This document shows, in pieces, positions 1 through 64,000 of a stretch of 64,000 nucleotides of DNA. How positions within the stretch are numbered: the first letter of the stretch is position 1; the number at the start of each line of letters is the position of its first letter. Source of the DNA: Bacteroidota bacterium. GTDB lineage: Bacteria; Bacteroidota; Bacteroidia; Bacteroidales; JAHJDW01. The DNA lies in NCBI GenBank assembly GCA_043800975.1, contig JAZDMK010000325.1:4001-68000 (forward strand), in the 5' to 3' direction. The position numbers and the translations under genes were made by a program. Below the pieces are notes generated by a model. It ran no database searches. It had not been told where the DNA came from and worked only from the letters and a program-made list of their open reading frames with translations.

Positions 1-1557
1 CGATTGGGTGAGCGCCTCTGCTTTGCTTTTAAGGATGGAAAGAAGTTGCATGGGAGCAATTGCCTGATCATTCTTTGGATTAGAAAATACATTCTTGTTT
101 TCATATCCGCGCGAGATAGCACAAACAGCCTGTTGATAATAGTTTAATGCATCCTCCGTTTTACCTGAAGCCAGAGCCAGATCACCCTGCAGTTGAAAGG
201 CCTCCGCAATCAAAGGATGTTTGTTGCCGAATTTTTTTGTTGCAATTTCTAATGCGAGAGAGGCATATTTATTTCCTTCTTCGTAACTTTTCAGATGCAG
301 TGAGATGCGCGCGCGGGTGAGGTGGGCGCGAGCGAGGGAGGAATGATCGGCCCCTAGATATTGAGTAATATTCTTAACAGAAAGGTTGTAATACCCGATG
401 GCTTTTGGGGGCTCGTTCAGTTTTAAATAGCATTCGGAAGCGAGGTTGTATGAGCTACCCAGAATTTGTTGATTTAATGGTTTTATTAATAAAATGCTTT
501 TTTCAATCAAAGATGACGCTTTTGAATACTCTCCAATTCTGATGTATGTTTCAGCAATACTATTATAGTAAATTGAAATGTTAGTAACTTCACTGGCAGC
601 ATTTCCTTGAATATGTTCTAATGCTTGATTGTAAAATAACAGGGCACTTTCATAATCACCACCAATAGAAGCCATAGAAGCTTTAGCGTAGTTCATACTA
701 GATAAAAGGTAATCGTCTTTAATTTTAAACTTTTTGCTTAAGCTTTCTGATTGGTTAAAATATTTTTGTGATTCAAGAAATAATCCCTGATCTTTTTTAA
801 TGTATCCAAAAGTCAGTAATGCCTGAGCGTATTCAGTTGTAAATTGATTCTCGTCCTTTTGATAAATGTTCAAACAAATATTTATACATGATTGAGCACT
901 TTCAAAATCATTAATTCTAAGATAAACACGTGCAAGATTTTTTAAAACATAGGCGTATGATATTGGCTTTGTATTTTTACATAAACTGTAACATAGCAAG
1001 GTATTTTTGTATGCTTTTATGGATTTTAAATACTCTCCAATAACATGATAATTGTATGCTGTATAAAGGTATGGATTTGATAGGAGCGAATCATTTTGTT
1101 TTAATTCTTTACATATCTGCACATACTTTAATAAAAAATCATTTGATTTCTCGAATTGCCCTTTGCCACAATAATAATAACCCTTTGCCAGATTGATCCT
1201 GTTTTCAAGTTTTTTGTTTTCCGGCAACTGTTTGCACTCATTTTCAGCCCTGACTAAAAACTCGTTTGCAAGTGTATAGTTTTTTAAATAAACATTGTTT
1301 TCAGAAATTGAAATGAGCGCGTTTATGTATAACTCTTTTTCACCGGCAATCCTATATATCTCACAGGCTTTTTCTAAATAAATTCGACTACTGTCGATAT
1401 TAAACTGATTATAATACTCTTGTGCTTTTGTAAAGTATGATTTTGCACGAAAATCATATTGAAATTTATGAAAAGGAGAAGTCAGGACATTACTTCTGCC
1501 CGGCAAAGCAGCCGCCAATAGGAAGTAGAGGAGAATAATTTTTAAAACCTTTTTCAC
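1..1557 (-). CDS. TPR-repeat protein with signal-like N-terminus; C-terminal part lies outside the window
   Basis: Minus-strand frame open from GTG at 1555-1557 to the window edge, absent from the track because it is truncated. My translation starts VKKVLKIILLYFLLAAALPG and continues with many ~34-aa A/Y/L-rich TPR-like repeats (AQEYYNQF, ALLFYNQALEH). An in-frame TAA lies 27 nt upstream of the GTG. Confidence 0.6.
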   Translation of the reverse strand, partial: MKKVLKIILLYFLLAAALPGRSNVLTSPFHKFQYDFRAKSYFTKAQEYYNQFNIDSSRIYLEKACEIYRIAGEKELYINALISISENNVYLKNYTLANEFLVRAENECKQLPENKKLENRINLAKGYYYCGKGQFEKSNDFLLKYVQICKELKQNDSLLSNPYLYTAYNYHVIGEYLKSIKAYKNTLLCYSLCKNTKPISYAYVLKNLARVYLRINDFESAQSCINICLNIYQKDENQFTTEYAQALLTFGYIKKDQGLFLESQKYFNQSESLSKKFKIKDDYLLSSMNYAKASMASIGGDYESALLFYNQALEHIQGNAASEVTNISIYYNSIAETYIRIGEYSKASSLIEKSILLIKPLNQQILGSSYNLASECYLKLNEPPKAIGYYNLSVKNITQYLGADHSSLARAHLTRARISLHLKSYEEGNKYASLALEIATKKFGNKHPLIAEAFQLQGDLALASGKTEDALNYYQQAVCAISRGYENKNVFSNPKNDQAIAPMQLLSILKSKAEALTQS

Positions 1558-1625
1558 AGAAAACCTACTTGAAACTTCTTGTTAAGTGAATTTTAAGGTA
1601 AAAACAAACAAATTTATTAAAAAAG

Positions 1626-1654
1626 CGGAACCTTTTCAAACCTTGGGGCATTAA
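1626..1654 (+). promoter_or_regulatory. Module P3 copy a: CGGAACCTTT-N8-GGGGCATTAA (ECF-promoter-like)
   Basis: One of three copies (also 16747, 21815). GGAAC-to-GGGG offset is 18 nt in all three. It lies 58 nt before the ATG at 1712. Confidence 0.4.
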
Positions 1655-1662
1655 TCTTTAAA

Positions 1663-1692
1663 AGCGAATGCCGAAAAGCTGAAAGAGTAGGC
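1663..1692 (+). promoter_or_regulatory. Module P2 copy a (divergent): AGCGAATGCCGAAAAGCTGAAAGAGTAGGC
   Basis: Matches the CAGCGGAAGCCGAAAAGCTG-N-GA-N-AGAGTAGGC core found at four other sites. It ends 19 nt before the ATG at 1712. Confidence 0.45.
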
Positions 1693-1711
1693 AATATTTA
1701 AACTGAACAAT

Positions 1712-1870
1712 ATGATTTACCTGAGAAAAAACAAAAAACAGAAAAAAAGCATTTCACAGAGCAGGTTTTATTCATTAAAGAAATCCGAGCTTAACAAAAT
1801 CAAAGGCGGTGATGGAGAAGAGCCCACACCTCCATTACCACCCCCTCCTCCTCCAAATCCAAAAGGCTGA
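1712..1870 (+). CDS. Double-glycine-leader peptide precursor (52 aa), proline-rich core
   Basis: Hand-translated ORF below the track size cutoff: MIYLRKNKKQKKSISQSRFYSLKKSELNKIKGG-DGEEPTPPLPPPPPPNPKG. The ELNKIKGG ending resembles bacteriocin/GG-motif precursor leaders. Conserved modules P3 and P2 sit upstream. Confidence 0.55.
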   Translation: MIYLRKNKKQKKSISQSRFYSLKKSELNKIKGGDGEEPTPPLPPPPPPNPKG

Positions 1871-1969
1871 AAAATATTTTTAATCAGCACAAGCCAATAC
1901 CAGCGCGACATTCTGCCTCTTCATGAGGAGCGGAGAGGCAGGATGTTGAAATTATTTTCATAAAAAACC

Positions 1970-1997
1970 TAACATTTTTTCGAGTTGTCGGATTAAG
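1970..1997 (+). promoter_or_regulatory. Module P1 copy a: TAACA-N14-CGGATTAAG, in front of the sigma-factor gene
   Basis: Same bipartite motif and identical 14-nt spacer as at 3661, 11777 and 16933. It ends 10 nt before the ATG at 2008. Confidence 0.45.
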
Positions 1998-2007
1998 TAT
2001 TTGGAGA

Positions 2008-2571
2008 ATGGATTATAGCGACCGGGAAATATTAAATGGTATCGCAGCAGGCGATAGCCGTGTGATTAAATATTGCTATGCCGTTTTTGGTCCTAAAATC
2101 CGTAAATTCATTAAACAACGGGGAGGAGATGAAAGTGAGGCCGAGGATATTTTTCAGGAGGCCATGCTGATTCTCTGGGAGAAGAAAATGGAAAGCCTCA
2201 GTTGTTCATTCAGTTCTTTCCTGCACGCAATTTGTAAGTTCATACTCTATCGAAAAATTGAAAAGAATGCAAAAATGACCTATATTAGTGACATGGATTA
2301 TCTGGCGATGGATAATGATATCGAATTCCAAATAGAAAAAGCCGAAAAGCTATGGCTTATCGAAAAGCATATCAGCAAGCTGGGGCCGTCCTGCAGAGAA
2401 ATTCTGAACCTTTATAACAAAGGATGCAGTCAGTCGGATATCGTGGATAAGTTTAAGCAAAGCGACAGCTACCTCAGGTTCAAACGTTCTGATTGCAAAA
2501 AGAAATTAATTGAAAGCATTAAATCAGATCCCCAATATTTAGAAATCATAAATAACAAATCATATGAATAA
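2008..2571 (+). CDS. Sigma-70 family (ECF-like) RNA polymerase sigma factor
   Basis: 187 aa. Region-2-like DIFQEAMLILWEK and a region-4-like HTH near the C-terminus (CREILNLYNKGCSQSDIVDKF). Overlaps the next gene by 8 nt. Confidence 0.75.
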   Translation: MDYSDREILNGIAAGDSRVIKYCYAVFGPKIRKFIKQRGGDESEAEDIFQEAMLILWEKKMESLSCSFSSFLHAICKFILYRKIEKNAKMTYISDMDYLAMDNDIEFQIEKAEKLWLIEKHISKLGPSCREILNLYNKGCSQSDIVDKFKQSDSYLRFKRSDCKKKLIESIKSDPQYLEIINNKSYE

Positions 2572-3304
2572 AGCGGAACAAATTGAAAAGTATCTGGCCG
2601 GTGAGCTGACCGAACAGGAAAGCGCTCAACTATTACGTGAGGCTGAAGCAGATCCGGAACTGAAGCAGGAAATTGAATTACGCAAAACAGTAAACGACCA
2701 TCTGGATAATCGCGAACGAAGAATCTTTATGGATACGCTCAAGAAAACCGGATCGGAATATCATGCCGAGCGCCGCTCGAAACAAAAAATGATATGGCGG
2801 ATAGCCGCTTCTCTCCTGATTCTGCTGGCTATTGGTGTTACATTAATTTACACCCTGGGAACAACGCCAAAAGAAAATGTAGCGGATCTGTATAATAAAT
2901 ATTACCAAAGGCCGGAAGCACTTTCTGTCAATCGAAGCAACAGCACGACTGCCGATCAGCACTTGACTGACGGAATGGAACAATACAGTATACAGCGTTT
3001 TTCACAGGCTGAAAAAACTTTTCTCAGCATACTGAAAACCGATTCGCTGAATCAGACGGCATTGTTCTACACAGCCAGCAGCATGATGGAGCTGGGAAAT
3101 ACAACCGGTGCACTCACTTATTTTCAAAAGCTTGAAAAACTTCCTTCGGGAATTTATTCTGCACAGACATTCTGGTATGAAGGCTTGTGTCTGCTAAAAT
3201 CGGGTGATAACAAAGGTGCCCGGAAATGTTTCGAAAAAGCAGGCGAATTTTCACGTTACAAAAAAGATGCTTCAGAAATACTGAAGGAAATGGGTGACGA
3301 GTGA
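2564..3304 (+). CDS. Putative anti-sigma factor: single-pass membrane protein with periplasmic TPR-like domain
   Basis: Translationally coupled to the sigma gene. N-terminus IEKYLAGELTEQE is typical of Bacteroidota anti-sigma/FecR-like proteins. TM segment IWRIAASLLILLAIGVTLIYTL, TPR-like C-terminal part. Confidence 0.55.
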   Translation: MNKAEQIEKYLAGELTEQESAQLLREAEADPELKQEIELRKTVNDHLDNRERRIFMDTLKKTGSEYHAERRSKQKMIWRIAASLLILLAIGVTLIYTLGTTPKENVADLYNKYYQRPEALSVNRSNSTTADQHLTDGMEQYSIQRFSQAEKTFLSILKTDSLNQTALFYTASSMMELGNTTGALTYFQKLEKLPSGIYSAQTFWYEGLCLLKSGDNKGARKCFEKAGEFSRYKKDASEILKEMGDE

Positions 3305-3504
3305 CGGGTGAGCCAGTTATCAGTAAACGGTAATCAGTGATCAGTTTTTTTACCACAGATAGCACAGATTTACACAGATAAGGGGCAGTGGCAGTTTCTG
3401 AAATTAAACAAGGATCGGCGAGGTGCGAAGTGAAATACTAAAGCAGTTACAGGTGACGAGTGACGGGTGAGCCAGTTATCAGTAAACGGTAATCAGTGAT
3501 CAGT
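3293..3504. repeat. Perfect 53-nt direct repeat (3293-3345 and 3452-3504)
   Basis: GGTGACGAGTGACGGGTGAGCCAGTTATCAGTAAACGGTAATCAGTGATCAGT occurs twice, 159 bp start to start. Copy 1 contains the last codons and the stop of CDS 2564..3304. Confidence 0.9.
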
Positions 3505-3660
3505 ATTCAGTAATCCCTTGACATAGGCAAAAGTATTCAGTCCGACGAGGCGGATCAGTTATGGGACAAAGTGACCTTGTCCAAATCATTTTGGCCAATT
3601 TTAATTAATTACAGATAAGCACTTTAACAAATTTCTTTCATTTTTTTTGCTTTAGGGTAA

Positions 3661-3689
3661 TAACATTTTGCCTTCGAATCTTATTAAGG
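3661..3689 (+). promoter_or_regulatory. Module P1 copy b: TAACA-N14-CTTATTAAGG (variant downstream half)
   Basis: Preceded by GGGTAA as in copies c and d, with the same spacer length. It lies 90 nt before the ATG at 3779. Confidence 0.4.
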
Positions 3690-3778
3690 CTTTTGTAAGG
3701 CGGGTTGATTTCAGTTTTACGGTTGAAACGGAATAAACCCTTAGTGCAAAAAAAGAATAAGGCCAAACAAAGTTTAAC

Positions 3779-5002
3779 ATGAATGAAATGAGCAAAGCGA
3801 AAAGCAAAGCACAACAGACCACAGTAACGGAAAATGCTATGTCTGCATTCCTTTTTGAGGAGAACCCTGCCGGGTTAATACGTGAAATGTATAAAAGCGT
3901 GAAAGGAATTGAAGATTGCAAAGTTTGTATACCTTTTACCCATAAGCCTTCCGACAACCTGTTTAGCGAGGGCTGCATGCATTGCATGTTTTCTGAAAAC
4001 CCGATGTTATACTCTTGCATACTCCGAGAAGGAAGTGAATTCAAGACACTGGTAATTTCTACAACATCGAAAAAATACGGGCACATTGTCTTGAAAATTA
4101 ATTCAGAATTTTCAATGAATACAATTCCTTTGCTTCAGCATCTGGCAAACACAGCTGCACTTGCATTAGAAAATCAGATACAGAAAAAAGTGTTTGAAAA
4201 AATGAATTTGAGCAGCAAGCAGTACAACGATAAGCTGATTGCGCAAAATAATGTAAAGGACAAATTGATTTCTATTATTGCCCACGATCTGAAAAGTCCG
4301 TTCACGGCATTGCATACTTCCTGCGAATTGTTAAGGCATCAGCTCTTCACTTTCGATGTGGAAAAAATAAAAAAGCATTCGGATACGATCTATTATTCTT
4401 CAAAAAATGCATACAAACTATTAAACGATTTGCTGAGTTGGTCGCGACTTCATTCGGGTCATATTAAAGTGAATAAAGATAAAATCAGCCTCTATGATAA
4501 GATACTGGAAATTCTTCAGGGACTGAAAGAAGCTGCCAGTGAGAAGGAAATTGAAATTGAAATAAAAATTAATGGAGACAGAGAAAGCGTTGGCTTTTTC
4601 GATAACTAAATGTTCAAGGCAATGATCCGGAACTTAGTGAACAATGCCATAAAATTCAGCTACCGGCAAGGAGTTGTGAGCATCTCGATCACAGATCAGA
4701 ATGAAAAGAATTATAAAATTTCTATAGCTGACAATGGGGTTGGTATAAGCAAAGAGAATCTTAAAAAATTGCTTGTGGGAGAAAATTTCCAGTCAACGCG
4801 GGGTACGATGGGAGAAAAAGGAAACGGAATGGGTTTGGTTTTGTGTAAAGATTTTGCAGAAAAAAACGATTCAGAAATTGTTGCTGAAAGTGTAGAATTA
4901 AAAGGCAGTGTTTTTAGTTTCTCTGTTGAAAAGTATACAGGGCAAAAGAAGCCGGGTTGTTACAAAAAAAAAGCGCAGGTAGCAGAACTACCAATTTCCT
5001 AA
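3779..5002 (+). pseudogene. Sensor histidine kinase interrupted by an in-frame TAA (or split DHp / catalytic-domain pair)
   Basis: ORFs 3779..4609 and 4610..5002 share one frame. The H-box IIAHDLKSP is in the first. The stop at 4607-4609 falls just before the N-box (FDN*MFKAMIRNLVNNAIKFS). The G-box GNGMGL is in the second. Confidence 0.6.
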
Positions 5003-5327
5003 ATAATCGTACAGTTAAAAAATAGTTTTATGAAAAATGCAATTCACAATTTAATTCATTTGTTTACTTTAAAAAAGGAACAAAGAAACTGGGCAGAGTT
5101 TCTGTTTTTTCTGGCCATTTTCATTTTCACCTTTGCGATGCTGGTGATAATAACATTATAGAATATAAATAATATGTAATTCCATTTAGATAAAGAATAA
5201 GTTTAAAAATTTTACCGCTTATAAACTCAAACCGACCGTTCGTAAACCTGAAGCTACCACTCATTACTAAACTAATTTTTATTAACATGATAAAAATAAT
5301 TTTGCAAACAAAAACCTAACTACTATT

Positions 5328-8300
5328 ATGAAAAAGCTAACATTTATTTTCAGCGTTGTTTTGCTAGTGTTCTGTTGTTCCTTTTTAAAAGCACAGACCA
5401 ACGCAACAGGAGTTGATCCGGGAAAAAAGAAAATTACCAGATTAAGTAACAAGGTGTATGATACCTATGGAAGGGAGTACACCATGGAAGATATAATCAT
5501 TAAGAAAAAACCCGGTGGCGTAAAGGCACAGGAAACAGCCGGAATTTTCAGGCTGGATTTTGTGGACGGAGGCGGAACGGGTTTCTATGATGGCACACTG
5601 GGGAATCAGAGAAGAGCCGTAGCACTGCAGGTTTATGAAGACCTTAGCGGCTTAATAGAACATGCGATGAGTCCCTATACAACGATTGGGGAACTCGGCA
5701 CAACCCGTTTTGTAGAAATTCGGGTTTCTTCCATTGAAAATGCTTCAGACCCAATGCTGGGAATGGCAGGTCAGTTTTTTCCCGAATGGTCATTGGGAAT
5801 ATCACAAGGAACTGTTTGGCAAACACTCAATTCAGGAATTGATTTCTGGACGGGAATTGACGCATCCAATTTCGGGAATTTTGAATTTTACCATGGAACA
5901 CTTGAAATCAACTGGGGGAAGCCCATTTTCATCTGGGATGACCCTTATGGAGTCCCGGCGATGACGGCTGGTGAATATGATTTATACACGATTATATTAC
6001 ATGAGGCCATCCATCAGCTTGGTTTTGGCAGTTTAATTACTGGAAACGGAAACAGTTATATAACCGGCACTAATCCTGGTATTTATTCACTTTATGACAC
6101 TTACCTCACCGATGAGACAACAGGCAATCCTCTTGTAACATGGAACAGTAGCTATAATGCAACATTCAACACAGCCTATCTGGGGAACCTTACTTCATCT
6201 TGTTCAATTCAATTTGACGGTATTAACCCAACTTTTGTAACATCGCCAAATGTTTTTAACAGCGCATCCAGTCTGAGTCATTTTCCTACGTCTAACTGCG
6301 GAAACCCGAACATCTACCTGATGAACCCAAGCCTGACAGGAGGACCCGGCGGATTGCATCGCTTTTTGGATAACTCCGAAGTAACGGCATTATGTGATTT
6401 GCATTATGAAACAACCGGCGTTTTTCCGGGTCAGCCAGCACAACCTGTTTGTGGAACCCGTGTGGCAGGTGTGAATGACAACTGTGAATTTGTAGGTACA
6501 TTTGGAAACCCGGGAACTCCCGGAGTAAATTTTGCAACCGCACATGATGTTGACTTTACATTCAACTCTACCACCCTTTTAGCCAACGATGAAAATGCAA
6601 ACTGGTATGATGATCTGGAAGTAATGAACAGCTCAGGTACTCTGACAGGACTTACTTCGGGTGGGACAGGGAATACAATTGCGTTTAATCCGAATTCAAA
6701 TTTTGAAGGTGTCGCTATTCTAAGGTATGTACCGCGTGAAAGTGAGTTTGGACAAAGAGGTAATTATACGTATGTCTTCATAACAGTAATGCCTCCCGAT
6801 GTAATTTTACCAGCCTGTAATGCAACTGGTGAATGCGGTGAAAATTTGATTTGTCATGGTGACATTGAAGACATTCCTGCAATTATTGGGGGTAATCCAA
6901 ATCTTTCAGGAAGGCCGCTTTCGGATGCAGGAATTAATAACCTGCCTGCTACTAATTCCCCAGATCTTTTTCCAGTTTCAGGAATCGCCTATTTTAATCC
7001 AATTTTTTACTGTGGAAATGATCCTGGAGGCATAGTTCCTCCTCATGCCTTCTTAGGAGCAAATGTGCAGTACATGGGCCTTGGGAATCATCAGTCCAAT
7101 CGCGAAATCATTTATTTTCCGTTAAAATCTCCCTTAATAATTGGACAGTCATACAGCCTTAGCTTTTATGCTTATGGGGGTTGTGATGTGAATGTTCAGT
7201 TTCTTTTTAGTGAGAATCCCCCGTGCGGAGCCGATATGATTGATCCAACAGTTGGCAATACTACAGTTTGTGGTGGAGGTGGAAATTATACACCTGTTCA
7301 ATCTGAGATTTTACCAATTGATGTTCCAATACCAATGACGTGGACACTGTATCCACAGAATGTTATAATTAATCAACCAAACATCAATTATGTTGCGGTA
7401 ACGGTTATTCCTAACCCCAATAATGCGGGTGCATCAGAATACACCCTCTTTGACGACTTCTCTCTGGTAGCTATCAATCAAACAGAACTTACAACCACGC
7501 TTACCCAATCCGTTAATTCAGCATGCCCCGGAGAAAATGTTCAATATACGATTGAAGTATGTAACAATTCGGGCAACGATGCCGTTGATGTCAACATTAC
7601 TGATAATCTGCCTTCCGGTCTCACATTTCAGCCGGGTGGTACTTTTACATATCCTGTTACAAATATTCCTTTACTTGTGAATGGAGATTGTCAGGTGTTT
7701 ACACTCAATGCGCAGGTAAATTCAACATTGGGACCCTTGACAAATAATGTTCAACTGACGAGCGGTGGTTGCAATAGTACCCTAAGTTCTACTTCTGTTT
7801 CACTGGATATAGTGACCCAATCTTTATCACTTTCATCATCAACCAGTGCAAGTGTTGTTTGCCCGGGAACCACAATTCCGTATTCTATAGAGGTGTGTAA
7901 TCCAGAAGCAACCCCTGTAAACGGAATCGGATTACAAACAACGATCCCTGCTGGTTTTGCAGCAGTACCAGGTTCAGGGTATACCGTAACTCCAACCACG
8001 GTTACTTGGGATCCTTTTACACTGAACGGAGGTACTATCACAAACCCGGCATGTACAACCTTAGTAGTTCCGATAACTGTTAATGCAGCAACAGGCAATA
8101 TATGCACTGAAATTGTTTCAGGAGTTATACCTTGTAATAACAGCGAAACCTGCGTAACGGTTTCTTCAAATTATTGCAGTGCAACCCCCAGCATTACAAT
8201 TCCCAATGGGGCATTTTCAACAGCATTCCCTTTTATTGCGGAAGGAACACTTGTTGAAGTACTGGGTACATACAACATCAATTCCGATGTTACATACAGC

Positions 8301-10514
8301 GGAGTATTGTTTAGGATGAGCCCCAATGCCAGTATTGTTGTTCAATCGGGAAGCGATTTAACCTTAAGTGCATGCTTTTTATTTTCCTGTACAGGTCAAT
8401 GGACAGGAATCCGGGTACAACCTGGTGGAAGTCTGGTTAGCGGTAAAGGTACCGTGATTCAGGATGCAGTAAACGGGGTAACGGCAATGGCTTCTGCAAG
8501 CCCAACTGTTTTTCCATCATTAACAATTAATACAACTATTTTTAATCATAACTCCAATGGTGTGCTTATTGAATCCGTATTGGCAAATATGCAACCTACC
8601 AATTCAAATATCATTAAAAACACAATTTTCACAAACCGTGATCTTGGATGTTTTACTCCCGGAGTTGATTTCATGGCAGTGCTGAAAAATGACTTGATTA
8701 ATGAGAATTACACCAATTGGCCAGGATCAACCGCAGCTGGTACGTCGGGGATTAAAATCGCACTGAATACTGCTAATAACAACATATATACTATCGGTTT
8801 GCCTGACGCATCAAACTGGACAAATAACCTGAACATTTATGACAATCTTTCCTACGGAATCATTTCAATGAGCTCTAATATTCATGTTAAAAACTCTTTA
8901 TTCCAGAACCTGCTCGGTAACTCTTACAACAGCTCCAACCCTTCGGGTGTGGGTGTATTCTATTCAGGGTTGGAAAACAAATCCGTTACTGTAGGTAATA
9001 CAGTCAGTAACCTGAATTCAAATACCAACGAATGGAATAAGTTCAGAAACTGTTTGCGCGGTATCAGCGCCTGGTCAAGTAGTTTTATTAGCTCATTCAA
9101 CAATGTGTTTACCAATGCTACAACAAGCAGTACTTTCAGCGGTTCAGGCACCTTTAACAGGGGGGAATATGCAATTTTCCTTCAGCCGGTCTCAAGTCTG
9201 ACCACTTCAACACTCCGTATTGAACATAACAACATTTATAACTGCGCCACGGGTGTGTACATTAATCGTACTTCCTCTACACCAACTGCTATAGAAATCA
9301 ATATTGACTGCAACACGATGAGCTCGGGTAATCAAACCAATCAATACATGCAGCGGGGGATTTATCTGATAGATCCGATTACCAATACACCCACTATTGA
9401 TCTTGAAAAATACAGGATACGTTACAACAACATTAACAATGCAATCACCAATGCTATTTACGCTCAGAACGTAAAAAAAGGATTGTATATTTTTCAAAAT
9501 TCGCATTTATCCATCCTTTTCTACAGCAGTACCAGTCGGATTCAGGACATAGTCAAAACCCGTGACGTAATTCGTTTGGCAAGCTGTGCTAATGCAACGA
9601 TTCTAAATAACGGAGTCATTACCACTTCCAATGGTAATACGCAGAAAACAACAGAAGTCCTAACTGGTATTAATATTACTACAACGCCCGGCCTTACATT
9701 ATCAAATAATACTGTAAGCTATGTGGGAACCTGTATAGTGTTTACGGGTAATTGTGGTGCGTCAGCTCTCAGAAGCTCGTTCTTTACATTAAATACAATG
9801 AAAAGCGCAAAGTATGGTTTGTATATGAATACAGCTGCTTCTTTCAATATTCAGGGAAGCGGGCTGAATACTACAGGAAACAGGTTTGGGGAAATTGGTA
9901 CTGCCCCGAACAATCTTACTACAGGTCAGACATTCTGTAACAGCGGTACAAATATTAATGTAAATGCTCAAATGTATGTATATAATGTTGCGCCCAGCGG
10001 TGGACTTACTCATGTTCCCTACACGAACTTAGTGGGCCCGGCAACAGGATCTTCTGCATATACAGTAGGAAACAGCCCAAGCTTTGGTATTATCCGGTCA
10101 ACAGCAAGTCCCTATTTTGGGTTCGCCTGCCTCAACTGCAACTGCAATGCATACGGCACGCTGCCCAGCATGCTGGCACAGCCTGCTATTGTAAGTGAAA
10201 ATCCGGAAGAGAATACATTTGAAGAAAAGACTTTAAATGATGATTCTAATGCAGGTTTTGAAAATACCGTAAAAGTATATCCTAATCCCAATTCCGGTTC
10301 TTTCAAACTGCAGTATAACGTGAGAGAAGAAGGAACGCTGAACTTCCAGTTGTGCGATTATTCCGGAAAAGTAATTGTAAACAACCTGCTCGAAACCGGC
10401 GAAAAAACGGTGGATATCAATCTCGGTGATTATCCCGGCGGTATCTACTTCTATCGTCTGCTTTCCTCCGGTGGTGCAATGATCGCTTCGGGAAAAGTTT
10501 CGGTGATACGATAA
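5328..10514 (+). CDS. Giant T9SS-sorted surface protein: Zn-metalloprotease-like N-domain, DUF11-like repeats, beta-helix-like region, type A C-terminal sorting domain
   Basis: Signal peptide MKKLTFIFSVVLLVFCCSFLKAQ. HExxH motif ILHEAIHQLGFGS. Repeats resembling DUF11 (CPGENVQYTIEVCNNSGNDAVDVNITDNLPSGLTF). Asn-rich repeat region. C-terminus VKVYPNPNSGSFKL...GIYFYRLL...GKVSVIR. Confidence 0.8.
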   Translation: MKKLTFIFSVVLLVFCCSFLKAQTNATGVDPGKKKITRLSNKVYDTYGREYTMEDIIIKKKPGGVKAQETAGIFRLDFVDGGGTGFYDGTLGNQRRAVALQVYEDLSGLIEHAMSPYTTIGELGTTRFVEIRVSSIENASDPMLGMAGQFFPEWSLGISQGTVWQTLNSGIDFWTGIDASNFGNFEFYHGTLEINWGKPIFIWDDPYGVPAMTAGEYDLYTIILHEAIHQLGFGSLITGNGNSYITGTNPGIYSLYDTYLTDETTGNPLVTWNSSYNATFNTAYLGNLTSSCSIQFDGINPTFVTSPNVFNSASSLSHFPTSNCGNPNIYLMNPSLTGGPGGLHRFLDNSEVTALCDLHYETTGVFPGQPAQPVCGTRVAGVNDNCEFVGTFGNPGTPGVNFATAHDVDFTFNSTTLLANDENANWYDDLEVMNSSGTLTGLTSGGTGNTIAFNPNSNFEGVAILRYVPRESEFGQRGNYTYVFITVMPPDVILPACNATGECGENLICHGDIEDIPAIIGGNPNLSGRPLSDAGINNLPATNSPDLFPVSGIAYFNPIFYCGNDPGGIVPPHAFLGANVQYMGLGNHQSNREIIYFPLKSPLIIGQSYSLSFYAYGGCDVNVQFLFSENPPCGADMIDPTVGNTTVCGGGGNYTPVQSEILPIDVPIPMTWTLYPQNVIINQPNINYVAVTVIPNPNNAGASEYTLFDDFSLVAINQTELTTTLTQSVNSACPGENVQYTIEVCNNSGNDAVDVNITDNLPSGLTFQPGGTFTYPVTNIPLLVNGDCQVFTLNAQVNSTLGPLTNNVQLTSGGCNSTLSSTSVSLDIVTQSLSLSSSTSASVVCPGTTIPYSIEVCNPEATPVNGIGLQTTIPAGFAAVPGSGYTVTPTTVTWDPFTLNGGTITNPACTTLVVPITVNAATGNICTEIVSGVIPCNNSETCVTVSSNYCSATPSITIPNGAFSTAFPFIAEGTLVEVLGTYNINSDVTYSGVLFRMSPNASIVVQSGSDLTLSACFLFSCTGQWTGIRVQPGGSLVSGKGTVIQDAVNGVTAMASASPTVFPSLTINTTIFNHNSNGVLIESVLANMQPTNSNIIKNTIFTNRDLGCFTPGVDFMAVLKNDLINENYTNWPGSTAAGTSGIKIALNTANNNIYTIGLPDASNWTNNLNIYDNLSYGIISMSSNIHVKNSLFQNLLGNSYNSSNPSGVGVFYSGLENKSVTVGNTVSNLNSNTNEWNKFRNCLRGISAWSSSFISSFNNVFTNATTSSTFSGSGTFNRGEYAIFLQPVSSLTTSTLRIEHNNIYNCATGVYINRTSSTPTAIEINIDCNTMSSGNQTNQYMQRGIYLIDPITNTPTIDLEKYRIRYNNINNAITNAIYAQNVKKGLYIFQNSHLSILFYSSTSRIQDIVKTRDVIRLASCANATILNNGVITTSNGNTQKTTEVLTGINITTTPGLTLSNNTVSYVGTCIVFTGNCGASALRSSFFTLNTMKSAKYGLYMNTAASFNIQGSGLNTTGNRFGEIGTAPNNLTTGQTFCNSGTNINVNAQMYVYNVAPSGGLTHVPYTNLVGPATGSSAYTVGNSPSFGIIRSTASPYFGFACLNCNCNAYGTLPSMLAQPAIVSENPEENTFEEKTLNDDSNAGFENTVKVYPNPNSGSFKLQYNVREEGTLNFQLCDYSGKVIVNNLLETGEKTVDINLGDYPGGIYFYRLLSSGGAMIASGKVSVIR

Positions 10515-10538
10515 TGAATCTAAATTCCACTACTAAAA

Positions 10539-10569
10539 GGTCGCAAGCAATTGCGGCCTTTTTTTTTAG
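10539..10569 (+). terminator. Rho-independent terminator after the giant gene
   Basis: GGTCGCAA-GCAA-TTGCGGCC (8-bp stem with one G-U, GNRA loop) followed by 11 T. Confidence 0.8.
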
Positions 10570-10635
10570 CATACATTGTTTGTCACGTTATGCGTTACAC
10601 TTGTTACCTTGCAATATTGTCCTACGCACTGGCCA

Positions 10636-10752
10636 TTTACTTTCGGTTTTATCCCACGCACGGGCTTTTTACTTTCGGTATTATCCAACGCGATTGGCAA
10701 GGTCGCGCCGGCGCTAGCGGCGCGAATCACTTTTTTGTCGCCACAAAAAAGT
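10636..10752. repeat. 24-nt direct repeat pair plus two adjacent perfect hairpins
   Basis: TTTACTTTCGGTNTTATCCNACGC at 10636-10659 and 10668-10691. Hairpins TCGCGCCG/CGGCGCGA (10703-10725) and ACTTTTTTGT/ACAAAAAAGT (10729-10752). Confidence 0.8.
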
Positions 10753-11198
10753 AATCAAAAAAACGCTTTCACCCGAATATGCGTCCTACACACAAGCCAC
10801 TGCGAAAAACTTCCAAAGGCCGGGCATGGCAGGCTCCCAGTTACAAACAGATTTTAGTTATTGTTCATCCCAACAGGAAGCCTGAATATGCCCTTGTCGC
10901 ACAAGCCAACACGGAAGCTTTTCCGCAGTTCCGCATGTCGGGTGTTTTACTAACATATCAATAAATTTATAGGCGTTCGAGAGCTCCCACCATACGATGG
11001 TTCGGTTGCTGTTTAACAGCGATCAGGTTTGCTTTTGAGCTACTTTCAGCTGCTCATAAACTCAACCAGCTGCGATGGTTTTGGTTGGAGTGATTATTTG
11101 TGTTGTATAGCAACTACAATTAAAAAGGACGCGCATTCAAACGTATTGAAAAAGCGTTAGCAAGAAACAGATAAAAACCAATAGCTCCGCAGGAGCTC

Positions 11199-11490
11199 AA
11201 ACAATCGCTGCGTAGCAGCTACATTATAGAACAGCAGCATTAAAGGATATGAGATTGAAAACAAGGTGAGTTGAGGGGAGGGCCCTGCGCTAAGAAAAAA
11301 GTGTCTGAGTCCGCCTTAGCGGACGAGTTTTTTTTCGGGGTTAAAACTCACCGTAGTTTTCACGAATAGGCTTTACGCTGCGAGTTTTCTTTTGGCTCCA
11401 CCATTTTCTTTGGCGATCCAAAGAAAAGGTGGAATGTCTTTGCAGTCGTAGACTGCTGATACACGATAAGTAATTTGGCCTGTGCGCAGG
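11199..11490 (+). ncRNA. Copy A of a two-copy structured element (candidate ncRNA or structured mobile-element remnant)
   Basis: Shares seven conserved blocks with 34119-34385, and its helices differ by compensatory changes. No frame is coding in both copies. A possible terminator ATCCGACATCGGATTTTTT lies at 11582-11600. Confidence 0.4.
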
Positions 11491-11598
11491 ATAATATCGC
11501 AAAGTATTCCCGCGCAACATTGGCTCGTGGGAAACTATAATTACAAAATATAAGCTCGTGCGCAGGCATTCTGTATCCAGCATCCGACATCGGATTTT

Positions 11599-11762
11599 TT
11601 CGTACTTCGTTGGAAAGTCACTCGTAACTATTAAAAAAAAAGAAAAGCGCTGACCGTGCGCAAGCTTTCCATTTCTGGCTTCTGACTTCGGTCTCCGGTC
11701 TACTTCGTAGTTCGTACGTTCGTACTCATTCGTACTTAGTTGGAAAGTCGCTCGTAACTATT
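11599..11762. repeat. 34-nt imperfect direct repeat and TTCGTAC word repeats
   Basis: TTCGTACTTCGTTGGAAAGTCACTCGTAACTATT (11599-11632) and TTCGTACTTAGTTGGAAAGTCGCTCGTAACTATT (11729-11762). Four TTCGTA words lie between 11703 and 11736. Confidence 0.85.
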
Positions 11763-11776
11763 TCCACCCAGGGTAA

Positions 11777-11805
11777 TAACATTTTTCCTTCTCGCCGGAT
11801 TAAGG
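11777..11805 (+). promoter_or_regulatory. Module P1 copy c: TAACA-N14-CGGATTAAGG
   Basis: GGGTAATAACATTTTTCCTTCTCGCCGGATTAAGGCA is near-identical to copy d. It lies 245 nt before the ATG at 12050. Confidence 0.45.
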
Positions 11806-11932
11806 CATTAGAAACTAAAGTTTTTTTCATTTCCGGCCGAAAGAGTGTGTGTTGTTCGATAGATTTTTCTTTACGGTCGGATTCTTAAAAATGCAAGTTG
11901 ACAGAATGATATTATTAAACCCAAATAATAAA

Positions 11933-11965
11933 CAGCGGAAGCCGAAAAGCTGAGATAGAGTAGGC
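11933..11965 (+). promoter_or_regulatory. Module P2 copy b: CAGCGGAAGCCGAAAAGCTGAGATAGAGTAGGC
   Basis: Conserved core. Upstream TTGACA...TATTAAACCCAAATAATAAA is homologous to the extended module at 17414 and 21134. It lies 85 nt before the ATG at 12050. Confidence 0.5.
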
Positions 11966-12049
11966 GTTATTTCAAAACATAATCCTGCCTGTATTAAAAG
12001 TCCCGTACAGGCTGGCATTAAACCGGGACTCTCATTTAAATTAATAACT

Positions 12050-13156
12050 ATGACACTGACTAGGCCTTTTTACAACTGCCACATTCACACATTCTCTGAA
12101 CAGGATATTCCTGTTGATTTTTTTAAAAACAAAATCCTGATGGATTTTCTTAAAAGGCATACAACCGAGGAGTTGGCTGCCGATCTGATAGGATTCATTC
12201 ACAAGATTGAATTGCTGTTAAACATTAATGCAGAAGAAGCTGAAAAATATCTGCAGTTTTACCTGATCAGCAAGATGAATTCCCAGCGCCAAATTTTCGA
12301 CCGCTGCCGCCGCGGATATCCCGATGGTTCAAAGTTTTTTGTGCTGGCTATGGATATGGCTTTCATGCAGGCAGGCAATGTTCCCCGGAATTATATCGAG
12401 CAGCTTCGCGAATTATCGCAGGTAAATACCCAGCAAATTATTCCATTTGTGCACATTGATCCCCGGCGCGAAGGATATTTTCAGATACTGCGCGAAGCAG
12501 TAGAAACACTGGGTTTTAAAGGAGTGAAGCTTTATCCGCCTTTGGGTGTTTTCCCGTTTGATGAGCGGCTGGATCGGGTGTATGAGTATTGTGTTGATCA
12601 CAACCTCCCGGTGGTAAGCCATGGAAGTCCTCATAATCCGGTACATTTCAAAGGAAGTGAAAAAGATCTGCTAAAACTTCTTGAAAACAAATATTTTGAA
12701 GTTAATCCTAAAGGACTCAATTTTAAAGAACTTTGCGACATATTCACGCATCCGAAAAACTATGCGATTGTATGTGAAAAAAATCCGCTGCTCAAAATAT
12801 GCATAGCTCATTATGGATCTTCTTCCATGTGGGAAAAAAGGCTGAAGGATAAAAACGATGGCGACAACTGGGTGAATATCATTAACCGTATGATTCAGAA
12901 ATATCGCTACTTCTACACCGATATTTCTTATACCATGTACTTCGATGTAAAGAAACATGGCAGCAGTTTTTATAAAGAATTCAGCGAGCTGCTGGATAAT
13001 GATGCAGTGCGCAGAAAAGTATTGTTTGGTTCCGACTATTTTATGCCGGCTTCACAGGAAACAGACATGACCTATGCTCAGCGGTTGTGCAATGCCATAG
13101 GACCCGAAAAATTCAATGCCATTGCCGTAGAAAACCCAGAGGCGTTTTTAAGATAG
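12050..13156 (+). CDS. Amidohydrolase-family (TIM-barrel metal-dependent hydrolase) protein
   Basis: N-terminal HxH (FYNCHIHTF), GVKLYPPLG, PVVSHGS and FGSDYFM resemble Amidohydro_2-type motifs. No signal peptide. Confidence 0.6.
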   Translation: MTLTRPFYNCHIHTFSEQDIPVDFFKNKILMDFLKRHTTEELAADLIGFIHKIELLLNINAEEAEKYLQFYLISKMNSQRQIFDRCRRGYPDGSKFFVLAMDMAFMQAGNVPRNYIEQLRELSQVNTQQIIPFVHIDPRREGYFQILREAVETLGFKGVKLYPPLGVFPFDERLDRVYEYCVDHNLPVVSHGSPHNPVHFKGSEKDLLKLLENKYFEVNPKGLNFKELCDIFTHPKNYAIVCEKNPLLKICIAHYGSSSMWEKRLKDKNDGDNWVNIINRMIQKYRYFYTDISYTMYFDVKKHGSSFYKEFSELLDNDAVRRKVLFGSDYFMPASQETDMTYAQRLCNAIGPEKFNAIAVENPEAFLR

Positions 13157-13182
13157 CAAACCATTTACTTATGATTATCAAA

Positions 13183-13215
13183 CAGCGGAAGCCGAAAAGC
13201 TGTGATAGAGTAGGC
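13183..13215 (+). promoter_or_regulatory. Module P2 copy c: CAGCGGAAGCCGAAAAGCTGTGATAGAGTAGGC
   Basis: Conserved core ending 20 nt before the ATG at 13236. Confidence 0.5.
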
Positions 13216-13235
13216 ATTCACTTTTAATTTAATTT

Positions 13236-15110
13236 ATGTCAGGACCAGCTATTCACCACCTCGTTGCGAAAAACTTTGCTAACAAGTTAAAAGCAACATT
13301 ACCGCCCGATCAGTCTGCTATGGCGGAAAAACTAACAGCAGGCCACGCACCTTACTTTTTTCTGGGATCACAGGGACCCGATTTTCTTTTCTTTAACACA
13401 AAGGATATGGACCCTACGATCAGGAAATTTGTAGAAATGTATTATGATGTAGTTGATTTTATTGAGGAGTTTAAAAAAATGCTCATTGGGATTATTCCGG
13501 AAGAGTTGATTCAGGCTGTTGAAACATTGGAAACAGTCTGGGACAACCTTGTCGAGCGTTCATCTGCCATTGAAGAAATTACAGAAATTGCAGCTGATGT
13601 TTCAAACACAATTTCTCTTTTAAAAGCTAATTTGGAAGCAAAGGTTAAGGAATACATTACCGATAATGTAGAAGTATTCGATCTTCTGAAACATCCTATC
13701 CAGGATGGTCAGCCACACAAAGACTGGTGGTGGTTCGATACTTTACATTACAGAAGAACCGGACAGTATGCAGATGCACTCCTTAAAAATTCGCCCGTTG
13801 GTACTCCTGAACATGCTTATGCTTTAGGATACCTTTCGCATTTTGCATGTGATACGGTTGGACATCCCTTTGTCAACATTATTTCCGGTGGACCATACAG
13901 AACGCATCCCAAAAGGCATAAGCTTGTTGAAAATATGCAAGATGTATGGGCATACAAGAACTTTGCAAACAACGGAGAATTTATTCAAAGCAAATTATCA
14001 GAAGAATACAAGTTCAACGGAGATGCAACCAAGCTTCCTCCAAAATTAAACAAACTTATTTTGGATAGTATTCGTGATGTTTTTAACAAGAATGGCAGTA
14101 CTCAATATGGTAAATCCATGACTTCTTCTGATCTGGATGATGCATATAGAATGTGGATGACATGGTTTGAAAAAACAACAAATGCCCTGGATCTTCCACT
14201 GCCACAACCTTATTCTTTCACAGCCGAAATTCAAGAGGTTTGGGATACCTTTACAGATAATACCAGTGATATTTTTGACTGGGTTGGAAATTCAGGTGGT
14301 AATGGTGGAATCTTAGGTTTTTTAAGTTTTCTTGCAGCATTGATTCTGGCTCCGATATTACTCGCTGCTGCAGCAATTGATGCCATTGCAGGAGCCATTG
14401 CAACAGTCGGAGCAGCCGGAGCACGTTTTTTAATTTCACTTGCATACGAATTCCTGTATAATTCTTTCATGAATTTTCATCAGGGTGTTGTGCTGAACGG
14501 ACTGGCTTTTCCTTTCAAAAATCAACTCGATCATTATCTTGTAAAGCATGTGTTGAATTCAAGCAGTCCTGATGTAATTGGTAATAATGCAAATACATTT
14601 GCACCTCATTATCCTTTTGGTAAGTTTTCCCTTCCGGGACTTGAATCGGAAGGTCACCTCATTTATCCGTATCTGAACATCGAGAAGGATGCATGCACGG
14701 GCGCTCCCAAATCATATTTCGATGCTAATGCATCGCATTATATGTTTGGCAAGATTGAATTATCGGACAAAGCTTACAAGAAGTACATCGACTTTCAGGA
14801 GAAAAACGGAAATATGAATGAAGCAGATGTAAACGCACGTTTTGGTCAGTTACAGGCACAGGCTGCCAGAGATAGTCTGGGGAACGCTGTCGATCTGGGA
14901 AAATTTCTGTACAATAAATTTCTTGAAGGTAAAAAAATCGGAGACTTTAATCTGGATGCCGATAAAGGAATTGCTTTCCAATCGTGGCGTAAAGTAAAAA
15001 AGTTTTCCGATCTGAATGATCCGAATGCACCGCATGTTGCTGTAACTACCGACAACACCGTGCTGAATACAAGAACAGATATTATTAATCCTAACAATGA
15101 CATCTTATGA
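13236..15110 (+). CDS. Zn-dependent phospholipase C-like family protein with a central hydrophobic Gly/Ala-rich segment
   Basis: N-terminal pattern AIHHLVA...GSQGPDFLFF...DTLHYRRTG...GYLSHFACDTVGHPFVN resembles the Zn_dep_PLPC fold. The central segment GGILGFLSFLAALILAPILLAAAAIDAIAGAIATVGAAGA is membrane-like. No signal peptide. Confidence 0.5.
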   Translation: MSGPAIHHLVAKNFANKLKATLPPDQSAMAEKLTAGHAPYFFLGSQGPDFLFFNTKDMDPTIRKFVEMYYDVVDFIEEFKKMLIGIIPEELIQAVETLETVWDNLVERSSAIEEITEIAADVSNTISLLKANLEAKVKEYITDNVEVFDLLKHPIQDGQPHKDWWWFDTLHYRRTGQYADALLKNSPVGTPEHAYALGYLSHFACDTVGHPFVNIISGGPYRTHPKRHKLVENMQDVWAYKNFANNGEFIQSKLSEEYKFNGDATKLPPKLNKLILDSIRDVFNKNGSTQYGKSMTSSDLDDAYRMWMTWFEKTTNALDLPLPQPYSFTAEIQEVWDTFTDNTSDIFDWVGNSGGNGGILGFLSFLAALILAPILLAAAAIDAIAGAIATVGAAGARFLISLAYEFLYNSFMNFHQGVVLNGLAFPFKNQLDHYLVKHVLNSSSPDVIGNNANTFAPHYPFGKFSLPGLESEGHLIYPYLNIEKDACTGAPKSYFDANASHYMFGKIELSDKAYKKYIDFQEKNGNMNEADVNARFGQLQAQAARDSLGNAVDLGKFLYNKFLEGKKIGDFNLDADKGIAFQSWRKVKKFSDLNDPNAPHVAVTTDNTVLNTRTDIINPNNDIL

Positions 15111-16123
15111 GCGCAAAAAATCCATATCTGAAATACAATAAAGAAGCGAAAGCACAGATTGAAAAATATCGGAAAGACGGTGCCCGCCGATCTAGGGAAA
15201 ACAAAAATGAAGGAAAGCCCGAAGAAGCAATAAACAAAACATTTTTGTTTATCAAGTATACAGAACCCGACAACGGAAACAGGCCGATTCCATCAGGAAC
15301 CGTTTTCTGGAATAGTCCGGATATTGAATTATTTGATTCCGGCGAAAATGTGATCGCAAATAATCAAATCACTGCCGGTCAGTCATACGCTGTGAATGTG
15401 GTTGTACAGAACCAGGGAGATATGGCCTGCAACAGCTGCACTGTAGAGCTTTACCTCTGCAATCCGTATATCGGTTTCGACATGGCGCATGCTACGCTGC
15501 TCGGTGCGAAAGTAACAGCCGTTAATGCTCATGCATCCGCTATGGTTCGTTTTGATTACAACCCTACCAACGCTGAAGCCGGGCACAAATGTATGTTTGC
15601 ACGTGCCTACAGTTTTGCCTCGCTCGATATGCCCTTGAATGCCGCGGCTCTGGATACAGTGAACGATCGTCACATTGGGCAGCAGAACCTGAGTATTGTG
15701 GAACAATTGGAAGAATTCAGCTTTTTTATGGCTGCAAATTTTACAAAAATTACCACAGTAGAGCTGGCAATGAAAACAGTTAAACTGAATCCGGATCAAT
15801 TTCGGCAGACAGCAATCAAAAAAATGATCCCGGCAACTGTTAAAATGATGAATGCACCGGAAATCAAAAGAGCCGATATAACAAAACTGCCAGTTATTAA
15901 ACCCGGATTGAAACCCAAATTTTCAATCGGAAAATTTTCTGTGTTGAACCCTGCAATGAAAAATAAATGGGAAATAAAGCTGCAAAAAGATTCCCAGAAA
16001 TTTGAATTTACAGTTCCGAACCTTGGCTTGAAAAAGAAAGAAGCCGCCGTGCTGCAGATCGAAGCAATAGATGTTAAAACCAAAAAAAGCCTGGGGGGTT
16101 TAACCCTGATCGTTAAAGGCTGA
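15107..16123 (+). CDS. Hypothetical protein, possible CARDB/Ig-like beta-sandwich domain
   Basis: ATGA overlap with the upstream gene. GQSYAVNVVVQNQGDMACNSCTVELYLCNP resembles CARDB-type strands. The C-terminal third is Lys-rich. Confidence 0.4.
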   Translation: MSAKNPYLKYNKEAKAQIEKYRKDGARRSRENKNEGKPEEAINKTFLFIKYTEPDNGNRPIPSGTVFWNSPDIELFDSGENVIANNQITAGQSYAVNVVVQNQGDMACNSCTVELYLCNPYIGFDMAHATLLGAKVTAVNAHASAMVRFDYNPTNAEAGHKCMFARAYSFASLDMPLNAAALDTVNDRHIGQQNLSIVEQLEEFSFFMAANFTKITTVELAMKTVKLNPDQFRQTAIKKMIPATVKMMNAPEIKRADITKLPVIKPGLKPKFSIGKFSVLNPAMKNKWEIKLQKDSQKFEFTVPNLGLKKKEAAVLQIEAIDVKTKKSLGGLTLIVKG

Positions 16124-16195
16124 TTATTATTTCAAAAAGGCGTTGCAAAAGGTAATGCCTTTTTGTTTTTCATTCTCAAAGTAAATACCCGAAAC

Positions 16196-16741
16196 ATGGA
16201 AAAATTTATTGAGCTATTACTACCGGCTCTTCTTAGCGGCGCTTTTATCAGTACTGTCATGGGGCTGATCTTAAAAAGACGTACTGGTATAATTGAAGCT
16301 GAAATTAAAAATCAGTTTGAAGCCAATATGACGATTTTCAAAGCTGGATATCAATGGAAGGAAAAAGCACTTTCTGAACTGCTGGGGAAAATCTATGTTC
16401 AATTCAATAGAACAAAAAGTGCTCTGTATCGATATCATGAAACCAATCTTTATCTGGAGGCGAAGGTATTGAAGGAAGGGAATGAAGCCATCCGAAACCT
16501 GCTCCTCGAAAAGGCATACTTAATTCCCATTGAGCTTCTGAAAGACGCAAATGAACTAATAAAGCATTATGATGTGTGGCTTGAAGAATTTGATAAGCTC
16601 CGTGGAAACGTTAAGCCTGACCTGAATCACGAATTTGTATTCGTCGGTCCCAAGGGATTCCCATTTCCAAAAGATGCGGAAGCAAAATTCAAAAAAAAAT
16701 ATCTTGAACTATGGAATGAACTTTATGATAAACAATCCTGA
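16196..16741 (+). CDS. Hypothetical N-terminally membrane-anchored protein
   Basis: ATG at 16196 chosen over the TTG at 16163. MEKFIELLLPALLSGAFISTVMGLIL is a TM segment, followed by a helical soluble domain. Confidence 0.5.
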   Translation: MEKFIELLLPALLSGAFISTVMGLILKRRTGIIEAEIKNQFEANMTIFKAGYQWKEKALSELLGKIYVQFNRTKSALYRYHETNLYLEAKVLKEGNEAIRNLLLEKAYLIPIELLKDANELIKHYDVWLEEFDKLRGNVKPDLNHEFVFVGPKGFPFPKDAEAKFKKKYLELWNELYDKQS

Positions 16742-16746
16742 AAAAA

Positions 16747-16775
16747 CGGAACCTTTCAAAGTTACGGGGCATAAA
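16747..16775 (+). promoter_or_regulatory. Module P3 copy b: CGGAACCTTT-N8-GGGGCATAAA
   Basis: Same 18-nt GGAAC-to-GGGG offset as the other copies. It starts 6 nt after the stop of 16196..16741. Confidence 0.4.
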
Positions 16776-16828
16776 TAAAAAAAACACTACCATGAAAAAA
16801 AACCTTACACCGAATGTCACTTGTAATA

Positions 16829-16914
16829 CGTTATTGGTTAATAGTTATACGTTATTCGTGAAACTCTCCTTCACTTGAATACCATCTATTAACCATTAAC
16901 GAATAACGAATAAC
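16829..16914. repeat. Imperfect inverted repeat built from ACGTTATT / AATAACG words
   Basis: CGTTATTGGTTAATAG (16829-16844) against CTATTAACCATTAACG (16886-16901): 16 bp with 1 mismatch. CGTTATTCG also pairs with CGAATAACG. Confidence 0.75.
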
Positions 16915-16932
16915 TTTTTCCAAAGAGGGTAA

Positions 16933-16960
16933 TAACATTTTTCCATCTCGCCGGATTAAG
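16933..16960 (+). promoter_or_regulatory. Module P1 copy d: TAACA-N14-CGGATTAAG
   Basis: GGGTAATAACATTTTTCCATCTCGCCGGATTAAGGCA, 42 nt before the ATG at 17002. Confidence 0.45.
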
Positions 16961-17001
16961 GCAATAAATGAGATTCTGTTTTATTCAAAAAACCCCAAAA
17001 A

Positions 17002-17406
17002 ATGAAGTTGAACGTATTGTTTTCAGGGCTGATGCTGATAGGTTGTACAGCCCTCTTTGCGCAGACTCCCGCGATGGAGCTCGTTCCTGTTGCGGTGAAA
17101 GGTATTGCTATGTCGGGTGGGTTGAAGCTGAGTAAATGCTGCACCTACAGCCAGACCGATCTGAAAACCGAAGTATCCGAATGGCGCAAGCTGGAGGATT
17201 CAGGAATCTATGTGATACAAATGAAAGTAAGCTGGAAGGGTGGCGTAACGGGAAAAGATTATTGGATAAGCGGAAAACTTATCTGCGATTTGAAAGGCTG
17301 CCATGCGCGCTGGGAAAAGGAAAGCTACAGCGGCGGTTTTAACCCGAATTACGAAACCTATTGCCCGCTCGATTGCCTGGAGTTTTATGAGAAGAAAGGG
17401 AAGTGA
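17002..17406 (+). CDS. Small secreted protein or lipoprotein, unknown function
   Basis: Signal peptide MKLNVLFSGLMLIGCTALFAQ. 134 aa. Confidence 0.55.
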   Translation: MKLNVLFSGLMLIGCTALFAQTPAMELVPVAVKGIAMSGGLKLSKCCTYSQTDLKTEVSEWRKLEDSGIYVIQMKVSWKGGVTGKDYWISGKLICDLKGCHARWEKESYSGGFNPNYETYCPLDCLEFYEKKGK

Positions 17407-17444
17407 TATTTTTTTGAATGAATGTATTAACCCAACATAACAAA

Positions 17445-17477
17445 CAGCGGAAGCCGAAAAGCTGCGAGAGAGTAGGC
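17445..17477 (+). promoter_or_regulatory. Module P2 copy d: CAGCGGAAGCCGAAAAGCTGCGAGAGAGTAGGC
   Basis: Part of a ~75-nt stretch nearly identical to 21134-21205. It ends 21 nt before the ATG at 17499. Confidence 0.5.
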
Positions 17478-17498
17478 ACAATTAAACTATCAATCTCT

Positions 17499-18962
17499 AT
17501 GAAAAAAGGAAAATTTAGGTTTTTAACAATCGTTGCACTTGCAATGCTTACAAGCGCAAGTTACGGCCAGTTTAATTTTGGCTCAAATGGAACACTTGGC
17601 ACTTATAGCAGTGCCTCAGGAACAAATAATCAGGCAACGGGGAATTACTCATTTGTATCTGGCAATTATTCAAAAGCAAACGGATCCTACTCAGCAGCTT
17701 TAGGATATTACAACGATGTTACCGGTTCACAAGGTTTTGCGGCAGGATACAGCAATCTCGTTTATGGATCGATGGCGAGCATTGGTTTAGGTTACAGAGC
17801 CTATACAAATGGTCAAACAGCAGTTGCCGTTGGATACCATGTAAAGGCTCAAGCCAATAGATCTTTTGCATTTGGCGCAGGTGTGGACTATAGTAATTTC
17901 TTAATAAACAACACTGAAAATTCATTGATGGTAGGTTTCAACAGTAATATTCCAACGTTATTTGTAGGACCTTCAACAGGTGTGGGTACAACAGGAAGTG
18001 TTGGTATTGGCAACAGTGCACCCACCAAAAAACTGGATGTAACCGGTGATGTTGGTTTATCAGGTTTCCTATATGTAGGGGGTTCTGATTTAAGATTGGG
18101 TATGAATGACGGACGCGCTCAGGGATCCATCTTAACAAACCGGGCATTGGTTCATGGTAGTAATACAAGTACCGATGATTTGGTTTTAAATTATGGTGGC
18201 GATTTTGAAGCAGGAATTCGTTTAGCAGGTTCTAAAGTCATTGCTGAAGGAAATGTAGGTATTGGAAATTCGACGAATTATGCTCTTAATATTAACGCAA
18301 ATGTTAGTAATGAAAATCTTTCAAACGGAATTTGTCTGCAGTCTACTTCATCTGCTTGTATCGACTGGCGTTATGGATCCACTGGTATTTATCAGGCACG
18401 TATTCTGTACAATCAGAGTACATACGATATGGGCATACAGAACCTGACCAACGGTTCGATTATTTTCATGGCCAACAGCGGACAAATGAGATTAACTTCA
18501 GCAGGCAGACTTGGTATCAGCACAGCCACACCTATGGGCAAACTTCAAGCATCTTGTAATGATGGAAACTGGAGCTATGGAATCGTTTCTTCAGCCGATG
18601 CTACCAGCTATCCAAACACAAAATCACTCGTAGTGTATGATGAAAGTACTTCAACAGAAAATTTTGTTGTGTATCCTACCGGAAAAGTATATGCAAGAGA
18701 AATCACTGTGAAAACAGGTACTTTGCCTGACTATGTTTTTGAAGACAACTACAAATTGAAAAGCTTATCCGAACTGGAATCTTTCATCAAAGAAAACAAA
18801 CATTTACCCAATGTTATTTCTGCGGTAGAAGCTGAAAAAAATGGTGTTGATGTGGGTGAAATGAACAGAGTTTTGCTTGAAAAAGTTGAAGAACTTACAT
18901 TGTATATTATCGATATGCAGAAGCAAATTGATGAATTAAAAAAGTCAGATTCTAAAAACTAA
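17499..18962 (+). CDS. Tail-fibre-like secreted protein: YadA-head-like repeats and a coiled-coil C-terminal domain
   Basis: Start moved to MKKGKFRFLTIVALAMLTSASYGQ, because the P2 module occupies the upstream part of track ORF 17418. Repeats SGTNNQATGNYSFVSGNYSKANGSYSAALGYYNDVTG. C-terminus PDYVFEDNYKLKSLSELESFIKENKHLP...VEELTLYIIDMQKQIDELKK is typical of Bacteroidota 'tail fiber domain' proteins. Confidence 0.65.
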   Translation: MKKGKFRFLTIVALAMLTSASYGQFNFGSNGTLGTYSSASGTNNQATGNYSFVSGNYSKANGSYSAALGYYNDVTGSQGFAAGYSNLVYGSMASIGLGYRAYTNGQTAVAVGYHVKAQANRSFAFGAGVDYSNFLINNTENSLMVGFNSNIPTLFVGPSTGVGTTGSVGIGNSAPTKKLDVTGDVGLSGFLYVGGSDLRLGMNDGRAQGSILTNRALVHGSNTSTDDLVLNYGGDFEAGIRLAGSKVIAEGNVGIGNSTNYALNINANVSNENLSNGICLQSTSSACIDWRYGSTGIYQARILYNQSTYDMGIQNLTNGSIIFMANSGQMRLTSAGRLGISTATPMGKLQASCNDGNWSYGIVSSADATSYPNTKSLVVYDESTSTENFVVYPTGKVYAREITVKTGTLPDYVFEDNYKLKSLSELESFIKENKHLPNVISAVEAEKNGVDVGEMNRVLLEKVEELTLYIIDMQKQIDELKKSDSKN

Positions 18963-18982
18963 TAATTACAAATTATTCTGAT

Positions 18983-19663
18983 ATGAAAAAGTTGTTTTTC
19001 TTATTATCATTTTTATTAATGGTAATTGTATCACAATCTCAAGATATCAAATTTGTCGTGCAAGAGAAATTGAATGTTGGTTTGGATATGATTAAAGACT
19101 TTAAATACGTCAATAATCAATATTTATTCTTAAACAAATCAACTCTGAAGACAATGGATATGAAAGGGAATGAATTGAATTCTAAGAGTGTTGAAGGTGT
19201 TAATGGATTTGATTGGTCTGATGGGAAGATTCAGACGATTTCATCCAAAAACAACATCAATAGTAACACAAAATATTCTGATAAATATAGTTTGGAAATG
19301 AAATTTCTTTCTCCATATGAAGATGGGTATTTTACCTGCAAAGTTATTACTGCTGGAAATTCTGTTTCATATAGTAGTGCTATTGTTTTCGTTGATAACA
19401 GCGGAAACGAAAAAATCTTTGACTATATTGAAGGTGTACCTTCCGGCCTTTTTGAAAAAGACGGAAAACTTTATTACGTGCTTAGCAAAAACGTAAAAGG
19501 AGAAAATGGGTTTCTGAAAGTTTATGATATTATGACAAAATCGAATGCAGGCATTGAAGAAATACCTGTTGTTGATCCAGTTGGCATAAGCATAGATACA
19601 GAAGGTAATTTCTACTCTTATTCTTCTTTTACAAATGAAATCATTAAATTCAGGAGGAAATAA
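18983..19663 (+). CDS. Secreted hypothetical protein
   Basis: Signal peptide MKKLFFLLSFLLMVIVSQSQ. 226 aa. Confidence 0.55.
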   Translation: MKKLFFLLSFLLMVIVSQSQDIKFVVQEKLNVGLDMIKDFKYVNNQYLFLNKSTLKTMDMKGNELNSKSVEGVNGFDWSDGKIQTISSKNNINSNTKYSDKYSLEMKFLSPYEDGYFTCKVITAGNSVSYSSAIVFVDNSGNEKIFDYIEGVPSGLFEKDGKLYYVLSKNVKGENGFLKVYDIMTKSNAGIEEIPVVDPVGISIDTEGNFYSYSSFTNEIIKFRRK

Positions 19664-19664
19664 T

Positions 19665-21053
19665 ATGAAAAAAATCATTCTTATAATATTAATTGCTTTT
19701 TCTTCCTCGTATGTAAAAGCTACAAATTACGCTATACTTGTTTCTGCCGGACTAGCTACAATTGATGATGCGTTCAGCAACAGTGAATATTGGTACGACC
19801 TGTATCTTTCTTATGAAGATCTTATCATAAAGGAAGGATATGATGAAGACAATGTCTTTGTTTTTTATGGAGCCGGATCCGATTTCACAGCAACCACCAA
19901 AGACCGTTATAAAATAGGCTATCATGGTTGGACGAATCCGATTACGGACTTTAACAACTCCTATTCAACACTTGTAACACAATTCACGGCTATTGGAAAT
20001 ACAATAACCAGCAATGACAATGTTGTAATAAGGTGGGTTGTCGGTCATGGCGGAAATGCTGGAAGTAATGATAATTACTCAGCATTGATTCAGAATACAA
20101 GTCAAAATGTTAGTGAAGCGCAGATTCAAAGTTTGGTTTCTCTTATCCCGAATTATAATAGAAAAAGTATAATTTGGATGACATGTATGAGTGGTTGTTT
20201 GGTGAAAGGAAGTTCTACCTTAAACTATGCCCGAACGTCTGTACTTACCAGTTCTGACTGGGATGAGTATTCCTACGGCGCGTATTATCCGGAAGGCCAT
20301 GCAGAGTTGAACTATGTTGTAAACAGCTCTTTGTACGGACAGGATTATGCGGGTACAACATACAATGGTGATCAGAATAATGATCACATAATTAGCTTCA
20401 ACGAACTTTATCTGGAAACGCAAAACAGCACCCCGGCTATGCAGTCTGAAACTCAGTTGGGCAATGCCTGTTCAATTGCAAACAGGGATTATATCAGTGA
20501 ATCCATCCTCCTTGATAATGCTACTATAAGCAATACACAGGACTATGCAACGCGTTTCATTAATGCAAATAATTGTACTGTTAGCAGCAGCGGGATTGTA
20601 CATTTTGTTGCTCAGGAAAAAACGGTATTGTCAATTGGTTTTCATGCAAGTTCTTCTTGTCAGTTTCATGCCTATTTAAGTAATGAAACCTGCGCTGGCG
20701 TTTTGAAAGAAGTTAATAACTCGACCAGTAATAACAATGAAGTCGAAGAAAATGAATACTTCATTTCTCAGCTTCATGGAGTTAATCAAGCAGTTTCTGA
20801 AAACAATTCCGAAAGTTCATTTGATCTTTATCCCAACCCAGCCAATGGAGCTTTCACTATTCAGGTAAATAATATCACATCCGAAGAAGGTATTCACATT
20901 GAAGTGGTTAATTATACTGGAAAAATAATTGAGAGCCTGGTTACGAACACATCAAAATGTGTATTCGATTTATCGAACCAACCCAAAGGGATATACCTGG
21001 TTCGTGTAAAACATCAGGATAAAATTTTTACTAAAAAACTGATCATTCAATAA
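19665..21053 (+). CDS. Clan-CD-like (legumain/caspase-type) cysteine peptidase with T9SS type A sorting domain
   Basis: Start at MKKIILIILIAFSSSYVKA. NYAILVSAG, candidate catalytic His (WVVGHGG) and Cys (WMTCMSGC). C-terminus FDLYPNPANGAFTIQV...GIYLVRVKHQDKIFTKKLIIQ. Confidence 0.5.
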   Translation: MKKIILIILIAFSSSYVKATNYAILVSAGLATIDDAFSNSEYWYDLYLSYEDLIIKEGYDEDNVFVFYGAGSDFTATTKDRYKIGYHGWTNPITDFNNSYSTLVTQFTAIGNTITSNDNVVIRWVVGHGGNAGSNDNYSALIQNTSQNVSEAQIQSLVSLIPNYNRKSIIWMTCMSGCLVKGSSTLNYARTSVLTSSDWDEYSYGAYYPEGHAELNYVVNSSLYGQDYAGTTYNGDQNNDHIISFNELYLETQNSTPAMQSETQLGNACSIANRDYISESILLDNATISNTQDYATRFINANNCTVSSSGIVHFVAQEKTVLSIGFHASSSCQFHAYLSNETCAGVLKEVNNSTSNNNEVEENEYFISQLHGVNQAVSENNSESSFDLYPNPANGAFTIQVNNITSEEGIHIEVVNYTGKIIESLVTNTSKCVFDLSNQPKGIYLVRVKHQDKIFTKKLIIQ

Positions 21054-21070
21054 TGGGTTATTAATCCTTA

Positions 21071-21104
21071 GAAAACCGGTAATACTATTTGCCGGTTTTC
21101 TTTT
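21071..21104 (+). terminator. Rho-independent terminator
   Basis: GAAAACCGG-N12-CCGGTTTTC followed by TTTT. Confidence 0.7.
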
Positions 21105-21165
21105 ATTGAAACACTTAAGAGATGTTGTATTTTTTTGAACGAATGTTTTAACCCAACATAACAAA

Positions 21166-21198
21166 CAGCGGAAGCCGAAAAGCTGAGACAGAGTAGGC
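21166..21198 (+). promoter_or_regulatory. Module P2 copy e: CAGCGGAAGCCGAAAAGCTGAGACAGAGTAGGC
   Basis: Extended homology from TTTTTGAACGAATGTTTTAACCCAACATAACAAA. It ends 21 nt before the ATG at 21220. Confidence 0.5.
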
Positions 21199-21219
21199 GA
21201 TAATTAAACAACTATTTTC

Positions 21220-21726
21220 ATGGCTTTATTAAACGAATTAACGCTCGATCAAATGGTCGACCAGGCATTAGAAATGCAGAATCTTTCCGAAAATGATTTG
21301 CTCGTTAAGATGGGCACCATCATGGACAACAACGGATATCAGGTGTTGACTGCAGGCCCGCTTCTTTCAGAAGTTCATCAGGAAGGACATCTTTCTGTAA
21401 AAAGCATTGTGGCATTTCACACAGCTAAAGAACTTTCAACTGATGATCCCAAAGAAGAAGGAAAACGTTTTATCGATCGCTTGCTGGCTCAAATCAAACA
21501 TGAGATCTGTACAAACAAAAACATTTATAACTGGCTTGTGAATGATAATTCCGATCTTAAGAAAGAAGCTATCAAAAAAATTATCAGCATTGCCCTCACA
21601 ACACTCGGGTTAGCTGTTGCCGGTTGGGTCATTGCATTGCTTGTAGTTGCCATTGCTTTTCTACTTAAGCAGGGATATATTGCATTTTGCTCTCCTTTAT
21701 GGGACACCGAAGGTAAGCCCGTTTGA
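21220..21726 (+). CDS. Hypothetical tail-anchored membrane protein
   Basis: Soluble N-terminal domain with a C-terminal TM segment IISIALTTLGLAVAGWVIALLVVAIAFLL. Confidence 0.5.
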   Translation: MALLNELTLDQMVDQALEMQNLSENDLLVKMGTIMDNNGYQVLTAGPLLSEVHQEGHLSVKSIVAFHTAKELSTDDPKEEGKRFIDRLLAQIKHEICTNKNIYNWLVNDNSDLKKEAIKKIISIALTTLGLAVAGWVIALLVVAIAFLLKQGYIAFCSPLWDTEGKPV

Positions 21727-21814
21727 TCATTCATTTATTTTTGAAATGAAGCTTTCTCTGATAATCAGGGAGAGCTTTATTTTACCCGGTTTAAAAAATT
21801 ATTTTACTCAATTC

Positions 21815-21843
21815 CGGAACCTTTTAATATCTCGGGGCATTAA
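21815..21843 (+). promoter_or_regulatory. Module P3 copy c: CGGAACCTTT-N8-GGGGCATTAA
   Basis: Same spacing as copies a and b. It lies 34 nt before the ATG at 21877. Confidence 0.4.
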
Positions 21844-21876
21844 CTAAAAAAAGTAATATCATTTAAAAATTAAACT

Positions 21877-22419
21877 ATGAACTCTAACAAAATTAAAGCT
21901 TTTGGTCTTCTCATCACGCTCACTTCTATTATTATTAAGGTTTTCTTTCTGGACCATTATTCAGAACAAAGAGTAAAAACTCAAAATATGTTTACAGATT
22001 ATCAAACGCTTACAACTGGTGCTATGTTAAATGATATTCTCCTTTTCGGCAATACTGATTTTAAAGGAGCCCCAGGAGATATCCCCAATCAGGCCATTAA
22101 TTATAATAATGCCACAGCATTAATGATAACAGCATCTGTTGAAACTGATCAAAAAGTAAAAGAACGAATGATAATCAATATGAATCAACGCTGCAAGGAA
22201 GTTAAAACAATGGATCAGTATAAAATTTTTAGACAATATTGCATGCAACTTCAAAAAGAAACATTGGATGATTTCCAAAAGCAGTATAACACTGAAGAAA
22301 GCAATCTAAGTTTGTATAATACTCTTGTAATCATTTTTACAATTTTGGGCTCTCTTCTACTTGTAATTGGTGAGTTTATTGAAGCACGAAAACCGAAATT
22401 TATCCCAAAACATAAATAA
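21877..22419 (+). CDS. Hypothetical two-TM membrane protein
   Basis: N-terminal TM (AFGLLITLTSIIIKVFFL) and C-terminal TM (LVIIFTILGSLLLVIGEFI). Confidence 0.5.
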   Translation: MNSNKIKAFGLLITLTSIIIKVFFLDHYSEQRVKTQNMFTDYQTLTTGAMLNDILLFGNTDFKGAPGDIPNQAINYNNATALMITASVETDQKVKERMIINMNQRCKEVKTMDQYKIFRQYCMQLQKETLDDFQKQYNTEESNLSLYNTLVIIFTILGSLLLVIGEFIEARKPKFIPKHK

Positions 22420-22530
22420 AAGAAAAGCTAATTGTTAAGCATTGTTTTTTTTCAAAGTTCAACCGCGATGATTGGGAGAAGGATTGAAAGACTTTAAAAC
22501 ATTTTATTTACAAACTAAAACTTTAATACT

Positions 22531-22785
22531 ATGCTTCACGAAAATATTTTAGAAAACTGGTCAGAATATGACAACAGAAAATTAAAAAAGGAAGATGCAC
22601 TTTTCTTCTCTTGTGATGAGAGCTGGGAAAGAGAATATTTGATTAAGAAAATCAAATACCATAATCCTGCATTAACTGAAGAAACCATTCTCCTGGCAAT
22701 TTTAAACTGCTGCAAAAAAACAAATGCACCAAGACCCAGAAAAGCTTTTGTGATTTGTGTACTACGCGAATTAGGTTTAGAATAA
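22531..22785 (+). CDS. Small hypothetical protein (84 aa)
   Basis: ORF only. An antisense ORF of similar size overlaps it. Confidence 0.35.
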   Translation: MLHENILENWSEYDNRKLKKEDALFFSCDESWEREYLIKKIKYHNPALTEETILLAILNCCKKTNAPRPRKAFVICVLRELGLE

Positions 22786-22921
22786 AAATTATTTTTTATG
22801 AACGATCTCATCAACTGCCCTATAACGTTGCTCCCAAAATAAACTTGCACAATCCACCTGATTTCGTATTTTTGAAATCAATAAAACCCCCATACCATCC
22901 AATCATTTCATTTCATGAAAA

Positions 22922-24940
22922 ATGACTCGTCAGGAAGCTGAAGCTAAATTAAACATCACTTTTGGTCTCGAAAGATTTTATAATAATCAATGGGAAGCGA
23001 TTGAAAAAATTCTGAAAGGGGAGCATGTACTTTTAATCGAAAAAACAGGCTTTGGCAAATCTTTATGTTTTCAATTTCCGGCTACTCTCTTCAGTGGTAC
23101 TACCATTATTTTTTCTCCATTGATCGCTCTTATGAGGGATCAGGTTAAAAAACTTAATAACCTTGGAATAGACGCAAGGTGCATCAACAGTGAACAAACG
23201 CCTGAAGAAAACACTCGTATTATCAATGATGCAGTAGAAGGGAAAATAAAAATTTTATACATAGCGCCGGAACGACAGGAAAATACTGAATGGTTTGAAG
23301 CTACCCGAAAGATGAAACTTTCGATGGTCGTCGTGGACGAAGCACATTGTATATCCGTCTGGGGGCATGACTTCAGACCTGCATTTAAAAGAATCATTTC
23401 ATTAGTCAATCTGCTGCCCCGCGAGTTGCCTGTGCTTGCTACAACAGCAACAGCCACAAAAAAAGTAGAAGCCGATATTGCTGCGCAAATGGGCAGTAAT
23501 CTTACAATAATCCGGGGAAACCTGATGCGCCCCAATTTCAGGCTTTATGTAGCTCAGGTAAAATCAGAAGATGAGAAAATGATCTGGTTGGGTCAACACA
23601 TTCCAAAACTATCCGGATCCGGTGTGCTTTATACAGGTACACGTGTAGATACAGAGATTTATTCAAAATGGTTTGAATATCTTGGTATTTCAGCTGTTGG
23701 TTATAATGCTGGTTTAGACGCCGATTCGCGTATCGATATTGAAAACGGTCTGATGTCAAACAAATGGAAGTGTGTTATCTCAACCAATGCATTGGGTATG
23801 GGTATTGATAAACCGGATATACGATTTATTATACATACCCAGATACCTCAGTCTCCGGTTCATTATTATCAGGAAATAGGCCGTGCGGGCCGTGATGGAA
23901 ACCCGGCATTTGTCATTCTGTTTTATAATCCCAAAGACAAAACATTGCCCGAGGCTTTTATTGAAAGTGGAAGGCCTTCCGTTGCTAAATATGAAAAAGT
24001 AATTCAGGCTTGTAGAAACGAAATGTTGGGCGAACGTGAACTTATGCGCAAAACAAATCTGAAGCAAACTCAGATCAGGGTAATCAAAGCCGACCTGATC
24101 GAACAAAAAATTCTAAGGGAAGTTACATCAGGGGGGCATAAAAAACTTGAGTATATCACAAACGCTCCTGCATTAAACACCAAAGCATTTGAAGAATTAA
24201 AAACCATCAAGACAGCTGACCTTGATAAAATGATCGGGTATGTAAATACAACTTCTTCCCGCATGAAATACCTGTGCGACTTTCTGGGAGATTCTTCCGA
24301 AATGGATTTTAAAAATTGTGACAACACCGGAATGAAAAAAATAATTATTGAGGATTCTCCCGAGTGGACACAGAAACTGAGCGACTACAGAGAAAATTAT
24401 TTTCCGCTTCTTGAAGTTGAAAAGCCGGAACTCAATCTTGTAAACGGTGTAGCAGCCTCGTATTATGGATTTTCAAATGTGGGTACTGTGTTGCATCGTT
24501 GTAAATATGAAAACGGAGGTGACTTTCCGGATTTCCTTATAAAACTGACATTAAAAGCATTTCGAAAAAAGTTCGGGAATGAAATTTTTGATCTCGTTCT
24601 GTATGTCCCTCCTACTAAGTCCGGCGAGCTTGTTAAAAATTTTGCTGTAAAGATTGCCGGTGTTTTGAAATTTCCCCTCTCGCATAAGTTATCAAAACAA
24701 AGACCTACCAGCGAACAAAAGATTTTCGAAAACGCAATTCTGAAAACTGACAATGTTAAGGATGCATTTGTTTTTGAGAATCCTGCTGAAATTACCGGAA
24801 AAAATATACTTCTTATTGATGATATTTTCGACAGCGGTGCAACCGTGAAGGAAATTGGAAAATATTTAACTACTTTAGGGGCGTTAAAAATTGCACCTTT
24901 AATTATTGCCCGCACTGTAGGAGGAGATTTGAATGACTAA
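22922..24940 (+). CDS. RecQ-family helicase fused to a ComF-like phosphoribosyltransferase domain (PsyrT/ShosT-like toxin)
   Basis: GFGKSLCFQ (Walker A), VVDEAHCISVWGHDFRPAF (DEAH), YYQEIGRAGRDG (motif VI). C-terminal PRTase signature ILLIDDIFDSGATVKE. Confidence 0.8.
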   Translation: MTRQEAEAKLNITFGLERFYNNQWEAIEKILKGEHVLLIEKTGFGKSLCFQFPATLFSGTTIIFSPLIALMRDQVKKLNNLGIDARCINSEQTPEENTRIINDAVEGKIKILYIAPERQENTEWFEATRKMKLSMVVVDEAHCISVWGHDFRPAFKRIISLVNLLPRELPVLATTATATKKVEADIAAQMGSNLTIIRGNLMRPNFRLYVAQVKSEDEKMIWLGQHIPKLSGSGVLYTGTRVDTEIYSKWFEYLGISAVGYNAGLDADSRIDIENGLMSNKWKCVISTNALGMGIDKPDIRFIIHTQIPQSPVHYYQEIGRAGRDGNPAFVILFYNPKDKTLPEAFIESGRPSVAKYEKVIQACRNEMLGERELMRKTNLKQTQIRVIKADLIEQKILREVTSGGHKKLEYITNAPALNTKAFEELKTIKTADLDKMIGYVNTTSSRMKYLCDFLGDSSEMDFKNCDNTGMKKIIIEDSPEWTQKLSDYRENYFPLLEVEKPELNLVNGVAASYYGFSNVGTVLHRCKYENGGDFPDFLIKLTLKAFRKKFGNEIFDLVLYVPPTKSGELVKNFAVKIAGVLKFPLSHKLSKQRPTSEQKIFENAILKTDNVKDAFVFENPAEITGKNILLIDDIFDSGATVKEIGKYLTTLGALKIAPLIIARTVGGDLND

Positions 24941-26072
24941 CGAAGCTGCATACTGGATTGCCCTTGCCCATCTTCCACGATGGGGTCATGCTAAGATTAA
25001 TAATCTTATTATTAAATTTTATCATGATAATAAAATCAGTCCGGCCGATTTTTTTCATCTCAGCGATGAAGAATGGAGCAAGAATTATCAGCTCGATTTT
25101 CGGGATATTAATCAATTGAAGGAAGCGCGTGAAGACCTGCCTAATCTTGCTTTTCTTTCCGAGAAAATGCAAAGCGAGGGTTACGAAATAATTCCTATTA
25201 CTTCGCCTGAATATTCGGCAAACCTGAAAGAGAATCTTAAAATTGCACATGCACCGGCTCTTATTTATGTAAAGGGAAATCGTGAAATACTGCTCGAAAA
25301 GTCTATTGCTATTGTAGGTTCACGAAACGCTACAGAACTATCGCTTAAATTCACCGATAACATTGCGCAGCTTGCAAGCAAAGAATACAAAGTTGTTGTC
25401 AGTGGTTTTGCAAAAGGAGTCGATAAACAGGCGCTCGATTCTGCTATCACCTACAAAGGTCAGAGCATCATTGTACTTCCGCAGGGTATTATGACTTTCA
25501 GCAGTGGCTTTAATAAATACTACCGCCAAATTGTAGATGGTGACGTACTTGTATTAAGCACCTTTTTCCCGAAAGCCCCCTGGAAAGCTGAATTGGCGAT
25601 GGCCCGAAATCCGATTATCTATGGCCTGGCTCATGAAATCTATGTGGCTGAATCTTCCGACAAAGGAGGTACATGGTCGGGTGTGATGGATGGATTGAGG
25701 AAGAACAGAAAAATATTTGTGCGAAAACCGGAGAATTTCGAGAATAATGCAAACAATCTTTTAATCTCTAAAGGCGCTGTTCCGGTCGACTTCAACGGAA
25801 ACACTTTGTCGGGATATAGTTCCGGCGATGTACAAACAACTTTACCACTTGCAGGAGAACCTGAAATATCGTACGAGAATAAAATTCTGGAAGTATTAAA
25901 AACAGGATCTTTTCCGGTGAAGGAAATTATTAAAAAGCTAAATCTTAACTGGACCGATCATCAAATGCGTAAATTTCTTAAGTCGCAAAAAGATGTGGAA
26001 GAAATTAAAAAGAAAACAATCCACTACACCTATAAAACCAATATCCCGATTCAGCCTACATTATTTGATTAG
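24933..26072 (+). CDS. DprA/Smf-like Rossmann-fold protein (PsyrA/ShosA-like antitoxin)
   Basis: 8-nt overlap with the upstream gene. SIAIVGSRNATELSLKFT...VVVSGFAKGVDKQALDSAI...IIVLPQGI matches the DprA core pattern. Confidence 0.75.
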   Translation: MTNEAAYWIALAHLPRWGHAKINNLIIKFYHDNKISPADFFHLSDEEWSKNYQLDFRDINQLKEAREDLPNLAFLSEKMQSEGYEIIPITSPEYSANLKENLKIAHAPALIYVKGNREILLEKSIAIVGSRNATELSLKFTDNIAQLASKEYKVVVSGFAKGVDKQALDSAITYKGQSIIVLPQGIMTFSSGFNKYYRQIVDGDVLVLSTFFPKAPWKAELAMARNPIIYGLAHEIYVAESSDKGGTWSGVMDGLRKNRKIFVRKPENFENNANNLLISKGAVPVDFNGNTLSGYSSGDVQTTLPLAGEPEISYENKILEVLKTGSFPVKEIIKKLNLNWTDHQMRKFLKSQKDVEEIKKKTIHYTYKTNIPIQPTLFD

Positions 26073-26093
26073 CAACCAACTCAACGAACCCCA

Positions 26094-26432
26094 ATGAGTA
26101 ACCCCTCCGATATCTCCACCCTCACCGCAGCCCTCATCCAATTCCGCAACGAACGCGACTGGGAACAGTTCCATAATTCAAAGGATCTCGCGCTCGCCAT
26201 TTCTATCGAAGCAGCCGAGCTGCTGGAATGCTTTCTGTGGAAAGGGAATGAAGAAGCCGACAAAGAAAAGATCAAAGAAGAACTGGCCGATATTTTTGCA
26301 TTTGCATTTCTGCTGGCTGATAAACACAAGTTGGATGTGAAAGAAATTGTGCTGGATAAAATCAAACGCAACTCCGAGAAGTACCCTGTTGATAAGGCAA
26401 AGGGAACGGCGAAGAAATATGATGAACTATGA
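26094..26432 (+). CDS. MazG-like nucleotide pyrophosphohydrolase
   Basis: FRNERDWEQFHNSKDLALAISIEAAELLECFLWK and EELADIFAFAFLLA are typical of small all-alpha MazG/dCTPase-type NTP-PPases. Confidence 0.7.
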   Translation: MSNPSDISTLTAALIQFRNERDWEQFHNSKDLALAISIEAAELLECFLWKGNEEADKEKIKEELADIFAFAFLLADKHKLDVKEIVLDKIKRNSEKYPVDKAKGTAKKYDEL

Positions 26433-28141
26433 TTGACTCCATAAATAGTCAGGAATTTAGAATTTCAAATTACCCATTTACGGATGATGTACTTGAGGTA
26501 ATCAGGAAAGATAGTCAGGTGCGTGAAACCTGGCCATTGGTTTATATAATTAAGGATGACATTCTAAACGAAGCCTATGTTGGAGAAACCACCAATGTAA
26601 TTTCCAGAATGTACAATCATCTTACTAATAGAGACAGAAAGAAATTAAAACATCTTCATTTAATAACTTGTAATGTTTTCAATAAGTCTGCTACACTTGA
26701 TATTGAGGCAAATCTGATTAAGTATATTGCTGCCGACGGTAAATACAAATTGCAAAATGGCAATGCCGGTCTAGCAATGCATGAGTTCTATCAAAAAAAA
26801 CAATACGAGGACTTATTTCAAAAAATCTGGACAGAATTACAACAACGAAAAATCACCCAGAAAAATATTTCAGAAATTAACAACTCTGATCTGTTTAAAT
26901 TTTCGCCATACAAGACGTTAAGTACTGATCAGCAGATCGCAATTTTTGAAATAGTAAATATTTTAAGCAAGCATACTGAGGGGACTTTGTTTGTTGAAGG
27001 CAGCGCGGGCACTGGCAAAACTATACTCGCTATTTATCTTATTAAATTATTACTTAGTGATATTGATGAGTATGTGCTGGATGAATTTGATTCTGTTGAT
27101 AGAGATCAGGTGGAACTGTTCCTGAGTATAAAGAAAAAATACCCTAACCCGAAAATTGCATTTGTCGTCCCAATGAAGTCTCTCAGGAAAACACTACAAA
27201 ATGTTTTTAATAATATCAAAGGGCTAAGTTCAAAAATGATAATAAGCCCTTTTAGTGTTACAAAAATGGATTATGATATTTTAATTGTTGATGAAGCGCA
27301 CAGGCTCAAGAGAAAAGTCAACCTCTCGAGCCCTGGTGAATATTTACTGTTTGATAAAAACAACGAGAAGCTTAATCTCGATAAGTCTTGTACACAACTA
27401 GACTGGGTTATAAAACAAAGTAAATATCAGATATTGTTTTATGATGAAATGCAATCAATAAAGCCTACCGATGTGCGCGCAACTGATTTTAATAATCTGT
27501 TTAATAAACCTGAAGTAAAGCAAGTAAAACTAAAATCCCAGTTTCGTGTTAAAGGTGGTGCAGACTACATGACATATATTGATGATCTTTTAAGCTGCCG
27601 GCTGACTGACAGAACTAAGTTGTACGAATCATCTGAATATGAATTAATCCTTTATGAAAAAATAGGAGATTTGGTTTCATCAATCGATAAAAAGAACACT
27701 GAAAATGGATTGTCACGGTTGGTTGCTGGTTATGCATGGGAATGGAAGTCAAGGAATAATGACGTTTGTGATATTGAGATCGAAGATCTAAAGTTTAAAT
27801 GGAATATTACTGATACTGACTGGATAAATTCTGTGTCATCAGGTGCGGTAAGTGCTGAAGTTGGTTGCATACATACTACACAGGGTTATGATTTAAACTA
27901 TACTGGTGTGATATTCGGAAACGAAATTTCATATGACATAGAAAAAAACGAAATAGTGATTAATCAGAAGAGTTATTTTGATACAAAAGGGAAAAACTCA
28001 ATTAAGGATCCGGCTGAATTGAAGAGGTACATAATTAATATTTATAAAACACTTTTGATGCGTGGGATAAATGGAACCTTCATTTATGTTTGTGATAAAA
28101 ATTTACTGGACTATTTTAAGAAACACATAAAAGCATTTTAA
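26429..28141 (+). CDS. GIY-YIG nuclease domain fused to a DUF2075-type P-loop NTPase (Schlafen-helicase-like)
   Basis: ATGA overlap with mazG-like gene. VYIIKDD...EAYVGETTNVISRMYNH (GIY-YIG-like), EGSAGTGKTILAIYL (Walker A), ILIVDEAHRL (Walker B). The C-terminal GCIHTTQGYDLNYTGVIFG is typical of DUF2075. Confidence 0.65.
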   Translation: MIDSINSQEFRISNYPFTDDVLEVIRKDSQVRETWPLVYIIKDDILNEAYVGETTNVISRMYNHLTNRDRKKLKHLHLITCNVFNKSATLDIEANLIKYIAADGKYKLQNGNAGLAMHEFYQKKQYEDLFQKIWTELQQRKITQKNISEINNSDLFKFSPYKTLSTDQQIAIFEIVNILSKHTEGTLFVEGSAGTGKTILAIYLIKLLLSDIDEYVLDEFDSVDRDQVELFLSIKKKYPNPKIAFVVPMKSLRKTLQNVFNNIKGLSSKMIISPFSVTKMDYDILIVDEAHRLKRKVNLSSPGEYLLFDKNNEKLNLDKSCTQLDWVIKQSKYQILFYDEMQSIKPTDVRATDFNNLFNKPEVKQVKLKSQFRVKGGADYMTYIDDLLSCRLTDRTKLYESSEYELILYEKIGDLVSSIDKKNTENGLSRLVAGYAWEWKSRNNDVCDIEIEDLKFKWNITDTDWINSVSSGAVSAEVGCIHTTQGYDLNYTGVIFGNEISYDIEKNEIVINQKSYFDTKGKNSIKDPAELKRYIINIYKTLLMRGINGTFIYVCDKNLLDYFKKHIKAF

Positions 28142-28370
28142 TGACAAGCGACATTGAAGGATGTTATGTGTGCTTTACAGTTAAAGCAGCGGAGAATTTT
28201 TTTTGGGATAGGTTGATTAAGACATAAGCATATTTGGTACATATCTAATCCCTCAAAATTCGAATTTTTAAAAGAAAAAAGTTATTGTTTTTTTCGAAGA
28301 AAAATATGCATTTGTGTTAAACAATGGGTATAATTTTGTAGTTTCGCATACGAAACCAAAATAATATACC

Positions 28371-29798
28371 ATGCTATCAGTCAAGGAAACTGCAGAAATA
28401 AAGGGTGTAAGCGAACAGTACATTCGCAGGCTTATAAAAAATAATGAAATACCAGCCGACAGGGTTGGTAAAACATGGTTAATTGATGAAGCTTTTCTTG
28501 ATACTATGGAAAATGGTGGTGAGAAGCAACAAAAAAAATTAAAAATTGATGATGTAGTTTCAAAGAAAACCCCATCTGATAAGAAATTAAATGTTTTGTC
28601 TTTCTTCACTGGTGCTATGGGTCTTGACCTTGGTTTAGAAAAAGCAGGTTTAAATGTGTTACTTGCTTGTGAAATTGATACACCTATCAGGAACACTATC
28701 GTTTCAAACGATACTAAGGTTGGGCTTATTGGTGATGTAAGAAGCTATACTTCTTCTGAAATTCTTCATTATGCAAATGTAAAATCAAAAAAACAAGTTG
28801 ATGTCATAGTTGGAGGGCCACCTTGTCAGGCATTCTCAACAGCAGGTAAAAGAATGGGCTTTGAAGATGAAAGGGGAAATGTCTTCCTGCGGTTTATTGA
28901 AGTCATTTCTGATATCAAACCTAAATATGCAGTTATTGAAAATGTTCGTGGTTTACTATCATCAAAATTAACAATCGATATTGATGATGACATTGTAAAA
29001 AAAATGGATTTTAATCCTAAAGAAACACCTGGTTCAACACTTTATTATATTACTAAAAAATTGGAAAAGGCTGGGTATAAAGTTACTTTTAACCTTTATA
29101 ATACTGCAAATTTTGGAGTGCCACAAATTCGTGAACGTGTTGTAATTGTATGTACTCTTGGTGCAAAACCAGTACCTTTCCTAAAGCCAACACATTCAGA
29201 AAATCCAAATCACAAGCTTAAACACTGGGTTACTTTTAAAGAAGCTGTTACTGGAATGAAAGAATCTGATATGCATTACATACCTTTTAGTGCTAAAAGA
29301 TTAAAATATATTGAAATGCTAAAGCCAGGTCAAAATTGGCGCGATCTTCCAGTAGATATTCAACCTGAGGCAATGGGAGGCAGTTTCTTTTTAGGTGGAG
29401 GTAAAACAGGATTTTATCGTCGACTTTCCTGGGACAGACCTGCTCCAACAATAGTTACACATCCAGCAATGCCAGCAACTGAGCTTGCCCATCCAACAAA
29501 ATCACGACCTCTGTCAGTTGAAGAATATAAAAGAGTTCAACAATTTCCCGATAATTGGTCTATACAGGGTAGCATAGTTGAACAATATCGACAGATTGGT
29601 AATGCAGTCCCGGTAGGCTTGGGTAAAGCTATTGGTCTTTCCATTATTAATCATAGTTCAGGAAAAGATGTAAAAGCGATTAACGACTTTCCTTATTCAC
29701 GATACAAGAATACTTCAAGTGAAAACTTTTTTTCAACGTTATACCTACCTCCAAAAAAAGAAAGAAAACCAACAAATCAATTAACGCTGCAGTTTTAG
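28371..29798 (+). CDS. DNA (cytosine-5)-methyltransferase with N-terminal excisionase/MerR-type HTH
   Basis: HTH LSVKETAEIKGVSEQYIRRLIKNNEIPADRVGKTWLI. Motif I FFTGAMGLDLG, motif IV GGPPCQAFSTAG, motif VI ENV, motif X QIGNAVP. Confidence 0.9.
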   Translation: MLSVKETAEIKGVSEQYIRRLIKNNEIPADRVGKTWLIDEAFLDTMENGGEKQQKKLKIDDVVSKKTPSDKKLNVLSFFTGAMGLDLGLEKAGLNVLLACEIDTPIRNTIVSNDTKVGLIGDVRSYTSSEILHYANVKSKKQVDVIVGGPPCQAFSTAGKRMGFEDERGNVFLRFIEVISDIKPKYAVIENVRGLLSSKLTIDIDDDIVKKMDFNPKETPGSTLYYITKKLEKAGYKVTFNLYNTANFGVPQIRERVVIVCTLGAKPVPFLKPTHSENPNHKLKHWVTFKEAVTGMKESDMHYIPFSAKRLKYIEMLKPGQNWRDLPVDIQPEAMGGSFFLGGGKTGFYRRLSWDRPAPTIVTHPAMPATELAHPTKSRPLSVEEYKRVQQFPDNWSIQGSIVEQYRQIGNAVPVGLGKAIGLSIINHSSGKDVKAINDFPYSRYKNTSSENFFSTLYLPPKKERKPTNQLTLQF

Positions 29799-29856
29799 TT
29801 CACACGTAAACTGAATTATTAAAAAAAGTCTATATTTGGAACTATAAATTTATTTT

Positions 29857-30579
29857 ATGGCCACCAAATTTGAAATTATTGACTTTAGTATTCCCAATGC
29901 TATAAAATTTGCTAAAGTTTTCGCAGCTGAGAAATACACAGAAGATCTTGAAATAGTTTTAAGAAATGCTCTTGCTGATCAAAGACGTATTCCATCTGTA
30001 AAAATAAGAGGTACTAATCCGGTAACTATTGAGGAATACATGAATAAGTGGGTTCGAGCTTACTTAAATGGATATGAAAATCGACCCTCAGTTAGAACAG
30101 GAAACCCATCTGCTACTATACCAGATGAAATTGTTGAAATTATTTCTCATATTCGGCTTCCGAACTTGTCTGATAATGAAGTTCAAAATATGTCTTTAGG
30201 GCATTCATTGTTTATGACTGTAGAAAACCTTATCGGAGATATTCTTGAAGAATATTTATCTGTAAAGCTAAAACCGAATGGCTGGTATTGCGCTTGGGGA
30301 AGTACTATAGATGCTGTAGATTTTTGCCAGCGTGATGGCACATTGTTGCAAATTAAGAATAGTGACAACTCTGAAAACAGCTCTTCTAGCAGGGTACGCC
30401 AAGGAACAGATATTAAAAAATGGCATCGTCGCAAATCTACCGCTGGTCTTTTTATTTGGGAAATATTGGTTGAGATGACAGGTGTTTTAACATTGTCAGA
30501 AGAAGATTTTAGATCTTTTGCAACAGATTTAGTGAGAAACAACCCTAACTGTATTTATATACCAAATACTCCAGTTTAA
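29857..30579 (+). CDS. Putative Type II restriction endonuclease cognate to the m5C methyltransferase
   Basis: Lies 58 nt downstream of the methyltransferase gene on the same strand. 240 aa. Possible PD-(D/E)xK-like element IDAVDFCQRDGTLLQIKN. The family was not identified. Confidence 0.45.
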   Translation: MATKFEIIDFSIPNAIKFAKVFAAEKYTEDLEIVLRNALADQRRIPSVKIRGTNPVTIEEYMNKWVRAYLNGYENRPSVRTGNPSATIPDEIVEIISHIRLPNLSDNEVQNMSLGHSLFMTVENLIGDILEEYLSVKLKPNGWYCAWGSTIDAVDFCQRDGTLLQIKNSDNSENSSSSRVRQGTDIKKWHRRKSTAGLFIWEILVEMTGVLTLSEEDFRSFATDLVRNNPNCIYIPNTPV

Positions 30580-30687
30580 CATAATGAAACAAGAACAAGT
30601 AGCATTTCATAACCATACTATTCTCATAAAGTACATTTATAATTTTTACTCTTGCAGAATCGAAAAACAAAATTGCAAGCAAATGGA

Positions 30688-30723
30688 TTCGATCATTTTG
30701 CCGACATCGGGAAAATGATCGAA
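30688..30723. promoter_or_regulatory. Perfect 12-bp inverted repeat TTCGATCATTTT-N12-AAAATGATCGAA
   Basis: Read directly from the sequence. The loop contains a nested CCGA..TCGG. No T-tract follows. Confidence 0.6.
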
Positions 30724-30775
30724 CGGGTTATGGATGCAAATTTTTACGAATTCGCTTAATGAAGAAGAAGACTAA

Positions 30776-31405
30776 ATGAAACCCATTTTAGAATTCATAA
30801 ATTTTCTTGAATCGTTCAGGTTACAAAACCCTGATACTTCTGAAAATTTGTATTCTTTGGATTCATCTGAAGGTTTAATTAGGCGGCATAACCTGAAAAC
30901 CTATCTTTCAAAAATGCTTTCTATCAAACCGGAAATAATGTTGCTTGGTGAAGCACCCGGATATAAAGGATGCCGTCTTTCAGGCATTCCCTTCACGAGT
31001 GAAAGATTATTAAAAACAAATGCATTCTTCTGTAATGAACCTTATGAAATAATTAATAGCAAACCCGAGAGCGAGCAGTCGGCTACCATTGTCTGGGGTG
31101 CATTAAATCAATATGAAAAGATGCCACTGATATGGAATATTTATCCCTTTCATCCGCACAAAGAAAATGATCTGAAAAGCAATCGTACGCCCTCTGAAAA
31201 AGAATTAGACGACGGAGTAAGAATATTAAAAGAACTGCTTACAATTTTCAGCATAAAACAATTTATTGCCATAGGAAGAAAAGCCGAGATAAAGCTCAAA
31301 GAAAACGGATATGATTGCACCTACGTCAGGCATCCGGCCAATGGCGGGAAAAGAGAATTTGTTGAAGGATTGAATAGATGTTTAAGAATAAAAATTGAAA
31401 TTTAA
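30776..31405 (+). CDS. Uracil-DNA glycosylase superfamily protein (family 4/5-like motifs, no Fe-S cysteines seen)
   Basis: Motif A LLGEAPGYKGCRLSGIPFTSE and motif B-like YVRHPANGG. Confidence 0.6.
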   Translation: MKPILEFINFLESFRLQNPDTSENLYSLDSSEGLIRRHNLKTYLSKMLSIKPEIMLLGEAPGYKGCRLSGIPFTSERLLKTNAFFCNEPYEIINSKPESEQSATIVWGALNQYEKMPLIWNIYPFHPHKENDLKSNRTPSEKELDDGVRILKELLTIFSIKQFIAIGRKAEIKLKENGYDCTYVRHPANGGKREFVEGLNRCLRIKIEI

Positions 31406-31986
31406 TGAAACCCGATCCAATCGCCTCCACCCACAACCTGTCCGCCAGCTTCATTTCGCCCATTGCAGGAAGAACAATTGAAGGAATTGAAAAGTATGTA
31501 GGAAAGGTATATCCAATTGAAAAATATCCCGGCAAAGCATTCATCGTGGAATTTGAAAGATATGCAGAACCTAACCCTTCGGAGATTTGGAAGGTGGATC
31601 GATCGTTTTTCATCAACTGCAAAAAACAATTGTGGGTGCATGTTGATTTCAGAAAATACCGTTCAGCCTATATTGAAACATTTCCGGAATATGAAATCAC
31701 CCGGAATATTTTTATCGATCATCTGATGAACCGGAGGCTTGCCCGTGTATTTAATTATCCCTACATACGCCTTGTGCATGTGGATGCCGATGTGAACACA
31801 AGCAGTGGTGTGGGGCAGGAAGATTTATCAATCACCGGTCACGATCGTGTGGAAGAAGTAAGAAAAGAACAGCAGCATCAGCAAATACAATACGCCGATC
31901 CTTTTGATATTTCAAAGATGTTAAACATGAAAACGGGGTCGCAGCCTTTTGAAGATGTGATTGATTTGATGCCGCATTTGTATTAA
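31405..31986 (+). CDS. Hypothetical protein (193 aa), coupled to the UDG-like gene
   Basis: TAATG 1-nt overlap with the upstream gene. No recognisable motifs. Confidence 0.5.
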   Translation: MKPDPIASTHNLSASFISPIAGRTIEGIEKYVGKVYPIEKYPGKAFIVEFERYAEPNPSEIWKVDRSFFINCKKQLWVHVDFRKYRSAYIETFPEYEITRNIFIDHLMNRRLARVFNYPYIRLVHVDADVNTSSGVGQEDLSITGHDRVEEVRKEQQHQQIQYADPFDISKMLNMKTGSQPFEDVIDLMPHLY

Positions 31987-31996
31987 ATTTATTATT

Positions 31997-32374
31997 ATGG
32001 AAACAGCACTTATTGCTTCATTATCCTCATTATTTGGGGTTATCGTTGGTGGATTAATTTCATTCTTTTTACAGAAACAGAAACTAAATCATGAATTTCG
32101 GCTTAAGCTACAAGAAAACAAAACAGAAAACATGGCGGAAGCTACAGCGAAGTATTACTTAAAAGATGAAGGGTTTTACGAAAGATCATTTGATCATATC
32201 AAGAGAAAACTAGGAGGTTTTGATGACACTGAAATACGAAGAATTCTTGTAAGAGCAGGAGCTGTGAGATTCATCCGAAAAGAGGATGGCGTTGAATTTT
32301 GGTGTCTTGTGGAACGTTTGCATGAAAAATACAAAAGGGATAAAGAGAAAAATGAAAAGAAAAAACATTCCTAA
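31997..32374 (+). CDS. Hypothetical N-terminally membrane-anchored protein (125 aa)
   Basis: Starts 10 nt after the previous stop. TM segment ALIASLSSLFGVIVGGLISFFL, then a charged soluble domain. Confidence 0.5.
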   Translation: METALIASLSSLFGVIVGGLISFFLQKQKLNHEFRLKLQENKTENMAEATAKYYLKDEGFYERSFDHIKRKLGGFDDTEIRRILVRAGAVRFIRKEDGVEFWCLVERLHEKYKRDKEKNEKKKHS

Positions 32375-32399
32375 TGGGAGTGTTCATAGGCTTTAGGTT

Positions 32400-33929
32400 T
32401 TATTTCTTCCCTGTCTGATACTCGCCCCACCATTTAAAGAAATATTCTTTTGATCCATGATGGTTGGATGAAAAATATTCATTCTGCTGCCAAATTGAGC
32501 CATTTGTTATTTTATGAAGAGCATTAAGGCATTCATATACAACTCCAACCTTAACTCCTTGTATGTCATTTTCCCAATTTTCCTTTTTTAAAATCTCAAT
32601 TAATTGCGGTATGTATTCTTCAAATTTGTATTCTCCAATAGTATACACGGCAGCACAACGAATAGCATTATTATCGCTGTTCAAAGCTTTTTTTATGGTT
32701 TGATCACTGCTTATACTGGCAATGGTTAAAAACAATTTTGGCACAATCCCTTCAATAATTGTTGATTCCAAAGGAGCATCATCAGGATCCTGATAACTGT
32801 CACCATGCTCCAGAAAAGTAGCACCCCAGCGCCTAGATGAAACAATGCTGTGTTTAAATGTTGTTTTATATACAACTGTATCTTGAATAAATAATGCAAT
32901 GGTACCATTTACAGAAGCTGAGCAATACAGGTTTTTTTTTGTATAACCATCATCCTTCTCAGCAGTGCAGGTGTATTTAACTTTTAAAATCATGGGCTCA
33001 GTATCTTTACTAAAATCATTTATTCCCGCTAACGAAAGAATCTTTTTTGTATAGTTGCTGACAACGGTTCTTGGCTGCAATTTATCTGTGTTCGGAAATA
33101 AGCCTTCTATTTCGACTTTAATTCCATTTTTCTCCTTAAACAAAATCTTGGCGACATACAACATACCTGCCTCGTATTCGTTTCTTATAAACAAATCCAA
33201 TGCGGCCCAATATTGTTTGTTTTTAAAAAAGACATTCCCGATTTTGATTTCTCCCGGACGATACTTTAACTTTTTATATATCTCCAGTGCTTTCTCAATG
33301 TTTTTATCATCAAAATAGGCATCTCCAATTGCAATGATTTTTGTTTTGCAATCAAAATAGTAAGTATTATAGATTTCATAAGCCTTCTCATAGTCTTTGT
33401 TTAAAAAGTAACCATCTGCAACTTCAATAATTTTCTTTTTTAAATTAAACTTTTTATAGATTGTCATTGCTTTTTCAAAGTTCTTATCTGCTAGATATTG
33501 ATCGGCAACTTTTATCATTCCATCCTTATAATCATATTTGCTAAAACACTCGTAAGCTTTGTCATAATTTTTATTTGTAAAATAGGCATCTCCCGCTTTA
33601 ATAACTCCTTTTTCATACTTGTAAACGTCATAGGCTGAATATGCTTTATCAATATCATTGTTTCTCAAATATGCTTCTGCAACTTTATAAACACCATCCT
33701 TAAAAGTTGCTTTGGTATAATACTTCAAAGCATTTTCAAAATTGTTTTGATTAAAACATTCGTCGCCTAGTGCTAAATAACATTTCGTATTGTCGCCGGG
33801 CTTTTGTTTTTCACAATATTTTTCAGCTTTATCAAATTTTTTCTTTTCAACCCATTTCGCATAATTTTGAGCGGATATGCCGGAAAGAAATAAAAATGAA
33901 ACGGCAACGGTAATTAATATTCTCATCAT
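32400..33929 (-). CDS. Secreted repeat protein (degenerate TPR/Sel1-like ~23-aa repeats, HEAT-like C-terminal part)
   Basis: Signal peptide MMRILITVAVSFLFLSGISAQ. Recurrent xKAxExYxKxxYKDGxIKVAD repeats. Confidence 0.6.
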   Translation of the reverse strand: MMRILITVAVSFLFLSGISAQNYAKWVEKKKFDKAEKYCEKQKPGDNTKCYLALGDECFNQNNFENALKYYTKATFKDGVYKVAEAYLRNNDIDKAYSAYDVYKYEKGVIKAGDAYFTNKNYDKAYECFSKYDYKDGMIKVADQYLADKNFEKAMTIYKKFNLKKKIIEVADGYFLNKDYEKAYEIYNTYYFDCKTKIIAIGDAYFDDKNIEKALEIYKKLKYRPGEIKIGNVFFKNKQYWAALDLFIRNEYEAGMLYVAKILFKEKNGIKVEIEGLFPNTDKLQPRTVVSNYTKKILSLAGINDFSKDTEPMILKVKYTCTAEKDDGYTKKNLYCSASVNGTIALFIQDTVVYKTTFKHSIVSSRRWGATFLEHGDSYQDPDDAPLESTIIEGIVPKLFLTIASISSDQTIKKALNSDNNAIRCAAVYTIGEYKFEEYIPQLIEILKKENWENDIQGVKVGVVYECLNALHKITNGSIWQQNEYFSSNHHGSKEYFFKWWGEYQTGKK

Positions 33930-34118
33930 TGAAATTTTTAATTTGAAATGCCAGAAATTATAGCAACATTAATTAAAAAATTAATACTAAAGTGCTTCAA
34001 ATTGATATTTCTTTGTCTCCTCACAAACCTTTCCATTAAAAACTAATTTATACTACCAACCTTTCACCAACCATCCGCCGTGGCGGACACCCCAAACGCA
34101 ACATGTCCGTTGGAGTTA

Positions 34119-34385
34119 AAACAATCGCTGCACAGCAGCTACAATTTGAAATGCGGCATTAAAGAATGCGAGTATTGAAAACAAAGTGCAATTTTTGTGG
34201 AAGCCACGAGCTAAGAAAAAGGTGTTTGACGAACGCAGTGAGGAGTTCTTTTTCGGGGAAAATTGCACTGTAGTTTTCGCGAGCAGGCTTTACGCCGCTA
34301 GACCTTCTTTGCCTGCTTTCTTTGGGCAATGCAAAGAAAGCGGGTCGCGTCGTTGGAGCGACGCGAAACAAGGCCTGTGCGCTGG
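34119..34385 (+). ncRNA. Copy B of the two-copy structured element
   Basis: Has the conserved blocks AAACAATCGCTGC..AGCAGCTACA, GCATTAAAG, CTAAGAAAAAGGTGT, GAGTTCTTTTTCGGGG, GTAGTTTTCGCGA, AGGCTTTACGC and GGCCTGTGCGC. Its helices covary with copy A. Confidence 0.4.
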
Positions 34386-35119
34386 CAAAAGTAAAATGCA
34401 AATAGAAAAAAATTATTAATTATTAAAAAATACACCACCTTTAGTAAGCCACGAAATCCCAAATGAAACCAAGGCAATAGTCTCTGTCCAGAAATAAGCT
34501 GCGAATTTTCGTCTCTACCGAGTCTCATAAAAATCACAATGTGAACCAGACATACCACCATAATACAACCGCAAACAACATATATCCGGTTTCGTTTACG
34601 ACGTGTGGGGTTGAACAAGGAGCAAGGAACAAGGATTTGCGATTTAAGAAGTGAAAAGAGATGAAGACGGGTATGGGAATGACGGATGGATTTACGGGAA
34701 GAGCGGGGAAATAAAAAAAGCGAAAAACACGCAAGGCACACAAAAAAAACACCGGCACAAATGAGGTGAATGCTGCCTGTTGCATTGTCTTCACCGGTGC
34801 CGTGGGTGGTGGGAAAAAAGGCGAGCCCCAGCGCGGCCAGGCCCGCTATGTTGGCCAGCCAGTCGTCGATACGCGAAGGGCCGCTGTAGAAAAACAGAAA
34901 AAAAGCCACCGCACAAATGGCCCCCACAAACACATTGCCCATGCAGGTATAATAATAATGGCTGACCGAGGGCTGTATGCTTTCGCCGCACAGGATCCAG
35001 GTTCCCGCCATCAGCACAAAAGGCAGCAGTATACCGATCCATCCCACCGCGCGCCGTATGGCCCGGTAGGAGAAGCGTTCGCGTCGTCCGCCGCGGCGGA
35101 GATGGTTGAGTGCTGTCAT
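34298..35119 (-). CDS. Multi-pass membrane protein, family uncertain; 3' boundary doubtful
   Basis: Hydrophobic segments GWIGILLPFVLMAGTWIL, SVSHYYYTCMGNVFVGAICAVAFFLFFY, LAALGLAFFP, IHLICAGVFFVCLACFSLFLF. The C-terminal ~40 codons run into structured element copy B, so the true stop may differ. Confidence 0.5.
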   Translation of the reverse strand: MTALNHLRRGGRRERFSYRAIRRAVGWIGILLPFVLMAGTWILCGESIQPSVSHYYYTCMGNVFVGAICAVAFFLFFYSGPSRIDDWLANIAGLAALGLAFFPTTHGTGEDNATGSIHLICAGVFFVCLACFSLFLFPRSSRKSIRHSHTRLHLFSLLKSQILVPCSLFNPTRRKRNRIYVVCGCIMVVCLVHIVIFMRLGRDENSQLISGQRLLPWFHLGFRGLLKVVYFLIINNFFLFAFYFCQRTGLVSRRSNDATRFLCIAQRKQAKKV

Positions 35120-35337
35120 GGGTGAATTCTTTTTTGTTGTGCTTGTTCATTTACATAAAATTATTTTTGCACTTTGTGATGCAGGATATGGAAGGGTCGG
35201 GAGACCGGAGACCGAAGACGGAAATGGAAGAGACCGAAGACAGAAGTCTGTAGTGCGAAGAAATGTCTTTGAAGATTTGGGATGAGTGAAGAAGTTAGTG
35301 GCTTTGCTGACTTGTGCAGTTTGTTGAGCAGAATGGA

Positions 35338-35715
35338 GATCTTGATGATCACTACAGTGATTTTCAAAGCCCGTGTATTGATCTTGATGATAACTACAAT
35401 GATCTTCAAAGCCCGTGTATTGATTTTGATGATCACTACTTTGATCTTCAAAACCCGTGTATTGATTTTGATGATCACTATAATGATTTTCAAAACCCGT
35501 GTATTGATTTTGATGAACACTACATTGATCTTCAAAGCCTGTGTATTGATTTTGATGAACACTACATTGATCTTCAAAACCCGTGTATTGATTTTGATAA
35601 TCACTACAATGATCTTCAAAGCCCGTGTATTGATTTTGATGAACACTACATTGATCTTCAAAGCCCGTGTGTGGATTTTGATGATCCCCGAATTGATCAA
35701 CAGGTACTGTGTATG
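35338..35715. repeat. Tandem repeat, 9 units of 42 bp (last unit degenerate)
   Basis: Unit GATYTTGATGAWCACTACNNTGATYTTCAAARCCCGTGTATT. Open in at least four of six frames (track ORFs 35147..35731 -, 35161..35700 -, 35282..35851 +, 35314..35733 +). Coding status is unresolved. Confidence 0.9.
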
Positions 35716-35805
35716 GAATTTGTTGAAACATAAACGTGCTCCAATAAAAAAGGCAATGCCCCGGGTGGAGCTTTGCCTTTATTGCAGTGAATTTACGAAA
35801 CCGGA

Positions 35806-36492
35806 CTACAAAATGATTGCAGATATAAAATCAATCCATTCGGGAACATAGGTTTCCGAATCAGCTACCGGTTTTCTGCCCTGAGGCATCGTTACAGCAG
35901 TAGCAAAATAAACGGTAGTGGCGTGAGGCAGGCCGGTGATGGTGATGTTGGATACGATAGTTGGCGGAATAATTTTACAACTGTTTTCATCGGTCGGCGT
36001 TGTGGTCCAGCGCCAGTGATAAATAACACCGGTTTTCACGGCCTTGGTACGAATTTGCGCCATACCTTCAGCAATTTTAATTACTTCAAAACTGCGCTGG
36101 TGCGGTGTGAATTCTTTTTTCACCTGAAAACCGGCACTTGTCACAATTTGCACAGCCAGCGGAAGATCGCCGTTTGCTTTTTTGTTGGCCACGCCTTCTA
36201 CAAAATATGCCGTATCGCTGATCGTATTCATGATCAGGGTAGCCTGCTCCTGCTCAAGGCTGGTGAGGGTTGCCGAACGGTTGGTTTTGCGTGAGGTGTG
36301 CGTATTTTCAAGGTTGGTGGCTTGTGTACCCATGTCAACCAGTGAAACGGGAAGTTTGGCTAATTCAGCCACAGTGAAGTAAGTGTTGCCATTAAAGGCT
36401 TTGATGATGGCCCGAAGAAACGAAACCAGTTCGGTGCTGGTGAGCTGATGCAGATTGAGTGCAATCACGACTCGTTTAATACTTTTTTTCAT
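35806..36492 (-). CDS. Hypothetical protein
   Basis: 228-aa ORF with no signal peptide. The C-terminal part looks like a beta-sandwich (ITITGLPHATTVYFATAV). Confidence 0.5.
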   Translation of the reverse strand: MKKSIKRVVIALNLHQLTSTELVSFLRAIIKAFNGNTYFTVAELAKLPVSLVDMGTQATNLENTHTSRKTNRSATLTSLEQEQATLIMNTISDTAYFVEGVANKKANGDLPLAVQIVTSAGFQVKKEFTPHQRSFEVIKIAEGMAQIRTKAVKTGVIYHWRWTTTPTDENSCKIIPPTIVSNITITGLPHATTVYFATAVTMPQGRKPVADSETYVPEWIDFISAIIL

Positions 36493-36697
36493 TTTTGTTA
36501 AATTTTAATGTTAGATAATTAAGGTTAATAAAATTTGTAATACAAAGATGGCACAGCAGGAAAGGGGTTTGTTTCTGTTTTTAAGAGAAAAATTTACGTT
36601 TTTTACAGGTTTATCCTTTTAGTTGCAAATTCTTCTGCTTATTGCTGCCCTAAGGATAGCTGAATCCGGAAAATGGATCTGTGCAGATGTATTTTTT

Positions 36698-37264
36698 TTA
36701 CAGGTTTTCTATCCCGTCGCGTTTTTGTTCACTGCACATTTTATACTGCGAGGGTGTCACTCCTGTATATTCTTTGAATATTCCTGAGAAGTATGCAACG
36801 GTGCAATATTGAAGTTTAACTGCAATTTCTGAGAAATTTAATTCGCCGTATCCGATCAGCTCTTTGGCCCGTTCAATCTTCACTTTATTAATAAACTCAC
36901 GAATGGTGCAGCCGGTTTCTTCAACAAAGACATTGCTCAGATAATTATAATTGGCGCGGCATTTCGCACTCAGATAGACCGAAAATTTAATCGGCGGAAT
37001 TTCTTCGGAATAGAAAAACTGAATGATTTCACTTTTGATTCGTTCCACCGTGATCAGCTTCCTTCGCTTGAGAAGGGCGAGTTTGCATGCATCGAAACAT
37101 TGCTGCAGTTCGCGTTCCTGCGCGGGAGTGATGTCAATCAACAGATCGACAAATCCCATCTGCACCGCCTGATGCGGGATTCCCAGCCTGTTCAATTCTT
37201 CATCCACTTTGAGAATGCAGCGCTGGCTGACCATATTTTTGATGATGAGCCTCATGGGAAGCAA
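36698..37264 (-). CDS. AraC-family transcriptional regulator
   Basis: C-terminal HTH_18-like region LSNVFVEETGCTIREFINKVKIERAKELI...IAVKLQYCTVAYFSGIFKEYTGVTPSQY. Confidence 0.8.
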   Translation of the reverse strand: MLPMRLIIKNMVSQRCILKVDEELNRLGIPHQAVQMGFVDLLIDITPAQERELQQCFDACKLALLKRRKLITVERIKSEIIQFFYSEEIPPIKFSVYLSAKCRANYNYLSNVFVEETGCTIREFINKVKIERAKELIGYGELNFSEIAVKLQYCTVAYFSGIFKEYTGVTPSQYKMCSEQKRDGIENL

Positions 37265-37559
37265 AGCTGCTTAATTTATACAACGGAAAGAGGCGGGAAA
37301 TATTGTATAGGAAAAATATTAAGATTTTTGATTTTTTTACTTGGCGCATTTCATTTGAGTTCGGATTTTTTACTGTACCCATTTTAGTTTCCTACAAGTA
37401 GGGAAAAGATTAATGTGAACTCAAATGAAGCATCCGTAATTCTGAAATAGGTTGTCAAATAAAAATTTTAAATTTAGTTGAGAGTCTACTGAATGCGAAA
37501 AGCCACCTCTGCCAATGTCCGCCGCCACTCTTTTCTCGTTCTTCCCTATTCGTTTTAGC

Positions 37560-37597
37560 AAAAAAAATCCCCGCAACTCTTCAGGAACTGCAGGGAT
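37560..37597 (-). terminator. Rho-independent terminator for the PepSY-like gene
   Basis: On the minus strand: ATCCCTGCA-N13-TGCGGGGAT (9 bp with one G-U) followed by 8 T. Confidence 0.7.
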
Positions 37598-37625
37598 TTT
37601 ATATTTTTATTCCTTATAAAAACGT

Positions 37626-38474
37626 TCAATCTTTATCTTCTTTTTTCCCCTTTACGCATTTTTCTGCATCTGGTTTTTCTTCCGATTTCTTTACAAAAAC
37701 ACCTTTCGCATCAAACAGATAATCCGTATCGTTTACTTCCACTTCATAAGTTACAACTCCCTTGGCATCGGTAATTTTAGCAGCTTCTTTAATAACAGCA
37801 TCCTTAACATTTTTTGCAAAATAATCGCTGATGGCTTTGGGTAATTCTTTCACATCCATTTCGGTTTCTGTTGCGAGCAAAATTCCTTTTGCATCAAAAT
37901 TGGCCGACATTTCTTTTTCCTTCATTTCGAATTCTGCTTCATAAGCATCATCCTCTTTACCCCACTGTACTTCTTTTATACCCGGGAACTTCTTTTCAAA
38001 GGCAGCTTTCACTACTTCAGGAACTTCTACTTTTTCATCGTTTTTGCATTCGCCACCCATGAATTTTCCATTGGCATCAAATTCAAAATCCTTTGAAATT
38101 TCAATTTCAAACGTAATTTTTCCTACTGCATCGGTTATTTTTACAATCTCTTCCAGTTCTTTTCCTGCAAGGTGCATCTTAACAAAATTCTGCATTTCCG
38201 CAGGAGCTTCTTTTAATTCAATTTCGATTTCGCTTTCAATAAATTTTCCGGCAGCATCAAATTCGGCATTCATTTCTTTTCCGTTTACTGTGAATTCTGC
38301 TTCCCAGCTCAGGCTGTCCTGATCCCATTCAGCATCTTTCACATCCGGGAATTGTTTTTCAAATGCGGTTTGAACGGCATCGGGCGGTGTGGGGCCTTCT
38401 GCTTTTTTATCTTTGCTTCCGCATGAAAACAGCAGGGGAAGCAATGCAATCAGTAAAATGGATAGTTTTTTCAT
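37626..38474 (-). CDS. PepSY-like (DUF2874-type) lipoprotein, two tandem modules
   Basis: Lipobox LLFSCGS. Repeated V(Q/K)xAFEKxFP..K..EW...D..YEAEF pattern. Confidence 0.7.
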   Translation of the reverse strand: MKKLSILLIALLPLLFSCGSKDKKAEGPTPPDAVQTAFEKQFPDVKDAEWDQDSLSWEAEFTVNGKEMNAEFDAAGKFIESEIEIELKEAPAEMQNFVKMHLAGKELEEIVKITDAVGKITFEIEISKDFEFDANGKFMGGECKNDEKVEVPEVVKAAFEKKFPGIKEVQWGKEDDAYEAEFEMKEKEMSANFDAKGILLATETEMDVKELPKAISDYFAKNVKDAVIKEAAKITDAKGVVTYEVEVNDTDYLFDAKGVFVKKSEEKPDAEKCVKGKKEDKD

Positions 38475-38533
38475 GGTTTTAATTTTTTAGATAAGCAATA
38501 TTAGATATTAATTCTGTAGAAATTCTGTTGTGA

Positions 38534-39793
38534 TCATGAAACTACAATCATGATCGTATGAAATGAATTTTCGTATGTGTAAGAAACTTTAAAATGATAA
38601 ATTTCGCAGATTTCTTTAACAATACATAGACCCAGACCTGTTGTTGCAGAAGAAGGATCATCTTTCTGAAAACGCTGAAACAAATTTTCGGCATTACTCT
38701 GAAGAGGCTTTCCTGTATTTGAAAAAACAATTTTGTTTTCCATTAACGAAATATTGATTTTCCCACCTTTAACATTATGGCGCAAAGCATTCGAAAGTAG
38801 GTTGCTGACAAGTATTTCTGCAAGCTGTGAATTTATAGAAACGATACAGTTTTTAGAACCTTCAGTAATAATGGAAATGTTTTTCTCAGCAATCAGTTCT
38901 TCCCAATCAGAAAGTTTTTCCTTAATTATTTTTAACAAATCAATTTTTTCGGTTACTTCATACTGATGATTTTCAATTTTTGCAATCAGCAGCAAACCTC
39001 TCACAAGTCGTGAAAGCCGCTTGAGTGATTCGGATATTCCACCAACGATATCTGCTTCTTCTCCACTCAGTTCTTTTCGCTGAAGCAGCATTTCAATCTT
39101 TGTCTGCATAATTGCAATCGGTGTCTGCATTTCGTGCGAGGCATTCTCAGTAAACGAACGCAGGTTTTTATAATCCGTTTGCATCTTGCGAAGCATTATG
39201 CCCAACGCTGTATTCAGTTCTTTGAATTCGCTGATGCGCGTTGCATCAAATTTTACTGTATCTGCATCAGAAATGCGAAACGACTGTAATTGTTTTAATG
39301 TTTTATGAAAGGGTTTTAAGGCTTTTCGCGCAATGATTGTATTCACAATAATCGTGAGAATAATAAGAAGTATAAAAATTTCAACAACTACCTGAATGAT
39401 ACTTTCAGTAAGGTCTTCTGATTCCAGCGAAGGCCGGAGAATGGTTATGCACAGATTCTTTCCGCTTGCCGAAGTTGTATTAAATTTAATTCCTTTATAA
39501 GGAGCCATTTCATATTCTTCGCTGCTATAAAGTGAAATGTCGAAAAAACATTCTTCTTGTTTTCCATTTACAGAATCCACGCTGATCGTGCCACCCAGCA
39601 AAAAAGTATTGTCTGGTATCTTACCCTGCTGCTTGATGATGTCAAGCAAATGAATTTTGTCAGATTCTAGTTTTTCTTCAAAATCTTCGGCTACTACAGA
39701 TTCCAGTTCTATATTCAGCCAGAATATTCCACCAGCCAGTACAAGCATTGCAAGCAGTAGATTCTGAAGTGTAATTCTGGTAAATAATTTCAT
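38534..39793 (-). CDS. Sensor histidine kinase (HisKA/HATPase_c)
   Basis: Two TM segments. H-box FTENASHEMQTPIAI, N-box LLSNALRHN, G-box TGLGLCIV. Confidence 0.85.
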   Translation of the reverse strand: MKLFTRITLQNLLLAMLVLAGGIFWLNIELESVVAEDFEEKLESDKIHLLDIIKQQGKIPDNTFLLGGTISVDSVNGKQEECFFDISLYSSEEYEMAPYKGIKFNTTSASGKNLCITILRPSLESEDLTESIIQVVVEIFILLIILTIIVNTIIARKALKPFHKTLKQLQSFRISDADTVKFDATRISEFKELNTALGIMLRKMQTDYKNLRSFTENASHEMQTPIAIMQTKIEMLLQRKELSGEEADIVGGISESLKRLSRLVRGLLLIAKIENHQYEVTEKIDLLKIIKEKLSDWEELIAEKNISIITEGSKNCIVSINSQLAEILVSNLLSNALRHNVKGGKINISLMENKIVFSNTGKPLQSNAENLFQRFQKDDPSSATTGLGLCIVKEICEIYHFKVSYTYENSFHTIMIVVS

Positions 39794-40467
39794 GCTACAC
39801 TGAATTTATATCCTATTCCGTATACAGATTGAATGTAATCAGTGCTGCTTTTGTCAGCAATTTTTTTACGAAGATTTTTAATATGCGAATAAATAAAATC
39901 AAATGTGTCCGCACTATCCGCACTTTCTCCCCATAAATGTTCCGCAATCGATTCGCGCGTTACCACTTTGTCGGTATTTGTAATAAGATAAATGAGTAAT
40001 TCAAACTCTTTGCGGGTAAGTAGTATTTCTTTTTTATTTACAAAAACTGTTATCTCTGCAGGGCAGATTTCAATTTCACCAATAATAATTTTATTCTCAC
40101 CACCATGTTGCTTTCTTCTGACCAGAGCGTTAATTCTGGCATTCAGCTCCGACAGATGAAAAGGTTTCGTCAGATAATCATCAGCGCCCAGATTCAAACC
40201 ACTAATTTTATCATCCAGCGAATTCTTTGCAGAAATGATAATGAGTGCAGCGTCGGGTTTGTTCTGCTTGAGCAACTTCAGCAGATCGAGGCCACTACCA
40301 CCGGGAAGTGTTATATCGAGAAGAATACAATCATAATCATACAGGCTGATTTTCTCTTCCGCCTGAAAATAATCATTGGCGGTTTCACACAAATGTCCTG
40401 CTTGCTGCAGATAATCCCTGACAGCATTACAAAGTTCAAGTTCGTCTTCAACCACTAAAAGCTTCAT
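39790..40467 (-). CDS. OmpR-family response regulator
   Basis: Receiver domain (MKLLVVEDE, ILLDITLPG, KPF) plus a winged-helix output domain (LTRKEFELLIYL...GIGYKF). 4-nt overlap with the kinase gene. Confidence 0.9.
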   Translation of the reverse strand: MKLLVVEDELELCNAVRDYLQQAGHLCETANDYFQAEEKISLYDYDCILLDITLPGGSGLDLLKLLKQNKPDAALIIISAKNSLDDKISGLNLGADDYLTKPFHLSELNARINALVRRKQHGGENKIIIGEIEICPAEITVFVNKKEILLTRKEFELLIYLITNTDKVVTRESIAEHLWGESADSADTFDFIYSHIKNLRKKIADKSSTDYIQSVYGIGYKFSVA

Positions 40468-40694
40468 GATGCGCTAAGGTAATTATTAATTCTGAAGAAA
40501 ATCTGTAGCCTTTAAATTCTAATCGAAATGTAAAATCGTGTTTCGCTATTCCCTACAATACCACTACCACTGTCACTACCACTTTTTCTGTTCTTCTGTG
40601 TCTCTCGAATCGAGCGAATAGCGAGTCCAACGCTTTTTTGTTTACGCCAATCCCCGATGTTCCGAATGGGCGCGGGGTTTGTGGGTTACAAATG

Positions 40695-40728
40695 TTTGTC
40701 CGTTTCCTCTTCGATTTTGTCCGTTTCA
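40695..40728 (+). promoter_or_regulatory. Two direct TTTGTCCGTTTC repeats 21 bp apart (LytTR-box-like)
   Basis: Repeats at 40695-40706 and 40716-40727, 80 nt before the ATG of the LytS/LytTR operon. Confidence 0.55.
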
Positions 40729-40806
40729 GTGTTGTTAAATGCCTTTTCAAAACTAAAAAAGAGGTACATTGAAAACAAAGAAGTAAATTTGTTAAAATTC
40801 TAAAAA

Positions 40807-41847
40807 ATGGAATCCAAAGGTTTAATAAAAAACTTAATAAGATTAGCACTATATACTTCTCCGGTTATTGGTGTTCTCATAGTTATTCCAATTTTTATCC
40901 GCCTGACTCTTCCATTCAGTTTTTTTCTTCAGGCGTTTGCATTTTCATTCTCAATTTTAATATTAATCTGGTCTGTAAATATCTTTTTGGTATATACCAG
41001 CGAAAAAAAACAGTACACTCATTTTATAAAAAGATTCCGGTACTTTCTAAGTTTTGTAATAATTATTGCCATTACTAGCTTGATCGTGCTGTTCGTAAAA
41101 TCGTTTCTCCCTTTTTTACCGGAAGCACCTGAACCGGGGATGCCTAAACCTCCCGAAGACCCTGTCTTTGCACCCATAATACTGTGTTTTTTTATTAATA
41201 CAATTGTTTTAATAATTCAAGAAATTGTACTTTTAAAAAACAAAAAAACAAGCGTTGAACTCGAAAACGCTCAGCTTAAGATAAAGAATACGGAAGCATA
41301 CTATCAACAGTTAAAACAACAAATTCATCCGCATTTTTTGTTTAATTCGTTAAACATTTTAAAAACACTCATAAAGAAAAACCCGGAACTTGCAGAAAGT
41401 TACCTGGTAAAATTATCTGATTTTTTAAGAGTTTCCATTTCCTCTGGAAATACGAATACCGTTAGACTAGAAGAAGAAATAAAATTATGTGTTGATTTTC
41501 TCGAGATGCAAAAAATAAGATTTGGAGATTCTTTAAATTATTCAATCTACATTCCTGAAATTATGCACATCGGTTTTGTTCCTGTTTTTTCAATTCAGAT
41601 ATTAATCGAAAATGCAATAAAACATAACTCCCTGACTACTGAATCTCCTTTACAAATTGATATTTGTTATCAAAATGGGGCACTCACTGTTTGTAACAAT
41701 CTTCAAAATAAATTAACATCCGACACCTCAACAGGCATGGGTCTTGCAAACTTATCAGAAAGGTATAAAATACTTTCGGGCAACGATATCGTTATTCAAA
41801 AAACCAACCACAAATTTTGTGTCGAAATTAAAATTCTTTCCCAATGA
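40807..41847 (+). CDS. LytS-type sensor histidine kinase (His_kinase PF06580-like)
   Basis: Multi-TM N-terminus, HPHFLFNSLN H-box, NAIKHN. Confidence 0.85.
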   Translation: MESKGLIKNLIRLALYTSPVIGVLIVIPIFIRLTLPFSFFLQAFAFSFSILILIWSVNIFLVYTSEKKQYTHFIKRFRYFLSFVIIIAITSLIVLFVKSFLPFLPEAPEPGMPKPPEDPVFAPIILCFFINTIVLIIQEIVLLKNKKTSVELENAQLKIKNTEAYYQQLKQQIHPHFLFNSLNILKTLIKKNPELAESYLVKLSDFLRVSISSGNTNTVRLEEEIKLCVDFLEMQKIRFGDSLNYSIYIPEIMHIGFVPVFSIQILIENAIKHNSLTTESPLQIDICYQNGALTVCNNLQNKLTSDTSTGMGLANLSERYKILSGNDIVIQKTNHKFCVEIKILSQ

Positions 41848-42608
41848 AAATTGTTATCATCGAAGATGAGGAACTCACAGCAACCGATCTTGCTGAAACA
41901 ATTTATAAAGTTGCACCCGAGGTGCAGATAATTTCGGTTATTAAATCTGTGAAGGAAGCAATCGCTTTTTTCAGGAAAAACACAATACTTCCCGATCTTG
42001 TTTTCAGCGATATTCAGCTTGGAGATGGATTAAGTTTTGAAATTTTCAATAAAATTCAGTGTTCTTTCCCTGTCATCTTTTGCACTGCATTTGATGAATA
42101 TGCTTTAAAAGCCTTTAATGCAAATGGTATTGATTACATATTAAAACCTTTTTCAGAAAAATCGATTTCGGATGCTTTGAGTAAGTTTAAAAAGCTTAAA
42201 CAGAATTTTTCAAGAGAGAATGTTCAATATGATCGCATCTTAGAGTTGATTGAAAAGCAAAAAGGGCAGAAACATACATCTGTTTTGGTTTATCATAAAG
42301 ATAAAATTCTGCCTGTCAGGCTAAGTAATGTTGCGGTTTTCTTTATAGAAAATGAAATTACACATCTTCTTACTTTTGACAATGTAAAGCATTCAATAAA
42401 CAAAACGCTGGAAGAACTTGAAAAAATTACAGACAATGATTTTTTCAGGGCCAATCGTCAATACCTCGTACACCGAAAAGCAGTGAAAGAGGCGTCTCAG
42501 TATTTTGCACGCAAACTTTCAATATCCCTTCTAATCCCTTTTAAAGAAACGATAACCGTAAGCAAAGAAAAATCGACCGAGTTTTTAAATTGGTTGTCTG
42601 CAAACTAA
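41844..42608 (+). CDS. LytTR-family response regulator
   Basis: Receiver domain (MKIVIIEDE, VFSDIQLGDG, KPF) and a LytTR-like C-terminal domain. ATGA overlap with the kinase gene. Confidence 0.85.
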   Translation: MKIVIIEDEELTATDLAETIYKVAPEVQIISVIKSVKEAIAFFRKNTILPDLVFSDIQLGDGLSFEIFNKIQCSFPVIFCTAFDEYALKAFNANGIDYILKPFSEKSISDALSKFKKLKQNFSRENVQYDRILELIEKQKGQKHTSVLVYHKDKILPVRLSNVAVFFIENEITHLLTFDNVKHSINKTLEELEKITDNDFFRANRQYLVHRKAVKEASQYFARKLSISLLIPFKETITVSKEKSTEFLNWLSAN

Positions 42609-42616
42609 TTTCTTGT

Positions 42617-42643
42617 TTTTCAAACCTGATTTTGTCCGTTTCA
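42617..42643 (+). promoter_or_regulatory. LytTR-box-like site: TTTGTCCGTTTCA with a degenerate TTTTCA half-site 21 bp upstream
   Basis: Full site at 42631-42643, 67 nt before the ATG at 42710. Confidence 0.45.
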
Positions 42644-42709
42644 GGATTATTTTCCAGTTTCATGTTTTAAAATATTTTGATTTTTGCTCAAACTATTAGA
42701 ATGCAAATT

Positions 42710-44413
42710 ATGAAAAATATCCTTTTTGTTTTTATTGCTTTAATAGCAGCCTGTTCTGCAACTGCCCAACAGTGGGGTTTATATACTCTGTATGCTCCTA
42801 CAAATGGCACACAAACGTATTTAATTGATACAGCTGGAACAACGTACAAAACCTGGTCACACAGTTCTTCAAAAAAAACGGGTTTTTCAGTTTATCTGGC
42901 TCAAGGTGACACGCTCGTAAGAACTGTTGCATATTCAAGCAATCAGCTTAGCGGTGTTGCAGCATTAACTGGCGAGATTCAGAAAGTATTATGGAATGGA
43001 ACGATTGTCTGGGATTATGTTCACTCTTCTTCAACCTATTGTTTGCATCACGACATTTGCCCTATGCCAAATGGAAATGTTCTTATGATTGCATATGAGA
43101 CAAAAACGGGAGCTGAAGCTGTTCAGGCAGGTTGTTCCAGCAGTACAGTTATCTGGCCTGAAAAAATTATCGAAGTGAAACCAACCGGAGCAACAACCGG
43201 TACGATTGTTTGGGAATGGCATTTGTGGGATCACCTTTGCCAGACTCACGATGCAACAAAAGATAATTATGTATCATCCATTATTGATAATCCACAATTA
43301 ATGAATATCAATTACAACCCTACAAAAGACTGGTGGCATATGAATGGTATTGATTATAATCCGACCCTGGATCAGATTGCAGTTACATCCCGAGCCATGA
43401 ATGAGTTTTTTATTATTGATCACAGTACTACAACTGCAGAAGCCGCTGGTCATACAGGAGGTAACGGAGGCAGAGGTGGCGATTTCCTTTACAGATGGGG
43501 CAACCCTGAATCGTATGGTGCAACAGGAACAGCAAATTACGATGTAGTGCATTATCCAACCTGGATTGGTTCTGACAATCCCAATTACCCGAATCACATT
43601 TGTACATTCAACAACAACGGAGGAGCCGGAGGGAAGTCATGTGTTGATGTTATTCTGCCACCATACAACGGTTATAATTATTCATACACACCCGGTCAGG
43701 TTATACCTCCGTCAACCTATGCATACAGGCATACAAGCACATATAACACACCAATGAATGGTTCAGCGCAGGCATTACCCAATGGTAATTTCATGAATCT
43801 TATTTGTTCTTCAAACTATTTATATGAAATAAATTCCTCGGGTACCACCCTTTGGTCAAAAACAGTAAGTGGCCAACCTTCAAATGCTGTGAGGTACTCC
43901 AAATGTTATGTGCGTGGCCTAACAGCATCAGCAAGCGCTTCCTCAACTATTGTTTCTGCCGGATCACCGGTTGATCTGTATTCCTCCGTAATCTCACCTA
44001 CCGAAGCCAGTCCCACTTATACTTATGTCTGGTCATCCGGAGATAATACGCAAAACGCTACAGTTTATCCAGCTGGTAACACAACTTACATTGTTACAAT
44101 AACGAATACTGCAATTGGTTGCTCCGATACAGCTTCGGTTACAATTCAGGTTACTACTGGTTTTAGTAACGCAGATTATTCTAATCCTTATACAATATAT
44201 CCTAATCCTACTACCGGCATTTTAAACATTGGGGAAGAAATTCCGGAGAAGGATTTTACAGTAACGCTAACAAATCAATTAGGTAAAATTCTGCTAAAGG
44301 AAAAAAATTCAAAATCGCTTAACCTTTCATCCTTGAATGATGGTATCTATTTTCTTTCTGTGCAAACAGAAATGAAAACGTATAAAACATATAAAGTAAT
44401 TTTAGCAAAGTAG
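42710..44413 (+). CDS. Arylsulfotransferase (ASST)-like beta-propeller protein with T9SS type A sorting domain
   Basis: Start at MKNILFVFIALIAACSATAQ. CLHHDICPMPNGNVLMIAYE is typical of ASST-like proteins. C-terminus YTIYPNPTTGILNI...GIYFLSVQ. Confidence 0.65.
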   Translation: MKNILFVFIALIAACSATAQQWGLYTLYAPTNGTQTYLIDTAGTTYKTWSHSSSKKTGFSVYLAQGDTLVRTVAYSSNQLSGVAALTGEIQKVLWNGTIVWDYVHSSSTYCLHHDICPMPNGNVLMIAYETKTGAEAVQAGCSSSTVIWPEKIIEVKPTGATTGTIVWEWHLWDHLCQTHDATKDNYVSSIIDNPQLMNINYNPTKDWWHMNGIDYNPTLDQIAVTSRAMNEFFIIDHSTTTAEAAGHTGGNGGRGGDFLYRWGNPESYGATGTANYDVVHYPTWIGSDNPNYPNHICTFNNNGGAGGKSCVDVILPPYNGYNYSYTPGQVIPPSTYAYRHTSTYNTPMNGSAQALPNGNFMNLICSSNYLYEINSSGTTLWSKTVSGQPSNAVRYSKCYVRGLTASASASSTIVSAGSPVDLYSSVISPTEASPTYTYVWSSGDNTQNATVYPAGNTTYIVTITNTAIGCSDTASVTIQVTTGFSNADYSNPYTIYPNPTTGILNIGEEIPEKDFTVTLTNQLGKILLKEKNSKSLNLSSLNDGIYFLSVQTEMKTYKTYKVILAK

Positions 44414-44440
44414 TAGTTTTCTATTTGTTTTCGATTATTT

Positions 44441-44470
44441 CTCCCCGTATTTAAATGCGGGGAGTTTTTT
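44441..44470 (+). terminator. Rho-independent terminator
   Basis: CTCCCCG-N10-CGGGGAG followed by TTTTTT. Confidence 0.8.
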
Positions 44471-44494
44471 CTTTATTGCAGCAGATCAATATTT

Positions 44495-44521
44495 GTTTCA
44501 CCCTGTATTTTGTCCGTTTCA
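44495..44521 (+). promoter_or_regulatory. LytTR-box-like site: GTTTCA half-site plus TTTGTCCGTTTCA 21 bp downstream
   Basis: Full site at 44509-44521, 63 nt before the ATG at 44584. Confidence 0.45.
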
Positions 44522-44583
44522 ATAACCTTCACAGTAGAAATTAACGGATCAATTAAGAATTTTGCAGTGATTATTTTTATAAC

Positions 44584-47343
44584 ATGAAAAAACTGTTGCT
44601 AGTTCTTCTGGTGTTGATTTTGGTAATTGGGAATTTGTTTTCACAAAACACCAATAACCCGGTAATAAAAATCAATGAATATTTTAATAATGTCCCGCTT
44701 GATTCTGTTTTTAGGGTCTATAAACACAAATATGGGATCAAAGTAAAATACGATTCCTTGTATTGCTCTCAGTTGCGATTCACCTACTATTTCTCAAATA
44801 CCGAAATAGAGTCTGCCATGCTTATTACAGTTACTGGAGGAAATTATTCTGCAACACCTTTCAACCTGACGTATAATTTAGATAACGGGGTGTACTATAT
44901 TTTAAAGAAATCATCAGGCACTTACACAGAAAATAAAAGTGCCATATCAGCTTTTGAAAATAAATACACAACTCCATTCAATGGCCCCCCCAAAACATTC
45001 AACTTTACTCTTTCCGGAATATTAAGAGATGGTGCATCTGGCGAAGCGCTTCCTTTTGGAACTATTGCTGTTGTTGGAGCTTCAAATGGAACAACCTGCA
45101 ATGCGGAGGGCTATTTTACACTAAATAAAGTCCCGTCGGATACCGCTACACTTGTTGTTTCATACATTGGATATGGTAATACACAAATTCATCTGAGTCC
45201 CAATATCCAGAAAAATAATTTTGTTCTTGAAATTGTTCCTCAGATAAAATCCATTAGCGGGGTTACGGTTTCTGCTGAAAAGGAAGGAATGATGAATTAT
45301 TCCCGAAATGATCCGGGTGTAATTAAAATGACACCCCGTAAACTGGAACAACTTCCAAGTATGGGAGAAAAAGATATCATGCGCTCTTTCCAGCTTATGC
45401 CGGGCGTTTCAGCCAGCAGTGAATCCTCTTCAGGTATGTATATTCGTGGTGGCACACCCGATCAGAACTTAATTCTTTACGATGGATTTACAGTTTATCA
45501 GGTTGATCATCTGTATGGTTTCTTCAGTGCATTTAATTCTAATGCTGTGAAAGATGTTCAGCTATACAAAGGTGGCTTTGAATCCCGTTTTGGTGGTCGG
45601 TTGTCAAGCGTTATGGAAATTACAGGTAAGGATGGCAACCAGAAGAGTTTTAACATTGGTGGTGATTTAAGTTTGTTAAGTGCGAATGTTTTTACTGAAT
45701 TTCCTATTGGTAATAAGATAACTTTTCTGGGCGCTTTCCGACGTTCATACAAAGGTCCTATTTACAATAAGATTTTTAAGAAGTTTAACAGTGATCAAAA
45801 AACTGCTACAGAAACACCAGGCTCAGGTCCGGGTGGAGCCAGTTTTGCAACTAAAATCACATCCTATTTTTATGATATGAATGCAAAAATGACGTATAGA
45901 CCTACTGATAAAGATGTCATTTCGCTTAGTTTTTTTAATGGAACAGATAAACTGGACAACAGCTTTAAAATGGAAACCCCTAGTTTTATGGCTGCGCAGG
46001 GAATACAGTTTGACATGAGTAATACCGACCTTACACAATACGGAAATTTAGGTGTTGCAGCAAAGTGGTCAAAAAAGTGGTCGCCCAAATTGTTCGGGAA
46101 TTTTTTACTCGGATATTCACACTATTACAGCACACGTGATCACACTATGCAAAACACGATGGTCAACAGCAATAACGAAGAAACAACTTTTAATCAGGGG
46201 ACACTTGAAAACAATGATCTGAACGATTTGTCAATGAAATACGACTTCCGCTGGGATGCCGGAAAAAAGAATCAAATAGAGTTCGGAATTTTCTCAACTC
46301 ATTATGACATCGCTTACACATACAGTCAGAATGATACTTCTACTATTCTTGATAGAAATGAAAAAGCTTTTCTTTCGGGTGCATATGTGCAGGACAGAAT
46401 TAAATTATGGAATGATAAAATTCAACTCCTGCCAGGTGTGCGTATGAGTCAGTATTCTGTTACTTCCAAAATATATTTTGAGCCTCGTGTTCAGGCTGTT
46501 TTTAACTTATCCCGAAAATTTTCTCTGAAAGCTAATTATGGTTATTACTATCAGTTTGCCAATCGCGTGTTACGCGAAGATATTCTCTCCGGTAGTCGTG
46601 ACTTTTGGATACTCTCCAATGGGGATGAAATTCCGGTAAGCAAAGCCCAGCATTACATTGCGGGTGCTTCATTTAATACCGATATGTTTTTATTCAGTGC
46701 CGAAGCCTATTATAAAAAGTTAGAAGGCCTTACAGAATACACCCTCCGGATAAACCCCAATCCTTTTAATATAGATTACAATGAAAATTTTTATAATGGA
46801 AACGGCTATTCAAAAGGTGTTGAATTGATGGTGCAAAAGAAATCAGGTCGTTTTAATGGCTGGATGAGTTACACGCTGGGTGAAAGCCGAAATCATTTTG
46901 CAGTTTATTCAAACGATTATTTCCCCGCATATCAGGATGTAACGCATGAATTCAAAAGTGTAAACATTTATGAATGGAAGCGCTGGCAGTTTGCATTAAC
47001 TTGGATTTATGCAACAGGGCGTCCATATTCAGCTCCCGCAGGGGCTTACAATGTTAATCTTCTGGATGGAAGTACCGAAAACTATTTTACAATTACTTCA
47101 AAAAACAGTTTGCGCTTACCCGATTATCACAGACTTGATCTTGCTGCCAACTTTAAACTTATGGGAGGTATTGATGCCGATCGTCGTGAAATCGGTTATA
47201 TTGGATTCTCCATCATGAATGTTTATTCAAGAAAAAATGTCTGGTACAAACAGTTTGACATTGTCGATAACCAGATTGTTGAAACAAATATCAATTATCT
47301 GGGCTTTACTCCCAATATAACTTTATCATTAAAATTACGATAG
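44584..47343 (+). CDS. TonB-dependent receptor (CarboxypepD_reg-like N-domain, plug, barrel)
   Basis: Plug motifs DIMRSFQLMPGV, IRGGTPDQNLILYDG, YKGGFESRFGGRLSSV. 919 aa, ending SLKLR. Confidence 0.85.
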   Translation: MKKLLLVLLVLILVIGNLFSQNTNNPVIKINEYFNNVPLDSVFRVYKHKYGIKVKYDSLYCSQLRFTYYFSNTEIESAMLITVTGGNYSATPFNLTYNLDNGVYYILKKSSGTYTENKSAISAFENKYTTPFNGPPKTFNFTLSGILRDGASGEALPFGTIAVVGASNGTTCNAEGYFTLNKVPSDTATLVVSYIGYGNTQIHLSPNIQKNNFVLEIVPQIKSISGVTVSAEKEGMMNYSRNDPGVIKMTPRKLEQLPSMGEKDIMRSFQLMPGVSASSESSSGMYIRGGTPDQNLILYDGFTVYQVDHLYGFFSAFNSNAVKDVQLYKGGFESRFGGRLSSVMEITGKDGNQKSFNIGGDLSLLSANVFTEFPIGNKITFLGAFRRSYKGPIYNKIFKKFNSDQKTATETPGSGPGGASFATKITSYFYDMNAKMTYRPTDKDVISLSFFNGTDKLDNSFKMETPSFMAAQGIQFDMSNTDLTQYGNLGVAAKWSKKWSPKLFGNFLLGYSHYYSTRDHTMQNTMVNSNNEETTFNQGTLENNDLNDLSMKYDFRWDAGKKNQIEFGIFSTHYDIAYTYSQNDTSTILDRNEKAFLSGAYVQDRIKLWNDKIQLLPGVRMSQYSVTSKIYFEPRVQAVFNLSRKFSLKANYGYYYQFANRVLREDILSGSRDFWILSNGDEIPVSKAQHYIAGASFNTDMFLFSAEAYYKKLEGLTEYTLRINPNPFNIDYNENFYNGNGYSKGVELMVQKKSGRFNGWMSYTLGESRNHFAVYSNDYFPAYQDVTHEFKSVNIYEWKRWQFALTWIYATGRPYSAPAGAYNVNLLDGSTENYFTITSKNSLRLPDYHRLDLAANFKLMGGIDADRREIGYIGFSIMNVYSRKNVWYKQFDIVDNQIVETNINYLGFTPNITLSLKLR

Positions 47344-47345
47344 CT

Positions 47346-48158
47346 ATGAAAAAAATACCGTTCCTACTATTCGTTTTATTTTCTTGTTGTATTTTTATTT
47401 CCTGCGATAAAAATGCTACAAATCCTGCTTTTGAAGATATTCCGGTCGTTGAGGGGTATCTCTTTGAAGGAGGTTTTGTGAAAGTAAAAATCAGCCGTCA
47501 GGTTCCCTATTCATCAGAGGCTACATATTCAGAAGATGATATCAACAATTTACTTGTTTCAGTTTTAAAAAATCAGCAAAGTTTTACGCTTGCATCTTCT
47601 GGTAACGGACTTTATTTAGATAGTACATTGAACGTTCAATTTGGAAATACCTATGAAATGCATTTTATTTTCAATGGAAAAGAAGTTATCGCAAACACAA
47701 CCATTCCAACAAAGCCTGTCGGGTATACCCAATCTGTTACTGAAATAGTCATTGAGCCGATGGATACAAACAGCATGGGTCCACCAAGTATGCCCGATCC
47801 GGTTGAATTAAACTGGACAAACAATGATGCCTCTTATTATCTTGTGGTAGTTGAGAACAAGGAGCAAAATCCGGTTCTCATTAATGAATTGGGTGATGAT
47901 GAAGATGTACCTTCCCGGGTTTTTCGTAATCAGCCTACACAATTAAATACTTCAAAAGTTCAATCCAGAAATTTTAAATACTATGGTATGCATCGCTTGA
48001 TCTTGTATCATATTCATGCCGATTATGCAGCTTTATACGATGTCTCAAATACAAGTTCTCAAAATCTCAGCAACCCTTCTTCAGACATAACGAATGCTTA
48101 TGGCATTTTCACGGGTCTTAATTCAGATACCCTCTATATTAATGTGAAAAGCCAATAG
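47346..48158 (+). CDS. DUF4249-like lipoprotein, partner of the TonB-dependent receptor
   Basis: Lipobox FISCDK. Starts 2 nt after the receptor stop. Paralogous in size and arrangement to 50931..51767. Confidence 0.55.
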   Translation: MKKIPFLLFVLFSCCIFISCDKNATNPAFEDIPVVEGYLFEGGFVKVKISRQVPYSSEATYSEDDINNLLVSVLKNQQSFTLASSGNGLYLDSTLNVQFGNTYEMHFIFNGKEVIANTTIPTKPVGYTQSVTEIVIEPMDTNSMGPPSMPDPVELNWTNNDASYYLVVVENKEQNPVLINELGDDEDVPSRVFRNQPTQLNTSKVQSRNFKYYGMHRLILYHIHADYAALYDVSNTSSQNLSNPSSDITNAYGIFTGLNSDTLYINVKSQ

Positions 48159-48209
48159 TGGATACAACCTTTAATTCTTTTAAGTTTTGAATATATTAAA
48201 ACTTCAAAA

Positions 48210-48470
48210 ATGGAAACGGAATTCAACGATATTTTGCAAAAACTGTTCAATCAGGAAATAACTCCTGATCAGGCTCAAAAACTGGTATTGGTTCTTTTTG
48301 TTAAAAATATTTCTCATCCACCTAATGAATTTATCGCTTTATACAAATACCGCTTTGAAGTAATCGAATCAAAATACATAGAGTGCTTGTTACGTTTGAA
48401 ACGGGAATATATTGAGGGATTTAATGAAGGCAAATCTTCTGTAATGAAACTTCAGCAAAATCCCGGATAA
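48210..48470 (+). CDS. Small hypothetical protein (86 aa)
   Basis: ORF only. Confidence 0.35.
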   Translation: METEFNDILQKLFNQEITPDQAQKLVLVLFVKNISHPPNEFIALYKYRFEVIESKYIECLLRLKREYIEGFNEGKSSVMKLQQNPG

Positions 48471-48509
48471 TCTCTATCGTATATTATATTTTAATTTCGA
48501 ATTCCCTTC

Positions 48510-48534
48510 CTTCACCCTTCGCTTTGTCCGCTTC
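48510..48534 (+). promoter_or_regulatory. LytTR-box-like site (variant TTTGTCCGCTTCA with a TTCA half-site 21 bp upstream)
   Basis: Full site at 48522-48534, 65 nt before the ATG at 48599. Confidence 0.4.
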
Positions 48535-48598
48535 ACTGATATTTCAGACAGACATCATTTAATTCATTCTGATTTTTGTAAAAAAATTTACAATCAGA

Positions 48599-50926
48599 AT
48601 GAAAAAATTTGTTGGAATTTTCGTTTGCATAATATGCCTTACTGCATTTTCTGCTCAGGCGCAAAAAAAATTTACAATAAGCGGATATGTAAAAGATGCA
48701 AATACAGGGGAGGCACTGATCGGTGCTTCGATTATTATAAAAGAGCTTGCTGCTACTGGTACTAGTACAAACGCATATGGCTTCTATTCAATTACAATTT
48801 CTGAAGGTAAGTATACTGTTTCTTCTCAGTTTATCGGTTATGAAACAACATCAGTACAGATCGTATTAAAACAAAACACCAGACAGGAGTTTATCCTTAT
48901 CGAAAAAGCAAGTTCCCTTACAGAAGTTATTATCTCTGGAGAAAAGAAAGAAGAGAATATTACAAATATTCAGATGGGGGTTGAAAAACTTAATGTAAAA
49001 GAAATTCAAAACATTCCGGTTTTAATGGGAGAGAAAGATATTGTAAAAATTGTTCAATTATTACCCGGTGTTAAATCAGCAGGTGAAGGTAATAGTGGAT
49101 TTTATGTTCGTGGTGGTGGTGCTGATCAGAATTTAATTCTCCTTGATGAAGCAACTGTATATAATGCCTCTCATTTAATGGGATTTTTCTCTGTTTTTAA
49201 TTCGGATGCCGTAAAAGATTTAACAGTCTATAAAGGAGGGCAGCCTGCTGAATACGGTGGTCGGCTTTCTTCTGTTTTGGATATAAAAATGAATGATGGT
49301 AATGATAAAAAATACCACGTTAGTGGTGGTATTGGTTTAATCTCATCCCGGCTTAATCTGGAAGGGCCAATAGTTAAGCAAAAAGGGTCTTTTGCAATTT
49401 CTGCCAGAAGAACATATGCAGATCTTTTCCTCAAACTCTCGAACGACAGTTCTATCAGATCCGCTAAGTTGTTCTTCTATGATATGAATGCTAAAGCGAA
49501 TTACAAATTCAATGATAAAAACAGAATTTTTTTATCAGGATATTTCGGGAATGATGTTTTGGGTATGGGCAATACAATGGGTATAAACTGGGGGAACGCA
49601 ACCGGTACTTTTAGATGGAACCATTTGTTTTCTGACAGGCTTTTTTCAAACACTTCTTTAATATTTAGTAATTACACTTATAAAATTAACGTTGATATAG
49701 GTGGCAATAAAATGGATCTGATTTCCCGTATTCAGGATTATAATGTTAAACAGGATTATCAGTATTTCGTGAGTACGAAAAGTAAAATTAAATTCGGATT
49801 CAATTCAATATATCATAAAACAATTCCAGGAGAAGCCACAGCTGAAAGTAATTCCTCAATAAGTGAACTGAATCTGAATAATAAATTTGCATGGGAAAAT
49901 GCAATTTATGTTTCACATGAGTATAAACCCCTTCAAAATTTTAATTTAGAATATGGTTTGCGCTTGTCTTCATTCAGTATACTGGGGCCTGGAGACTTTT
50001 ATACATACAATGCACAAGGTGAGACTATAGATACTACAACCTACAATTCAGGTGTTTTTTTAAAAACATACTACAATCTCGAGCCTCGTGTTTCGGCAAA
50101 CTATATCATCAATAATAAAAATTCAGTTAAATTTTCCTATGGGAGAAATACACAGAATCTTCATCTGCTCTCAAATTCCACATCGGGAAGTCCCACAGAT
50201 GTATGGATTCCCAGCAGTAAAATTGTAAAACCTGAAATTTCAGATCAGGTTTCTTTGGGTTATTTCAGAAATTTCAAGGAAAACACATATGAGTTTTCAA
50301 CAGAAGTATATTATAAAAACCTCCAAAATCAGATTGATTATAAAGACGGGGCAGAAACAATGTTTAATAATAAAGTTGAATCGCAACTCCTTTTCGGTGT
50401 TGGAAGAGCTTATGGTGTAGAATTCTTTTTGAAAAAGAAATATGGCCGTTTTAATGGATGGATTGGTTACACATTGTCCCGCTCCGAAAAGAAAATTAAC
50501 GAAATCAACAATGGAGAATACTATACGGCAAAGCAGGACAGAACTCATGATATTGCCATTGTTGGAATTTATGAACTGACAAAAAAACTGACGGTTTCCG
50601 CCTCATGGGTTTACTATACAGGAAATGCTGTGACTTTTCCCAGTGGTAAGTATGAAGTTGCAGGGCAGGTTCTTAACTATTATACTGAACGCAATGGATA
50701 TCGTATGCCCGATTACCACCGTCTGGACATTGGTGTTACATGGCAACGTAAGAAAACAGAAAAATTTGAATCCAGTTGGAACTTCTCTTTATACAATGCC
50801 TACGGGCGTGAAAATGCATATTCTATTACTTTCCAACAGGACCCCATTGATCCAACAAAAACACAGGCAGTTCAAACAACATTGTTTCAATGGGTTCCTT
50901 CATTTACCTACAACTTTAAATTCTAA
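48599..50926 (+). CDS. TonB-dependent receptor (paralogue of 44584..47343)
   Basis: Same domain order. Motifs DIVKIVQLLPGV, VRGGGADQNLILLDE, YKGGQPAEYGGRLSSV. Confidence 0.85.
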   Translation: MKKFVGIFVCIICLTAFSAQAQKKFTISGYVKDANTGEALIGASIIIKELAATGTSTNAYGFYSITISEGKYTVSSQFIGYETTSVQIVLKQNTRQEFILIEKASSLTEVIISGEKKEENITNIQMGVEKLNVKEIQNIPVLMGEKDIVKIVQLLPGVKSAGEGNSGFYVRGGGADQNLILLDEATVYNASHLMGFFSVFNSDAVKDLTVYKGGQPAEYGGRLSSVLDIKMNDGNDKKYHVSGGIGLISSRLNLEGPIVKQKGSFAISARRTYADLFLKLSNDSSIRSAKLFFYDMNAKANYKFNDKNRIFLSGYFGNDVLGMGNTMGINWGNATGTFRWNHLFSDRLFSNTSLIFSNYTYKINVDIGGNKMDLISRIQDYNVKQDYQYFVSTKSKIKFGFNSIYHKTIPGEATAESNSSISELNLNNKFAWENAIYVSHEYKPLQNFNLEYGLRLSSFSILGPGDFYTYNAQGETIDTTTYNSGVFLKTYYNLEPRVSANYIINNKNSVKFSYGRNTQNLHLLSNSTSGSPTDVWIPSSKIVKPEISDQVSLGYFRNFKENTYEFSTEVYYKNLQNQIDYKDGAETMFNNKVESQLLFGVGRAYGVEFFLKKKYGRFNGWIGYTLSRSEKKINEINNGEYYTAKQDRTHDIAIVGIYELTKKLTVSASWVYYTGNAVTFPSGKYEVAGQVLNYYTERNGYRMPDYHRLDIGVTWQRKKTEKFESSWNFSLYNAYGRENAYSITFQQDPIDPTKTQAVQTTLFQWVPSFTYNFKF

Positions 50927-50930
50927 TCCT

Positions 50931-51767
50931 ATGAAAAATACCAAAGCCGGAAAACCAATTTTCTCATCAATAAAACTTATTCTTCTTTTTGTGAATTTTT
51001 GTTTATTGATATTTTCATCCTGCAAAAAAGTCATAGATGTTAACCTAAATGACTCTGATCCAAAAATTGTAATTGAAGCTGAAATTTTCGATTCATCTAA
51101 TTGTACTGTTAAACTAACCCAATCGGTAAATTTTGATGAACCTAACATTTTTCCACCCATCACGGATGCAATTATAACGATTAGTGATAATGTGGGCCAT
51201 TCTGAAATCCTGTGTCAAACTTCGCCTGGGTTATACTCTTCTTCTGCTTTGATGGGTATTCCTGGCAGAGAGTACATTCTTAATGTAACTATTGGAGGCA
51301 ATAGCTATTCGGCAACTTCTTCGATGCCTTACCCTGTTGAAATCGACACTATTGCTTTCGAGAGCATTGGTGCTTTTGGTAATAGTACACAAATGGCCAA
51401 TATTTCATTTCTCGATCCTGCTGGTGTAAAAAATTACTATCATTTCATTGAGGTAGTAAACGGAAATATTCAGACACCTATATTTATTTATGAAGATCGT
51501 TTTGATGATGGAAAACCAATATCAACCACATTACTAAATGATCCTGGTCAGGGAGGTGATAACAGTGATATATCATCTGGTGATACTGTATTGGTACTTC
51601 TTCAATGTACTGATAAAGGTGTGTATGAATATCTTTCAACACTTAGTCAATCTGGTAGTGGAATGCAATCATCCACACCAGCAAACCCAAAATCTAATTT
51701 TAGCAATGGGGCTTTGGGTTTCTTTAACGCATGTTCAGTCCGTAAATTTTCAATCGTGGTTCCCTGA
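50931..51767 (+). CDS. DUF4249-like lipoprotein
   Basis: Start at MKNTKAGKPIFSSIKLILLFVNFCLLIFSSCKK (lipobox). The upstream part of track ORF 50643 overlaps the receptor gene in another frame. Confidence 0.55.
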   Translation: MKNTKAGKPIFSSIKLILLFVNFCLLIFSSCKKVIDVNLNDSDPKIVIEAEIFDSSNCTVKLTQSVNFDEPNIFPPITDAIITISDNVGHSEILCQTSPGLYSSSALMGIPGREYILNVTIGGNSYSATSSMPYPVEIDTIAFESIGAFGNSTQMANISFLDPAGVKNYYHFIEVVNGNIQTPIFIYEDRFDDGKPISTTLLNDPGQGGDNSDISSGDTVLVLLQCTDKGVYEYLSTLSQSGSGMQSSTPANPKSNFSNGALGFFNACSVRKFSIVVP

Positions 51768-51814
51768 ATAATCTGTCTAAGTTTTCTTGCGGAACAACAA
51801 TAAAAAAGAATCTA

Positions 51815-52078
51815 ATGAATAACGAATTAACACCGATCACAATAATCCATAGTTCCGGAATACTGTTAAAAATCCTTCTTCAGTCTCAATCAAAAGAAAT
51901 GAACTTCAGAGAACTGCAGTCAGAATCCAATCTGGATAACATGTGTTTTCACATGTCAATTGGATATTTGTTCAATGAAGGATCCATAATTTTTTTTGAA
52001 GTGGAAGATGATTTAAGAATTCGATTATTGAAAACATCGGAGGAGTTAACTAAAAACAAATCCCAATGTCAGTTCTGA
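51815..52078 (+). CDS. Small hypothetical protein (87 aa), possibly winged-helix-like
   Basis: ORF preceding the efflux operon. The functional guess is weak. Confidence 0.35.
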   Translation: MNNELTPITIIHSSGILLKILLQSQSKEMNFRELQSESNLDNMCFHMSIGYLFNEGSIIFFEVEDDLRIRLLKTSEELTKNKSQCQF

Positions 52079-52105
52079 AAAATCAATTATTAATCCGTAT
52101 TCACA

Positions 52106-53536
52106 ATGAATTCTAAAATGAAAATCAATACAAGGCTTACACTTTTTTTAATCATAACACTGCTATTTACACATTCTTCCCGGGCACAAAACTGGAACCT
52201 GAAACAATGTGTTGACACAGCATTAAAAAATAATACCAGTGTTCAACTGTCAGCAAATACGATAGATTTAAATAATATTTCACTCAGGCAAAGTAAAGAT
52301 AACTTGTTCCCGAATCTGAACGCCAGTGCCGGAGAAACCTTTAGTCCAGTGCTAATTTCGGATGGAAATCAAACCGATAATTCCTGGAGTAATAATCTTT
52401 CTTTGAACTCGTCCTTTACTATTTTCAATGGATTTCAAAACCGAAATACAGTTAAACAAAATCAAATCGATTATGATGCATCAAAGTATGACCTTGAAAG
52501 TATAAAAAACGAAATCATATTAAATGTTATTGAAGCTTATCTTCAGGTTCTGTATAACGAAGAACAGTTAAAAAATGCAAAAAATACAGTTGATGCTTCT
52601 CTGTCACAACTTGAAAATGCTAAAAATTTTGTTTCTGTCGGAAAAAAGACCGAAAGCGATCTGTTGCAGATAAAATCACAATTAGCCAGCGACAATCTTT
52701 CACTTGCCAATGCAATGGGTCAACTGAAATCAGCAAAGCTGAATCTGCAGCAAATAATGAACATTCCCGCTTCAGAATTATTTGAAATCGATTATCCTCG
52801 CTACACTCTACCATTGATGAAAGATTCGGTTCGTATAGATGAAATTTACAAAATGGCATTAGCCAAACAACCGGTCATTAAATCGTATCAATTAAAAACC
52901 GAAAGTGCAAAATACGGAATTGAAATTGCTAAAGGCGGGCTGCTTCCCAGATTATCTTTCAATACTAGCGTGCTGACCAGCTACTCAAGCCTGGCAAAAT
53001 TATCAACGCTTGATTATCAGAACAGCATTCAGGAAATCGGTTATTTGCAAAGCAATCCTGCAGAAATGGTAATGGGAAATGTGTCAAACCCGGTATACAC
53101 ATACTCAAACTATTCCTATGGTAAACAATTTAAAGACAATTTTGGGCTTTCATTTTCATTGTCGCTTTCGGTTCCGATTTTTAACAACCACAATACGAAA
53201 AACAATATCTCGATTCAAAAAATCAATTTTCGCAATGCCCTGTTAAATGAGCAAAATATTCAAAGCGACTTAAGGAAAAAAATTGAACAGTCTTGTATTG
53301 ATGTTGAAAATTCATATTCAAAATTTATTGCTGCTGGTGAACAGGTAAATGCGAGTGCAGCATCCTATCAAAATTCAATAACAAAATATTATAACGGGAT
53401 GATGAGCCTGTCAGATTTATTTCTTGATAAAAACAAAAATACCAAAGCTCAGTCAGAGCTTATTCAGGCAAAATATCAGCTGATTTACGATCTGAAAATA
53501 CTGGATTATTACAAAGGAATACCCATAACACTTTAA
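52106..53536 (+). CDS. TolC-family outer-membrane efflux protein
   Basis: Signal peptide, W..L..CV..AL..N start, and two long coiled-coil repeat halves typical of the OEP family. Confidence 0.8.
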   Translation: MNSKMKINTRLTLFLIITLLFTHSSRAQNWNLKQCVDTALKNNTSVQLSANTIDLNNISLRQSKDNLFPNLNASAGETFSPVLISDGNQTDNSWSNNLSLNSSFTIFNGFQNRNTVKQNQIDYDASKYDLESIKNEIILNVIEAYLQVLYNEEQLKNAKNTVDASLSQLENAKNFVSVGKKTESDLLQIKSQLASDNLSLANAMGQLKSAKLNLQQIMNIPASELFEIDYPRYTLPLMKDSVRIDEIYKMALAKQPVIKSYQLKTESAKYGIEIAKGGLLPRLSFNTSVLTSYSSLAKLSTLDYQNSIQEIGYLQSNPAEMVMGNVSNPVYTYSNYSYGKQFKDNFGLSFSLSLSVPIFNNHNTKNNISIQKINFRNALLNEQNIQSDLRKKIEQSCIDVENSYSKFIAAGEQVNASAASYQNSITKYYNGMMSLSDLFLDKNKNTKAQSELIQAKYQLIYDLKILDYYKGIPITL

Positions 53537-53547
53537 TTCAAACAACC

Positions 53548-54720
53548 ATGAAAAAATTATTTATTTCAACAGCTGTCATATTGGTGCTGGTGCTTATATA
53601 TTTCCTTTTCTTTCGAAACAAAGCAAAAGAAAAAGTAGAATACGAATATGCTGAAATCACCAAAGGCAACATAGTTCACGTAATCACAGCAACGGGTACA
53701 TTAAACGCTTCAAGAACCATCGATGTGGGTACTCAGGTCTCCGGGATTGTTTCAGAAGTATATGTCGATTACAATGATGTAGTTGTAAAAGGGCAGGTGA
53801 TTGCACGCATTGATACGGCTTCCTTAGCCACTGCGGTCATGGAACAGGAGGCAAATATGCTGAAAGCAAACGCACAGTTTGTTCAGAAAGAAAAAGAATA
53901 CCTGAGGTATGTTGTTTTAATTGGTCAGAAGTCAATATCTCAAAGCGATTTCGATCTGGTGAAAGCTGAATACATTTCTGCTCAAAGCACGTTGAAATCG
54001 GCACAGGCACAGCTGAAAAAGGCTAAGTCAAATCTTAAATATGCTACCATTACAGCTCCAATAAGTGGTATTGTAATTTCAAGAAATGTAAATGTAGGCC
54101 AAACGGTGGCAGCCAGTTTCTCAACGCCTACTCTTTTTACGATTGCCAACGACCTTAGCAAAATGCAGCTGCAGGCTAAAATCGATGAGGCAGATATCGG
54201 GTACATTAAAAAAGGTCAACAGGTTTCATTTACTGTTGATGCCTATCCCGATGAAAAGTTTCTGGGAACGGTTGAGCAAATCCGCTTGCAGCCGACTACA
54301 AATCAAAATGTAGTAACATACAGTGTAATTATCGATGCACCGAACCCTGATTTGAAACTGCTCCCGGGCATGAGTGCGAACCTTTCGGTCAGTGTCGAAG
54401 AACATAAAGATGTATTAACGGTTCCGTTGGCTTCTGTTTTCTTCAATCCCGATGAAAGCAAACCAAATGTAAATGTGATGGGCAGTTCAACAATCTGGTT
54501 GGTTTGTAAAGAGCAGAGTGGAAATGCCCAACAGTTCAACGGTGTTTTCATGAAGCCTGTTGCTGTGATTAAAGGTCTCGACAATGGTTCAATGGTTGAA
54601 ATTTCCGGAAAAGAAATAAAGATAGGTGACAAAGTAGTACTCGGTAAAAAAGATGTAGTATCCGAACAAAAGAAAGGGCTATTGAATCCCCCCAAAGGAG
54701 GCCCGCCCAAAATGGATTAA
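53548..54720 (+). CDS. Efflux periplasmic adaptor (HlyD/MacA-like)
   Basis: N-terminal TM, lipoyl-like GQVIARID, coiled coil, ATITAPISGIV, beta-barrel region. Confidence 0.8.
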   Translation: MKKLFISTAVILVLVLIYFLFFRNKAKEKVEYEYAEITKGNIVHVITATGTLNASRTIDVGTQVSGIVSEVYVDYNDVVVKGQVIARIDTASLATAVMEQEANMLKANAQFVQKEKEYLRYVVLIGQKSISQSDFDLVKAEYISAQSTLKSAQAQLKKAKSNLKYATITAPISGIVISRNVNVGQTVAASFSTPTLFTIANDLSKMQLQAKIDEADIGYIKKGQQVSFTVDAYPDEKFLGTVEQIRLQPTTNQNVVTYSVIIDAPNPDLKLLPGMSANLSVSVEEHKDVLTVPLASVFFNPDESKPNVNVMGSSTIWLVCKEQSGNAQQFNGVFMKPVAVIKGLDNGSMVEISGKEIKIGDKVVLGKKDVVSEQKKGLLNPPKGGPPKMD

Positions 54721-54739
54721 TTAAAATTTAATTTTCAAA

Positions 54740-55507
54740 ATGCAAACTTCAAATACAGAGCTACTACAATTTAAGGACATCTGGAAAACATACCAGATCG
54801 GTGATACAATATTGCATGCCCTGCGGGGAATCAATCTGACAATCGTTAAGGGTGAATTTACTGCTATCATGGGCGCATCCGGTTCGGGCAAATCAACCTT
54901 GATGAATCTTTTAGGTTGTATGGATCGACCGACTAAGGGAAAATATTTTTTTCTGAATGAAGATACCACAATACAAAATAACAAACAGCATGCAAAGCTG
55001 AGAAGAGAAAATTTCGGATTTGTCTTTCAATCTTACAATCTTTTATCCCGCACCTCTGTTTTTGAAAATGTGGAGTTGCCTTGTTTATACAGCTCAAAGC
55101 ACAACAAAAAGAAAAGGAAGGAAATTGTATTAAATGCCCTCGAACAAGTAGGGTTAAGCGATCGGTTCAAAAGTAAATCCAACCTGCTCTCCGGGGGGCA
55201 GCAGCAGCGCGTGGCTATTGCCAGAGCGATTGTAAACAATCCACACGTGATTTTTGCTGACGAACCAACGGGCAACCTTGATACAAGAACAAGCTATGAA
55301 ATCATTTCCATTTTTCAGAAACTGAATCAGCAGGGTACAACAATCATTCTTGTAACACATGAACCCGATATTGCCGATTTTGCAAATCGTAAAATTGTTT
55401 TTAAGGATGGCAAAATTATTTCCGACACACAGAATATTAATCCTAAAAATGCACAGGAAGAATTTGAAAAACTTCCTCTGATTGACGAAACCCCTGATAT
55501 GCTATGA
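54740..55507 (+). CDS. ABC transporter ATP-binding protein (MacB/LolD type)
   Basis: Walker [10 protein letters not shown], signature [14 protein letters not shown], Walker [12 protein letters not shown]. Confidence 0.9.
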
Positions 55508-56724
55508 ACTTCCTCAACCTGATTTTATCTGCATTCAAATCGCTTCGGAAAAATAAATTCCGTACATTCCTTACCATGCTTGGTATAATCATCGGTGTGT
55601 CCGCTGTTATTATTATGCAATCCATTGGAAAGGGAACTGAAGCAGATATTAATTCCAGAATCGCAAGTCTGGGAACAAACCTGATCATGATTAGTCCTGC
55701 TGCTACAAACGCTCAGGGTGTAAAAATGGATGCAGGTTCTCAGCAAAGCCTGAAAATTGAGGATGTGGATATGATCAAACGATACAGTCCCTCAACAAAA
55801 TTTATTTCTCCCGTTATTCGTTCATCAGCTCAATTAAAATATGCCTCCAAAAATTGCAGAAGCAGCATCATGGGCGTTTCTCAGGATTATCTTCAGATTC
55901 GCGATATTAAACTTGTCAGCGGAGCTCCCTTCACTTCCGATGATATAAAAAAATCATCCAAAGTTTGTATGATCGGGAAGACTGTGAAAACAAACTTATT
56001 CGCATCCGATGAAAATCCACTGGGTAAAATTATTCGTGTAGGCTCTGTTCCATTTACTATAATTGGTGTATTGAAGGACAAGGGTCAGAGCGGCTTCGGA
56101 CAGGATCAGGATGATATTGTCATTGCACCCTACACAAGTGTTCAAAACAGAATCACAGGATCAGAATATCTCCAGCAAATCTATGTTTCTGCACTCAACG
56201 ATACGTATGTTACTCGGGCTGTTCTGGAAATTTCTTCCTGCCTTCGTATCAGTCATAGGCTTCCCATGGGTTCGGAAGATGATTTTACGATCAGCACCCA
56301 GTCCGAAATTATGGAAACTGCCAAAAGTATTACAGGCACAATTACTTTACTTTTAGCCAGCATTGCAGCCATATCTCTTCTGGTAGGTGGCATTGGTATT
56401 ATGAACATCATGTTTGTTTCTGTCACGGAACGTACACGTGAAATCGGTGTGCGGCTTGCCATTGGTGCCACATCTTTCGATGTAATGATGCAATTTCTGA
56501 TCGAGGCTATTGTTCTTACTATTACTGCTGGTTTTCTCGGTATAGTATTCGGAGTACTTTTATCAAATCTGGTATCCGCAGCCGCTGGTATAAGTACCAT
56601 CATTACTACATCATCTATTCTGTTATCATTCTTTGTAAGTTCAATCATCGGAATCTTCTTCGGCTGGTATCCCGCACGAAAAGCATCAAAGCTCAATCCG
56701 ATTGAAGCACTCAGGTATGAGTAA
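55504..56724 (+). CDS. ABC transporter permease (MacB periplasmic core + FtsX domain)
   Basis: ATGA overlap with the ATPase gene. N-terminal TM, large periplasmic domain, C-terminal FtsX-like TMs, ending PARKASKLNPIEALRYE. Confidence 0.85.
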   Translation: MNFLNLILSAFKSLRKNKFRTFLTMLGIIIGVSAVIIMQSIGKGTEADINSRIASLGTNLIMISPAATNAQGVKMDAGSQQSLKIEDVDMIKRYSPSTKFISPVIRSSAQLKYASKNCRSSIMGVSQDYLQIRDIKLVSGAPFTSDDIKKSSKVCMIGKTVKTNLFASDENPLGKIIRVGSVPFTIIGVLKDKGQSGFGQDQDDIVIAPYTSVQNRITGSEYLQQIYVSALNDTYVTRAVLEISSCLRISHRLPMGSEDDFTISTQSEIMETAKSITGTITLLLASIAAISLLVGGIGIMNIMFVSVTERTREIGVRLAIGATSFDVMMQFLIEAIVLTITAGFLGIVFGVLLSNLVSAAAGISTIITTSSILLSFFVSSIIGIFFGWYPARKASKLNPIEALRYE

Positions 56725-57024
56725 AGTTGTAAATAACCGAAAAAGTTATACAAATCCGGTTCTTAAATAATTATTAGTTGATTCCTTTTAATTGGATTTA
56801 TTTTAAAGTGATCCGGGTTGTCTGAGTTTGTTTTTACAAACCAAAGAACAAATTAAACAAATGACTTCCCCGGATCACCAACCATTCCACTTCTTCATCC
56901 ATATAAAAGTGCAGTATAAACCAAATTACCATCATGAAAAATAGGCATGGAATGAAGTAGTATGGTATTCTTTAGCATGTGTAAAAGTAATTATGAAAAA
57001 TATTTCTTAATTTACTCATCATCC

Positions 57025-57051
57025 TGAAACGGACAAATTTGTACCTGAAAC
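57025..57051 (-). promoter_or_regulatory. LytTR-box-like site in reverse orientation
   Basis: TGAAACGGACAAA (57025-57037) is the reverse complement of TTTGTCCGTTTCA. A second TGAAAC lies at 57046-57051, again 21 bp away. Confidence 0.4.
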
Positions 57052-57605
57052 TAGAATGGAATAATTTCCATTTTCATAATGAAATGACTTTTGGTGTTCA
57101 GAAAAAAACATACATTCTTCAAACGATTTTTAAATAAAACCTAGCATGGATTCATTACATGCTTCTTCAATCCTCATTGATACTATGAACTCACATAATA
57201 ACACATATCAGGAAAATATTTAGTCTCTTAATTTCTTTTAAGAATTTTTCAAGAATCTGATCAAAGATTTCGCAACACTCTTCATCATCAAAAAAACAGA
57301 GACAGCAAGCATAAAAGCCCAACGCAAGAAATTATTTGAGGTTCTTCTGGATGAAGGAATACTTTGTATTCTGGAAAAAACGAAATAACCGTTGTTGCGA
57401 TTTTTTTTCTTTCCTACAAACATAGTACACTACGAAGCCTTCATAAGTTCGCGCGTAAACCGATCTTTCATTATCAACCTGTTCGGTCAGTATGAATGCA
57501 ATCACCTTTGCTTCCCCTTCTTCAACTCTTATTTGTAAGAAGAAAGTATCGCTAAATTTATTTGGATGAATTTTATTATCTTTGACATGATCAAAAAACA
57601 CGACT

Positions 57606-57818
57606 ATGAAAAAGCTTATTCTTATTCCGGTCTTATTTTTATTTAATTTTTGTGTGGCAGGAACCGGAAGTGCTTATGACGGGCAATTTTTAATTTTTGC
57701 TATGGTAGCTTTTTTGCTTTCTATCGTTTTCGTAATTTTTTTATTTGATTATTTCAAAAAGAGGATACAAAGGCGAAGAGAGCACATGATGGGAGATGAA
57801 GAAACCCACAATTTGTAA
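57606..57818 (+). CDS. Small membrane protein (70 aa)
   Basis: Signal-like MKKLILIPVLFLFNFCVAG, second TM FLIFAMVAFLLSIVFVIFLF, basic tail. Confidence 0.45.
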   Translation: MKKLILIPVLFLFNFCVAGTGSAYDGQFLIFAMVAFLLSIVFVIFLFDYFKKRIQRRREHMMGDEETHNL

Positions 57819-58013
57819 TATGCATTATAGCTTTGGTTTGTGTAATGCCTGCATAGAATCCTTTTATCAACTACTTCAAAAATTCCACCAAACAAATCTG
57901 TTGCTCCTCAATAAATTTTCTGTTGCGAACTGAGGTTTCACTTTCATAAGCTATTGGGCATAGCTCCATGTATAGGCAGTGGTCTTAATTAATTTTCTAC
58001 TTAATTTTCCTCT

Positions 58014-58316
58014 CTATTTGATTGTAACTACGATTGCAGTACCGATTCTGTATTTGATTGAATTTATCGTAGAAGCGTCAAAAAAAGTGTGTTGACTAAA
58101 TGAGTTTTTCAATACGGATTTCATTTTACTTTTTAATTTTCCTGTCCCTTCTCCATGAATAAACACAATTCGCAAACCTTTCTGATTTCTGTGTTTGTAT
58201 AATGCTTTTTGAAAAACATCCAACTGATACTCTAACATAGCTGCATTATCCAATCCTGAAAAGTGGTCGAGTAAACTTTCGATATGTAAATCAATTTCAA
58301 TTGTATTCATAATCAC
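58014..58316 (-). CDS. Smr-domain-like small protein
   Basis: IEIDLHIE...LRIVFIHGEGTGKLKSKMKSVL resembles the Smr DLHG / HGxGxGxL pattern. Confidence 0.5.
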   Translation of the reverse strand: MIMNTIEIDLHIESLLDHFSGLDNAAMLEYQLDVFQKALYKHRNQKGLRIVFIHGEGTGKLKSKMKSVLKNSFSQHTFFDASTINSIKYRIGTAIVVTIK

Positions 58317-58349
58317 TCTAATTAAATCAATACTATCCAGCTGGATGAT

Positions 58350-59039
58350 CTATTTTAAAATGGTTAGAAGCTCCGTTAACTTTGTAATTTCATGATACTG
58401 CCCGGCAGCAATTTTATTATCGGCATGCTCGTGCTGCCAGGTTGTGTGAAAGGGAATATGCACCGCGCGGCCACCCATGGCAAGCACGGGAAGAACATCG
58501 GATTTCAGAGAATTTCCGATCATTAAAAATTCTTCGGGATTAATGTTTAAACGTGTAATCAGTTTTTGATATTCTGTTTCGTTTTTTTCCTGCATAATTT
58601 CGATGTGATGAAAATGAGGAAGCAATCCGGAGCTGATTAATTTACGATGCTGATCGATGGGATCGCCTTTGGTTGCTACGGCAAGACGGTATTTACTTTT
58701 CAGATTGTTTAATAAAAATTCTATGTCATCCAATAATTCAACCGGCGTTTGCAGCAAAGATTTTCCCAGATCAAGAATTTTTTCAATGGTTTCAGCACTT
58801 ACTTTTTTATTGCTGATGCGGATGGCCGTCTCAATTAATGAGAGGGTGAAACTCTTTGCACCGTAGCCATACTTATCAATGTTTGCGATTTCTGTTTTGA
58901 ATAATTCAGCAGAAGTTTTATCCTGTGGCATGAATTCTTCCAGCAGATTACAAAACACTTTTTCTGCATCCTGATAGTAGGGTTCGTTCACCCAAAGGGT
59001 ATCATCGGCATCGAATGCAATTACTTTGATTTGGTTCAT
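58350..59039 (-). CDS. HAD-superfamily hydrolase
   Basis: Motif I VIAFDADDTLW, motif II LAVATKG, motif IV-like MIGNSLKSDV. Confidence 0.8.
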   Translation of the reverse strand: MNQIKVIAFDADDTLWVNEPYYQDAEKVFCNLLEEFMPQDKTSAELFKTEIANIDKYGYGAKSFTLSLIETAIRISNKKVSAETIEKILDLGKSLLQTPVELLDDIEFLLNNLKSKYRLAVATKGDPIDQHRKLISSGLLPHFHHIEIMQEKNETEYQKLITRLNINPEEFLMIGNSLKSDVLPVLAMGGRAVHIPFHTTWQHEHADNKIAAGQYHEITKLTELLTILK

Positions 59040-59043
59040 TGGC

Positions 59044-59844
59044 TTATAAAGTTCTAAAGTGTTTCATTAAAACCCTGAAAACACCATCAAAATCGGGTAG
59101 TTGGTGAATCTGGTTTTTAAGACTCTTATCCCACATTCCTTTAAAAACGGATTCTTTACTTTTAAGTTTTTCAAGATAACCAGAGGGCTCGAGACCTTTG
59201 TGAGCCATCTTTTGATGAAAGCCCCCGATGTGATCCGCTAATGCAATACCATAATCATCCAGCAAAAACCAAAGATCATAAATATCGCGCGGCTGGGAAC
59301 GTTCGATCAGAGAACGCATTTTTTCAACCAAGACTTCGGACAGAGAATAACACTGGAGAGAAAATGCATCTGATAAATCGGAGTAATTCCGGAAAACAGG
59401 GGAAAGAGGAACATCATAGATAATTTGCTCGTTGCGGGTGAAATCTAATTTAAGATCTTTTTTGCCAAAGGTGCCACCCATAGGGCCGCCGTAAACAACA
59501 TAGCAGTTCATGTTACCGGTTTGAAAAGTTTCAACAGAAATGCGTTTCAGCTGAATATTGGCTTCATCGAGAATGAAAGCAAAAACATTTTCGAATTCTT
59601 CAAAAATATTTTCATTGGTTATAGCATCATCTGTAAGTGTAAAATCAAGGTCTTCAGAAAAACGATACTCGTTGAAATATACTTTTTTCAGAACGGTACC
59701 TCCTTTAAAAACGAGATGCTGATTAAGAAATACATTGCGGGAAATTCCAAAAAGAATCCACGAAATGATATAATCCTTTTCGATCTGTGTATCGCTGACA
59801 TTGTTTGCAGATGCAGCTTTTTGTATTTCGCCCGGCTTAATCAT
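59044..59844 (-). CDS. AbiEii/AbiGii-family nucleotidyltransferase toxin (type IV TA)
   Basis: LVFKGGTVLKKVYFNEYRFSEDLDFT matches the DUF1814/AbiEii signature. Confidence 0.8.
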   Translation of the reverse strand: MIKPGEIQKAASANNVSDTQIEKDYIISWILFGISRNVFLNQHLVFKGGTVLKKVYFNEYRFSEDLDFTLTDDAITNENIFEEFENVFAFILDEANIQLKRISVETFQTGNMNCYVVYGGPMGGTFGKKDLKLDFTRNEQIIYDVPLSPVFRNYSDLSDAFSLQCYSLSEVLVEKMRSLIERSQPRDIYDLWFLLDDYGIALADHIGGFHQKMAHKGLEPSGYLEKLKSKESVFKGMWDKSLKNQIHQLPDFDGVFRVLMKHFRTL

Positions 59845-59847
59845 TCG

Positions 59848-60669
59848 TTAATAACTGAGTGATGATAAAATAGTTTCTGAATCGATGTTCTGCTGAACAC
59901 GCCAACGAGAGAGCATTTTGCCCTGTTGTGGCAAAGATGGATCAAGCAGGGTGAACGCATTTGTGCGAAATTTATAAAGTTTTTTTATTATGGGTGTGCT
60001 TATGTTTAATAATTCCAATAAAAAACCCAGACGCTTGATAACGGCCTGATTTCCGAATTGAATTGCATCTTTGTGTAGTTTAGAAAAATCAATTTTTTCA
60101 CGTGATTTAAAAAGAGCCTTGGCAATTTCAACAACACCGCCTGCATAGGCTGGCATGAAAAGACAGTCGATGATTGTTTTTTCGAGATCACTGCAACGAA
60201 CTTTATTAAAATTATCGATCCAAATGTTTTTTGCACCGAAGAAGTGGGAGGCATTGTGAAACACAAATTGAAACTCGATGTCCTTAACAAAGATGGATTT
60301 TTTATTTGTTTTTTTCCTGACCACAATCTGCTCTTTGAGGGCTGGCTGGGTGATCAGGCTATGTATAGAAAGAGCGCTGTAATAGCCAATGTAATAATCG
60401 TCCTGTTCCACTAAGTTTGCTGCTGTAATGTGCCAGTCGGGCTGGTAGGTTTCGGGTGCTTTATCGTATGGTATGATGTGGTAAAGACCGTCTTTAATGC
60501 GCATGAGCAGGCCTCTTTTAATCATGTTGCTTACAAGCTTGCGTGCTGAATCTATAGAGGAATCCGGAAGAAGATTGGTGGCCTCAGAAAGAGAAAAGAA
60601 TTGCTTATCCCGGTCATTTAATGAAGCCAGAAGTAAAGCAGAAGCATCCAGAATTGTTTTATGTTTCAT
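59848..60669 (-). CDS. AbiEi-family antitoxin/transcriptional regulator
   Basis: Lies immediately upstream of the AbiEii gene (3-nt gap) on the same strand. N-terminal winged-helix-like region (LVSNMIKRGLLMRIKDGLY). Confidence 0.7.
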   Translation of the reverse strand: MKHKTILDASALLLASLNDRDKQFFSLSEATNLLPDSSIDSARKLVSNMIKRGLLMRIKDGLYHIIPYDKAPETYQPDWHITAANLVEQDDYYIGYYSALSIHSLITQPALKEQIVVRKKTNKKSIFVKDIEFQFVFHNASHFFGAKNIWIDNFNKVRCSDLEKTIIDCLFMPAYAGGVVEIAKALFKSREKIDFSKLHKDAIQFGNQAVIKRLGFLLELLNISTPIIKKLYKFRTNAFTLLDPSLPQQGKMLSRWRVQQNIDSETILSSLSY

Positions 60670-61304
60670 GATGTTTATGTGACTTGCGAAGTCCTATTAC
60701 AAGTATAAAACATAACAAAAGTAGTAAAATTTATTAAAAACGGCAAGAAAACATTAAAAAAAGATAATTTTCATATCAGGAATATCAGATGCTGTTGAAA
60801 AGCGTGCAACCTCAATATTGAATTAGCCAAACAATGGCAAAATCTATGTGTATTTGCCAAAGTTTTGAATGGTTAAATGTTAAATATGTGTCTTTTATGA
60901 ATTATGTAAATCTAAGATAAAGATAAGTAAATTAATGGCAATATCTTAAATAAGTGCCGAAGATTTGCACAGCTTTTTTAATGGTTATGACTTAAAAATT
61001 GTTTGCCGATTTCAAAATACAATGAAAATTTTATTTTTCGATGTCAAGTTTACTGAGCAGAAAACCAGACATATTCTCATTCTCCATATGCATAAAATTT
61101 AGTTTGGTTACATATATACGAAATGATCTGAATCCCCCAACCAACTAAGTCTATCTCATAATTAAATTTTAATATTTTACAAATTTCATTTTAAATTTAT
61201 TAATAACTTGGACTTTAAATTTTAAGACATCTTAGTGGGGATACTTTTATTCAATGCTAAAGAGAGAATTCTATTTCTCCTTTTTTACATACCTTTGCAT
61301 ATCC

Positions 61305-61376
61305 GGCCCCGTAGTTCAACGGATAGAACGGAAGTTTCCTAAACTTTAGATGGCAGTTCGATTCTGCCCGGGGCTA
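61305..61376 (+). tRNA. tRNA-Arg (anticodon CCT)
   Basis: Hand-folded cloverleaf. Acceptor GGCCCCG/CGGGGCT (G1-U72 wobble), D-arm GTTC/GAAC, anticodon stem GAAGT/ACTTT with loop TTCCTAA, T-arm GGCAG-TTCGATT-CTGCC, discriminator A. No encoded CCA. Confidence 0.85.
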
Positions 61377-61518
61377 CTCTTGTTTTTTGTGGCTTTTGCA
61401 TGTGAACTGCATTTTGAAATCTACCCGTTAATCTTTATTAATAATCCTTTTGGTTTTATTACATATTTAAAAAACAAGATGTTTTTGCGTATCTTTACAC
61501 TTGTTAATTTGCTTCAAT

Positions 61519-63216
61519 ATGCGCAGAGGTTTTTTGTTTGCCTTTTTGTTTCTCCCGTTTATTTCTTGGGCGCAAATTCCTGTTGTTATTAATGAAGTAA
61601 TGGTTACACTTCCCGGAGGACGCGGCCCGAACTCCATGATTGATTATGATTCCTTAACCGGAAACACACCCCTCGACGACGCGCAATGGTTCGAACTGTA
61701 TAACCCCGACCCTTGTCATTCCTACGATATGGGTTGTTATGTGATTAGCTCAAACATGACAACAGGTGGTGTTTCAAACTATGGAATGTTTCCACTACCC
61801 GGTGGTACTGTTATTCCACCTTTGGGGCATTTGCTGGTAGGCGGGAACATGGTACCTCAAACGGATCTTAATATTTATCAGTTGACCAATCCTCACTTTT
61901 GTTCTTCAACACGCTGGTGGCTGAATGACAGCGCGGGTTGGGTAGGATTATTCAGTGATGGCGGAATTCCTGTTTCTGTGGTTTACTGGTCTGTTACCGG
62001 CTTGCCATCCGATCTTTACAATTATCCTTTGTTCAAAAATGATCTGTTAGCCGATCCTCAAAAATGCAGTTGTTGTACGGTTGGCTTCATTGAAGATCCT
62101 GCCAATACACCCGGTGTTGAATATGCAGGGCAAACCTTTCCCGGAAGTGGCCTCAGCCTTTCTCGTAAAATCGATGGAAGTTCAACATGGATTTCAGGCC
62201 CTGTTGGCGGAACACCCAAAGCCTGTAATGGTGGTATTGATAGCTGCTTCACCCGCGAACTTGTTTTTGCTTCTGACCCGCCCACTTGCCACAACGGAAA
62301 CGATGGAAGTCTTTCTGTAAGTATAGAAGAAAATGGAATCTCTCTTCAACCCTACACTTATCATTGGTCGAACAATAGTTTCAATGACACAATTATTAAT
62401 CTTTCGGCAGGATCGTATACGATCACTGTAAACGACATCTACGGTTGTCCGATAACTACATCGTATACGCTTCTTAACACTCCCGCATTAACAATTCCCG
62501 TTTCATCAAACAGTCCGGTGTGCCCGGGTGATACTATTTTTCTTTTTTCAAATTATTCCGCTCAGAATTATCAATGGAGTGGTCCTTCGGCATTCATTAG
62601 CAATGGAGCAAATCCGTATATTTTAAATTCCTCTTCTTCCCATACCGGAAACTACACATTAAGTATAACTGATAATGACGGATGCCCCGGAACAGCTCTG
62701 CTGACGGTATCTTTACAGCCCTTTCCGGATGATCTGTTTGCAAGTGATGCAACAATTTGCAAACATGAAACACTTATTTTAAAAGCACCTGACAACGGAA
62801 ATTTTCAGTATTCATGGTCGGTTCCATCAAGCAGTGCTCAGGCGGAAGTATATTCACCCAAAACACTTCTTGTTCAAAATCCATACTGGGTAACACTTAC
62901 CTTAACCGGATGCAAATCTATTACCGATTCTGTTCTGGTTACTGTTGAAGATTGTCCACTGGTTATTCCCAATGTTTTTACACCCAATGCGGATGGCTAC
63001 AATGATTTTTTTGTCATCAAAGATCTGGAACATTATCCCGGAAGTTCTTTGGTAATTTTTGAACGAGGCGGAAAAATTGTTTTTCGATCGGATGATTATC
63101 AGAATAACTGGGAGGCTGGAAAACATGCGGACGGCGTTTACTACTATGTGTTAAATGCTTTCAGCGGAAACGGAGAATATTTACCATATCGCGGAACTAT
63201 TACTTTATTAAAATAG
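61519..63216 (+). CDS. Surface protein with lamin-tail-like N-domain, SprB-like repeats and T9SS type B (gliding-motility C-terminal) sorting domain
   Basis: Start at MRRGFLFAFLFLPFISWAQ. VVINEVM...QWFELYNP (LTD-like), CHNGNDGSLSV (SprB-like). C-terminus IPNVFTPNADGYNDFFVIKDLEHYPGSSLVIFERGGKIVF. Confidence 0.75.
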   Translation: MRRGFLFAFLFLPFISWAQIPVVINEVMVTLPGGRGPNSMIDYDSLTGNTPLDDAQWFELYNPDPCHSYDMGCYVISSNMTTGGVSNYGMFPLPGGTVIPPLGHLLVGGNMVPQTDLNIYQLTNPHFCSSTRWWLNDSAGWVGLFSDGGIPVSVVYWSVTGLPSDLYNYPLFKNDLLADPQKCSCCTVGFIEDPANTPGVEYAGQTFPGSGLSLSRKIDGSSTWISGPVGGTPKACNGGIDSCFTRELVFASDPPTCHNGNDGSLSVSIEENGISLQPYTYHWSNNSFNDTIINLSAGSYTITVNDIYGCPITTSYTLLNTPALTIPVSSNSPVCPGDTIFLFSNYSAQNYQWSGPSAFISNGANPYILNSSSSHTGNYTLSITDNDGCPGTALLTVSLQPFPDDLFASDATICKHETLILKAPDNGNFQYSWSVPSSSAQAEVYSPKTLLVQNPYWVTLTLTGCKSITDSVLVTVEDCPLVIPNVFTPNADGYNDFFVIKDLEHYPGSSLVIFERGGKIVFRSDDYQNNWEAGKHADGVYYYVLNAFSGNGEYLPYRGTITLLK

Positions 63217-63223
63217 TTTTAAC

Positions 63224-64000
63224 ATGAAAAAAACACTGTTCTTTTTAATGACATTCGGCTCTTTTCAGGTTATCGCACAACCCGTCAACATCCGAATCAG
63301 TAGTCTGGCAAGTGATGATCCTGAAGAGGTAACCATTTCTGTCAATCCTCGAAACCCTCTGCAATTGGTGGCGGGAGCAAATCTCAATTATGTTTATTAT
63401 TCCAACGATGGTGGGATTACCTGGGTGGAAAATTATTTATCTTCCTCCTATGAAGTAGCCGGAGATCCTGTGGTAATGTTCGACTCCAGTGGGAATGCAT
63501 ACTATGCTCACCTCTCGGGAAGTACTTCCAACTGGCTGGACCGCATGGTGATTCAAAAATCAACAGATGGTGGTGTCACTTGGAATGACGGGGCTTTTAC
63601 AGGATTGAATATGCCTAAACAGCAGGACAAAGAATGGCTTATCTTTGACATGACTCAATCTCCTTACCGAAACAATGTTTATATCACCTGGACAGAATTT
63701 GATGAGTATGCAAGCACAAGCTCTATCGACAGCACGCGTATCCTATTTTCACGCTCTTCCGATTTCGGAAACACCTGGACTCCGGCCCTGCGCATAAACT
63801 CGAGAAGCGGCGACTGCATTGATGAAGACAACACGGTAGAAGGCGCTGTTCCCGCTGTTGGCCCAAATGGAGAAATTTATGTCAGCTGGGCCGGACCTCT
63901 TGGAATTGTATTCGATAAATCACTGGACGGAGGCAATACCTGGGGCGTTGATGTTCCCGTCGCCACCACCCCGGGCGGATGGGCTTTTAATATCAGCGGG
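63224..64000 (+). CDS. BNR/Asp-box repeat (sialidase-fold) secreted protein, C-terminus outside the window
   Basis: Hand translation gives MKKTLFFLMTFGSFQVIAQ followed by Asp-boxes SNDGGITW, STDGGVTW, SSDFGNTW, SLDGGNTW. The frame is open to the window edge. Confidence 0.7.
   Translation, partial: MKKTLFFLMTFGSFQVIAQPVNIRISSLASDDPEEVTISVNPRNPLQLVAGANLNYVYYSNDGGITWVENYLSSSYEVAGDPVVMFDSSGNAYYAHLSGSTSNWLDRMVIQKSTDGGVTWNDGAFTGLNMPKQQDKEWLIFDMTQSPYRNNVYITWTEFDEYASTSSIDSTRILFSRSSDFGNTWTPALRINSRSGDCIDEDNTVEGAVPAVGPNGEIYVSWAGPLGIVFDKSLDGGNTWGVDVPVATTPGGWAFNISG

Follow-up and report, generated by a model that had tools for sequence, protein, structure and literature searches.

The 64 kb analysed here (the window), from a metagenome-assembled Bacteroidota contig of 72,871 bp, contain chromosomal genes of this phylum, including those for T9SS-sorted proteins, two-component systems, TonB receptors and a MacAB-TolC pump, as well as a defence-type cluster (helicase-PRTase, DprA, Schlafen-like helicase, SinI R-M and UDG). 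Two copies of a non-coding element, A and B, are located in these surroundings (Table 1). Copy A is surrounded by 1.5 kb of sequence that is rich in repeats and essentially free of coding regions. An amidohydrolase gene follows copy A after 560 nt on the + strand, whereas no + gene follows copy B. For the - strand the situation is reversed: a TPR-protein gene (32400-33929, - strand) follows copy B after 190 nt, and none follows copy A. Scanning most ORFs of at least 120 aa and the small ORFs beside both copies for Pfam domains revealed no transposase, integrase, relaxase, Rep or reverse transcriptase; in particular, the neighbouring ORFs scanned contained no RVT domain.

The two copies had been described, in the original prediction, as sharing seven conserved blocks and a set of helices, all of which were found in their places when both copies were read. 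Comparison of 11199-11490 (A) with 34119-34385 (B) by blastn gave 73.5% identity over 234 nt (E 4e-28). The element is indeed present twice: across the 64 kb, blastn detected these two copies only, and a covariance model of the core scored 183 bits for copy A and 181 bits for copy B, the next best match in the window having 13 bits with filters off. The core spans proposed originally (267-292 nt) are real, but they are too narrow, as similarity passes both ends. It continues for ~30 nt beyond the left border (to ~11170 in A and ~34090 in B) in the flank alignment and for ~15-20 nt beyond the right border (to ~11508 and ~34398) in the flank and unit alignments. GC content of the copies is 45-48% vs 38% for the window. 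Comparison of the ORFs of both copies agreed with the earlier statement that no reading frame is conserved. A candidate micro-ORF (AKKKV...EFFFG, same frame, 3-nt indel) was rejected, since the frames diverge directly after it (ORFs of 32 and 77 aa). In the MAG annotation, no ORF lies inside the elements except the last ~29 codons of V2A54_16440, which run into copy B.

Table 1. Coordinates of the two element copies, their parts and the associated repeats in the window.
Feature	Position	Strand	Basis or content
Tandem ~32-nt units (~2.4-3), consensus TATTATCCAACGCACGGGCCATTTACTTTCGG	10608..10700	+	Repeat finding; inverse to the ends of copies A and B
Two degenerate units, F orientation	10772-10799, 10881-10908	+	Repeat finding, alignment
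Copy A, full conserved span	11170..11508	+	Flank alignment, blastn (E 4e-28), unit alignment
Copy A, tail AAACAATC (invariant) + GCTGC-GTA-GCAGCT	11199..11220	+	Local 5-bp hairpin or P1 5' strand; on the - strand, hairpin then GATTGTTT, terminator-like
Copy A, rod 5' strand	11234..11272	+	P2 GCAGC, P3 TAAAG, P4 TAT, P5 TGAAAAC, P6 GGTGAGTT; internal-loop bases AT, GA, GAGAT, AA
Copy A, branched tip	11274..11336	+	P7 hairpin AGGG/CCCT; P8 GAAAAAAG/TTTTTTTC, capped by hairpin GTCCGC-CTTA-GCGGAC
Copy A, rod 3' strand	11345..11381	+	P6 AACTCACC, GTA, P5 GTTTTCA, CGA, P4 ATA, GG, P3 CTTTA, C, P2 GCTGC
Copy A, P9	11398-11432	+	Hairpin, 15 bp, one bulge
Copy A, P10	11442-11456	+	Hairpin, 6 bp
Copy A, 3' end GGCCTGTGCGC	11477..11508	+	Candidate P1 3' strand; begins ~32-nt unit GGCCTGTGCGCAGGATAATATCGCAAAGTATT, R orientation
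Two tandem ~76-108-nt modules 3' of copy A	11557..11762	+	Repeat finding
Copy B, full conserved span	34090..34398	+	Flank alignment, blastn, unit alignment
Copy B, tail AAACAATC + GCTGC-ACA-GCAGCT	34119..34140	+	Local hairpin or P1 5' strand
Copy B, whole rod P2-P8	34153..34298	+	P2 GCGGC/GCCGC, P4 TGC/GCA, P6 AGTGCAATTTT/AAAATTGCACT, P7 GTGG/CCAC, P8 GAAAAAGG/TCTTTTTC
Copy B, P9	34313-34343	+	Hairpin, 12 bp; one U-G wobble valid only on + strand
Copy B, P10	34345-34366	+	Hairpin, 8 bp
Copy B, 3' end GGCCTGTGCGC (candidate P1 3' strand) + shortened unit	34372..34398	+	Unit alignment

Both copies fold far better than expected for their composition. On the + strand, z-scores against dinucleotide shuffles were -5.0 (A) and -4.8 (B), and none of 200 shuffles was as good in either case; on the - strand they were -5.2 and -3.5. 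The two independent folds have one architecture, which was also recovered by RNAalifold: an irregular rod of ~30 bp (P2-P6) with purine-rich conserved internal loops, a branched tip (P7 and P8) and two 3' hairpins (P9 and P10). The consensus rod helices are P2 (GCRGC/GCYGC), P3 (UAAAG/CUUUA) and P5 (UGAAAAC/GUUUUCR); P4 is UAU/AUA in copy A and UGC/GCA in copy B, and P6 has 8 bp in A and 11 bp in B, with different sequences. The tip consists of P7, P8 (GAAAAARG/YYUUUUUC) and a tip hairpin. Inside the rod, the loops (AU/C, GA or AA/GG, GAGAU or GAGUAU/CGA, and AA/GUA) are almost invariant between the copies, the largest of them measuring 5-6 x 3 nt in the consensus fold. In contrast, P6, P7 and P10 have been re-written, as has P9 in its outer part. 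The nested rod P2-P5 had been missed in the original prediction: it is formed by mutual pairing of block GCATTAAAG with AGGCTTTACGCYGC and of ATTGAAAAC with GTAGTTTTC, so that most of what was listed there as conserved blocks is made up of both strands of P2-P5 and P8 and of the associated internal loops. By inspection, the conserved loops were unfit, in topology or sequence, for a K-turn, a sarcin-ricin motif or a tetraloop receptor in both copies.

The divergence between the copies is largely compensated. In a plain MAFFT alignment, which was not fitted to any structure, all 59 consensus pairs are standard in both copies and eight of them have changed on both sides; this count was matched in none of 500 partner shuffles, and partners slid by 1-3 columns gave 0-1. 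A hand structural alignment extended the comparison to 73 pairs, comprising 48 identical pairs, 17 kept by two-sided and 4 by one-sided changes, 4 present in one copy only and 0 broken. As the hand alignment was fitted to the structure, chiefly in P6, P9 and P10, 17 is the upper figure and 8 the conservative one. The structure conservation index (consensus energy over mean single-sequence energy, hand alignment) was ~0.9. Compensatory helix changes, as reported earlier, were seen on both the unfitted and the hand alignments, and further ones were observed in the rod, namely A-U to G-C in P2, two pairs in P4 and one in P8. In P6 and P10 the sequence is wholly re-written between the copies, and both are still perfect helices at the same positions. 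Such a pattern of compensated divergence excludes neutral decay of a duplication and leaves a selected nucleic-acid structure as the only reasonable reading. That the fold has been kept by selection in both copies is therefore well supported, for a comparison of two sequences from one contig. On the other hand, the compensatory changes fit a single-stranded DNA structure or an RNA of the - strand equally. Of the earlier proposal of a structured RNA transcribed from the + strand, the selected structure is what these data support for the two sequences, and the + strand is favoured only.

In addition to the rod and hairpins, a putative end-closing helix, P1, may join the invariant 5' block with the 3' GGCCUGUGCGC (GC-U-GCRYAG-CA-GCU with GGC-CUGUGC-GC), leaving a single-stranded linker between P1 and the rod. 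P1 is modestly supported: on the + strand, the duplexes of the two copies have -18.4 kcal/mol (p 0.012) and -14.4 kcal/mol (p 0.058) against shuffles, and the - strand is no better (p 0.14 and 0.26). In copy A it requires G-T wobbles. The sequence forming the 3' strand of P1 belongs to a repeat unit found elsewhere without the partner. P1 (-14 to -18 kcal/mol) would compete with a local 5' hairpin (-7 kcal/mol; GCTGC-GTA-GCAGC in copy A, -7.0 kcal/mol) and a 3' hairpin (-4 to -5 kcal/mol). A second alternative pairing is possible at P9, whose 5' strand could be substituted by the U-rich linker preceding it in both copies.

The repeat unit just mentioned is ~32 nt long and reads TTTACTTTSGnTATTATCCnnCGCACnGGCC on the - strand; the 3' block of the element, GGCCTGTGCGC, is its start. 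A full unit is present at the end of copy A, and that at the end of copy B has a 7-nt deletion. Upstream of copy A lies an inverted tandem array, detected by TRF with period 32 and 2.4 copies at 10615-10691, and downstream of it are two modules, each headed by the unit core CGTGCGCARGC (~11557 and ~11655) in the same orientation as the end of copy A. The first of these modules contains a + strand terminator-like hairpin (11582-11595). The unit pattern had six matches in the window vs 1.3 expected, four of the six being at the copy or array loci, and the unit itself was not seen elsewhere in the window. When the 5' block of the element was aligned locally with the unit, neither orientation gave significant similarity (p 0.2-0.7 against shuffles for the inverted one), and we thus rejected the view of this block as a degenerate unit copy. 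The unit may be a promoter or operator module, a protein-binding repeat or the relic of a mobile element. Three more specific identities were also rejected: a sigma-54 promoter (wrong spacing), a dif/Xer site (only the GTGCGCA..ATAAT part is similar and the XerD arm is missing) and an inverton (imperfect inverted repeats, and a single unit at copy B).

No known family matches the element. Searching Rfam 15 (4227 models) gave no match to either copy at gathering thresholds or with E up to 10, the best noise match over the copies being Pistol with 19 bits vs a cutoff of 34.5; RNase P, tmRNA, SRP, 6S, group I and II introns, riboswitches and ribozymes were thereby rejected. This agrees with the original prediction, in which the element had not been recognised as tmRNA, RNase P, SRP, 6S or a group II intron domain V. 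At gathering thresholds, the whole window gave one tRNA and five DUF805b matches only. A 7-nt pairing between UUUUCGG of the element and the DUF805b loop was at chance level.

The collection of homologues that had been proposed for a covariation test yielded none beyond the two copies. Pattern scans of viral contigs, GTDB representative genomes and JGI metagenomes, using four conserved blocks in exact or degenerate form and an RY-coded two-strand P3-P5 pattern that matches both window copies, returned no true match; one JGI metagenome scan gave 13 chance matches, all of which were rejected by nhmmer. Distant blastn searches of plasmids and phages and a search for related loci with the open frame of copy B were also negative. 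At the protein level, a 1167-aa six-frame chimera found no match in a set of 5.8 billion proteins, a result of no weight since the annotated ORF overlapping copy B was likewise missed, and the 89-aa + frame of copy B found none among 1.84 billion representatives (HMMER). In ~200 kb of loci from six related organisms, neither nhmmer nor the covariance model detected a copy of the element, and the syntenic place at the amidohydrolase gene is occupied by ordinary genes in these relatives. The closest amidohydrolase homologues have 71%, 64% and 57-60% amino-acid identity. The 90%-identity clusters of window proteins that were looked up have one member each and the look-ups led to no contig, which implies that the collections searched hold no close relative of the source MAG. 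The family is either confined to one unsampled lineage or too diverged for searching with exact seeds.

Given an RNA, it is probably transcribed from the + strand. The consensus fold is 14 kcal/mol better on this strand (-89.6 vs -75.5 kcal/mol), and the single folds of copies A and B have -99.1 and -99.9 kcal/mol vs -89.9 and -82.2 kcal/mol on the other. For the core rod alone, the values are -52.1 and -52.0 vs -45.6 and -37.8 kcal/mol, a gain of 6.5 and 14.2. G exceeds C by 22 in each copy, giving a skew of +0.17 on the + strand, and the flanks have a negative skew. All four one-sided changes are G-U wobbles that are valid on the + strand only, and the tip hairpin of copy B also exists only there. 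The purine-rich loops and the P1 duplexes, which surpass shuffles on this strand alone, point the same way. Upstream of the copies, the canonical Bacteroidetes promoter TAnnTTTG was found for neither on the + strand, and a + strand terminator is nearby only at copy A, ~90 nt past its end.

It is possible, though in our view unlikely, that the element is instead an ordinary small transcription unit of the - strand, yielding the structured RNA from there. Its promoter would lie in the ~32-nt unit to the right of each copy and its start near GCGCACAGGCC, followed by P10', P9' and the rod, with the end at GCUGC-NNN-GCAGC and GAUUGUUU. With a second, canonical terminator behind it, copy A would then be an sRNA standing on its own, and copy B would precede the TPR-protein gene as its long, structured 5' leader. 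The only promoter-like element at the copies fits such a unit: an exact Bacteroidetes -7 box, TACTTTTG (34393-34386, - strand), stands 4 nt outside copy B, where it is covered by the similarity between the copies and is the only -7 box between copy B and the start of the TPR gene (190-nt gap). The promoter rule itself holds in this organism, as TACCTTTG precedes the tRNA at 61305 by 8 nt. However, the matches at copy A and in the upstream units are near-misses only (TACTTTGC, TACTTTCG and TACCTTGC), only about half of the window genes carry such a -7 box, and with ~33 boxes per strand in 64 kb (~1 per 2 kb) a chance match is possible. At the other end, the invariant GCTGC-NNN-GCAGC with AAACAATC corresponds on the - strand to a hairpin with GAUUGUUU behind it; it was flagged as terminator-like in both copies (hairpins at 11219-11207, 11197-11183 and 34139-34127), copy A having a second, better one directly after the first, and the invariant tail AAACAATC would be accounted for as a U-rich tract. 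Yet the conserved hairpin is weak (5 bp, -7 kcal/mol), and copy A has no downstream gene. The rod helices, being Watson-Crick, fold either way, as the z-scores of -5.2 and -3.5 given above indicate, but the - strand fold is 10-18 kcal/mol weaker in both copies (6.5 and 14 for the core rod). A - strand RNA would also have 22 more C than G and pyrimidine-rich conserved loops, the four one-sided changes would become C-A mismatches and the tip hairpin of copy B would be gone.

An explanation at the DNA level appears more improbable still. According to it, the element would be what is left of a mobile or recombining element or a non-autonomous form of one, with arrays of a ~32-nt protein-binding unit as its ends (multi-site transposon ends or iteron-like), the fold being active as single-stranded DNA or incidental. 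The original prediction had offered a structured mobile-element end as its alternative, for which we found no support: the ORFs scanned contain no transposase, integrase, relaxase or Rep domain, target-site duplications were not found (flanks CTC...AGG in A and TTA...TGG in B), and the boundaries are not sharp, as similarity fades over ~20-30 nt on both sides. Such an end keeps some weight because the 3' end of both copies is one ~32-nt unit, which recurs in inverted orientation upstream of copy A (~2.4-3 tandem and two degenerate units at a distance of 500-870 nt). Two more unit cores downstream in direct orientation, the excess of pattern matches in the window (6 vs 1.3), the repeat-rich and essentially non-coding ~1.5 kb around copy A and the lack of the element at the syntenic amidohydrolase locus of relatives would all be in line with it. 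On the other hand, copy B has one unit without an inverted partner, there is no terminal inverted repeat (p 0.2-0.7 for the 5' block against the unit), and P1 of copy A depends on G-T wobbles. Moreover, the 27% divergence is compensated over ~70 bp spanning the whole length, a pattern that transposon ends and MITE copies do not have. Very much less credible is the duplication, long ago, of a segment of non-functional intergenic DNA whose structure would be a by-product of palindromic sequence. The presence of just two copies and the failure to find homologues would fit it, but neutral drift to 73% identity would break helices, and none of the 73 pairs is broken while 17 have changed on both sides. 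The eight two-sided changes of the unfitted alignment (0 of 500 shuffles) and the wholesale replacement of P6 and P10 by new complementary sequences are also against it, and the slid-partner controls speak against an alignment artefact.

We therefore return to the structured RNA read from the + strand. There is about an even chance that the copies are two paralogous genes for an undescribed structured ncRNA of ~270-300 nt in one poorly sampled Bacteroidota lineage, most likely transcribed from that strand. Judged by sequence, a candidate ncRNA family with two members and a restricted lineage distribution is plausible. Its anatomy suggests that the RNA might act in trans as a stable scaffold, the conserved loops serving as a putative binding surface for a protein or another RNA, and that the choice between P1 and the two terminal hairpins might provide an open/closed switch. 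A role as a cis leader is less likely because neither orientation gives the two copies a common downstream gene context; the position expected of a cis leader, upstream of a co-oriented gene, is seen for one copy only per orientation. A bolder version, which we think improbable, is a new class of large structured RNA, confined to an uncultivated Bacteroidota lineage, that is closed by P1, is capable of switching and ends in the ~32-nt repeat unit found nearby as an inverted array, so that an RNA is coupled to a DNA repeat serving as a protein-binding or recombination site. The coupled RNA may, for instance, be a component of an unrecognised mobile or regulatory system.

Among known systems, the element is closest in general features to the orphan large ncRNAs, such as raiA, OLE, HEARO and the Bacteroidetes motifs of the Weinberg/Breaker surveys. 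Like these, it is intergenic and ORF-less, has a GC content above background and folds into several covarying helices with loops of conserved sequence, and its function is not deducible from context. However, they are found in many genomes, and the element is known as two paralogues in a single MAG without an Rfam match. It also resembles 6S RNA (6S-Flavo, Bacteroidales-1, Bacillus 6S-1/6S-2) in its long irregular rod, possibly two paralogues and a closing helix. In contrast to the large central bubble of 6S RNA, its largest internal loop is the 5-6 x 3 nt one described above, and whereas the 6S rod of ~180-200 nt is closed by the RNA ends, the rod P2-P6 is internal and does not include them. 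The element further differs from 6S RNA by two extra hairpins, a branched tip, ~100 nt of additional length and the missing Rfam 6S match.

Other classes share single aspects with the element. Riboswitch and attenuator leaders may also have a multi-helix domain closed by P1, mutually exclusive pairings and an adjacent terminator-like hairpin, but the two copies do not both precede a gene in either orientation, and the genes near them differ, so that no shared class of regulated genes is apparent. When read in - strand order, the element is similar to retron msr-msd RNA (end repeat, two hairpins, long imperfect hairpin, end repeat); unlike a retron, it has neither an adjacent reverse-transcriptase gene nor an Rfam retron match, and its end pairing on that strand has p 0.14 and 0.26. 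MITEs, REP-like repeats and non-autonomous IS derivatives are likewise short, non-coding and strongly folding repeats, and one end of the element is in a repeated unit. In contrast to MITEs and IS derivatives, it has no DNA terminal inverted repeat, target-site duplication or transposase domain in the ORFs scanned. The two copies seen in the 64 kb have diverged by 27%, and the differences between them are compensatory, not random.

Bacteroidota have unusual promoters and translation signals, and their regulatory RNA biology is poorly known; to our knowledge, they have no Hfq or ProQ. The practical value of the element is limited at present, with a single metagenome-assembled contig, no homologues and no linked protein. 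If real, it would be a new family of ~280 nt among the few large structured bacterial RNAs without assigned function. The tie between its end and a ~32-nt DNA repeat might be a hint of a system for regulation or recombination.

The gene whose last codons run into copy B, V2A54_16440, encodes a hypothetical protein (34298-35119, - strand), and its end within the copy looks like read-through.

Five matches to the DUF805b RNA motif of Rfam were found in the window, scoring 44-50 bits versus a gathering score of 35.6 (table). In four of the five cases an ORF starts ~20-85 nt downstream of the motif, and for the first motif the distance is ~315 nt. Several of these ORFs encode T9SS-sorted or secreted proteins, and not DUF805 genes. 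Repetitiveness also extends to ~60-90 nt around the motifs, as 11904-11998 is similar to both 21147-21233 and 17416-17477. The motif together with its surroundings looks like a leader or promoter module common to the members of one regulon, which may belong to the ECF-type sigma factor encoded at 2008-2571. A separate intergenic repeat of ~56 nt, all three copies of which are located upstream of gene clusters, may represent a common promoter or operator.

Repeats of other kinds flank copy A of the element, the candidate structured RNA of ~270-300 nt. Directly after the terminator of the gene for a 1728-aa T9SS protein, a 32-nt tandem repeat (2.4-3 copies) occupies 10608-10700 (10615-10691 according to TRF), and both element copies carry this repeat unit at their 3' ends as its reverse complement. 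Downstream of copy A, two tandem modules contain the repeats D1 and D2, each module having CGTGCGCARGC at its start and GTTGGAAAGTCNCTCGTAACTATT at its end; a micro-repeat, TTCGTACG, is present 2.9 times at 11704-11725. The inverted repeats of Bacteroides invertons carry the motif ARACGTWCGT. GTTCGTACGTTCGTAC, from the module region, bears a loose likeness to this motif (8 of 10 positions).

Features with coordinates in the window
Feature	Position	Strand	Details
DUF805b RNA motif	1661-1693	+	Rfam
DUF805b RNA motif	11932-11966	+	Rfam
DUF805b RNA motif	13182-13216	+	Rfam
DUF805b RNA motif	17444-17478	+	Rfam
DUF805b RNA motif	21165-21199	+	Rfam
~56-nt intergenic repeat	11755-11810, 16911-16966, 3654-3693	+	3 copies; 89% and 80% identity
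Two tandem modules	11557-11762		D2, 37 nt, 73% identity; D1, 43 nt, 86%
V2A54_16440	34298-35119	-	annotated hypothetical protein, 273 aa
42-nt tandem repeat	35338-35686		8.3 copies, 90% match

At the second copy of the element (copy B), the reverse complement forms the last ~29 codons of V2A54_16440. The N-terminal half of this protein is a weak DUF998-like membrane region and its C-terminal half is junk-like; it is probably a disrupted gene or a gene call extended too far. The neighbouring 42-nt tandem repeat lies within overlapping ORFs (35147-35731, minus strand, and 35282-35851, plus strand), for which Pfam returned only a low-complexity match, and could either encode a repeat protein or be a non-coding array.

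Upstream of an outer-membrane efflux gene, 26 nt at 52011-52036 are 88% identical to the 5' strand of P3-P5, helices of the element's irregular rod, in copy B (ATTTAAGAATTCGATTATTGAAAAC; E 0.001 within the window). No matching 3' strand was found nearby, and the likeness is therefore probably due to chance.

Between the two copies, a defence-type gene cluster (22922-31405) encodes a DEAD-helicase with a fused phosphoribosyltransferase domain, DprA, a UDG-family protein, a Schlafen-group-3-like helicase with GIY-YIG, and a C5 methylase with SinI endonuclease. An AbiEi/AbiEii pair is located further along, at 59044-60669.

Follow-up and report, generated by a model that had tools for sequence, protein, structure and literature searches.

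The window, a 64-kb stretch of DNA that was analysed over its whole length, contains five copies (a to e) of a short module, and reading of the sequence confirmed all five on the + strand at the positions that the original prediction had given them. Copy a (1663-1692, +) is followed by an ORF for a GG-leader peptide of 52 amino acids (1712-1870, +), a gene of the sigma-70 family (2008-2571, +) and a gene for a TPR protein (2564-3304, +). Copy b (11933-11965, +), the one flagged for study, precedes an ORF encoding an Amidohydro_2 protein (12050-13156, +), and copy c (13183-13215, +) an ORF encoding a Zn-dependent phospholipase C-like protein (13236-15110, +). Behind copy d (17445-17477, +) lies the ORF of a secreted protein of 487 amino acids with a weak match to the YadA head (17499-18962, +), and behind copy e (21166-21198, +) an ORF of 168 amino acids with no family match (21220-21726, +). 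The signal peptide of the ORF after copy d starts at 17499, and the in-frame ATG upstream at 17418 would read through the motif, which settles the start as 17499 and not 17418. The 25-nt core of the module, GCCGAAAAGCTGNNANNGAGTAGGC, had four matches in the window, compared with 0.00 expected from 100 shuffles; copy a departs from the core pattern in having a linker 2 nt shorter and GAAT instead of GGAA. Neither the Rfam model nor our own covariance model found a sixth copy in the 64 kb, even at E ≤ 1. The module, hereafter called by its Rfam name DUF805b, marks five ORF starts in the window.

The last base of the motif lies 19, 84, 20, 21 and 21 nt before the ATG in copies a to e, respectively, as had been described, except that the gap of copy b had been given as 85 nt. 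The spacer between copy c and its ATG (13216-13235, +) is an A/U-rich, G-poor stretch that includes the translation initiation region, and equivalent spacers follow copy a (1693-1711, +), copy d (17478-17498, +) and copy e (21199-21219, +). The longer leader of copy b contains a structured insert (11984-12030, +) with two interleaved inverted repeats, 11984-11993/12006-12015 and 11999-12005/12024-12030. In this single example the insert would have the layout of a second H-type pseudoknot, and it ends 19 nt before the ATG at 12050. Copy c starts 26 nt past the stop codon of the ORF at 12050-13156 and copy d 38 nt past that of the ORF at 17002-17406, whereas copy e lies downstream of a terminator-like hairpin (21070-21101). 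A further terminator-like hairpin is present at 16133-16165, and no terminator-like site was found between the preceding gene and either copy c or copy d. Because of these short gaps without a terminator-like site, copies c and d most probably lie inside polycistronic mRNAs, and the genes from 12050 to 16123 probably form one transcript with an internal control element.

All five copies were matched over the full model (positions 1-35 of 35) by the covariance model of Rfam family RF02914, DUF805b RNA, with scores of 43.7, 46.7, 49.7, 44.1 and 46.1 bits for copies a to e, compared with a gathering threshold of 35.6 bits; our own model, R1, gave 42.0 bits for copy a. The five modules are RF02914 DUF805b RNA, a family already catalogued with type Cis-reg in clan CL00115, and, since every copy exceeds the gathering score, this kind of element was already known. 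A comparison with Rfam had been proposed in the original prediction, which had itself missed the RF02914 identity, the pseudoknot and the fact that the element is not bound to the 5' end of transcripts. The DUF805 RNA motif is a sister family in the same clan, and hence related in sequence and structure. Rfam families of one clan compete for overlapping hits and only the top-scoring one is listed, which for the window copies was always DUF805b.

The window copies have the hairpin of RF02914, its 12-nt loop cGGAAgCCGAAAAg, written GGAAGCCGAAAA in the comparison of the copies with the family, and the single-stranded tail AGAGUAGG that follows. They also share its setting, a potential 5' UTR upstream of a same-strand gene in Bacteroidota, all five lying 19-84 nt before an ATG. 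The output of the RF02914 covariance model draws the hairpin alone, whereas a pairing of the loop with the tail was strongly supported in the present analysis. A DUF805 domain (PF05656) is encoded by none of the five ORFs in the window and by 3 of the 110 downstream ORFs sampled among the matches listed; the association with DUF805 is the enrichment that gave the family its name, and the RF02914 model does not require it. DUF805b RNA originates from a comparative screen that yielded 224 motifs, and it is not discussed in the main text of that report (Weinberg et al. 2017, PMC5737381). No description of its function was found in the searchable literature, in which one paper on an alignment method uses the name as a benchmark.

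One genome per species was scanned with the pattern GGAANCCGAAAAN{6,9}AGAGTAGG, which placed no constraint on the hairpin arms, on loop position N or on the base following the tail, and at least 119 loci were obtained. Among the matches listed, nearly all loci were from Bacteroidota, in which every class was represented, and further matches were found in metagenome-assembled genomes of Ignavibacteria, Kapaibacteria and Chlorobiota. The base triplet on the 5' side of GGAA and that on the 3' side of GAAAA pair with each other (helix P1) in 96-100 % of the matches listed, with all four Watson-Crick types represented. The free position N of GGAA-N-CC and the base after AGAGTAGG were G/C in 67, T/A in 23, A/T in 21, C/G in 6 and G/T in 3 of the matches listed, with 3 mismatches. 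In 124 distinct sequences among these matches the corresponding N/N' counts were GC 70, UA 23, AU 20, CG 6, GU 3 and other 2. In the same 124 sequences 99.3 % of the cells were paired, compared with 71.0 % in shuffles (none of 500 as high), and the covariation score was 0.63, compared with 0.12 in shuffles and at most 0.10 when the partners were slid.

This comparison of sequences shows DUF805b to be an H-type pseudoknot, compact at approximately 33 nt, that works as RNA within the mRNA. Its fold consists of a P1 hairpin of 3-4 bp, a 12-nt loop (G)GAA-NCC-GAAAA, and a second helix, P2, in which NCC of the loop pairs with the GGN' that ends the invariant tail AGAGUAGGN'. The same P1 and P2 pairings were present in copies outside the strict pattern, recovered with the covariance model or a looser pattern. 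In these the first loop segment, L1 (GGAA), varied to GATA, GAAT, GAAA, GGAT or CGAA, and NCCGAAAA and AGAGUAGGN' were invariant. The linker varies in length by 4 nt among the matches listed, in which DUF805b is a conserved structured element with invariant unpaired nucleotides. In copy a, P1 is formed by AGC (1663-1665) and GCT (1678-1680) around the loop GAAT-GCC-GAAAA (1666-1677), and P2 by GCC (1670-1672) and GGC (1690-1692), the tail AGAGTAGG occupying 1684-1691. For copy b the pairing scheme was taken from the comparative analysis of the copies in other genomes: P1 pairs CAGC (11933-11936) with GCTG (11949-11952), L1 is GGAA (11937-11940), and P2 pairs GCC (11941-11943) with GGC (11963-11965), with GAAAA at 11944-11948 and the AGAGTA of the tail at 11957-11962. 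Nearest-neighbour folding of the five window leaders was not better than that of shuffles (z from +0.6 to -1.5), a result that says little about a pseudoknot with 3-bp helices, since the nearest-neighbour model cannot score pseudoknots or tertiary contacts.

Two of the unpaired words may have a structural role. The sarcin-ricin/loop E (bulged-G) signature consists of 5'-AGUA-3' facing 5'-GAA-3' beside a Watson-Crick helix. In DUF805b, AGUA directly 5' of GGN' faces GAA directly 3' of NCC, which we take to be the S-turn arrangement of this signature, and both words are invariant in the pseudoknot among the matches listed. Such an S-turn would lengthen P2 into a rigid recognition surface.

The element is closely tied to start codons. 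Among the matches listed, an ATG-initiated ORF of at least 40 amino acids begins 10-39 nt downstream in 100 of 123 instances, the spacing is 19-25 nt in 70 of the 123, with a mode of 21, and DUF805b is always on the coding strand relative to the ORF downstream. This bias is unlike a dispersed repeat placed at random with respect to start codons, the outcome that would have spoken against the original prediction. The spacing is not absolute, as seen from copy b, 84 nt from its ATG, and from a subclass with a spacer of approximately 50 nt and an extra hairpin (L001, L002, L065 and L080). Consecutive genes may each have their own copy, as in L014 (five copies), L002, L050 and L221 (three each) and the window (five), and tandem copies occur in L009 and L064. 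The distance from the stop codon of an upstream ORF on the same strand was <40 nt for 22 of the 81 copies that have such an ORF, and copies beside divergent genes are never less than 60 nt from the gene, so that among the matches listed DUF805b is found both at likely 5' ends and between cistrons.

Upstream of the hairpin, nothing was conserved in 126 instances from other genomes, among the matches listed, except A-richness just 5' of P1, and no promoter box was found at a fixed upstream distance in the same 126 instances. The Bacteroidetes boxes TAnnTTTG/TTTG showed a faint excess at -16 to -5 (9 of 126), and a Bacteroidetes -7 box lies 5-16 nt upstream of the motif in some loci, both among the matches listed. 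As described, 17411-17484 and 21131-21205 hardly differ in sequence, and part of the same upstream stretch recurs at copy b. The similarity over approximately 35 nt upstream of copies b, d and e is thus real; it is not, however, a property of the element, being absent from the 126 instances from other genomes among the matches listed, and it is explained by local duplication, since elsewhere only the A-richness is conserved. The ATTAAAC-like word that had been assigned to the module keeps its place relative to the ATG and not to the motif, and corresponds to the generic A-run at -14 to -11 that Baez et al. (2019, PMC6847099) describe for Bacteroidetes start regions.

The start regions behind the element have a distinct composition. 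With the spacer anchored to the ATG, A occurs at -13 and -12 in 76-80 % and at -3 in 66 % of the matches listed. Against a control set of 321 ORFs of these loci, whose starts were called heuristically, the motif-linked starts among the matches listed more often had A at -13 (78 % vs 52 %, p 5e-6), at -12 (78 % vs 48 %, p 3e-7) and at -3 (65 % vs 48 %, p 0.006), and had a lower G+C count over the 17 nt preceding the ATG (2.5 vs 4.5 nt, p 8e-14). In Flavobacterium johnsoniae, A at -3, -6, -12 and -13 raises initiation, as Baez et al. (2019, PMC6847099) found by experiment. The motif-linked start regions show the general Bacteroidetes pattern of initiation without Shine-Dalgarno (SD) sequences in an extreme form: unstructured, A-rich and G-poor. 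A switch in which the tail AGAGUAGG would pair with the start region had been suggested by the minimum free energy folds of copies d and e, and was rejected. In 93 instances among the matches listed, the complementarity of AGAGUAGG to the spacer or start codon showed no excess over control start regions (p=0.99) or shuffles (p=0.66).

The genes behind the element are unrelated to one another, as had been noted for the window. Among the matches listed, 110 downstream ORFs fell into 44 Pfam families, each found in at most four ORFs, the most frequent including DUF6520 and a T9SS sorting domain (four each) and DUF805 (three). Other products among the matches listed were outer-membrane barrels, SnoaL-like proteins, rhodopsin, beta-lactamase, Hcp, a phage tail collar domain, a PG1828-family lipoprotein and a histone-H1-like protein. 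Judged by eye, GG-leader, bacteriocin-like or RiPP-like peptides account for about one sixth of the downstream ORFs among the matches listed, and the NCBIfam families represented were leader_Chryseo (four), CCPGW (two), pinensin (one) and TIGR04149 (one). No classic highly expressed housekeeping genes were seen behind the motif in the sample of matches listed.

DUF805b is also present in phages. A scan of IMG/VR with a looser pattern gave at least 126 matches, and P1 and P2 were both intact in 97 of the 126 matches listed. In the viral contigs, among the matches listed, the motif lies 17-27 nt from the ATG, as in the bacterial copies, and ParB-like proteins make up 15 of the 69 distinct downstream proteins. 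The cultured Flavobacterium phage vB_FspS_lillamy9-1 (NC_048835.1) has exactly one copy (52.1 bits), which takes up the 59 nt separating gp40 from the ParB-like gp41, starting 4 nt past the gp40 stop codon and ending 20 nt before the gp41 ATG. Since phages use the element, whatever reads it must be supplied by the host and common to the phylum.

We lean towards reading DUF805b, from this sequence evidence, as a cis-acting translation-initiation element with a conserved host partner, most likely the 30S subunit/S1 or a phylum-wide RNA-binding factor. The notion of a conserved partner follows from the unrelated genes, the spread throughout the phylum, the viral copies and the consecutive genes with copies of their own. 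The link to translation follows from the motif-linked start regions being rich in the initiation determinants measured in F. johnsoniae, and independence from a promoter or 5' end from the missing fixed upstream box, the short gaps after upstream ORFs and the copy in lillamy9-1. The element would act in cis on initiation of the single ORF behind it, and its partner would be conserved across Bacteroidota and exploited by the phages of these hosts. The candidate partner, the 30S subunit/S1 or a phylum-wide RNA-binding factor, would dock on the pseudoknot, at the 5' margin of the site where the ribosome lands, and this docking would set or gate a high translation rate of that cistron. The outcome could be either activation or regulated repression.

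A more specific form of this reading, which we put forward tentatively, is that DUF805b may serve as a folded docking signal for the ribosome, replacing the SD interaction in function and placed approximately 21 nt before selected start codons, those of internal cistrons included. The ORFs so marked would gain privileged translation on ribosomes that ignore SD sequences, and the 30S platform or S1 would make contact with the AGUA/GAA S-turn beside P2. The narrow spacing per cistron that is expected of an SD-like initiation signal was found in both the bacterial and the viral copies among the matches listed. The 3' tail of 16S rRNA is not known to be complementary to DUF805b. The absence of housekeeping genes from the sample counts against a pure ribosome-docking enhancer, which might predict them, and the tandem copies in L009 and L064 count against docking, since tandem arrangement is commoner among ligand or protein sensors than among spacing-dependent docking sites.

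The tandem copies would instead favour a riboswitch, in which the pseudoknot would be the aptamer for a small molecule or ion reporting a global state (a second messenger, an alarmone or an ion) and would alter translation of the downstream ORF. We regard this as rather unlikely. A tiny, extremely conserved pseudoknot with invariant unpaired nucleotides would suit an aptamer, those of preQ1-I and guanidine-III being in the same size class, and expression platforms could be provided by the additional helices of copy b and of the subclass with spacers of approximately 50 nt. Second-messenger riboswitches are known before mixed gene sets; the downstream genes among the matches listed, however, form no coherent pathway, and so mixed a set speaks against a riboswitch specific to a metabolite. 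No alternative pairing was conserved in the 93 instances among the matches listed, in which tail-start complementarity was at the control level, and in typical copies the motif is not followed by a terminator. A separate copy for each consecutive gene and the use before phage ParB-like genes would both be unusual for a metabolite sensor. A role in RNA stability or processing, in which the pseudoknot would block 5'-end-dependent decay or mark an endonucleolytic site, stabilising the downstream cistron, fits the mixed set of genes and the presence of copies both at likely 5' ends and between cistrons, and the -7 box 5-16 nt upstream in some loci would place the motif right at the start of the transcript. 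It is nevertheless improbable, as a stabiliser needs neither loops that are nearly invariant throughout the phylum nor a spacing to the ATG held to ±3 nt, and it leaves the co-occurring optimal start region unexplained.

The original prediction had offered a promoter for an alternative sigma factor as the other choice besides a shared 5' UTR bound by a common factor, and had preferred the latter. The preference for an RNA was borne out by the compensatory changes in the hairpin and in the loop-to-tail pairing and by the fixed distance to the ATG. A signal at the DNA level, either a promoter of an alternative or ECF sigma factor (e.g. the product of 2008-2571) or the operator of a DNA-binding regulator, is in our view highly improbable. 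Copy a does head an operon with the sigma-70-family gene and a TPR gene, possibly for an anti-sigma factor, and L088 has the same arrangement; the predicted hexamers TTGAAY-N17-ATAAYA are present just upstream of copies b, d and e. They are, however, confined to these duplicated copies, and sigma-70-like hexamer matches numbered 50, compared with 53.9 expected in shuffles of this A+T-rich region. The ECF-sigma promoter suggested by the gene after copy a was discarded on the Watson-Crick covariation within the hairpin and between positions 22-25 nt apart, on one strand relative to the genes, since promoter boxes do not covary as partners. It was also at odds with the rarity of homologues of the sigma factor encoded in the window, which numbered 5 among 5.8 billion proteins and lay near 2 of the 119 motif loci listed. 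A two-box promoter failed likewise: its positions covary as pairs, the linker varies by 4 nt, no box lies at a fixed distance upstream, and the motif occurs in phages and in gaps of <10-40 nt between genes, as do copies c and d, within 40 nt of an upstream stop codon. That the module is a dispersed repeat that plays no part in gene expression, for instance the relic of a mobile element or a hairpin of single-stranded DNA, is scarcely credible: multiple copies per locus and the local duplication of the flanks of copies b, d and e would be expected of a repeat, yet the copies are strictly oriented and spaced towards start codons, have no associated transposase and differ in their flanks among genomes, and the structure is maintained across the phylum.

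In size and build, DUF805b resembles the preQ1-I, guanidine-III and SAM-II aptamers, being likewise approximately 35 nt long, with two short helices and conserved loops, and located just upstream of the start codon. Those aptamers sequester the SD sequence or start codon and precede coherent gene sets, whereas behind DUF805b the start region is free, no conserved anti-tail pairing is present and the genes are unrelated. The window gave no Rfam matches to the preQ1-I, guanidine-III or SAM-II families at E ≤ 1. The leader of T4 gene 32 and the rpsO/S15 operator of Escherichia coli have a pseudoknot 5' of an unstructured A/U-rich stretch and act at initiation, and the rpsO/S15 operator docks on the 30S platform. 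These sites are autoregulatory for a single gene, in contrast to DUF805b, which stands before hundreds of unrelated genes throughout a phylum and its phages. Like the SD sequence and the A-rich determinants of Bacteroidetes described by Baez et al. (2019, PMC6847099), DUF805b keeps its spacing within approximately 3 nt and co-occurs with A at -12, -13 and -3; those determinants, however, are linear and lie at -5 to -14, whereas DUF805b is a folded element ending at approximately -21.

As sequence features the five copies are ordinary, being new instances of a catalogued Rfam family. The family matters because this orphan element touches on the way in which ribosomes of Bacteroidota select start sites, and rank them, without SD pairing. 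Since it is found throughout the phylum, is placed per cistron at a fixed distance of approximately -21, and is coupled to the strongest known determinants of the start region, DUF805b, which phages also use, would offer a concrete and easily mutable handle on SD-less initiation. It is also a candidate portable expression part for the engineering of Bacteroides and Flavobacterium.

The gene order at copy a recurs in L088, a metagenome-assembled genome of the Roseivirgaceae, in which the motif is followed by two GG-peptide genes, a homologue of the sigma factor and a TPR gene, beside a divergent large TPR gene. The order of GG-peptide, sigma and TPR genes appears to be one gene cassette and not the key to the motif. 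A homologue of the C-terminal domain of the protein encoded at 17499-18962, found in L075, also has the motif upstream of its gene.

The DUF805b motif is common on viral contigs of Bacteroidota, as judged from the IMG/VR matches listed (loci L120-L239), among which ParB-like genes were the preferred downstream neighbours. A single copy, at 12781-12815, is found in a cultured phage, Flavobacterium phage lillamy9-1 (NC_048835.1), where it lies ahead of gp41. In the window, the protein encoded downstream of copy d (17499-18962) has a C-terminal region of approximately 100 amino acids that shares 46 % identity with the C-terminal end of a protein from Tenacibaculum (locus L075, 730-1671, minus strand), the gene of which likewise has a DUF805b copy upstream. 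The motif and this gene may travel together.

Direct tandems of two DUF805b units ahead of a single ORF were observed at two loci of the one-genome-per-species scan, L009 (1324-1396, minus strand) and L064 (1404-1473 and about 765-834, plus strand). The ORF behind the tandem in L009 encodes a histone-H1-like protein rich in lysine and alanine. The leader of copy b contains two interleaved inverted repeats at 11984-12030 of the window, one of 10 nt with 90 % complementarity and one of 7 nt with 100 % complementarity, and from the sequence their layout is that of a putative second H-type pseudoknot. The 3' end of this putative pseudoknot is 19 nt upstream of the ATG at 12050, the normal site of the DUF805b motif relative to the start codon. 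In the predicted minimum free energy fold of copy b, the DUF805b tail (the 3' single-stranded part of the motif) can also pair with 11984-11993.

A subclass of the motif with a spacer of approximately 50 nt was found in loci L001, L002, L065 and L080, including three paralogous small genes within L002 and two within L065. The spacer contains an additional hairpin, YTTTTT-loop-AAAAAR, immediately 5' of the ATG, in which the start-region A-run would be tied up. Small proteins of the form MA(R/K)(F/S)W(Y/F).. are often encoded downstream of this subclass.

The window (at 1-3304) and a Roseivirgaceae MAG (L088, at 1967-7419), which represent two distant Bacteroidota, share a conserved cassette in which the DUF805b motif is followed by one or more GG-leader peptide genes, a sigma-70-family gene (product of 187-192 amino acids) and a gene for a membrane TPR protein. 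In both, a gene for a large TPR protein adjoins the cassette on the opposite strand. The membrane TPR protein could be an anti-sigma factor, and the cassette resembles a sigma/anti-sigma signalling unit linked to a peptide.

Elsewhere in the window, the HisKA and HATPase_c domains of a histidine kinase are located on two adjoining ORFs (3779-4609 and 4610-5002), which means either that the kinase is split or that the assembly has a frameshift or a stop there. Two proteins (5328-10514 and 19635-21053) have C-terminal sorting domains for type IX secretion, one of them having 1728 amino acids with DUF11 and cadherin-like repeats. In its first 22 kb the window has the look of a secreted- and surface-protein island. 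Three consecutive genes at 22922-26432 encode a DEAD/RecQ-like helicase bearing a phosphoribosyltransferase domain at its C-terminus, DprA (DNA_processg_A) and a MazG-like protein, which could form a DNA-processing or defence cluster.
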